32,000 bases of DNA, taken from an uncultured Actinomycetes bacterium (GTDB lineage: Bacteria > Actinomycetota > Actinomycetes > S36-B12 > CAIYMF01). Location of the stretch: NCBI GenBank assembly GCA_963843975.1, contig CAWJMG010000003.1, forward strand, positions 1,770,001-1,802,000, in the 5' to 3' direction. The first letter of the stretch is position 1. Every line of letters begins with the position of its first letter. The notes under the pieces were generated by a model. That model worked only from the letters and a program-made list of their open reading frames with translations. It searched no databases and had not been told where the DNA came from. Shown here one piece after another: positions 1 through 32,000 of this stretch. Made by a program: the position numbers and the translations under genes.

Positions 1-1129
1 GATCGCGCATCGCCCCGACCGCGAGACGCTCGAGGGCGCCTCGCACCTCTTCCGCGACTTCCGCGAGCAGCCGTCCGCCGCCCTGGCCCGCACCGCCGAG
101 GTGGGTCTGCGGTCGGCGGTGTCCCCCAACGAGCGGATGCTCACGATCTGGCACCCGTGGAGCAGCTATGTCGTCGTCCCGCTGTTCGCCCTCGCCAACA
201 CCGGCTTCCCCATCCCGTGGGGCTCCCTCGGCGCGGCGCTGACCTCGACCGTCACCATCGCGGTCGTCGTCGGCCTGGTCGTCGGCAAGCCGCTCGGCGT
301 GATCCTCACGTCGTGGCTCGCCGTACGGCTCTCACTTGGACGCATCACGACGCCGATCGGGTGGGCCGGCGTGCTCGGCACCGCCACGGTCTCCGGCGTC
401 GGCTTCACCCTCAGCCTGCTCATCGCCACGCTCGCCTTTGACGGCGAAGACCTCGAGCACGCCAAGCTCGGCGTGATCGTCGCGGCGGTCGTCTCGACGC
501 TGCTCACCTGGCTGGTCTTCCGCGTCACCGACGCGCTGCCCGAGAAGCGCCGCGAGCGCGCGCTCTTCGGATCGTCGGCCCTGCCATCGGACCTCGTCGA
601 CGACGTCGACCCCCAGGGCGACCACGTGCGCGGCGACCTCGACGGCGAGGTGACGCTCGTGGAGTACGGCGACTTCGAGTGCCCCTACTGCGGCCAGGCC
701 GAGCCGATCGTGCGCGCGCTGCTCGAGGACGAGGTCGGTCTGCGCTACGTCTGGCGGCACCTGCCGCTGCGCGACGTCCACCCGCACGCCCAGCTCGCCG
801 CCGAGGCGTCGGAGGCGGCCGCCTCGCAGGGCGCGTTCTGGGAGATGCACGACCTCCTGCTCGACCACCAGGGGGCGCTCACCGTCTCCGACCTGCTGCA
901 GTACGCCGACGGGCTCGGTCTCGACGTGAAGCGCTTCGCGCGCGAGCTCCGCGACCGCCGTCACGCCCAGCGCATCGAGGGCGACGTCGACTCCGCCGAC
1001 GCCAGCGAGGTGTCCGGCACGCCGTCGTTCTTCATCAACGGACAGCGCTACACCGGGCCCGTCGAGGAGGAGCCGCTCCGCGAGGCCCTCGAGCTCGCGC
1101 GCCAGAACGCACGGGCCGCGGCCTTGTAG
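1..1129 (+). CDS. nhaA: Na+/H+ antiporter NhaA (C-terminal part; 5' end lies outside the window) fused to a DsbA-like thioredoxin-fold domain
   Basis: Frame 2 is open from base 2, so the listed start at 101 is not the real start and the gene enters from upstream. 'SPNERMLTIWHPWSSYVVVPLFALANTG' and the following TM helices look like the conserved NhaA core. The C-terminal ~170 aa carry a CxxC motif ('GDFECPYCGQ') and a DsbA-type tail ('GTPSFFINGQRY'). Stop TAG at 1127-1129. Confidence 0.88.
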   Translation, partial: IAHRPDRETLEGASHLFRDFREQPSAALARTAEVGLRSAVSPNERMLTIWHPWSSYVVVPLFALANTGFPIPWGSLGAALTSTVTIAVVVGLVVGKPLGVILTSWLAVRLSLGRITTPIGWAGVLGTATVSGVGFTLSLLIATLAFDGEDLEHAKLGVIVAAVVSTLLTWLVFRVTDALPEKRRERALFGSSALPSDLVDDVDPQGDHVRGDLDGEVTLVEYGDFECPYCGQAEPIVRALLEDEVGLRYVWRHLPLRDVHPHAQLAAEASEAAASQGAFWEMHDLLLDHQGALTVSDLLQYADGLGLDVKRFARELRDRRHAQRIEGDVDSADASEVSGTPSFFINGQRYTGPVEEEPLREALELARQNARAAAL

Positions 1130-1149
1130 GGCTGGGTAGCCTCAGCCGC

Positions 1150-1584
1150 ATGCCTATCAAGCTGGAGAACGTCGGCATCGCCGTCCGCGACCTCGACGAT
1201 GCCATCGCCTTCTTCACCGACCTCGGTCTCACCGTCCTCGGCCGCGACACCGTCAGCGGCGAGTGGACCGACACCGCGGTCGGCCTCGACGGCAACCACT
1301 CCAGGATCGCGATGCTCCAGACCCCGGACGGCCAGGGCACGCTCGAGCTCTTCGAGTACATCCACCCCGCCGCCATCGAGACCGAGCCGACGCGCCCCAA
1401 CGAGATCGGCATGCACCGCGTCGCGTTCTCCGTCGACGACATCGACGCCGCCCTGGAGATCGCCGCCAAGCACGGGTGCCATCCGCTGCGCGGCGTGGCG
1501 ACGTACGAGGACATCTACAAGCTCACCTACCTGCGCGGCCCCAGCGGCATCATCGTGATGCTGGCCCAGGCCCTGCAGAAGTAG
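1150..1584 (+). CDS. VOC (glyoxalase/bleomycin-resistance/dioxygenase fold) family protein
   Basis: ATG at 1150 inside ORF 679..1584; the upstream part of that ORF is Arg/Pro-rich junk. 'MPIKLENVGIAVRDLDDAIAFFTDLGL...HRVAFSVDDIDAAL' has the typical paired beta-alpha-beta-beta-beta VOC pattern. Confidence 0.8.
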   Translation: MPIKLENVGIAVRDLDDAIAFFTDLGLTVLGRDTVSGEWTDTAVGLDGNHSRIAMLQTPDGQGTLELFEYIHPAAIETEPTRPNEIGMHRVAFSVDDIDAALEIAAKHGCHPLRGVATYEDIYKLTYLRGPSGIIVMLAQALQK

Positions 1585-1593
1585 CGGCCGGGA

Positions 1594-1980
1594 GTGCACG
1601 TGCTGGAGACATCGGAGGCGGTCGCCTTCCTGCCGTCGCAGGACCTCGAGCGTTCGGAGCGGTTCTTCGCCGGCGTGCTGGGCCTCGAGGTGATGAGCCG
1701 GTCTCCCTTCGCCACGGTGTTCCGCGTCGGGGGCGCCACGCTGCGCGTCACGAAGGTCGACGAGCTGCGACCGCAGCCGTTCACCGTCTTCGGGTGGGTT
1801 GTGCCGGACCTCCGCGCCGTGATCCGCGAGCTGCACGACCGCGAGACCGAGCAGCTCCGCTACGACGGCATGGGCCAGGACGACGACGGCATCTGGACGA
1901 CGCCCGGCGGCGACCTCGTCGCCTGGTTCCACGACCCCGACGCGAACGTCCTGTCCCTGACCCAGCTCGCCCAGGAATGA
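1594..1980 (+). CDS. VOC/glyoxalase-fold family protein (second, tandem copy, divergent in sequence)
   Basis: The 128-aa ORF contains 'AFLPSQDLERSERFFAGVLGLEV...' and a C-terminal 'WFHDPDANVLSL' motif typical of VOC proteins. The start is GTG 1594 or GTG 1600; a GGGAG sits just upstream. Confidence 0.72.
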   Translation: MHVLETSEAVAFLPSQDLERSERFFAGVLGLEVMSRSPFATVFRVGGATLRVTKVDELRPQPFTVFGWVVPDLRAVIRELHDRETEQLRYDGMGQDDDGIWTTPGGDLVAWFHDPDANVLSLTQLAQE

Positions 1981-2157
1981 GCTGGCACCGGCACAACCAG
2001 ACGATCCACATCGGCACATCGGCTCGGCCTCACACCACCTAATCTGTGGACGCTGGCCGACTTGCCGGTAAGGGATGGCACGAAAGCCGAGGCGGAGACG
2101 CGGCAGGCTGAAGGCAGGTAGTAGACCCCGGCCGCCCGCAAGCACGTAGCGGCACTG

Positions 2158-2370
2158 TTAGCTTCGGTAGAAGTAGACCGTCATCGTCGGCCAGTCGCGA
2201 CCGTCGTCGTCTAGTTCGCTATGGAACACGACGTCCTGGACATGGACGACGCCCAAGCCGTCGATCGAATCGGCCACTCGACGCATGAGCGCCGGAACGT
2301 TCTCCTGCCCGTCTCCGGCCGGATTCGCCTGTGAGAAGTGCTCAACGGTCCACCGGTCGTCCTCGGTCAT
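2158..2370 (-). CDS. Hypothetical small acidic protein (70 aa)
   Basis: Clean ORF from ATG to a TAA stop, which is unusual in this GC-rich context. GC looks lower by eye than in the flanks. I recognise no motif. Coding status rests on ORF integrity and plausible non-repetitive composition only. Confidence 0.4.
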   Translation of the reverse strand: MTEDDRWTVEHFSQANPAGDGQENVPALMRRVADSIDGLGVVHVQDVVFHSELDDDGRDWPTMTVYFYRS

Positions 2371-2420
2371 GCGGCAATCATCTCGCAGCGTCCGCGCACT
2401 ATCGGCACATCTGCACCATC

Positions 2421-3083
2421 TCAGGGGGACTCACCATGAGCAGACGTTGCCTGCTTCGTCACGGCGGCACCGGCGACGATCCAGCCGATACCAACCAGCA
2501 TGTACCCCACAACGCCGAACACCCGGTAGAGGCCGTGCGCGTCGGAGACGTCCTGCGGGACCAGGGCGATGGCGAAGGCGGTGCCGAGCAAGCAACCGAT
2601 ACCGACGAAGGCCCGACGGACCGCCCGTGCTGGGCCCGCGCTGTGGTCTGAAGAGAGCCCGAGGAGCAGGAGCCCGGCGGCTTCTACGGGCATCAGCATG
2701 GGAGGGCTTATGGCCCGCAGCACGAGATCCAGTACGCCCGGAACCAGCAAGGACACGAGCACGAGGGCATACCCGACCCGTGCGGCTCTGCCCTCACCGG
2801 TCACCGCTGCACGCGCTCCGATCAGCCCGGCGGCGATGAGCAGGCTGGGCGCGCTGCTCATCCAGCCACCCCACACCTGACCTTCCACGCCGAGCCACTC
2901 ACCGCGCTCGTACACCGAAGTCGGGCCATGGAGGATCGTGTACACGGGCAGCAGCGCCGCCATGATCGCGCCGCCGGCCATGATCGCCACCCCCGGCCAG
3001 CGGGGCCCCGAAGGAGATTCGCTCAGTTCGACCACCTCCAGCGGCGTAGAAGCTGGACCCGTGCACGAAGCCAAGCACCGCAT
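2421..3083 (-). CDS. Hypothetical integral membrane protein (about 5-6 predicted TM helices)
   Basis: The 220-aa ORF has repeated hydrophobic stretches ('AIMAALLPVYTIL', 'APSLLIAAGLIGA', 'YALVLVSLLVPGVL', 'VGIGCLLGTAFAIALV', 'VVGYMLVGIGWIVAGAAV'). The start is uncertain: 3083, or an internal Met at 2981. Confidence 0.5.
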   Translation of the reverse strand: MRCLASCTGPASTPLEVVELSESPSGPRWPGVAIMAGGAIMAALLPVYTILHGPTSVYERGEWLGVEGQVWGGWMSSAPSLLIAAGLIGARAAVTGEGRAARVGYALVLVSLLVPGVLDLVLRAISPPMLMPVEAAGLLLLGLSSDHSAGPARAVRRAFVGIGCLLGTAFAIALVPQDVSDAHGLYRVFGVVGYMLVGIGWIVAGAAVTKQATSAHGESP

Positions 3084-3218
3084 CGACGATCGCGAGCGCG
3101 AATGCCGGTTAGGCGCGGCGTGCGTGGCGGGTTCCGGGCATGGCGCTGGGACCGCCCCCTCTCGGGTGGTGCGGTCTCTCGGTCGTGCTCGTGGATCCCG
3201 TGTGCGGCCGGCCCTTCT

Positions 3219-4730
3219 TCAGGGCCGGGTTCGTGAGGGTGCGGGGTCGGGTGGTTCGAAGGTGAGCCAGGTCGGGCAGCCCGGGTCGATGCCGGGGTTC
3301 GTCACGATGGTCCAGCCGCCCTCGTGCACGGCGTGGTGATGGCGGGCGCAGAGCAGGGTCAGGTTGTCGAGGTTGGTTTCCCCGCCCGCCTCCCACTCGT
3401 GGAGGTGGTGGGCCTCGCACCAGCCGACCCCGATCCGGCAGCCCGGGAACGCGCAGTGCCGGTCCCGGATCTCCAGCGCCCGACGCAGCCGCGGTGGGAC
3501 GGTGCGGTAGCGGCGGCCCTCGTCCCACACGTGCGCGCGACGGCGCAGCAGCCGGGCGGAGTCCGGATCGAGGTCGCAGCCCGCGACCGGGTGCAGCAGA
3601 CCCAGGCCGTGGTGTGCCTGGGTGTGCGCCGACCGGCGTGCACCGCCGTGGTGGGCGGGGCCGTGGCACGGGACGCCGTCGTGGTGGTGGGTGTGCCGGT
3701 CCGCGACCGACCCGACGGTGGACAGCTCGGTGACATCGGCGTCGCAGAGCATCCGCTTGACGGTCTCCCCGTTGACCAGGACGGGGTTGGCGTAGCCGGG
3801 GACGGTCAGCTCGCCGGGGAACCCGGCGGTGACATCGTCGACAGTCGTGGTCAGGGTGATGTGCGGCTTGACCCCGTGGGACTGGCCGACCAGGCCGTTG
3901 CCCAGCCACAGCTGCACCAGGTGGTTCAAGGACAACGCGTCCTGGTGCGCGGACGCGTTGCGACGCCGCCGCTCATCGACCGCAGCGTCACCGGTGGGCT
4001 GCTCCTCGGGGGTCAGGGACCCCTCTCGGTACTTCGCATCCCGCATCCGGTCCAGCAGCACCTTGAGCGCTGCCCCGTTCTCGAGCGTGAGCGCGCCCTT
4101 GATCACGAACTGGTCCCCCACCTGGGTGACCGTCAGGAACTGGGAGGCCATCGCCTCCTCCGCCCGACGCGACGCCGCCTCCGGATCCAGGATCTCCTTG
4201 AGCACGGCGGCGGCGCCGACGACCTCCTCCACCGAGCCCTGCTCCGCGATCGGCAGCAGGTACTCCTCGCAGAACGTGCGCCAGGCGACCCGGTCGGCGT
4301 CGACCTTGTCCGCGATCGCGGCCTCGCTGCCCCGCACCACCGCAGCGGCCAGATCCGGGGTGATCCGCCCGGCGACCTGCGCGACCCGAGTCGCGGCATA
4401 CGAGCGCTGCATCCGCGCCGCGGACACCACCGACCCCGCCCTGCCCGGGGCCATCCCGGTCCGCTGGGCCAGGAACACCTTCGTCGACCCGAACCCCTGC
4501 GACAGCAGCACACCCGACGAATCGAGGTGATCCACCGCAACCATCCCGAGGGACTGCGCCGCATCGCGCACCGCGAACAGCTCCGCCGCCAGCTCCGGCA
4601 GACCCACCAGCGGCACCTCGGACACCGCACCCGACCCGGCCAGCGCGCACGCCTCCGTCAGCATCCCCCGCACCCCCGCGACCAGGCGCGCGAACTCACG
4701 CCCCACGTCGACGGAGGTGGCCTGACTCAT
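3219..4730 (-). CDS. DUF222-domain HNH endonuclease (13E12-repeat-type, often multi-copy in actinobacteria)
   Basis: The C-terminus 'RDRHCAFPGCRIGVGWCEAHHLHEWEAGGETNLDNLTLLCARHHHAVHEGGW' is a canonical HNH/ zinc-finger nuclease motif. The long alpha-helical N-terminal region is typical of DUF222. I place the start at ATG 4730 ('MSQATSVDV'), because the 37 upstream codons of the listed ORF are Trp/Gly-rich junk. Confidence 0.88.
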   Translation of the reverse strand: MSQATSVDVGREFARLVAGVRGMLTEACALAGSGAVSEVPLVGLPELAAELFAVRDAAQSLGMVAVDHLDSSGVLLSQGFGSTKVFLAQRTGMAPGRAGSVVSAARMQRSYAATRVAQVAGRITPDLAAAVVRGSEAAIADKVDADRVAWRTFCEEYLLPIAEQGSVEEVVGAAAVLKEILDPEAASRRAEEAMASQFLTVTQVGDQFVIKGALTLENGAALKVLLDRMRDAKYREGSLTPEEQPTGDAAVDERRRRNASAHQDALSLNHLVQLWLGNGLVGQSHGVKPHITLTTTVDDVTAGFPGELTVPGYANPVLVNGETVKRMLCDADVTELSTVGSVADRHTHHHDGVPCHGPAHHGGARRSAHTQAHHGLGLLHPVAGCDLDPDSARLLRRRAHVWDEGRRYRTVPPRLRRALEIRDRHCAFPGCRIGVGWCEAHHLHEWEAGGETNLDNLTLLCARHHHAVHEGGWTIVTNPGIDPGCPTWLTFEPPDPAPSRTRP

Positions 4731-4867
4731 GGGTAATCGTACACCTGTACTACCGACAGCGCAAGGGTTCGACCCGCGATATCCCCAGCAATCCCAACCA
4801 ATCCCGCCGATCCATCCGTTCCAGCCGAAGACGCCCCACATCTGATGCGCCGCTCGAACCTCGCCGC

Positions 4868-4919
4868 CGATTCGGTAGTGCTAGAGCGCTACCTGTGACG
4901 CCTTTGCACTACCGAATCG
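4868..4919 (-). terminator. Perfect 14-bp inverted repeat (CGATTCGGTAGTGC ... GCACTACCGAATCG) with a 24-nt loop; possible factor-independent terminator or protein-binding site downstream of the FAD oxidoreductase gene
   Basis: Arms at 4868-4881 and 4906-4919 are exact reverse complements. The repeat lies 40 nt after the stop of the minus-strand gene ending at 4959. No U-tract follows on the minus-strand transcript, so terminator function is uncertain. Confidence 0.35.
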
Positions 4920-4958
4920 ACCCGTGGGCCAGGACGAGCGCCCGGCGGATCGTCGCCG

Positions 4959-6404
4959 TCAGTGGCCGAGCGCGTGCCAGAAGCGGGCGGCCGCGCGGGA
5001 CGGCCGGCCGGAGCGGGCCTCCGTGCGATCGGCTGTCGCGAACAGCGCGGTCACGGCGTTGACGCCCGTCCAGCGCAGCGGCTCGGGCTCCCAGGCGCGC
5101 GAGCGATGGCCGAAGAGCGGCAGGTCGAGCAGCTCGCTCGCGGAGTCGCGCAGGATCGCGTCGCGCAGGATACGGCCCGCGAGGTTCGCGGTCGCGACGC
5201 CGTCGCCGACGTAGCCGCCTGCCTGCGCGAACCCGGTCGCGGCATCGAACGTGACCGATGGCGTCCAGTCGCGCGGGATCCCGAGGTTGCCGCCCCACGC
5301 ATGCGTGAAGCGCACGCCGCCCAGCACCGGGAACAGGTCCACCAGGATGCGGCGCAGCATCGCGTGCACGCGGTCGTCGAGGTCGTGCCCGGGCCGCACC
5401 GTCGACCCCCAGTGGTACGGCGCCCCGCGCCCGCCGAAGGCGATGCGCCCATCGGCCGTGCGCTGTCCGTAGATCCGGAGGTGCCTCTTGTCGCTGAACG
5501 TCTCGCGCTCGCCGAGGCCGATGCGCTCCCAGACGTCGTCCGCGAGCGGCTCGGTCGCGACCATCAGCGAGTACATCGGCACCAACGCGCGGTGCACGCC
5601 GGGCAGGGTCGGCGTGAAGCCCTCGGTCGCGCGGACGACGACATCGGCCCGCACGACACCGCGCGTGGTCGTGACGCGCCCCTGCTCGATCGACGTGACC
5701 TCGGTGCTCTCGTGGATCGTGACGCCGCGCCGCGCCACCGCAGCGCCGAGACCGACCACGAGCGAGAACGGCTGCAGCGCAGCGCAGTGCGGCGTGTAGG
5801 TGCCGCCGCGCACGTGCGTCGCCCGCACCCTGCGCGACGCCTCCTCCTGGTCGAGGAGCGTCACCTGGTCGGCCATCCCGTACGACGCCCAGCCGGTGAC
5901 CTCGGCCTCCGCGCGTGCGAGCTGCGCGGCGTTGCGCGCGACCGACGCATACCCGCCGGGTGCGAAGCCGCACTCGATCCCCTCGGCCGCGGCCACCGCG
6001 CCGACCTCGCCCACGGTGTCGTTCATCGCCCGCTGCATGCGGATCGCTCCGTCGCGCCCCGCGAGCGAGGACATCCGTCGCATCGACGCCGGGTAGATCG
6101 CCGAGCACCAGCCGCCGTTTCGGCCGGACGCCCCGAAGCCGACGTACTCCCTGTCCAGCACCACGATGCGCAGCGACGGGTCGGCGTCGGCGAGGTAGTA
6201 CGCCGTCCAGAGGCCGGTGTAGCCCGCCCCGACGATCACGACGTCGGCGTCGCGGTCGCCCTCGAGCGGGGCGTACGTCGGCGGCGTGCCCGCCACGGTC
6301 GTGCGCCACAGCGACGCGGGGCCGGGACGCAGGTCGGGGCTCACGGCAGCGAGTCTGGCAGAGCGCTGCGAGCGTCGAGAACGGCTCATCGTCGGTCGCA
6401 CCAC
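4959..6404 (-). CDS. FAD-dependent oxidoreductase (DAO/amine-oxidase type, gamma-glutamylputrescine-oxidase-like)
   Basis: N-terminal dinucleotide-binding motif 'VVIVGAGYTGLWTAYYLA...LDRE..GFGASGRNGGW'. The length and the C-terminal pattern fit the DAO family. The start is GTG 6404 (3 nt after the upstream stop) or ATG 6389. Confidence 0.83.
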   Translation of the reverse strand: MVRPTMSRSRRSQRSARLAAVSPDLRPGPASLWRTTVAGTPPTYAPLEGDRDADVVIVGAGYTGLWTAYYLADADPSLRIVVLDREYVGFGASGRNGGWCSAIYPASMRRMSSLAGRDGAIRMQRAMNDTVGEVGAVAAAEGIECGFAPGGYASVARNAAQLARAEAEVTGWASYGMADQVTLLDQEEASRRVRATHVRGGTYTPHCAALQPFSLVVGLGAAVARRGVTIHESTEVTSIEQGRVTTTRGVVRADVVVRATEGFTPTLPGVHRALVPMYSLMVATEPLADDVWERIGLGERETFSDKRHLRIYGQRTADGRIAFGGRGAPYHWGSTVRPGHDLDDRVHAMLRRILVDLFPVLGGVRFTHAWGGNLGIPRDWTPSVTFDAATGFAQAGGYVGDGVATANLAGRILRDAILRDSASELLDLPLFGHRSRAWEPEPLRWTGVNAVTALFATADRTEARSGRPSRAAARFWHALGH

Positions 6405-6407
6405 GAC

Positions 6408-7322
6408 CTAGGAGAGCACGTCCTTGCGCAGGAACTTCCGCCAGGCGAGGGCGAGCAGCACCGATGCGTACGCCACCGAGAGGACGGCGCCGCGGCCCAT
6501 GTCCTGCCACACGACCGGGTCGTTGAAGGCGTCCACCCACGCGCCGATGTAGTGCGTCGGCAGGATCTCGCGCACCGGCCCGAGGTCCTCCACCTGGTCG
6601 AGGATGGTCGAGATGATCACGAGCATCACCGCGCCACTTACCGCTCCGAGCGGGGCGTCGGTGTGCACCCCGAGGAAGAACGCGAGCGAGGCCACGAACA
6701 GCATCGAGACCGCGAGATAGCCGATGACGATGGACAGCCGGAACAGCGCCTCGCCCGTCGGGATGACGCTCCCGAGCGGAGTGCGCGCCGGGCCGAAGCC
6801 GAAGAAGATGCCGCCCGATATCAACGCCGACACGGGCAGGATCACGAGACAGGTCAGGGCGAGCCCGAACGAGACCACGAGCTTCTGCCGCAGCAGGCGC
6901 GCCCGCGACACGGGCGATGCGAGCAGGTACTTCAGCGACGACCACCCAGCCTCGCTCGCCACCGTGTCGCCGCAGAAGAGCGCGACCACGACCACGACGA
7001 GCAGGGTCGACGACACGAACACCACGAACAGCGCGAAGTTCACTGCGCCGCCAGTGGCGAGGTCGACGAACCGGGTCCCGCCCGGCACCACGCCCTGGCG
7101 GTTGCGGGCGAACAGCGCCGCCAGCACGAGCGGGAACAGTGCGAGCCCGGCGAGGACGAGCTGCGTACGACGTCGCCTCCACTGACGTACGAGCTCGACC
7201 CGCAGCGGCAGCGTGCGGCCCGCGGACCACCCCGCGGCCGAGCCGTCGGCGGCGGCGGACGGCGGGGGCGGCGCAGACCTGAGCAGGTCGTGGACGCCGC
7301 GCGTCGTGGAGGTGCTGCTCAT
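6408..7322 (-). CDS. ABC-2 type transporter permease
   Basis: Six hydrophobic segments follow a charged, Pro/Ala-rich N-terminal tail. Its ATG overlaps the stop of the upstream ATPase-containing gene (ATGA at 7319-7322), indicating translational coupling. Confidence 0.75.
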   Translation of the reverse strand: MSSTSTTRGVHDLLRSAPPPPSAAADGSAAGWSAGRTLPLRVELVRQWRRRRTQLVLAGLALFPLVLAALFARNRQGVVPGGTRFVDLATGGAVNFALFVVFVSSTLLVVVVVALFCGDTVASEAGWSSLKYLLASPVSRARLLRQKLVVSFGLALTCLVILPVSALISGGIFFGFGPARTPLGSVIPTGEALFRLSIVIGYLAVSMLFVASLAFFLGVHTDAPLGAVSGAVMLVIISTILDQVEDLGPVREILPTHYIGAWVDAFNDPVVWQDMGRGAVLSVAYASVLLALAWRKFLRKDVLS

Positions 7323-9880
7323 GTCGCTCCGATCAGGCCGAGGAAGACCGACTCGAGGTCGGCAGCGGAGTCGTCGGCGCCGTCCGCCGACACGACCTGG
7401 TCGAGCGGCCCGGCGGCGACCAGCTCGCCGCGGTGCAGGACGACGACGTGCGTGCAGGTGCGCTCGACCTCGGCGAGCAGGTGGCTCGAGACCACCACCG
7501 TGCGCCCGGTCTCGGCGTACGTGCGCAGCACCTCGCGGACCTCGCGGATCTGCGGCGGGTCGAGCCCGTTGGTCGGCTCGTCGAGCACGAGCAGCTCGGG
7601 CAGGCCGAGCATCGCCTGGGCGATCGCGATGCGGGCGCGCATGCCCTGGCTGTAGGTGCGCACCTTGCGATCGACGTCGGCGCCGAGACCCGCCACCTCG
7701 AGCACGGTGTCGAGGTATGCCTCCTCCGGTGGACGGCCCGTCACGCGCCAGAACAGCTCGAGGTTGGCGCGACCCGACAGGTGCGGCAGCAGGCCGGGCC
7801 CCTCGACGAACGCACCCAGCCGCGACAGCACCGGCGCACCGGGCGTGATGCGGTGGCCGAAGACGAGCAGCTCCCCCTCGGACGGCCGGATGAGCCCGAG
7901 CAGCATCCGCAGCACGGTCGTCTTGCCGGCACCGTTCGGGCCGAGCAGGCCGAGCACCTGGCCCTTCTCCACGCGGAAGCTCACGTCGGACACGGCGCGG
8001 AACCCGCCGGCGTACGACTTCCCGAGGTTGCGCACGACGAGCGGGACGTCCTCGAGCCCAGGCTCGACGTCCTGCGACACGTGGCGTCCGCGGCGTCCGA
8101 CCACGACCGCCACCGCGCCGAGGCCCAGCACGAGCAGACCGACCACAACCGCCGCGGCCACGAGCCCGCTGGTGTCCGACGGCAGCGGCGTGACCTGTAC
8201 GTCGGGGAGCGAGAGCGCCCGCGAGCCGGCCAGCTCGAGGTCGTAGGTGCGGGCCTCGGCCGGCATCGCGTACGCCTGATCGGTGGTCGTGAGCACCAGA
8301 CGCAGCGCGTGACCCGGCTGGATGTCACGCACCACGGCCGGCAGCACGACTCGCACGGTCCGGTCGCCGCCCTCCGCGAGGCGGACCGTGGTCACGAGCC
8401 GGTTGGGGAGCACGGCCTCGCTGCCCCCGGGGCCGACGTCGAGCAGCCGCGCGAAGAGAGTCACGTCGGGCGCGTCGGTGCGCACGTGCACGTCGACGGT
8501 CGCCGAGCCCACCAACGTGAAGGCCTCGGTGAACGCCTCGGTCTCGAAGACCGCAGACTGCCCCGGGATGTCGGGCAGCGCCCGCTGCGAGCCGCGCAGC
8601 AGCGTCGACACGACGGCACCGAGACCGGGAAGGCTCGACACCTGGGCAGGGTTCCCGCCCGCCGGAGCAACGACCGTCTGGACGTCGCCCGTCAGAGGCA
8701 CGTCGCGTCGAACCAGGTCGGTGCCGCCGATGCCCGGTGCCGAGTCGGCGGCGAGCACCTGCGGGTCGGCCCCGGTCCGCGCGCCGAACAGCGACGCCGC
8801 CTGCCCCGTCGCCTCGAAGCGGGTGTCGGCGGGTGTGCCGTCGTCGCGCAGGTAGCGGTCGAACCAGGCGAGGGTGAGCGCGTCGAGCCGCTCGTCCTCC
8901 TGGTCGCCGCCGTCGTGGCCGCCGGCGAACCACACGAGCTTCACCGGGGTGCCGTCCGCGGCGATACCGCGAGCGTTGGCGTCGCCCTCCGACAGCGGGA
9001 ACAGCGAGTCGGCCTGCCCCTGCAGCAGCAGCGTCGGAGCCTCGATCCGATCGAGCACCGACGCCGGGCTCGAGGCAGCGAGGAGGTCCAGGATCTCCGG
9101 CGTCGGCACGCCGGTCGCTGCGCTCGCGCCGTACGCCTCGCAGACGTCGTCGGCGAACCGGCCGCAGATCGTCGGAGCGTCCGCCGAGGCCGAGCCGCTG
9201 CCGAAGAACACCCCTGCCCACAGCCTCTTGAACACGCCGGGGTCCGGGACGGGGTCGAACGCCGCGGCCGTGTGGGGGTCGCCGGCCGTGGCGAACTGCG
9301 GGAACAGGGAGGCCGCGAGGTCGTTCCAGGTGATCCGCGGCGCGATCGCATCGACCCGCTGGTCGTAGCCCGCGGCGAGCAGTGCGATGGCCCCGCCGTA
9401 GGAACCGCCGGCGATGCCCACCCGCGGGTCGCCGTCGGCGTCGAGCAGGACGTCGTCGCGCGCGGCGAGCAGGTCGACCAGCGCGCTCGCATCGGCCACC
9501 TCGTACGCCGGCGCGTTCAGGTGGATGCGCCCGCCGGACTCGCCGAAGCCGCGCGCGGTCCACGTGAGGACGACGTACCCCTCGGCCGCGAGGCGCCGCG
9601 CCTGGGCGACGAGGTCCTGACGCTTGCCGCCGAATCCGTGAGCGAGCAGCACGGCCGGAGCCGGTGCCTCGATGCCGTCCGCCGTGTAGACCGCCGCGTC
9701 GAGCTCGACCGGCGTGCCGTCGGGCTCCGCGCCCACCGGCACGCGGAACGCCTCCTCGCGTACCGTCGGGCCGGCGGTCAGGGCCGGGACGACCCAGAGG
9801 AGCGCAGCAGCGAGGAGGGCGACGACGCCGAGCACCACCGCAGCAGAGCGTGCGCGCGACGACCGCACCCAGCCGATCAC
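7319..9880 (-). CDS. Fusion protein: N-terminal signal-anchor, CocE/NonD (S15 X-Pro dipeptidyl-peptidase-like) alpha/beta serine hydrolase, TM helix, then a C-terminal ABC transporter ATP-binding domain
   Basis: Hydrolase motifs: 'LLAHGFGG' (oxyanion HG) and 'GIAGGSYGG' (GxSxG nucleophile elbow). A second TM follows ('LVAAAVVVGLLVLGLGAVAVVVG'). ABC motifs: Walker A 'GPNGAGKT', signature 'YSQGMRARIAIA', Walker B 'LLVLDEPTNGLD' and H-loop 'VVVSSHLL'. I place the start at GTG 9880 ('VIGWVRSSRARSAAVVLG...'), preceded by a GAGGGGG Shine-Dalgarno. The 83 upstream codons of the listed ORF look non-coding. Confidence 0.85.
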   Translation of the reverse strand: MIGWVRSSRARSAAVVLGVVALLAAALLWVVPALTAGPTVREEAFRVPVGAEPDGTPVELDAAVYTADGIEAPAPAVLLAHGFGGKRQDLVAQARRLAAEGYVVLTWTARGFGESGGRIHLNAPAYEVADASALVDLLAARDDVLLDADGDPRVGIAGGSYGGAIALLAAGYDQRVDAIAPRITWNDLAASLFPQFATAGDPHTAAAFDPVPDPGVFKRLWAGVFFGSGSASADAPTICGRFADDVCEAYGASAATGVPTPEILDLLAASSPASVLDRIEAPTLLLQGQADSLFPLSEGDANARGIAADGTPVKLVWFAGGHDGGDQEDERLDALTLAWFDRYLRDDGTPADTRFEATGQAASLFGARTGADPQVLAADSAPGIGGTDLVRRDVPLTGDVQTVVAPAGGNPAQVSSLPGLGAVVSTLLRGSQRALPDIPGQSAVFETEAFTEAFTLVGSATVDVHVRTDAPDVTLFARLLDVGPGGSEAVLPNRLVTTVRLAEGGDRTVRVVLPAVVRDIQPGHALRLVLTTTDQAYAMPAEARTYDLELAGSRALSLPDVQVTPLPSDTSGLVAAAVVVGLLVLGLGAVAVVVGRRGRHVSQDVEPGLEDVPLVVRNLGKSYAGGFRAVSDVSFRVEKGQVLGLLGPNGAGKTTVLRMLLGLIRPSEGELLVFGHRITPGAPVLSRLGAFVEGPGLLPHLSGRANLELFWRVTGRPPEEAYLDTVLEVAGLGADVDRKVRTYSQGMRARIAIAQAMLGLPELLVLDEPTNGLDPPQIREVREVLRTYAETGRTVVVSSHLLAEVERTCTHVVVLHRGELVAAGPLDQVVSADGADDSAADLESVFLGLIGAT

Positions 9881-10021
9881 GCCTCGCCCCCTCGCCTGGT
9901 CCCCACCCGGACATCGAACGGCATCCGCGCCTCCGCGGCATCCCAAGGCCGGCACAGGTCCGACGAACGACGCCGGCGGAACGTCTCCGGCGCGACGCGG
10001 CACCCGCCCTAGGCTGGCCGC

Positions 10022-10408
10022 ATGCCCGCCTCGCCGCCGCCGTCGAGCGTCCGCGCCGACGCGTGGACGTGGGCGATTCGCATCTACCCGACACGGTCGG
10101 CAGCGAGCACCGCGTGCAAGGCCGGGCACGTGAAGGTGAACGACGCCCCAGCCAAGCCGGCGACCCCAGTCCGCGTCGGCGACACCGTCCGTGCCTACAC
10201 CCCGGGTGGCGAGCGCATCGTCGTCGTCACCGGCCTGATCGAGAAGCGCACGAGCGCGACGCTCGCCGCCCTCAACTACGACGACAGGACGCCGCCCCCT
10301 CCCCCGAAGGAGGAGAGGGCGGCGCCGATCGTGCGCGAGCGGGGGTCGGGTCGGCCCACCAAGAAGGAGCGCCGCATCACCGAGCGGCTGCGCGGACGCA
10401 GCAGCTGA
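10022..10408 (+). CDS. RNA-binding S4 domain protein (Hsp15-like)
   Basis: 'VRADAWTWAIRIYPTRSAASTACKAGHVKVNDAPAKPATPVRVGDTV' matches the S4/Hsp15 alpha-L motif, and the C-terminal tail is basic. Confidence 0.8.
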   Translation: MPASPPPSSVRADAWTWAIRIYPTRSAASTACKAGHVKVNDAPAKPATPVRVGDTVRAYTPGGERIVVVTGLIEKRTSATLAALNYDDRTPPPPPKEERAAPIVRERGSGRPTKKERRITERLRGRSS

Positions 10409-10411
10409 CGA

Positions 10412-11593
10412 TCAGGCAGCGGCACCCGACGTGACGTCGGGGAGCACCGCCGAGACGACCTTGCGCGGCACCGACGTCACGGTGGCGACGCCCTCGGACG
10501 CCTTGCGCAGCAGGTTGTTCGGCAGCGAGAGGCGCACGACCTTCTTCCACGCCGAGGCGACCTGCTTGACCATCGGGCCGCTGGTGTAGGTGAGGCCGTA
10601 GCGCTCGAAGAGCTCCCGCACCTTGGGCGAGATCTCCTGGTAGCGGTTGCTCGGGAGGTCCGGGAACAGGTGGTGCTCGATCTGGAACGACAGGTTGCCG
10701 CTCATGATGTGCAGCAGCTTGCCGCCGGAGATGTTCGCCGAGCCGAGCATCTGGCGCAGGTACCACTCGCCGCGGGTCTCGCCCTCGATCGAGGTCCGCG
10801 AGAACGTCTCGACGCCCTCGGGGAAGTGGCCGCACATGATGACCGAGTGCGTCCACACGTTGCGCACGAAGTTGGCGGTCGCGTTGGCCGCGAGGGTCGG
10901 GACGAACGACGGCCCGGACAGCAGCGGGTGCACGACGTAGTCGCGGGTGGCCTGGGTGCGGATCTTCGCGAGCACCACGCGGGCCTCAGCCCAGAACTGG
11001 TCCTTGTCCTTGCGGCCGGCGATGTACTTGCCGACCTCGAGGTCGTACGCCGCGATGCCGTACTGGAAGAAGCACATGTTGACGAAGTTCCACACAGGCT
11101 GGGCGATGTAGCCCGGCTTCCATCGCTGGTCCTCGTCGACGCGCATGATCCCGTAGCCGAGGTCGTTGTCGCGGCCGAGCACGTTCGTGTACGTGTGGTG
11201 CAGCTCGTTGTGCGAGTGCTTCCACATCGTCGCCGGGGTGGCGTTGTCCCACTCCCACGTCGTCGAGTGGATCTTCGGGTCGCGCATCCAGTCCCACTGG
11301 CCGTGCAGGACGTTGTGCCCGATCTCCATGTTCTCGAGGATCTTCGCGATCGACAGCGCCGTCGTGCCGGCGAGCCACGCGGGCGGGAAGAGCGAGAACA
11401 GCAGCACGCCGCGCCCGCCCATCTCGAGGGCCCGCTGCACGTCGATGACCCGACGGATGTACGCCGCGTCGCGCTCGCCGCGGCTCGCGATGGTCTGCTC
11501 GCGGATCGCGTCGAGCTCGGCGCCGAGCTCCGCGATGTCCTCGTCGGTGAGGTGCGCGATGGGGCTCTGCGCCTTGTTCTGGATCGTGGTCAT
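10412..11593 (-). CDS. Membrane-bound acyl-CoA/acyl-lipid fatty acid desaturase (DesA3-like)
   Basis: Three histidine boxes are present: 'HNVLH', 'HSHNELHH' and 'QIEHHLFP'. Start at ATG 11593 ('MTTIQNKAQ'), 13 nt after the reductase stop, with an AAGGG upstream. Confidence 0.9.
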   Translation of the reverse strand: MTTIQNKAQSPIAHLTDEDIAELGAELDAIREQTIASRGERDAAYIRRVIDVQRALEMGGRGVLLFSLFPPAWLAGTTALSIAKILENMEIGHNVLHGQWDWMRDPKIHSTTWEWDNATPATMWKHSHNELHHTYTNVLGRDNDLGYGIMRVDEDQRWKPGYIAQPVWNFVNMCFFQYGIAAYDLEVGKYIAGRKDKDQFWAEARVVLAKIRTQATRDYVVHPLLSGPSFVPTLAANATANFVRNVWTHSVIMCGHFPEGVETFSRTSIEGETRGEWYLRQMLGSANISGGKLLHIMSGNLSFQIEHHLFPDLPSNRYQEISPKVRELFERYGLTYTSGPMVKQVASAWKKVVRLSLPNNLLRKASEGVATVTSVPRKVVSAVLPDVTSGAAA

Positions 11594-11606
11594 GTGGTCG
11601 GCCCTT

Positions 11607-12713
11607 CTAGAGGTCGATGTCGCAGGCGCCGGCAGCAGCCGACACGCAGGTCTGGATGAGCACGCCGTCACCGGGTGCTGCAGTGGTCAGGGCGCCGTCG
11701 CGCAGGTCGCGCACCACGCCCTCGCGCAGGGGGACGACGCAGCCGAAGCAGATGCCCATGCGGCATCCCGACGGCATGAGCACGCCGGACGCCTCGCCGG
11801 CGTCGAGGATCGAGGTCGACGTCGAGGCCTCGACGACGGCGCCGCTGCGGCTGAACGTCACCGCGCTCGATCCCGACTCGGTCGGCACGGCGACGACGGG
11901 ACGGAACCGCTCGGTGCGCAGCCGCTCGGAGATGCCGCGGGTCGCGAAGTGGGACTCGAGCGCGTCGAGCATGTCCCCCGGGCCGCAGGCCCAGGTGCGA
12001 CGAGCAGCGAGGTCGGGGACGAGGCGCTCGAGCTCGGCGGCGTCGATGCGTCCGTCGACCGACGTGTGCCTCTCGACCAGCGTGATCTCGCCGCGGGCCG
12101 CCATCGCGCGCAGCTCGCCGCCGAAGACCGCGTCGGCGGCCGTTGGTGCCGAGTGCACGACCACGACGTCGGAGAAGCGGTTCGAACGGAGCATCCCCAT
12201 CACCGGGGTGACGCCGGAGCCCGCAGCGACGAGCAGCACCTTGGTCGGTCGCACGGCGGGCAGCGTGAACTCGCCCATCGCCTGGTCGAGCTGCACGACG
12301 GTGCCGACGCGGGCACGACGTACGAGGTAGCCGCTGACGACGCCGCCGTCCACGGCCTTCACCGTGATCGCGATGCAGCCGTCGGTACGGCGCGAGTCCG
12401 AGCTGATGGAGTACGTGCGCCACTGGCGCACGCCGTCGACGTCGACGCCGATGCGCACGTACTGGCCGGGCACATGGCCGGCCCAGTCGCGGCCGGGCCG
12501 GATGACGACGCTGACGGCGTCACGGGTCTCGGGGTGCAGGCCGACGATGCGGCCGCGCAGCGCCGTGCCCGCACGCAGCGGGACGACGCGGTCGAGGTAG
12601 TCGGACGGCACCAGCGGCGTGGTGACCAGCCCGGCCAGCCCGGCGATCCGCTCGCGGATACCCCGGGTCCGCGGGGCTGCGAGCGGTGACGTGCTCTCGA
12701 GAGGAAGTGCCAT
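11607..12713 (-). CDS. Ferredoxin reductase-type oxidoreductase (FAD/NAD-binding plus C-terminal 2Fe-2S ferredoxin domain), electron donor for the downstream desaturase
   Basis: 'RTYSIS' (RxYS FAD motif), 'VAAGSGVTP' (NAD-binding) and the C-terminal Cys cluster 'SGCRMGICFGCV ... IQTCVS'. The same pairing is known for the mycobacterial DesA3/Rv3230c-type system. Start at ATG 12713 ('MALPLEST'); ATG 12755 is an alternative. The rest of the listed 532-aa ORF is upstream read-through. Confidence 0.88.
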   Translation of the reverse strand: MALPLESTSPLAAPRTRGIRERIAGLAGLVTTPLVPSDYLDRVVPLRAGTALRGRIVGLHPETRDAVSVVIRPGRDWAGHVPGQYVRIGVDVDGVRQWRTYSISSDSRRTDGCIAITVKAVDGGVVSGYLVRRARVGTVVQLDQAMGEFTLPAVRPTKVLLVAAGSGVTPVMGMLRSNRFSDVVVVHSAPTAADAVFGGELRAMAARGEITLVERHTSVDGRIDAAELERLVPDLAARRTWACGPGDMLDALESHFATRGISERLRTERFRPVVAVPTESGSSAVTFSRSGAVVEASTSTSILDAGEASGVLMPSGCRMGICFGCVVPLREGVVRDLRDGALTTAAPGDGVLIQTCVSAAAGACDIDL

Positions 12714-12714
12714 G

Positions 12715-12741
12715 AGACCAGGGTGATTCACCCGATGGTCT
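12715..12741. promoter_or_regulatory. Long interrupted palindrome AGACCA-GGGTGA-T-TCACCC-(GA)-TGGTCT in the divergent reductase/PucR intergenic region; candidate operator
   Basis: Read directly from the sequence. The inner 13 bp (12721-12733) form a perfect palindrome. The outer hexamers 12715-12720 and 12736-12741 are exact reverse complements, offset by a 2-nt bulge. The element starts 2 nt upstream of the reductase start codon. Confidence 0.4.
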
Positions 12742-12798
12742 AAACTCTTGTCCATCCGGCGTGAAACCAGGCCGCTTCTTTGTTCGGTGAGGACAAAC

Positions 12799-14013
12799 AT
12801 GGACAGCCCCACCGCGCGCGCGACGTCCGAGCACCTCGCACTCGAGCCGGCGGTCGCGGCGACGCTGCGCGACCTGCTGCCCGAGGTCGCGGCCGCCACC
12901 GTGGCCGCCGTGACCGCCGAGGTGCCGTCGTACGCCGGCGCCTTCACCGGCGACCTGGGCGCCACCATCACCGGCGCCGTCCAGATCGCGCTCGGCGGAT
13001 TCTTGAAGCTGGCCACCCGGTCCGCCGGGTCCGACGCTGGCACCCCGCTCGCACCTGCGCTCGAGGCGGCGTACGACCTCGGCCGGGGCGAGGCGCGCAG
13101 CGGACGCTCGATGGACGCGCTGCAGGCGGCGTACCGCATCGGCGCCCGCGTCTCCTGGCGCGAGATGTCGTCGGCGGCAGCGGCGGCCGGCATGCCGGCC
13201 GACACGATGGCGCGCTTCGCCGAGCTGGTGTTCGCCTACATCGACGAGCTGTCGGCGTCGAGCGTCGCGGGCCACACCGACGAGCTCGCCACGACCGGAC
13301 GCGTGCGCGAGCGCTACCTCGAGCGCCTCGCCCAGCTGCTCCTCGCCGGCGCCGACGAGGCGGCGCTCACGTCCGCCGCGTCCCGCGCCGGGTGGCAGCC
13401 ACCTCGCACCCTGACCGCCGTCGTGCTGCCCGGCGGTCAGGTGCACGCACTCCTCTCCGCGCTCCCGGCGGGAACGGTGCTCGCGCGCCAGGACCTTCCT
13501 GGCGTCAGCGACGACGACGACCTCGTCCTGCTGCTGGTGCCCGACCTGGGCGGCACGCGCCGACCGCGGCTGCTCCGTGCCCTGTCCGGACGCGACGCCG
13601 TCGTCGGCCCCGCGCGACCGTGGGCGGACGTCGCGTCGTCGTACGACCGGGTACGCCGGACCCGCGAGCTGGGCACCGTGCGCGGTGTCGTCGACACCGA
13701 CGAGCGGCTCGCCGAGATCGTGCTGGGCGCCGACGCGGAGGCTCTGGCCGATCTCCGCGTGCGGGTCCTCGCCCCGCTCGACGGCGTGCGCGCGTCCTCG
13801 CGCGAACGGCTCGCCGAGACCCTGCGGTCGTGGCTCCTCCACCAGGGCCGGCGCGAGGAGGTGGCCGCCGACCTCTTCGTGCACGCGCAGACCGTCCGCT
13901 ACCGGATGGGCCAGGTGCGCGAGCTGTTCGGCGACGCGCTCGACGACCCGCGCACGGTGCTCGAGCTCACGCTCGCGCTGGGGCTCGACCGTCCTGCGGC
14001 CCCAGCGGGCTGA
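12799..14013 (+). CDS. PucR-family transcriptional regulator
   Basis: C-terminal PucR-type HTH: 'LAETLRSWLLHQGRREEVAADLFVHAQTVRYRMGQVRELFGDAL'. Start at ATG 12799 ('MDSPTARAT') with GGTGAGGA upstream. Confidence 0.85.
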   Translation: MDSPTARATSEHLALEPAVAATLRDLLPEVAAATVAAVTAEVPSYAGAFTGDLGATITGAVQIALGGFLKLATRSAGSDAGTPLAPALEAAYDLGRGEARSGRSMDALQAAYRIGARVSWREMSSAAAAAGMPADTMARFAELVFAYIDELSASSVAGHTDELATTGRVRERYLERLAQLLLAGADEAALTSAASRAGWQPPRTLTAVVLPGGQVHALLSALPAGTVLARQDLPGVSDDDDLVLLLVPDLGGTRRPRLLRALSGRDAVVGPARPWADVASSYDRVRRTRELGTVRGVVDTDERLAEIVLGADAEALADLRVRVLAPLDGVRASSRERLAETLRSWLLHQGRREEVAADLFVHAQTVRYRMGQVRELFGDALDDPRTVLELTLALGLDRPAAPAG

Positions 14014-15031
14014 TCCGTCCGGCCACCACGTCGGCGAACAGCCGCTCGTAGTCCGCCACCATGCGATCGGCCGAGAACCGTTCCGCCGCATCGGCTCTGC
14101 ACACGGCACGGTCGAGGGTGCCGCACTGCCGCACCGCCGCGACCGCGCCGAGGACCGAGCCGACCAGGAAACCGGTGACTCCGTTGCGGATGATCTCGGG
14201 CATCGAGCCGCGCGCGTAGGCGACGACCGGGGTGCCGGCGGCCAGCGACTCCGCGACCGACAGCCCGAATGGCTCGTCGAACGAGATGAGGTGCAGCAGC
14301 GCCACGGCCCCGCCGAGCAGCCGGTCGCGGTCCGCCGGGCCCACGGGGCCGACGTAGGACACGTCGATGCCGTCGACGCTCGGCAGCACCTGGGTGCGGA
14401 AGTAGTGCTCGTCGTGGACGACGCCCGCGATCACGAGCCGCAGCCCCGCCCGGCGGGCCACCTCGATCGCGAGATGCGTGCCCTTGTCGGGATGGATGCG
14501 TCCGAGGAACAGCAGGTAGCCGCCGTCCCCCGAGCCGAACGTGAACGACTCGACGTCGATGCCGTGGTGGATCGTCGCGGCGTAGTGAAGATCGGTGTGC
14601 CGGTCGGAGTCGCTGATCGACACGTAGTGGCCGATGTCGTCGTACGTCCGGTAGACGGGCACGATCCGCTCGGACGAGAAGCCGTGGATGGTCGTCACCA
14701 CCGGAGTGCGCACGAGCCGGCTGAAGGCCAGCGGCAGGAAGTCGAACTGGTTGCTGATCACGTCGAACTCGTCGGCCCGCTCGAAGGCAGAGGCGATGTG
14801 CAGCGCCTCGTAGACCTTCGCGTCGACCGAGTCATCCTCCTCGTACCCGGCCGGCGCCTCGGCGTGCAGCCGAGCGCCTGTGACCGAGTCGGCGGTGGCG
14901 AAGAGGGTCACGTCGTGACCACGCGCGACCAGGCCCTCGGTGAGCGTCGACGCGACCTGCTCCCACGGTCCGTACGACCGCGGCGGCACCGAGTGAGCGA
15001 TGGACGCGATTAGGGCGATCCTCACCTTCAC
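13967..15031 (-). CDS. Glycosyltransferase family 4 (GT-B, 'group 1')
   Basis: N-terminal 'VRIALIAS...PPRSYGPWEQV' and the C-terminal EX7E region 'SFDEPFGLSVAESLAAGTPVVAYARGSMPEII'. Start at GTG 15031 or GTG 15025 (GGAGG upstream). The 3' end overlaps the convergent PucR gene by 47 nt. Confidence 0.85.
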   Translation of the reverse strand: MKVRIALIASIAHSVPPRSYGPWEQVASTLTEGLVARGHDVTLFATADSVTGARLHAEAPAGYEEDDSVDAKVYEALHIASAFERADEFDVISNQFDFLPLAFSRLVRTPVVTTIHGFSSERIVPVYRTYDDIGHYVSISDSDRHTDLHYAATIHHGIDVESFTFGSGDGGYLLFLGRIHPDKGTHLAIEVARRAGLRLVIAGVVHDEHYFRTQVLPSVDGIDVSYVGPVGPADRDRLLGGAVALLHLISFDEPFGLSVAESLAAGTPVVAYARGSMPEIIRNGVTGFLVGSVLGAVAAVRQCGTLDRAVCRADAAERFSADRMVADYERLFADVVAGRISPLGPQDGRAPARA

Positions 15032-15223
15032 CTCCGGTTTGACCTGAATCTACAAGGGAAATCGAGCACCTGGATCGGTGCTACTGTGCAGGGGTAGGGC
15101 TGCAGCGATGATGCCGTGGCCTGCGGCGCGACCGCTTGGTCGAGCGCCCCTGGGATGTCGATCCTCCCTCCGTGAACGGCAGCACATCGGCTGCACAGAT
15201 AGACATCGCGAAAGCAGACGGCC

Positions 15224-16418
15224 ATGGGCCTCAGGTTCGGTTTCCTGTCCACCTATCCCCCGACGCAGTGCGGCATCGCGACGTTCGCCGAGTCGCTCGT
15301 CCGTCACCTGCACCGCTCCGGCGCCCACGTCGGCGTCGTCCGCCTTGTGGACGCGCCCGAGGTGCAGGTGCTCCCCGTCGTGCACCAGTGGGTCCGCGGC
15401 AAGCGTGGCGCCGAGATCGACGCGGCACTCGTGCTCGACGACTTCGACGTCGCGGTCGTGCAGCACGAGTACGGCATCTTCGGCGGGCCTGACGGCGAGG
15501 ACGTCCTCGACGTCGTCCAGCGCCTCAGCGTCCCGGTGATCACGGTCCTGCACACCGTGCTCACCAGCCCGACGCCCAACCAGCACCGCGTGCTCGCCTC
15601 GCTCGTCGACCGCTCGGCCGCGCTCGTCACGATGACGCAGACCGCCCGCGACCGGCTCATCGCCGGCTGGGACGTCGACCCGGCCAAGGTCACCGTGATC
15701 CCCCACGGTGCCGAGGACAACCGCACCGACCACCCGTCCCCGCTCGCCTCCGTCCCACTGCGCCCGACGGTGCTCACCTGGGGTCTGCTGTCCGAGGGCA
15801 AGGGCATCGAGTGGGCACTGCTCGCCCTCGCCGAGCTCCGCGAGACGACCGAGCTTCCCGCGCTACCAGGTGCTCGGTCGCACCCACCCGAAGGTGCTCG
15901 AGCGCGACGGCGAGGCCTACCGCGACAGCCTCGTGTCGATGACAGGTCACCTCGGCCTGGAGGACCACGTCGAGTTCGACAGCCGCTACCTCGCCGGGCC
16001 GGATCTCCGCCGCATCGTCAGCGAGGCGGACGTCGTCCTCCTGCCCTACGACTCGCTGCAGCAGGTCACCTCCGGCGTCCTCACCGAGGCGGTCGCCGCC
16101 GGCAAGCCCGTGATCAGCACGTCCTTCCCGCACGCGGTCGAGCTGCTGTCGGGCGGAGCGGGAATCCTTGTGCCGCAGCGGGATCCCGCTGCCCTGGCCG
16201 ATGCCCTCCGCCGCATCCTCACCGTGCCGGGCCTGCGCGACCACATGGCACGTGAGGCCCGCGGCCTGGCTGCCTCGCTCCTGTGGCCGGCCGTCGCCCA
16301 GCGCTACATCGACCTCGGCCGCGCCCAGGTCGGCCAAGGCCGGGTGGAGCTGTCCGAGCGCAGCCTCGCCAGCCACGGCGCCATCGAGCTCGGCGCCCAG
16401 CTGAGGTCGGCCGTCTGA
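15224..16418 (+). pseudogene. Glycosyltransferase family 4, split by one frameshift near 15845-15862 (pseudogene or indel error)
   Basis: The N-terminal half is in frame 15224 ('MGLRFGFLSTYPPTQCGIATF...TWGLLSEGKGIEWALLALAELRETTELP'). The sensible continuation is in frame 15708 ('PRYQVLGRTHPKVLERDGEAYRD...LLPYDSLQQVTSGVLTEAVAAGKPVISTSFPHAVELL'). After the junction, the original frame becomes Arg/Pro-rich junk. Confidence 0.8.
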
Positions 16419-17434
16419 TGCCGCGCACCCTCCAGCTCGCCCACCTCGCCCGCCTCACGACGAGGACGGGCCTCTGGGAGCACGCCCTCGGCACCGAGCC
16501 GCGGACCGAGCACGGCATGTGCGTCGACGACGTCGCGCGCGCCCTCGTGGTGACCGCACGGATCACCGCGCCGTCCGCCGACGTCGACACCATGACCCGC
16601 ACCTACCTGTCGTTCCTGCAGGCGGCGCTGCACGACGACGGCACGATGCACAACCGCCGCAACGCCGACGGCACGTGGGGCGACGACACGTCCACCCACG
16701 ACCACTGGGGTCGCGCGCTCTGGGCGTTCGGCACCGCGGCCGCGCACCTCGACGACCCGGTGCTCGCCGGCGACGCACGCATCGCCGCGGCCACCGCGAT
16801 GGGCACCCGCTCGGTGCACCCGCGGGCGATGGCCTACGCCGCAGTCGGTGCCGCGCAGCTGCTCACCGTCGCGCCCGACGACCTGCAGTCCCGCCGGATC
16901 ATGCTGGACGCGCGCCGCCTCATGCGCCCCGCCCAGGCCGACGCCGCCTGGCCGTGGCCCTGGGGGCGGCTGACCTACGCGAACGCCGTGATCCCGCAGG
17001 CCATGGTGATCATCGGCCGCCATCTCGAGGCGCACGACCTCGAGCGCGACGGCCTGCGCCTTCTCGGCTGGCTCGTCGACGAGCAGACCCTCGACGGCCA
17101 TCTGTCGATGTCCCCCGCCGCCGGCCGCGCTGCCGGCGACCACCGCCCGGCGTTCGACCAGCAGCCCATCGAGGTCGCGGCGCTCGCCGAGGCGGCTCGC
17201 ACGGCGTACGAGCTGACGGGCGAGGCCCGCTGGACCGACGTGATCGAGCAGTGCGTGCGCTGGTTCGAGGGAGACAACGACAGCTCGGCGGCCATGCGCG
17301 ACCAGGAGACCGGTGGCGGGTACGACGGGCTCGAGGACGGCGGCGTCAACCAGAACCAGGGGGCCGAGTCCACGCTGGCCTGGCTCGCGACCCTGCAGCT
17401 GTCCCAGCTCGATGCGCTGGCAGGCGTCCGATGA
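16418..17434 (+). CDS. Conserved hypothetical protein, alpha-helical; possibly a six-hairpin (alpha/alpha) glycan-binding or glycosidase-like fold
   Basis: The ATG overlaps the upstream stop (TGATG at 16416-16420) and the stop overlaps the next start (ATGA at 17431-17434), so it is translationally coupled within the glycan operon. The composition is helix-rich with repeated aromatic/acidic positions ('GLWEHA', 'HDHWGRALWAFG', 'WPWPWGRLTYANA'). The fold assignment is a guess. Confidence 0.55.
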   Translation: MPRTLQLAHLARLTTRTGLWEHALGTEPRTEHGMCVDDVARALVVTARITAPSADVDTMTRTYLSFLQAALHDDGTMHNRRNADGTWGDDTSTHDHWGRALWAFGTAAAHLDDPVLAGDARIAAATAMGTRSVHPRAMAYAAVGAAQLLTVAPDDLQSRRIMLDARRLMRPAQADAAWPWPWGRLTYANAVIPQAMVIIGRHLEAHDLERDGLRLLGWLVDEQTLDGHLSMSPAAGRAAGDHRPAFDQQPIEVAALAEAARTAYELTGEARWTDVIEQCVRWFEGDNDSSAAMRDQETGGGYDGLEDGGVNQNQGAESTLAWLATLQLSQLDALAGVR

Positions 17435-18948
17435 CGGTCACGAGCACCAGCACCTGGGTGCGGCGAACCGAGCACGTCATCCATCCGGACCACTCCCGGG
17501 TCGTCGCGCGGCTGTTCCTGCCCGGTCAGGAGATGGCAGCGCTCGGGGTGTCTCGCTCCGAGGCCGTGATCCACCGTGCCCTCGCCCTCACCGACGACGA
17601 GGTCGACGAGGAGCTGCGCGCCGTCTACGACTCGTTCGTCGGTCGGCACCGCGGCCTCCTGGCGACGTGGGAGTCGCACTTCGCCCTGCTCGAGCACCGC
17701 ATCACCGACCACGAGCCGCCCTCCCTGGCACGCCGGCGGCTGATCGGCGCGTACTTCACCCAGGAGTACTCGGTGGAGGGCGCAGCCCTGTTCAACCCGT
17801 CCATGGCGCTGCACCCGGACCAGACCGGTATGCCGGTGGGCTCGGCCCGTTTCGTGATGACCGTCCGCGCCGTCGGCGAGGGGCACATCTCGAGCATCGA
17901 GCTGCGCACCGGCACGGTGACGGCGACGGGCGAGATCACGCTCGATCCGCCACCCACCGTCGCCGTGCTCGCCAACTTCCGGCCGGCGCACTACCTGCGC
18001 AGCGCCTTCGAGAACCAGCTCGTCGACATGTGGGGCGACCGCACGAACTCGGACTTCGTCCTCGACGCGCTGCCCGAGACGTTCAGCCGTGCCGAGCTCG
18101 ACCTCGCGCTGCAGAACCTGCGCGACCAGCGCCTCACCCGTGGAGCGGCGACCAGGACCATCGAGCGTTTCGAGTGGATCGCCGGCTGCTCGTACACGGT
18201 GGAGTTCCCCCCGTCGTCCGACGCCCAGGAGCGCGTGCTGATGCCGCGCGGCCCGTCCGAGGCCAAGGGGATGGAGGACGTCCGGCTGGTCCGGTTCGCT
18301 CGTGAGGACGGCGGCTGGGACTACGTCGGCACCTACACGGCCTACGACGGCGCGCGCATCTCCACGCAGATGATCGGCACCCGCGACTTCCGCTCCTTCA
18401 CGATCACGCGCCTCTCCGGCCCCGGCTCGCGCAACAAGGGGCTCGCCCTCTTCCCCCGGAAGATCGAGGGGCGGTACGTCGCGATGTCGCGCGCCGACCG
18501 CGAGAGCAACGGCATCACGACGTCCAGCGACCTTCAGCACTGGGACGAGCCGGTGCTCGTGCAGACGCCCGAGCAGCCGTGGGAGATCGTCCAGCTCGGC
18601 AACTGCGGGCCGCCTATCGAGACCGAGGCCGGCTGGCTCGTGCTGACCCACGGCGTCGGTCCGATGCGGCAGTACGGGATCGGCGCGCTGCTGCTCGACC
18701 TCGACGACCCCACCGTGGTGCTCGGCCGCCTCATGCAGCCGCTGCTCACGCCCGACGCCGACGAGCGCGACGGCTACGTGCCGAACGTCGTGTACTCCTG
18801 CGGCGCGATGCTGCACGGGCGCACGCTCGTGCTGCCCTACGGCAGCAGCGACTCGGCAACCCGATTCGCCCTCGTCGACCTCGACCCGCTGCTCGCCGAG
18901 CTCGCGGCGCACCCCGGCCTCACCACGCCTCACGAGGACCCCCGATGA
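17431..18948 (+). CDS. GH130-family-like (DUF377, beta-mannoside phosphorylase/hydrolase family) protein with an N-terminal extension of about 270 aa of unknown function
   Basis: The C-terminal ~230 aa match the five-bladed GH130 pattern: 'GMEDVRLVRF', 'TYTAYDG', 'NKGLALFPRKIEGRYVAMSR', 'GPPIETEAGWLVLTHGVG...YGIGALLLDLDDP', 'PNVVYSCGAM...LVLPYGSSDS'. I do not recognise the N-terminal part. Confidence 0.78.
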   Translation: MTVTSTSTWVRRTEHVIHPDHSRVVARLFLPGQEMAALGVSRSEAVIHRALALTDDEVDEELRAVYDSFVGRHRGLLATWESHFALLEHRITDHEPPSLARRRLIGAYFTQEYSVEGAALFNPSMALHPDQTGMPVGSARFVMTVRAVGEGHISSIELRTGTVTATGEITLDPPPTVAVLANFRPAHYLRSAFENQLVDMWGDRTNSDFVLDALPETFSRAELDLALQNLRDQRLTRGAATRTIERFEWIAGCSYTVEFPPSSDAQERVLMPRGPSEAKGMEDVRLVRFAREDGGWDYVGTYTAYDGARISTQMIGTRDFRSFTITRLSGPGSRNKGLALFPRKIEGRYVAMSRADRESNGITTSSDLQHWDEPVLVQTPEQPWEIVQLGNCGPPIETEAGWLVLTHGVGPMRQYGIGALLLDLDDPTVVLGRLMQPLLTPDADERDGYVPNVVYSCGAMLHGRTLVLPYGSSDSATRFALVDLDPLLAELAAHPGLTTPHEDPR

Positions 18949-19403
18949 CGAACCCCACCGGGCTCCGGCCCAGCAACAACCCGTTCCTCGCACCCCCGGT
19001 CGACGCGGACGCTCCGGACGCCGAGCACCTGGTCGCGGCCCGACAGGACAAGCCCTGGGGGCACGAGATCCTGTTCGCAGACGGCAGCAACGGCTACGTC
19101 GGCAAGCTCATCCACGTCACCGCCGGACGGTCGCTGAGCCTGCAGCTGCACCACCGCAAGGACGAGACCATCAGCGTGATCAGCGGCGAGATCCAGTTCG
19201 AGGCGGGGCTCTCCGCCGCTCTGCTCGAGCGCACCACGATGATCGCGGGCGACACCGTGCACGTGCCCGCGAACGTCATCCACCGCATCACGGCTGTCAG
19301 GGACGCCGTGCTCGTCGAGGCGTCCACGGCCGGCGTCGGGTGGCAGCACGACGTCGTCCGGCTGTCCGACGACTACGGCCGCGGCGGAACCTCCGCACCC
19401 TGA
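18945..19403 (+). CDS. Cupin-domain protein (type II mannose-6-phosphate-isomerase-like cupin)
   Basis: 'KPWGHEILFA...YVGKLIHVTAGRSLSLQLHHRKDETISVISGE...GDTVHVPANVIHRI...DVVRLSDDYGR' follows the WG-x-E ... SLQ-H-x-R-x-E ... H-R ... D-x-R-x-D-DYGR pattern of that cupin family. Start overlaps the upstream stop (ATGA). Confidence 0.75.
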   Translation: MTNPTGLRPSNNPFLAPPVDADAPDAEHLVAARQDKPWGHEILFADGSNGYVGKLIHVTAGRSLSLQLHHRKDETISVISGEIQFEAGLSAALLERTTMIAGDTVHVPANVIHRITAVRDAVLVEASTAGVGWQHDVVRLSDDYGRGGTSAP

Positions 19404-19427
19404 GGCATCGGCACCTAGGGTCGTCAG

Positions 19428-20696
19428 GTGACCTACTCCGCCGAAGCAGCGACGCCGCTCACCAACTGGGCCCGCAACGTCACGTTCGCGCCGGCATCGC
19501 TGGCGCGACCCGCGTCGATCGACGAGCTGCGCGACGTCGTCGCCTCGGCCGACCGGGTGCGCGCGCTCGGCACCGGCCACTCGTTCTCGCGCGTCGCCGA
19601 CACCGACGGGGTGCTCGTGCAGCTCGACGCGCTGCCTCCCGTGCTCGACGTCGATGCGCGCACGTCGACGGTCACCGTCAGCGCCGGCACTCGGTGGGGC
19701 GAGCTCGCACCCGCCGTGCACGCGCACGGCCTCGCCCTCCACAACATGGGCTCGCTGCCGCACATCTCTGTCGCGGGGTCGGCATCGACCGGCACGCACG
19801 GCTCGGGCAGCGGGCTCGGCTGCCTCGCCACCGCCGTCCGCTCGCTCGACCTTGTGACCGCCGACGGCTCGCTCCTGACGGTCTCGCGGGGCGACGCCGA
19901 CTTCGACGGCAGCGTGGTGGCGCTCGGATCGCTCGGCGTCGTCACGTCGCTCGTGCTCGACCTCGAGCCGGCCTACGACATCGAGCAGACGGTCTGGGAC
20001 GGGCTCCCGTTCGACGTCGCCGTCGAGCGGTTCGACGACGTGATGGGGGCCGCGCACAGCGTCAGCCTGTTCACCACGTGGCGCGGCGAGGGCTTCGAGC
20101 AGGTCTGGGTGAAGCGCCGTACCGACGGTGACCCGGTGGACCTCGGCTGGACCGGAGCGCGTCCGGCGGACGGCCCGCGCCATCCCGTGCCCGGTGTCTC
20201 GACGGAGGCGTGCACCGAGCAGGGCGGTGTGAGTGGCCCGTGGTTCGAGCGGCTCCCGCACTTCCGGCTCGACTTCACGCCGAGCAGCGGGGACGAGCTC
20301 CAGACCGAGTACATGGTGCCGAGATCCCAGGCACGCGAGGCGCTCGAGGCCGTGAGCCGGATCGCGGAGGTCGTCGCCCCCGTGGTGCAGGTCAGCGAGA
20401 TCCGCACGGTCGCAGGTGACGACCTGTGGCTCAGCCCGTGCCAGGGGCGCGACACGGTCTGCATCCACTTCACCTGGGTCGACGACGCAGAGGCGGTGGC
20501 ACCGGCCGTCCTCGCGGTCGAGAGCGAGCTCGCGCCGTACGCCGCGCGACCGCACTGGGGCAAGGTGTTCAGCAGCGACCCCGCCGTCGTCCGCTCGCTC
20601 TATCCGCGCCTCGCCGCCTTCGAGGCGCTGCGCGCACGGCTCGACCCTGAAGGCGTCTTCGCGAACGCGTTCGTCGACCGCTACCTGCCGCGCTGA
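19428..20696 (+). CDS. FAD-binding oxidase of the VAO/PCMH family with an ALO-type C-terminal domain (alditol oxidase / aldonolactone oxidase-like)
   Basis: 'TNWARNVTF' N-terminus, 'RALGTGHSFS' (the His is the covalent-FAD position in this family), 'GSASTGTHGSG' and the C-terminal 'RPHWGKVF ... LDPEGVFANAF'. Confidence 0.85.
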   Translation: MTYSAEAATPLTNWARNVTFAPASLARPASIDELRDVVASADRVRALGTGHSFSRVADTDGVLVQLDALPPVLDVDARTSTVTVSAGTRWGELAPAVHAHGLALHNMGSLPHISVAGSASTGTHGSGSGLGCLATAVRSLDLVTADGSLLTVSRGDADFDGSVVALGSLGVVTSLVLDLEPAYDIEQTVWDGLPFDVAVERFDDVMGAAHSVSLFTTWRGEGFEQVWVKRRTDGDPVDLGWTGARPADGPRHPVPGVSTEACTEQGGVSGPWFERLPHFRLDFTPSSGDELQTEYMVPRSQAREALEAVSRIAEVVAPVVQVSEIRTVAGDDLWLSPCQGRDTVCIHFTWVDDAEAVAPAVLAVESELAPYAARPHWGKVFSSDPAVVRSLYPRLAAFEALRARLDPEGVFANAFVDRYLPR

Positions 20697-20713
20697 CCTA
20701 CGGCGTCAGCGCG
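20689..20713. terminator. 9-bp-stem hairpin between convergent genes, with both stop codons inside the stem arms (possible bidirectional terminator)
   Basis: CGCGCTGAC (20689-20697) and GTCAGCGCG (20705-20713) are reverse complements around the 7-nt loop CTACGGC. TGA at 20694-20696 ends the plus-strand gene and TCA at 20706-20708 ends the minus-strand gene. There are no U-tracts. Confidence 0.3.
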
Positions 20714-23043
20714 CCGCGAACGCGGTGAGGAAGCGGTCGCGGAACGACTCCATCGGCCACACCGGCGCAGACGCGCCGGGGCGCATGCCGTCCGTCCACC
20801 CCCACCCGTCGGTCCGCGCCAGCACGGCGGGGTCGCGCGTCACGATCGTGATCGGCACGTCCAGGCTCGCCCCGAGGCCGGACACCACCGTCGAGGGCTG
20901 GTGGTCGCCGAGCAGCACGAGCACGAGGTCGTCGTCGCCGTACGTCTCGACGTACTCGACGAGCACCTGCAGCGAGTAGGCGACTGAGGCGGCGTAGGCG
21001 TCGCGGATCCGCGCGGAGTCGGAGAACACCTCCTCCGGCGTCGACCCGCGCTCGGGCATGCCCTGGAACACCGAGCCGTCACCGACCTCGTCCCAGGGCA
21101 CGAGCGTGGGCAGCGGCGCCCACGGCGTGTGGCTCGAGACGAGGTCGATCTCGGCCATCACGGGCGCCCGGTCGGACGCCGCGAGCTCGAGCCGGTGCAG
21201 CGACGAGAGGACGTACTGGTCGGGCATGGGGGCATAGCTGAAACGCGGCCCGGCGTACCCGACGTTGAACTGGTCGTAGATCTGGTCGTAGCCGTAGAAC
21301 GTGGAGCCCTCGGGCCACGCCTTCTCGTTCGCCGGCGCGTCGGCCACCGTGCGCCAGCCCGCCTCGCGGAAGGCACGCGCGAGCGTGAGCCGGTCGCCGG
21401 CGATGAGGGCGTCGTAGCGCTGCTGGTTGCCCACGTGCAGGCCCGACTCGAGGGTCGCGTGGGCGAGCCAGCTGGCGCCGCCGAACGTCGAGGACGTGAG
21501 GTACGCGCTGCGCGTCGACCAGCCGCGGGCGGCGAGCGACGCCGTGCCGGAATCCAGCACGCTCAGCACCTTCTGCGAGTAGGGCGCCCCCTCCACCGCG
21601 ACGCGGCCGTAGCTCTCGACGAACGCGATGAGCACGTCCTTGCCGCGCAGACCGGCGAGCCGGTCCGCGGGTGCGACGTCGGCGAAGGCGTCGTCGGCGA
21701 CGAGGGTCGCGAAGGCGGCAGGGTCGCGCAGTCCGTCGCCGACCTCGACCACGCGCTCGCCCGCGATCTGAGTGGCACTGGCCGAGGCAACGGGCCCGGC
21801 CGGCCCGAGCTGCGACCCGACCACGGCGAGCACTACCCAGGCGGCGGCGAAGGCGAGAGCGCCGCGCCGCGACCGCACCTGGTGCCGCGACACGATGCGC
21901 GCGAGGCGCACGCAGGCCATCGGCAGGGCGATCAGCAGCACGAGGATGAGCGCCCCGACCACGGTCAGCGCGATGGTCGCCCGCTGCTGGCCCACGGCCG
22001 AGCCGAGGACGCCGACGCCCGCGCCGAGGTAGCGCCAGTCGAAGACCGGGTCGAACGGCCTGCCGAGCGCGGCGAAGAACCCCATGTCGAGCAGGCGCAC
22101 GACCGTGAGGAGGCCGAGCATCACCCCGACGACGACGGCCACGGGCGAGCGCAGCCTCGTCGGTAGCAGCAGTGCGAGCGCGACGAGCGCGACCAGCTCG
22201 AGAGGCAGTCGGAGGAAGGCGGACGCCGTGACGAGCTGGGCCTGGTCCGGCAGCAGCAGCGCCACCCACAGCAGCAGGAACGAGACGACGGTCAGCACCA
22301 CTTCCACGACGCGGTGACGGGTGCGGGGAACCACCGGGAGCGGGCCGGCCGGCTCGCGCCGGTGCCGCCACAGCCACACCACGTCGCGCCCGAACGACTC
22401 CGCCAGCAGCACGATCGCGACGACCAGCCAGCCGACCACGACCGGCTGCGGCAGGGCGGCCGTCGCGGCGACGACGAGCACGATGCCCTGGACCGCTGCG
22501 ACCACCTTGCGCCAGTACCTCGGCTGCAGCGGCCGCCGCATCCACGGCGCGAGCCACGTGGCCACGACGTACACGTAGCGGGCGAGCCCGATCACGAGGA
22601 CCCACCAGCCGACCGTGCGGCCGACGTACGCCGACAGCACGAGCAGCAGGAAGGCGTCGACCTCCATGTCGAACCGGGCGCCGAGCGTCGGAGGCGGTGC
22701 GCGTGCGGCGGGCGAGCCATCCGTCGACGGCGTCGAGCGCGAGGGCCGCGAGGGTCACGAGCACCACGGCGGAGGGCGCGACCGTCGTCGACGACGACTG
22801 CACGGTGAGGGCGACGACGCCCGCGACGAGCGAGGCACGGACGAGGGTCACGAGGTCGGCCGGCCCGAGGCGCTCGAGGCCGCGCGACCGCATCGCCCGC
22901 ACGAGAAGCGCAGCGGTCGCCACAGACACGGCGAGGCCGAGCGCCCAGGCGCGCGCGTCTATCCCCGCCACGGCGTCGAGCACGCCGAGCACCCCGGCGG
23001 AGACCACCGGTCCGGCCGCCGGGCCGAGCGGAACCCTGCGCAC
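20706..23043 (-). pseudogene. CDP-alcohol phosphatidyltransferase (N-terminal, polytopic) fused to an alkaline-phosphatase-superfamily sulfatase/LtaS-like ectodomain; split by one frameshift inside the CDP-alcohol motif (about 22682-22692)
   Basis: The signature D-G-x2-A-R-x8-G-x3-D-x3-D is divided between two frames: 'LDAVDGWLARRTRTAS' in frame 23256 and 'LGARFDMEVDAFLLLVLS' in frame 22667. The listed ORF 20706..22667 therefore starts artificially at the Met inside the motif. The C-terminal domain has AP-superfamily metal and nucleophile positions: 'LIAFVESYG', 'SSTFGGASW', 'LVSSHTPW' and 'VLLGDHQP'. Proposed start is GTG 23043, with GGAGG 6 nt upstream. Confidence 0.8.
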
Positions 23044-23119
23044 GCCGCCTCCGTTCCTGATACCAACGGGGACAACGTAGGTCGCCCCGCCCGAGAGCGC
23101 GGCAGGGCGGTGGGATTGG

Positions 23120-24110
23120 GTGGTGCCTGTGGGCGAGGAGCGGGCGTACTGGACGGCTGGCCCCGGCGTGGGCGAGATCCGGCTGGCGCACGTCCCTCTG
23201 CCCTCGTCCGACGAGGTCCGCGTGCGCACCATCGCGTCGGGCATCAGCCGCGGCACCGAGTCGCTGGTGCACCGCGGCGGCGTCCCGGAGTCGCTGCGCG
23301 CGTCGATGCGGGCGCCGTTCCAGGAGGGCGACCTCCCCGGTCCCGTGAAGTACGGCTACCTCAGCGTCGGCGTCGTCGAGGCCGGGCCGGCAGACCTCCT
23401 CGGCCGCCGAGTGTTCTGCCTGCACCCCCATCAGACGGCGTACGTCGTCCCCGCCTCCGTCGTGCACCTCGTGCCCGACGACGTCCCCTCCCGGCGCGCG
23501 GTGCTGGCCGGCACGGTCGAGACCGCGGTGAACGCCCTGTGGGACGCGGCGCCGCTCGTGGGCGACCGCGTCGCCGTCGTGGGCGCCGGGATGGTCGGGT
23601 GCGCGGTGGCACGCCTCCTCGCGCGCATCCCCGGCGTCGAGGTGACACTGGTCGACGTCGATCCCTCGCGCGCAGAGGCTGGCGGCGGCGCTCGGCATCG
23701 CCTTCGCCCTGCCCAGCGACGCACCGCGCGACCTCGACCTCGTCGTGCACGCCAGCGCGACCGGGGCGGGCCTGCAGCTCTCGCTCGACCTGCTCGCCGC
23801 CGAGGCCGAGGTGGTCGACCTCAGCTGGTACGGCGACACCCCCGTGCAGCTCTCGCTCGGCGAGGCGTTCCACCAGCGCCGGCTCGCGGTGCGCGCCAGC
23901 CAGGTGGGCACGATCGCGCGGGCGCGCGCGGGACGGCGTACCTATGCGGACCGGCTCGCCCTGGCCCTGGATCTCCTGCGCGACGACGCTTTCGACGCGC
24001 TGCTGACCGGCGAGTCGGACTTCGACGACCTGCCCGTCGTGATGCCGAAGATCGCGGACGGAAGCCTCCCCGCCATCTGCCACACCGTCACGTACGAGCG
24101 GAGCGCGTGA
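23120..24110 (+). pseudogene. Zinc-type medium-chain dehydrogenase/reductase (MDR) family protein, split by one frameshift near 23668-23680
   Basis: The N-terminal GroES-like part and Rossmann motif '[20 protein letters not shown]...[13 protein letters not shown]' are in frame 23120. The sensible continuation '[40 protein letters not shown]...' is in frame 23745 and ends at TGA 24108-24110. Confidence 0.8.
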
Positions 24111-24509
24111 TGTACAGCGTGACGGTGCGCGACCACGTGATGGTCGCCCACAGCTTCACCGGCGCCGTCTTCGGCCCGGCGCAGGCGCTGCACGGCGCGA
24201 CGTTCGTCGTCGACGCCACCTTCCGGCGCGAGGCGCTCGACGCCGACAACATCGTGGTCGACATCGGCCGCGCCACCGAGGAGCTGCACCGCCATCCTCG
24301 GCGAGCTCAACTACCGCAACCTCGACGAGGTGCCGGAGTTCGAAGGGATCAACACCAGCACGGAGTTCCTTGCCCGGGTGGTCGCCGACAGGCTGGCCGA
24401 CCGGGTTCATGCAGGCGCCCTCGGGGAAGGGGCCCGCGGTCTCGCATCGGTCGCTGTCACGCTGCACGAGTCGCACGTGGCGTGGGCCGGGTACGAGCGC
24501 GCACTGTGA
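24110..24509 (+). pseudogene. 6-pyruvoyl-tetrahydropterin synthase/QueD-like T-fold protein, non-canonical active site, split by one frameshift near 24284-24293
   Basis: '[18 protein letters not shown]...[13 protein letters not shown]...[18 protein letters not shown]' is followed, in the next frame, by '[35 protein letters not shown]...[12 protein letters not shown]'. This matches the PTPS fold pattern (xAxH ... HGH ... G-x-V-x-D ... L-D-H-x-x-L-N ... N-P-T-x-E-N-L-A), except that HGH is replaced by HGA and no Cys lies between the His motifs. The ATG at 24110 overlaps the upstream stop (TGATG). Deleting one C in 'CACCGCCATC' would restore the frame. Confidence 0.7.
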
Positions 24510-24516
24510 CGGGCAC

Positions 24517-25581
24517 GTGAGCTCCGTGCACGTCGTCGTCCCGGCGCGGATCGACGACGTGGCCCTCGTCAGCGGTGGCAACGTGTACGACCGCCGCGTC
24601 ATCGACGGTCTGCGCGCGCTCGGCGTCGACGTCCACGAGCACCACCTCGCGGGCACCTGGCCGCATCCCGGGGCGCAGGACGTGGCGGCGCTCGCCTCGC
24701 TCGTCGAGGGCGTTGAGGACGGCGGAACGCTGCTCGTCGACGGCATCATCGCCTCCGTCGCCCCCGAGGTGCTCGTGCCCGCCTCCACGCGGGTGCGGCT
24801 GGTCCCCCTCGTCCACATGCCGCTCGGCGCGGGTCTCCCCGACACGGTCGTACCGGACGCCGTACGCCGCGAGCGGGCGGTGCTGCACGCCGCGGCATCG
24901 GTCGTGGTCACCAGCACGTGGACGCGCGACCTCGTCGTCGAGCAGCACGGCGTCGACGCAGGCCGGGTCACGGTGGCCCGGCCGGGCACGGACGCCGCAC
25001 GGGTCTCCCCCGGATCGGCAGCGGGCTCGCGGTTCGTCACCGTCGGAGCAGTCAGTCGCGCGAAGGGGCACGACGTCCTCGTCGACGCCCTCGTCGCGAT
25101 CAGCGACCTCGACTGGACCTGCACGGTCGTCGGAAGCACCGGCCGCGATCCCGACCTCGTCGACGACCTGGCCAAGCAGGTGGCGCGCGCGGGCCTCGCC
25201 GACCGCGTGAGCTTCGCCGGCGTCCTCACGGGGAGTGCGCTCGACGACCTGCTCGTCGTGTCGGACCTCCTCGTGCACCCGTCCCGCGGCGAGACCTACG
25301 GCATGGTCGTCGCGGAGGCGCTCGCGCGCGGCCTCCCGGTGGTGGCGACGACGGCCGGCGGGCTGTCGACGACGCTGGGCGTGGATGCGGGCTCCCGCCC
25401 GGGAGTCCTTGTGCCACCTGGGGATCCCGACGCGTTGGCATCGGCGCTGCGCGTGTGGCTGAGCCACGACGACCTGCGCCCGGTGCTGCGCTCCCGCGCG
25501 TTCGAGCGGCGCCGCAGCCTGACCGGGTGGGATGCCACGGCGGCGGCGGTCGCGAGCGCGCTCGAGGCGGTGACCCGATGA
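24517..25581 (+). CDS. Glycosyltransferase family 4 (GT-B)
   Basis: C-terminal EX7E region '[37 protein letters not shown]'. Start at GTG 24517 or 24526, a few nt after the PTPS-like stop at 24507-24509. The upstream part of the listed ORF 24370 overlaps the previous gene. Confidence 0.8.
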
Positions 25582-26549
25582 GAGCCGTCCCGTGGGCGAA
25601 GGTCCGCGACGTGAGCGGCGTCGTGATCCTCGTGGTCGTGGTGGCGCGCGTCGGCCTCGGACCGTTCCTCGACGGCCTGCGCCAGGTCGATGTGCAGACC
25701 GTCGTCATCGCAGTGGTCGTCGCCGCGGTCACCACCACCTGCTGCGCCTGGCGCTGGCGCCTCGTCGCCCGCGGCCTCGGCATCGACGTGCCGCTCGGCG
25801 CGGGCGTCGCGGCGTACTACCGAGCCCAGCTGCTGAACTCGACCCTGCCGGGCGGCGTGCTCGGCGACGTACATCGCGGGCTCCTGCACGGCCAGGACGT
25901 CGGAGACGTGAACCGCAGCCTGCGTGCGGTCGCGTGGGAGCGTGCTGCGGGCCAGGCCGTGCAGATCACCCTCACCGTCGGCCTGCTGCTGGTGCTGCCC
26001 TCACCCGTGCGGTCGTCGGCGCCCTGGCTGGCACTGGCGCTGGTCGCGTTGGTCGTCGTGGCCGTGGTCCTCGCCCGGTCGGTCCCGGACGGCGGAACGT
26101 CCCGGGTCGGCCGCGTCGTGCGCGCGGCGCTGTCCGACGTCCGCCATGGCCTCCTGGCGCCGGGCGCGTGGCCCGGCGTGGTGCTCACCTCGGTCGTCGT
26201 CGTGGTCGGCCAGACCCTCGTGTTCGTCGTCGCGTCCCGCACCGTCGTCCCCGACGCCGATCTCGGCACCCTGGTGCCGCTCGCCCTCCTCGTCCTGCTC
26301 GCGATGGCGGTGCCGCTGTCGATCGGGGGCTGGGGGCCGCGCGAGGGCGTCGCCGCCTGGGCCTTCGGTGCGGCGGGCCTCGGAGCCGCCGCCGGAGTCA
26401 TGACCGCGGTGGTCTACGGCGTGGTGTCGTTGGCGGCGTCGCTCCCGGGCGCGGTCGTCCTGGTGCTCGACCGCCGAGCCCGGGCCTCCGTCGTACGCCG
26501 ACCGGCCACGACCGACCTCGCACCCGAGGGAGGTGCCGGCCGTGGCTGA
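25578..26549 (+). CDS. UPF0104 / lysylphosphatidylglycerol-synthase-TM-region-like ('flippase-like') integral membrane protein
   Basis: About 8 TM helices. It contains the characteristic 'RWRLVARGLG', 'YYRAQLLNSTLPGGVLGDVHRG' and C-terminal 'PLSIGGWGPREG' blocks seen in this family. The ATG overlaps the upstream stop (ATGA at 25578-25581). Confidence 0.7.
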   Translation: MRAVPWAKVRDVSGVVILVVVVARVGLGPFLDGLRQVDVQTVVIAVVVAAVTTTCCAWRWRLVARGLGIDVPLGAGVAAYYRAQLLNSTLPGGVLGDVHRGLLHGQDVGDVNRSLRAVAWERAAGQAVQITLTVGLLLVLPSPVRSSAPWLALALVALVVVAVVLARSVPDGGTSRVGRVVRAALSDVRHGLLAPGAWPGVVLTSVVVVVGQTLVFVVASRTVVPDADLGTLVPLALLVLLAMAVPLSIGGWGPREGVAAWAFGAAGLGAAAGVMTAVVYGVVSLAASLPGAVVLVLDRRARASVVRRPATTDLAPEGGAGRG

Positions 26550-27240
26550 CCGTCCGTACACCCTGCTCAGCTGCAGCGTCTCGCTCGACGGCTACCTGGA
26601 CGACGCGAGCGACCACCGGCTGCTGCTGTCGAACACCGCCGACCTCGACCGGGTCGACGCCGTGCGAGCCACCTCCGACGCGATCATGGTGGGGGCGGCG
26701 ACGGTCAGGAACGACAACCCGCGCCTCCTCGTCCGCTCGGACGCCCGCCGGGATGACCGTGCAGCCCAAGGACTTCCGGCCACACCCACGAAGGTGACCG
26801 TGACGGCCGGCGGCCGCCTCGACCCCACCGCGCACTTCTTCACGCTCGGCGAGTGCGACAAGCTCGTCTACTGCCCCGGCGACTCCGCAGCCGTCGTCGC
26901 CGCGACGCTCGGCGACTGCGCCACCGTCGTCCCGACCGCGGCCGGGGCCGACGTCGACATGGCGTGGCTGTCGGAGGACCTCGCCGCCCGGGGTGTCCGC
27001 CGCCTCATGGTCGAGGGCGGCGGCACCCTGCACACCCAGTTCCTGACGGCCGGTCTCGCCGACGAGCTCCATCTCGTCGTCGCGCCGTTCTTCGTCGGCG
27101 ACTCGCGGGCCCGACGGTTCGTCGGCGACGGCGACTTCCCGTGGACGACGGGTTCGCGGGCCACCCTGCACGACGTCTCGCGGATCGACGACCTCGTGCT
27201 GCTGCGCTACGCGCTCTCCGATCGGTTCGCGGGCGACTGA
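26533..27240 (+). CDS. RibD C-terminal-domain (DHFR-fold) reductase, diaminohydroxyphosphoribosylaminopyrimidine-reductase-like
   Basis: 'RPYTLLSCSVSLDGYL', 'DAIMVGAATVRNDNPRL', 'LMVEGGGTLHTQFLTAGLADELHLVVAPFFVG' form the canonical RibD_C pattern. The start (GTG 26533 or 26542) overlaps the upstream stop at 26547-26549. Confidence 0.8.
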   Translation: MPAVADRPYTLLSCSVSLDGYLDDASDHRLLLSNTADLDRVDAVRATSDAIMVGAATVRNDNPRLLVRSDARRDDRAAQGLPATPTKVTVTAGGRLDPTAHFFTLGECDKLVYCPGDSAAVVAATLGDCATVVPTAAGADVDMAWLSEDLAARGVRRLMVEGGGTLHTQFLTAGLADELHLVVAPFFVGDSRARRFVGDGDFPWTTGSRATLHDVSRIDDLVLLRYALSDRFAGD

Positions 27241-27273
27241 GGCCCGCTTCCACCCTCGGACCGAGTTGATCCG

Positions 27274-27289
27274 ATACCCCCGGGGGTAT
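27274..27289. promoter_or_regulatory. CsoR/CstR-type operator, copy 1: ATACCCCCGGGGGTAT (perfect 16-bp palindrome)
   Basis: Read directly from the sequence. It is one of three copies of ATACCCC-N2-GGGGTAT in the window and lies 58 nt upstream of the ATG of the Cys-rich peptide gene. A GC-rich core with AT-rich flanks is the known operator architecture of the CsoR/RcnR-family repressors. Confidence 0.6.
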
Positions 27290-27346
27290 ACCGTGAGGTC
27301 ATCACCGGCGCTCGTCGCGCCACGACACCTCGTGGAGGAACCCCCT

Positions 27347-27463
27347 ATGTGCAGCCCCGCCACCTGCTCCCGCTGCGGCAAGGTCACCTGGTCCGGCTGC
27401 GGCATGCATGTCGATCTCGTGATGGCCAACATCACCGTCGACCGCCGCTGCACCTGCCGCTGA
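27347..27463 (+). CDS. Small cysteine-rich protein (38 aa, 6 Cys), first gene of the sulfur operon
   Basis: 'MCSPATCSRCGKVTWSGCGMHVDLVMANITVDRRCTCR'. A strong GGAGGA Shine-Dalgarno lies 8 nt upstream of the ATG, and the gene sits directly downstream of operator copy 1. The function is unknown. Confidence 0.55.
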   Translation: MCSPATCSRCGKVTWSGCGMHVDLVMANITVDRRCTCR

Positions 27464-27496
27464 CCGTTCCTGCCCGACGAGACGAGACGAGACCTC

Positions 27497-28949
27497 ATGC
27501 ACCCGGCACCCGCCCTGCCCGACGTCGTCATCATCGAGACGCCGAATCTCGGGGATCGCTCGTACGTCGTCCACCTCGACGGCCTCGCCGTCGTCGTCGA
27601 CCCGCAGCGCGACCTCGACCGGGTCGAGGCCGTGCTCGCCGAGCACGGGCTCACCGTGACGCACGTCGTGGAGACCCACATCCACAACGACTACGTCTCG
27701 GGCGGTCTCGTCCTCGCGCGCCAGCTCGGTGCCGAGTACGTCGTGCCCGCCGGCTACACGCTCGCCTACGACGCCACCCAGCTCGGCGACGGCGAGAGCT
27801 TCGCCAGCGGCCGCATGGCCTGGCGCACGGTGCACACCCCGGGCCACACGCCGCAGCACCTCTCCTACGTCGTCGCGGTCGACGGCAAGGACTCAGCAGC
27901 CTTCACCGGCGGCTCGCTCCTGTTCGGGAGCGTCGGGCGCCCCGACCTCATCGGCCCGGACCACACGCACGAGCTCGCGCACGCCCAGTGGCACAGCGTC
28001 CGTCGGCTCACCACCGAGGTCGAGCCCGACGCCGCCGTGTTCCCCACCCACGGCTTCGGCTCGTTCTGCAGCGCCAGCGCCACGGTCGGCCTCGAGTCGA
28101 CCATCGGCCAGCAGGCCGCGGCCAACCCGGCGTGCACGGTCGACGAGGACGAGTTCGTCGCCGAGCTGATCGCGGGCCTGGACGCCTACCCGGCCTACTA
28201 CGCGCACATGGGCCCGGCGAACCAGGCCGGCCCCGGGCCGATCGACCTGTCCCTGCCCGAGCGGGCCGACGCCGCAGAGCTTCGCCGACGCATCGACGCC
28301 GGCGAGTGGGTCGTCGACCTCCGGTCGCGTCGCATCTTCGCCGAGGGGCACCTGCGCGGCACGCTGTCGTTCGACGGGGACGGCAACGCCGTCACCTATC
28401 TCGGCTGGGTCATCCCCTGGGGCACGCCGCTCACCCTGCTGGGCGACACCCCTGAGCGCGTCTCGGCCATGCAGCGCGAGCTCGTGCGCATCGGCATCGA
28501 CCGGCCTGCCGCCTTCAACGACGGCGCCCCCGTCGACTGGGCGCTGGACCCCTCGGACGTCACGTCGTACCGGCGGGCGGACTTCCGCGAGCCTCGACGC
28601 GGCGCTCGCCGACAACCCCGACCTCATCGTCGTCGACTCGCGACGTCGGACCGAGTGGCAGGACGGGCACGTGACCGGTGCCCGGCACGTGCCACTGCAC
28701 GAGCTCACGGCCCGGGCAGACGAGATCGCTACCTGGGCGCGCGCTGCGGCCCACGCGGGGCGCGACGCCACGGTGTGGGTGTACTGCGGCTCGGGCTTCC
28801 GCGCCTCGGCCGCCTCCTCCATCCTCGAGCGCGCCGGCCTCACCGTCGTCCACGTCGACGCGGATGTCGCCACCGCTCGAGTGATCCGCGCATGGACTCC
28901 CGCCGCGGAGGTCGTGCATGCGACCCTCGGTGCGGCCTACGCCGACTGA
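27497..28949 (+). pseudogene. Persulfide dioxygenase (MBL fold) fused to two rhodanese domains (CstB-like), split by one frameshift near 28583-28593
   Basis: MBL/PDO motifs 'ETHIHNDYVSGG' and 'VHTPGHTPQH', followed by an inactive rhodanese-like domain. After 'SYRRADF' the listed frame turns to Arg-rich junk. Frame 28671 continues sensibly with 'LDAALADNPDLIVVDSRRRTEWQDGHVTGARHVPLHEL...VWVYCGSGFRASAASSILERAG' (active-site Cys loop) and stops at TGA 28947-28949. The listed 601-aa ORF is an artefact that runs on into the next gene's frame. Confidence 0.83.
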
Positions 28950-28957
28950 GGAGTGAC

Positions 28958-29302
28958 ATGGACTCATCCGACCTGCCGACCGTCGACGCCGCCGAGGCCC
29001 TGCGCCTCGTGTGCGACGGCGCGGTCCTCCTCGACGTGCGCGAGCCGGCCGAGTGGGACGCCGGGCACGCGCCCGACGCCCAGCACGTTCCGCTCGGTGC
29101 CCTGCCGACCAGCGGCTTCGCCCCCGCCCCCGGCAGCCGCGTGCTCGTCATCTGCCGCAGCGGCAACCGCTCGAAGTCCGCGACGGCGCATCTGATCTCG
29201 CTCGGCATCGACGCTTGGAACGTCGCCGGCGGCATGGGCGCCTGGCAGGCGTCCGGCGGCGTCGTCATCGACGCGGAAGGCGCGCCGGGCCGCGTGGCCT
29301 GA
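28958..29302 (+). CDS. Single-domain rhodanese sulfurtransferase
   Basis: ATG 28958 preceded by GAGGAG. 'LLDVREPAEWDAGHAPDAQHVPLG' and the active-site loop 'VICRSGNRSKSA'. Confidence 0.85.
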   Translation: MDSSDLPTVDAAEALRLVCDGAVLLDVREPAEWDAGHAPDAQHVPLGALPTSGFAPAPGSRVLVICRSGNRSKSATAHLISLGIDAWNVAGGMGAWQASGGVVIDAEGAPGRVA

Positions 29303-29319
29303 GCGTCGTCACCCACCCC

Positions 29320-30078
29320 GTGCCCCTCCTGCTGCCGATCGCCGCCGGCCTCGCGCTCGGCGCGGTCATGGGCCTGCTCGGTGGTGGCGGCGGCGTTCTC
29401 GCGGTCCCGATGCTGCTGGCGCTCGGACTCTCGCTCGACGCGGCAGCCACGACGTCCCTGGTCGTCGTGGGGGTGGGCGCCGCAGCAGGCCTGGCCACGC
29501 ACGCCCGGAGCGGTCGCGTCGACTGGGTGATCGGGCTGATGTTCGGAGCCCTCGGCTCCGCGGGCGCCATCGCGGGGTCGCGGCTCGCGTTCGCCGTGGA
29601 CGACCGGGTGCAGCTCGCCGGCTTCGTGGTGCTGCTCGCGCTCGCGGCGTACGGCATGCTCCGTCGCCGCTCCGACGGTCCGGTGCCGGAGGACGACGGT
29701 CAGCCGCTGCCCGATCCCAACTGGGCCGTGGTCGTGCTCCTCGCCTCGGGTGTCGGGCTCGTGACCGGCTTCTTCGGCGTCGGGGGTGGCTTCATCGCCG
29801 TGCCGGCCCTGGTGCTGGCGCTGAAGATGCCGATGCGGCGTGCGAGTGCGACAGCCCTCGTCGTCATCCTCGTCAACGCGACCGTCGCGTTCCTCGCCCA
29901 CGGCACCGCGCATCTCGACGGCGGCCTCACCGCGATCGTCGCGGCCGGGACAGCGGTCGGAGCCGTGCTCGGCGCCGTGCTCCAGCCGCGGATCCCGTCG
30001 GCGGCGCTGCAGCGGACGTTCGGCGTCCTGCTGCTCGTGGTCGCGGCGTACCAGACTGCCCAGCTCGTCCTGGCCTGA
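29320..30078 (+). CDS. TauE/SafE (TSUP) family sulfite/anion exporter
   Basis: Internally duplicated membrane protein with the family's Gly-rich motifs 'GLLGGGGGVLAVPMLL' and 'GFFGVGGGFIAVPALV'. The start is uncertain: GTG 29320 is the first conventional start in frame after the upstream stop at 29300-29302. Confidence 0.78.
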   Translation: MPLLLPIAAGLALGAVMGLLGGGGGVLAVPMLLALGLSLDAAATTSLVVVGVGAAAGLATHARSGRVDWVIGLMFGALGSAGAIAGSRLAFAVDDRVQLAGFVVLLALAAYGMLRRRSDGPVPEDDGQPLPDPNWAVVVLLASGVGLVTGFFGVGGGFIAVPALVLALKMPMRRASATALVVILVNATVAFLAHGTAHLDGGLTAIVAAGTAVGAVLGAVLQPRIPSAALQRTFGVLLLVVAAYQTAQLVLA

Positions 30079-30109
30079 GCGGCTCCGGCTCCTCCCCGCC
30101 CGTCTCCGT

Positions 30110-30125
30110 ATACCCCTAGGGGTAT
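30110..30125. promoter_or_regulatory. CsoR/CstR-type operator, copy 2: ATACCCCTAGGGGTAT (perfect 16-bp palindrome)
   Basis: Read directly from the sequence. It ends 9 nt before the ATG of the TDT transporter gene. Its right half overlaps a -10-like TATGTT (30123-30128). Confidence 0.6.
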
Positions 30126-30134
30126 GTTGGCAGC

Positions 30135-31226
30135 ATGGCATCCACCACCGGTTCCACGTCGTCGACCCACCGCGTGCGCACGTGGCACCCCGGATGGATG
30201 GGAGTCGTGCTCGGCACCGGGGGCGCTGCGGTGGCGTCCCTCGTCGATCCCCTCCCCGGCACCCGAATCGACGAGGTGATCGGCGCGGCTCTCGCAGCGC
30301 TCGCGACCGTCGGCCTCCTCCTGCTCGTCCCGTACGCCGTCCGCCTGCGTCGGCACCGTGACGCCGCGTCGGCGGACCTCGGCAATCCCGGCCTGGGCGC
30401 GATGTACGGGACGGTGCCGGCGGCACTGCTGATCGTGGGTATCGCCCTGGCACTACTCGGGATCCTGGGGTGGCTGCCGGCGGGAGTCGCGTGGGTGTCC
30501 GCGGCGCTGGTGGCCTCGGGCGTCGTGCTCGCGCTCGTCGTCGGCGTCGGGTTCTTCTCCCGCGTCGTAGCGCACGAGCAGCTCCCGGTTCCCGCGATCT
30601 CCGGCGCCTGGTTCATCCCGATCGTGGTGCTCGTCCTCGTGCCGAGCGGCGTCGCCCGGTCCATCGCCCTGCAGCCGACCTGGTCGTCCACGACTGCGCT
30701 CGCGCTCGCCACCGCCGCCTGGGGCGCCGGCCTGGTCCTGTTCCTCCTGCTGGCACCCGTGATCGCGTGGCGCCTCATCACCGCACCCATACCCCCGCCG
30801 CACATGGCTGCGTCGTGGTGGATCTGGCTGGCCCCCGCGGGAGCGGGGGGCCTCGGCCTCATCGCGCTCTCACGGCTCGCCGCCACTGTCCTCGGCCAGC
30901 CCGTGGCCGGTGTCGCGCCCACCTTCGGCCTCCTCGGCGCGAGCATGCTCTGGGGATTCGCCGTGTGGTGGGCGGTGTTCGCCGGCGCCGTCGTGCGCCG
31001 GACCGCGCGCGCGCAGGGCGGCCTGCCCTTCCACCTGGGCAGCTGGGGCTTCGCGTTCCCCACCGCGGCGGTGGCCGCGCTCACGATCGAGCTCGGACAT
31101 GCTTGGGGGTCGCCGTTCCTGTCCGTCGTCGGCGCCGTCGGGTGGCTGGCGACGCTGCTCGTGTGGGGGCGGCTTGCCGCCCAGACGGTGGCCGGGGTGC
31201 GGTCCGGCGCGATCTTCACCCGCTGA
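30135..31226 (+). CDS. TDT (TehA/Mae1/SLAC1-like) family anion transporter
   Basis: The 363-aa protein has about 10 TM helices. The N-terminal 'HPGWMGVVLGTGG' and later 'SGAWFIPIV', 'WWIWLAPAG' and 'FHLGSWGFAFP' blocks are typical of the tellurite-resistance/dicarboxylate transporter family. Confidence 0.8.
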   Translation: MASTTGSTSSTHRVRTWHPGWMGVVLGTGGAAVASLVDPLPGTRIDEVIGAALAALATVGLLLLVPYAVRLRRHRDAASADLGNPGLGAMYGTVPAALLIVGIALALLGILGWLPAGVAWVSAALVASGVVLALVVGVGFFSRVVAHEQLPVPAISGAWFIPIVVLVLVPSGVARSIALQPTWSSTTALALATAAWGAGLVLFLLLAPVIAWRLITAPIPPPHMAASWWIWLAPAGAGGLGLIALSRLAATVLGQPVAGVAPTFGLLGASMLWGFAVWWAVFAGAVVRRTARAQGGLPFHLGSWGFAFPTAAVAALTIELGHAWGSPFLSVVGAVGWLATLLVWGRLAAQTVAGVRSGAIFTR

Positions 31227-31288
31227 CGTCGAGCACCTTGTGCAGAGCATCACCGGCGCCGCTGCCTGACTGAGGCTGTCCTAACCGT

Positions 31289-31304
31289 ATACCCCTGGGG
31301 GTAT
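31289..31304. promoter_or_regulatory. CsoR/CstR-type operator, copy 3: ATACCCCTGGGGGTAT (palindrome with one central mismatch)
   Basis: Read directly from the sequence. It lies 51 nt upstream of the SQR start codon. A -10-like TATGGT (31302-31307) overlaps its right arm. Confidence 0.6.
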
Positions 31305-31354
31305 GGTGATCAGAGTGCGCAGCGCCGCGCACCTTGCGTCGAGGAGCACCAGAC

Positions 31355-32000
31355 ATGGCACGCGTCGTCGTCCTGGGAGCCGGGATCTCCGGCCACACCG
31401 CAGCCCTCCACCTGCGCCGGCTGCTGGGCAAGCAGCACGAGGTCGTGGTGGTCTCCCCCAACTCGAACTGGAACTGGATCCCGTCCAACATCTGGGTCGG
31501 AGTCGGCCGGATGTCGGCGGAGGACGTGACGTTCAAGCTCGCGCCCGTCTACAAGAAGAAGGGCATCACGTACCACCAGGCCAAGGCCGTGGCGCTGTGG
31601 CCCGAGGGCGACGAGACGTCCGACAAGCCCAAGGTCGAGATCGAGTGGACCGCGCCCGGCAAGACCGGGCACGTCGAGCGCATCGAGTACGACTACGTCA
31701 TCAACGCCACCGGGCCCAAGCTCAACTTCGGCGCGACGCCGGGTCTCGGCCCGGATGGCCACACCTACTCCGTCTGCACCTACGGCCACGCCGAAGAGGC
31801 CGCCAAGGCCCTGCAGGCCGTGATCGCCAAGCTCAAGCGCGGCGAGAAGCAGCGCCTGGTGATCGGGGTCGGCCACGGCACCTGCACGTGCGAGGGCGCG
31901 GCGTTCGAGTACACGTTCAACGTGGAGCACGAGCTCCGCGCGGCCGGGGTACGCGACCTCGCCGAGATCGTCTACTTCACCAACGAGTACGAGCTCGGCG
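31355..32000 (+). CDS. sqr: Sulfide:quinone oxidoreductase (SQR), N-terminal part; the 3' end lies outside the window
   Basis: Absent from the ORF track because no stop falls in the window. ATG 31355 is preceded by GAGGAG. 'RVVVLGAGISGHTAALHL' (FAD GxGxxG), 'NWNWIPSNIWVGVG' and the redox Cys motif 'GHGTCTCEGAAFEY' are typical of SQR-type flavoproteins. Confidence 0.85.
   Translation, partial: MARVVVLGAGISGHTAALHLRRLLGKQHEVVVVSPNSNWNWIPSNIWVGVGRMSAEDVTFKLAPVYKKKGITYHQAKAVALWPEGDETSDKPKVEIEWTAPGKTGHVERIEYDYVINATGPKLNFGATPGLGPDGHTYSVCTYGHAEEAAKALQAVIAKLKRGEKQRLVIGVGHGTCTCEGAAFEYTFNVEHELRAAGVRDLAEIVYFTNEYELG

Follow-up and report, generated by a model that had tools for sequence, protein, structure and literature searches.

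Introduction

The SCO6649-SCO6655 cluster of Streptomyces coelicolor encodes the PTPS homologue SCO6650 (PDB 3D7J) and a third RibA paralogue, SCO6655. A 2026 riboflavin review regards this third RibA as unrelated to flavin synthesis, and the cluster has no assigned function in any curated family or paper. In the archaeal and fungal routes to riboflavin and F420, the early steps fall to GTP cyclohydrolase III (ArfA), a formamide hydrolase of the creatininase fold (ArfB) and Rib7/ArfC, the reductase of 2,5-diamino-6-ribosylamino-4(3H)-pyrimidinone 5'-phosphate (DAROPP). Their logic is that of a formylated intermediate and a deformylase, followed by reduction ahead of any deamination. Cyanobacterial pteridine glycoside systems pair a PTPS-family gene with a group-1 glycosyltransferase of about 350 residues; their PTPS is catalytic, and they are not known to contain RibD-C or a membrane module. 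Here we compare with these systems a locus in a 32,000-nucleotide stretch of DNA from an uncultured actinomycete (the window).

Locus organization and conservation

A first-pass annotation had read positions 23120-27240 as a tightly coupled five-gene operon for an unassigned GTP-derived pterin/pyrimidine-glycoside pathway with a membrane-associated or exported product. GC3 frame plots indicated coding on the + strand across this interval, and the five genes and all four of their junctions were found at the proposed positions (Table 1). The MDR and PTPS genes meet at TGATG (24108-24112); the PTPS stop (24507-24509) is followed by a 7-nt spacer and the GTG start of the GT4 gene at 24517; GT4 and LPG_synthase_TM meet at ATGA (25578-25581); and the LPG_synthase_TM stop (26547-26549) overlaps the RibD-C GTG starts at 26533 and 26542. 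Alternative starts lie at 23129 (GTG) for the MDR gene and at 24526 for GT4, the latter being the start used in relatives. No sigma-70 consensus was found in the divergent intergenic region.

Table 1. Features of the cluster in the window
Feature	Position	Strand	Basis and state
CDP-alcohol phosphotransferase::LtaS-like fusion	20706..23043	-	tblastn, CDP-OH-PT motif, family profile; frameshifted
Divergent intergenic region, 76 bp	23044..23119		presumed site of bidirectional promoter
MDR-superfamily dehydrogenase-like	23120..24110	+	frame plot, ORF list, tblastn; frameshifted
SCO6650-type PTPS-like T-fold protein	24110..24509	+	77% identity to PDB 3D7J; frameshifted
GT4 (GT-B fold) glycosyltransferase	24517..25581	+	Pfam; intact
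Stand-alone LPG_synthase_TM / UPF0104 membrane protein	25578..26549	+	Pfam PF03706; intact
Stand-alone RibD-C pyrimidine reductase, archaeal/fungal type	26533..27240	+	Pfam RibD_C; intact

The locus belongs, as a reduced variant, to the SCO6649-SCO6655 type of cluster, which is conserved across Actinomycetota. Relatives occur in at least 344 species-level genomes, and a census was made of the 62 actinomycete loci whose flanks were complete over ±10 kb; these come from Streptomyces, Micromonospora, Amycolatopsis, Pseudonocardia, Pedococcus, Gaiellales and Solirubrobacteraceae. The MDR-PTPS-GT4-LPG_TM core stands together in 58 of these 62 loci and all five genes in 40, which bears out the proposed co-conservation of the block. 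As a whole unit, however, the five genes were too narrowly drawn: the divergent CDP-alcohol phosphotransferase (CDP-OH-PT)::LtaS-like fusion also belongs to the conserved cluster, and the first-pass annotation had overlooked both the methyltransferase and the CDP-OH-PT/LtaS-like partners. Most loci contain, beyond the core, a methyltransferase, a CDP-OH-PT (52/62), a GTP cyclohydrolase II paralogue (50/62) and RibD-C; a creatininase-fold gene is frequent, and Amycolatopsis clusters carry an IMPase-like phosphatase. Within ±10 kb, 21 loci have no RibD-C and 38 have no LtaS-like gene, so neither is strictly obligatory in cis.

Frame breaks in three genes

The first two genes had been presented as continuous open reading frames, the frames having been joined silently. 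Frame plots, the ORF list and tblastn showed +1 shifts of the coding frame at ~23677 (MDR) and ~24286 (PTPS), the MDR matches being split over frames 2 and 3, and alignment with a 91%-identical metagenome contig (L082) placed a single extra G at each site. One extra base also breaks the CDP-OH-PT::LtaS-like fusion at ~22686-22689; its tblastn matches lie in frames -3 and -1 and its motif DxxDGxxAR...GxxxDxxxD straddles the break. Three of the six genes of the cluster are thus frameshifted in the sequence as given. We think it rather unlikely that the locus is a true pseudogenised remnant, in which real +1 insertions inactivated these genes and the pathway was lost. Frameshifts in three adjacent genes of one pathway within 1.6 kb are the pattern expected for real loss, the methyltransferase, cyclohydrolase and creatininase genes are already gone from the cluster of this lineage, and an intact allele identical to that of this strain was not found among 5.8 billion proteins (best match 98% identical). 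However, at least six frame breaks occur in the 32 kb, including unrelated genes (one in another GT4 gene, at ~15850, and a pair in an MBL-rhodanese gene), and five of the six are +1 insertions. GT4, LPG_synthase_TM and RibD-C are intact. Downstream of its break the MDR gene contains no secondary stops or indels, and its substitutions (15-22 synonymous versus 4-7 non-synonymous) carry a signal of purifying selection. Relatives at 91-95% DNA identity have intact genes, and close relatives keep the same five genes, all intact, in the same order. Similar frame artefacts were seen in other MAG-derived sequences of the cluster; the independent Logan contigs cover sequence outside the break sites. 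The frameshifts are probably assembly indel errors.

Enzymes related to pterin and pyrimidine metabolism

Profile searches upheld the PTPS, GT4, LPG_synthase_TM and RibD_C domain calls; the MDR assignment also held, but with ADH_zinc_N at 25.5 bits, under the Pfam cutoff of 31.8. The MDR-like protein matches its best relatives (BchC, polyol dehydrogenases, iditol-dehydrogenase) only weakly, and by inspection its zinc ligands are absent. After frame correction the PTPS-like protein has 132 residues, as do intact relatives at 93-98% identity, and it belongs to Pfam PTPS (1.5e-22, 80 bits). It is 77% identical to PDB 3D7J, SCO6650 (E = 5e-67); this match, and the cyclohydrolase II and creatininase-fold genes of Streptomyces clusters, vindicate the synteny with S. 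coelicolor described in the first-pass annotation. It shares the fold of true PTPS and QueD, and two of the three zinc-ligand histidines are apparently kept. However, it is not a true QueD: its score of 36 bits falls short of the QueD cutoff of 89, and the catalytic cysteine (Cys42 to Ala), one zinc-binding histidine (His50 to Ala) and the Asp-His pair (Asp88-His89 to Asn-Tyr) are all missing. Across 80 species, 69 of its 132 positions show conservation of 95% or more, including Ala24 and Ala30, which stand in place of the catalytic cysteine and the zinc-binding histidine.

The RibD-C protein (Pfam RibD_C, 3.6e-37, 128.5 bits) is likewise not a true RibD: it stands alone and falls below every NCBIfam cutoff. 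Among NCBIfam models it comes closest to the archaeal DAROPP reductase (130 bits against a cutoff of 186), and its best PDB match is the Rib7-like protein of M. mazei (5XUX); it also matches Rv2671 (PDB 4XRB). The substrate-specificity site, a lysine in bacterial RibD, is a serine in the window and serine or glutamine in all 52 cluster RibD-C proteins, none of which has the bacterial lysine. Rv2671 being a dihydrofolate-reducing enzyme, the substrate of RibD-C might be a pterin instead of a ribosylamine.

Proposed entry chemistry

The window holds no trace of GTP cyclohydrolase II or creatininase-fold genes, as the first-pass annotation had stated. Where the cluster cyclohydrolase II has a tyrosine at the position equivalent to RibA Tyr105 (23 loci), the creatininase gene never occurs (0/23); where this position is Met, His, Gln or Leu (37 loci), it occurs in 36 (Fisher p = 1e-15). 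As only about three cyclohydrolase clades are involved, this covariation represents few independent evolutionary events. The tyrosine being the deformylation residue, its covariation with the creatininase gene suggests that both routes converge on DAROPP. By score, the creatininase-fold protein is a nearer relative of MftE (141 bits); archaeal ArfB reaches 37 bits.

These putative first steps mirror archaeal riboflavin/F420 chemistry, and the Amadori step of GTP cyclohydrolase I would in effect be reproduced by a net reduction and a subsequent oxidation at C2'. That the cluster serves as a back-up source of a primary cofactor precursor, either the ribityl-pyrimidine of riboflavin/F420 or dihydroneopterin for folate, with the membrane genes unrelated to it, nevertheless seems very improbable: the cluster lacks deaminase, lumazine synthase and folate genes, GT4 is tied to the membrane protein by a stop-start overlap, and the 2026 riboflavin review sets the third S. 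coelicolor RibA apart from flavin synthesis.

Glycosyltransferase and membrane module

The GT4 protein matches Pfam Glyco_trans_1_4 (5.6e-27) and Glycos_transf_1; its best NCBIfam matches, MshA and EpsE, fall far under cutoff. An identical sequence is present on an independent Logan contig (L001), and the exact LPG_synthase_TM protein is recorded in NCBI, ENA and Logan. The latter, with multiple hydrophobic segments, belongs to the MprF flippase-domain family (PF03706, 1e-30, 107.8 bits). Once corrected, the CDP-OH-PT::LtaS-like protein has ~777 residues, with 5 TM segments and a sulfatase-fold transferase domain; the fusion recurs in at least seven other loci, isolate genomes included. The best relative of its CDP-OH-PT part is archaetidylinositol-phosphate synthase, which has a polyol-phosphate acceptor. 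In the LtaS-like part, Pfam Sulfatase is under cutoff and the sole match of the family profile is the LTA primase 4UOP (5.6e-6); five hydrophobic segments precede the soluble domain, and the metal and nucleophile residues (Glu, Thr, Asp-His) are conserved.

This combination of GT4, flippase-like, CDP-OH-PT and LtaS-like proteins resembles lipoteichoic-acid/glycolipid machinery and, with the IMPase-like phosphatase of Amycolatopsis, could indicate an envelope glycolipid or LTA-like polymer with nothing derived from GTP, in which case the T-fold and RibD-C proteins would act on sugar phosphates. We find this quite improbable, given that a GTP cyclohydrolase II paralogue accompanies most loci and covaries in active-site type with the creatininase-fold gene, and that the T-fold and RibD-C families bind pterins and pyrimidines. 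Conversely, the translational coupling of GT4 and LPG_TM to the PTPS-like and RibD-C genes, and the many neighbourhoods without an LtaS-like gene, would fit a soluble or exported pterin/pyrimidine glycoside similar to the pteridine glycosides of cyanobacteria, with LPG_synthase_TM as exporter and the CDP-OH-PT/LtaS-like genes as mere neighbours. This is unlikely, as most loci (52 of 62), drawn from several orders, have CDP-OH-PT in divergent orientation beside the MDR gene (CDP-OH-PT< MDR>).

Proposed pathway

The cluster pathway probably has a GTP breakdown product of the riboflavin type as its starting point and the cell membrane as its end point. Co-conservation and the non-canonical PTPS-like and RibD-C proteins support the unassigned GTP-derived glycoside pathway put forward earlier, the nature of its product being inferred. 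With about even confidence, we propose a reduced orphan cluster in which a GTP-derived glycosylated head group is passed to a membrane flip-and-transfer module, the frameshifts being most likely assembly errors. The covariation suggests that GTP cyclohydrolase II would yield DAROPP; in this genome the enzyme would have to be encoded outside the window, and in other loci the step would fall to the cluster paralogue, either Tyr-type alone or non-Tyr type with the creatininase-fold deformylase. Judging from its closest relatives and non-lysine residue, RibD-C may reduce DAROPP to the ribityl form, like archaeal/fungal Rib7. More speculatively, the zinc-less MDR-like and PTPS-like proteins could alter the ribityl side chain and leave the 2-amino-4-oxopyrimidine ring in place, possibly by C2' oxidation and ring closure to a dihydroneopterin-like pterin. 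GT4 would add a sugar. Domain logic and the gene fusion suggest that CDP-OH-PT joins the product to a phospholipid phosphate, that the MprF-like LPG_synthase_TM flips it and that the fused LtaS-like domain then passes the phospho-head group on to an acceptor beyond the membrane.

Comparison with known systems

Streptomyces loci have the same order as the window, MDR-PTPS-GT4-(MT)-LPG_TM; their RibD-C, creatininase and GTP cyclohydrolase II genes adjoin the core. Of the S. coelicolor-type cluster, the methyltransferase, creatininase and cyclohydrolase genes are missing from the window; the window RibD-C is short, of Ser type and on the same strand, whereas that of Streptomyces is N-terminally extended and of Gln type. 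The window CDP-OH-PT forms a fusion with an LtaS-like domain and three of the window's cluster genes are frameshifted, unlike in S. coelicolor. The archaeal reductases are the best relatives of the window RibD-C, and the proposed entry steps would follow the archaeal/fungal logic of deformylation and then reduction, but the cluster cyclohydrolase has the RibA (type II) fold and not that of archaeal type III, the cluster creatininase-fold protein is just a distant relative of ArfB, and no deaminase or lumazine/riboflavin synthase follows. The pairing of a PTPS-family gene with a glycosyltransferase appears to be shared with the cyanobacterial pteridine glycoside systems. With lipoteichoic-acid/MprF machinery the window has three families in common, a CDP-DAG-dependent head-group synthase, the MprF flippase domain and an LtaS/LtaP transferase, the last of which keeps the LTA-type catalytic set and the layout of five TM segments and external domain. 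This similarity is remote, and the aminoacyl-PG synthase domain is absent; moreover, the membrane module of the window is tied to pyrimidine/pterin enzymes, a link that no described LTA or MprF system has.

Layout and reading frames of the operon

At a G+C content of about 72% the mechanical ORFs of the window were uninformative, and third-position GC frame plots were therefore used. They indicated coding on the + strand over all of 23120-27240, where the first-pass annotation had described five tightly coupled genes for an MDR-like dehydrogenase, a homologue of 6-pyruvoyltetrahydropterin synthase (PTPS-like), a GT4 glycosyltransferase, a membrane protein with an LPG_synthase_TM domain (LPG_TM) and a stand-alone RibD-C reductase. 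The four junctions that it had named were all found in the sequence: TGATG at 24108-24112, the TGA that ends the PTPS-like gene at 24507-24509 with the GT4 gene starting from GTG at 24517, ATGA at 25578-25581, and a stop at 26547-26549 overlapping GTG starts at 26533/26542 (LPG_TM/RibD-C). The plots also revealed frame jumps without any stop-start signal at about 23600-23700 and 24200-24300. In the ORF list, the frame opened at 23120 loses its coding signal and stays open to 24520, and the C-terminal parts of the first two genes lie in another frame. Using intact homologues as tblastn queries, the MDR-like gene, the PTPS-like gene and the divergent gene upstream on the - strand were each found to be split over two frames, and comparison to L082, a metagenome contig of 91% identity, located one extra G in the window in each of the first two. 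The junctions thus stand, but two of the five genes are not intact ORFs here, so that the tight five-gene unit was only partly confirmed; the frameshifts and several additional conserved partners had been overlooked.

Coordinates of features and frame breaks in the window
Feature	Position	Strand	Remark
PucR-type regulator	12787-14013		
GT4	13967-15046	-	
Second GT4	15224-16418		frameshift at ~15850, unrelated to the operon
339-aa protein of unknown kind			listed between second GT4 and GH130-like gene
GH130 mannoside phosphorylase-like	17458-18948		
Cupin/mannose-6-P isomerase-like	18945-19403		
FAD/ALO-type oxidase	19428-20696		convergent with LtaS-like gene
Frame break	~22686-22689		CDP-alcohol phosphotransferase gene
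Frame break	~23677		MDR-like gene; extra G (GAG-G-CTG)
Frame break	~24286		PTPS-like gene; extra G (GAGCT-G-CACC)
MBL-fold/rhodanese gene	27467-29302		within segment absent from L082
Frame breaks	~28585 and ~28935		MBL-rhodanese gene; whole rhodanese domain left out of frame
TauE sulfite exporter	29305-30078		
SLAC1/TehA-type channel	30198-31226		
Pyr_redox_2 (SQR-like) gene	from 31334 onward		

Just 3' of the operon, at about 27274-27289, lies the perfect palindrome ATACCCCCGGGGGTAT, whose sequence is reminiscent of CsoR/CstR-type operators. Beyond it comes a conserved Cys-rich ORF of 38 aa (27348-27464, MCSPATCSRCGKVTWSGCGMH...), also called in L082 and in the Logan contig L001. A segment of 3.76 kb (27470-31226) is missing from L082. 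The MBL-rhodanese ORF in this region is open, while its middle rhodanese domain reads in another frame between a +1/-1 break pair and the open frame there is Arg-rich nonsense. The genes that separate the small Cys-rich ORF from the oxidoreductase have the appearance of an inserted sulfide-detoxification island. Elsewhere in the window, a second glycan-related gene group occupies 13967-20696, and a long ORF at 7319-9838 (-) appears by eye to be a composite, with an N-terminal part like an alpha/beta-hydrolase and a C-terminal part of the ABC-transporter ATPase kind (LGPNGAGKTT). The window gave no match when scanned for Rfam families, tRNAs, sigma-70 promoters and terminators.

The operon belongs to a conserved orphan cluster

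A scan with one genome per species found a PTPS-like relative in at least 344 genomes. From the 80 loci retrieved, ORFs were clustered into families, for which HMMs were built and run against six-frame translations; co-occurrence was counted over those 62 loci whose ±10 kb flanks were complete. An MDR-like gene was present in 60 of these, GT4 and LPG_TM in 58 each, a methyltransferase in 55, a CDP-alcohol phosphotransferase in 52, a GTP cyclohydrolase II in 50, RibD-C in 41, a creatininase-fold protein in 31 and a membrane protein of about 550 aa in 24; the identities of the accessory families were confirmed by Pfam. The four-gene core MDR-PTPS-GT4-LPG_TM was found in 58/62 loci and all five genes of the operon in 40/62, bearing out their co-conservation. 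The window has the same synteny, including the divergent CDP-alcohol phosphotransferase gene, and its gene order is that of 58 of the 62 full loci.

The Streptomyces coelicolor PTPS homologue that the first-pass annotation had mentioned turned out to be PDB 3D7J, "uncharacterized protein SCO6650"; the window's PTPS-like protein shares 77% identity with it in a full-length match (E 5e-67). As that annotation had also stated, cyclohydrolase and creatininase-fold genes are missing: tblastn and HMM searches detected no trace or remnant of these, or of the methyltransferase gene, in the 32-kb window. L082-L086, which are close relatives, share this reduced form, as do a few other loci (e.g. L036, L064, L077); in the nearest relatives from metagenomes the same five genes are all intact and just as tightly packed. 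The locus is a new reduced variant of the known orphan SCO6650-type cluster, and the window copy is a trimmed instance of it, possibly laden with errors.

Several Amycolatopsis loci (L004, L005, L011, L014, L019, L020, L032) have no RibD-C within 10 kb; downstream of their creatininase gene lie an additional phosphatase of the IMPase/HisN-like kind and a second GT4. The Amycolatopsis protein cluster c11, considered as an alternative reductase, was rejected as an IMPase/HisN-like phosphatase.

The PTPS-like and RibD-C proteins are not canonical

None of the five operon proteins reached a curated NCBIfam cutoff. At the Pfam level, four of the five expected families were recovered (PTPS, E 1.5e-22; GT4, 5.6e-27; LPG_synthase_TM, 1e-30; RibD_C, 3.6e-37), but the MDR signals remained sub-threshold, with ADH_zinc_N at 25.5 bits for a cutoff of 31.8; the MDR-like protein also matched BchC (4e-11) and, in the PDB, L-iditol, sorbitol and threonine dehydrogenases. 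GT4 scored above the Pfam gathering score for both Glycos_transf_1 (88.8 bits) and Glyco_trans_1_4 (95.2 bits) and reached no NCBIfam equivalog (MshA, 80 bits vs a cutoff of 462); its nearest named relative, from Intrasporangium oryzae, is 55% identical.

Profile alignment with rat PTPS (1B66) indicated that the PTPS-like protein lacks the residue set of PTPS and QueD, namely three Zn-binding His, the catalytic Cys and the Asp-His dyad. Ala24 stands in place of the catalytic Cys, Ala30 in place of the second His of the HGH zinc motif and Asn67-Tyr68 in place of the dyad. Ala24, Ala30 and Tyr68 are each at least 95% conserved among 80 family members from 80 species, as are 69 of the 132 positions of the family. 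Scores for the curated models were also low (36.3 bits vs 89.25 for QueD TIGR03367, 17 vs 125.5 for TIGR00039).

The closest relatives of RibD-C are of archaeal type: the NCBIfam model TIGR01508, its best match although below the equivalog score (129.9 bits vs 186.45), Methanosarcina mazei 5XUX, and 6P8C, a reductase of 2,5-diamino-6-ribosylamino-4(3H)-pyrimidinone 5'-phosphate (DAROPP). The specificity site of such reductases is Lys in bacterial RibD, which acts on AROPP, Thr in yeast Rib7, which acts on DAROPP, and Asn in archaea (PMC3631187). RibD-C, a stand-alone protein of 235 aa, has neither the specificity Lys (K152 in EcRibD, K151 in BsRibG) nor the fused deaminase domain of bacterial RibD, and scores 73.5 bits for eubact_ribD (cutoff 156). 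Rib7/ArfC features were taken as a non-Lys small or polar specificity residue together with the NADPH/catalytic motif (GxxT...D, EGGG). Both were found: a Ser (LLSCSVSLDG) occupies the position of the archaeal Asn in the alignment to M. mazei Rib7, and the TV..D.P and VEGGG motifs align as well. Across the cluster, the site is Ser in 38 of 52 RibD-C proteins, the window's included, Gln in 14 and Lys in none. On these residues RibD-C probably works like Rib7/ArfC, a likeness that falls short of established membership in that family. The two key proteins are thus no canonical orthologues that happen to be adjacent, the outcome that would have spoken against a distinct pathway.

A membrane module accompanies the cluster

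The divergent upstream gene encodes the CDP-alcohol phosphotransferase motif DxxDGxxAR...GxxxDxxxD as LDAVDGWLARR...LGARFDMEVD, which spans a frame break; a homologue in another locus of the cluster (L029) scored 38.7 bits for Pfam PF01066. This enzyme is fused, in the window and at no fewer than seven further loci, isolate genomes included, to the membrane protein of about 550 aa, whose soluble domain of about 365 aa comes after five hydrophobic segments. The family profile of this membrane protein had a single PDB match, the lipoteichoic-acid primase LtaP (4UOP, E 5.6e-6), whereas the single sequence matched nothing in the PDB or NCBIfam and stayed below the Pfam Sulfatase cutoff (22.9 bits vs 25). 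Its layout is that of LtaS/LtaP, five TM segments and an external sulfatase-fold domain, and the catalytic set of 4UOP is conserved (metal-binding Glu E248, nucleophilic Thr T291, D485-H486). LPG_TM scored 107.8 bits for PF03706 (cutoff 33.4); it has 323 aa, comprising the TM domain only, with no C-terminal aminoacyl-phosphatidylglycerol synthase domain, and gave no match in a single-sequence PDB search. It is predicted to work like an MprF-type flippase domain.

Frame breaks in the window

At least six frame breaks were found in the window, five of the six being +1 insertions. Real pseudogenisation would be one explanation for +1 breaks in the MDR-like, PTPS-like and CDP-alcohol phosphotransferase genes, and we regard it as less likely than assembly indel error. 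Once the single bases were removed, the MDR-like and PTPS-like proteins were about 95-98% identical to intact relatives. Differing codons 3' of the MDR break were 15 synonymous to 4 non-synonymous against L082 and 22 to 7 against L085, another close relative, and no sign of decay was seen in these comparisons. Similar fragmentation was observed in other metagenome-assembled versions of the cluster (L017, P0242). Among these, P0242, a 578-aa NCBI/ENA protein from a public MAG, had been considered as a PTPS-GT4 fusion giving Rosetta-stone evidence and was rejected as a frameshift artefact, both the whole protein and its PTPS part ending in Arg-rich, out-of-frame sequence. We consider assembly indel error the probable cause of the breaks. 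With roughly one frame error per 5 kb, the gene calls of the window need correction before use.

The window's exact LPG_TM protein is also recorded in NCBI, ENA and Logan. Two independent Logan contigs from ERR12037365 overlap the window, both outside the break sites: L087 matches 18762-20564 perfectly and L001 matches 24351-28218 save for one codon indel at 27067. There, L001 (2717-2719) has an extra GAC codon in RibD-C (GLADE-D-LHL) and is otherwise identical over 3.87 kb, which suggests either a variant between strains or a difference in the consensus.

A candidate pathway from GTP to the cell envelope

The cluster cyclohydrolases have Tyr at the position equivalent to E. coli RibA Tyr105 at 23 loci, none of which has a creatininase-fold gene, and Met, His, Gln or Leu at 37, of which 36 have one, the exception being a truncated contig (Fisher p = 1e-15, with only about three cyclohydrolase clades involved). 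Spoonamore et al. 2006 reportedly observed that an enzyme losing this Tyr halts at the formylated intermediate. If deformylation is the role of the creatininase-fold protein, as it is of archaeal ArfB, every variant would deliver DAROPP, and the covariation would be expected. These residue patterns point to DAROPP as a common entry metabolite and to an archaeal-type order with reduction before deamination.

The locus is a member of a conserved cluster with a non-canonical PTPS-like protein and RibD-C, coupled to a CDP-alcohol phosphotransferase, an LtaS-like enzyme and an MprF-like membrane protein. This lends support to the original proposal of a GTP-derived, glycosylated, membrane-associated or exported product outside the canonical routes. 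In the pathway that we propose, GTP would be converted to DAROPP, with or without the formylated intermediate, and DAROPP would be reduced by RibD-C to its ribityl form. Side-chain remodelling with retention of the 2-amino group may then fall to the MDR-like and T-fold proteins, both Zn-less; the cluster has no deaminase gene. More speculatively, C2' oxidation of the ribityl chain might yield the Amadori intermediate of GTP cyclohydrolase I and close to a dihydroneopterin-like pterin. GT4 would add a sugar, the phosphotransferase would join the product with a phospholipid, the flippase-like LPG_TM would flip it, and the LtaS-like domain would transfer it outward.

The same genes admit less likely rival readings. 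An envelope polymer without a GTP-derived part would draw on the membrane genes, and the cluster also carries GTP cyclohydrolase II and RibD-C; a back-up cofactor route would draw on the latter, beside which stand GT4 and the membrane genes. For a soluble exported glycoside there are GT4 and LPG_TM; given the membrane module of phosphotransferase, flippase-like and LtaS-like proteins, the product should be sought in lipid or envelope fractions and not in the culture supernatant. As a tentative and still doubtful proposal, hundreds of actinomycete species may make an undescribed membrane or envelope component whose head group is a glycosylated 2,5-diaminopyrimidine or pterin, derived from GTP by archaeal-style early riboflavin chemistry, attached by the CDP-alcohol phosphotransferase, flipped by the MprF-like protein and transferred outside by the LtaS-like enzyme. 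Such a component would be a lipid or wall modification of a new, cofactor-derived class.

Relation to known systems

No functional study of SCO6648-SCO6655 or 3D7J was found in the literature searched, combinations of enzyme names included, and the PDB entry keeps its "uncharacterized protein" title. In a 2026 review on riboflavin, the 2006 study is the only one cited for the third RibA of S. coelicolor, whose function is described there as "unrelated to flavin biosynthesis". The SCO6650/SCO6655 cluster thus appears to be still without an assigned function. The comparative results turn this gap into concrete experiments and make a widespread unsolved pathway more directly testable. If the proposed model holds, it would link cofactor-type pyrimidine or pterin chemistry to the actinomycete cell envelope.

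The window's proteins differ from known counterparts: the PTPS-like protein from true PTPS/QueD in residues and curated scores, RibD-C from bacterial RibD in its diagnostic features and from Rib7 in falling short of the curated threshold, and the LtaS-like domain from LtaS in likewise scoring below the curated threshold. In mode of action, the proposed first steps would resemble archaeal riboflavin/F420 chemistry, and the membrane part the PgsA/MprF/LtaS machinery.
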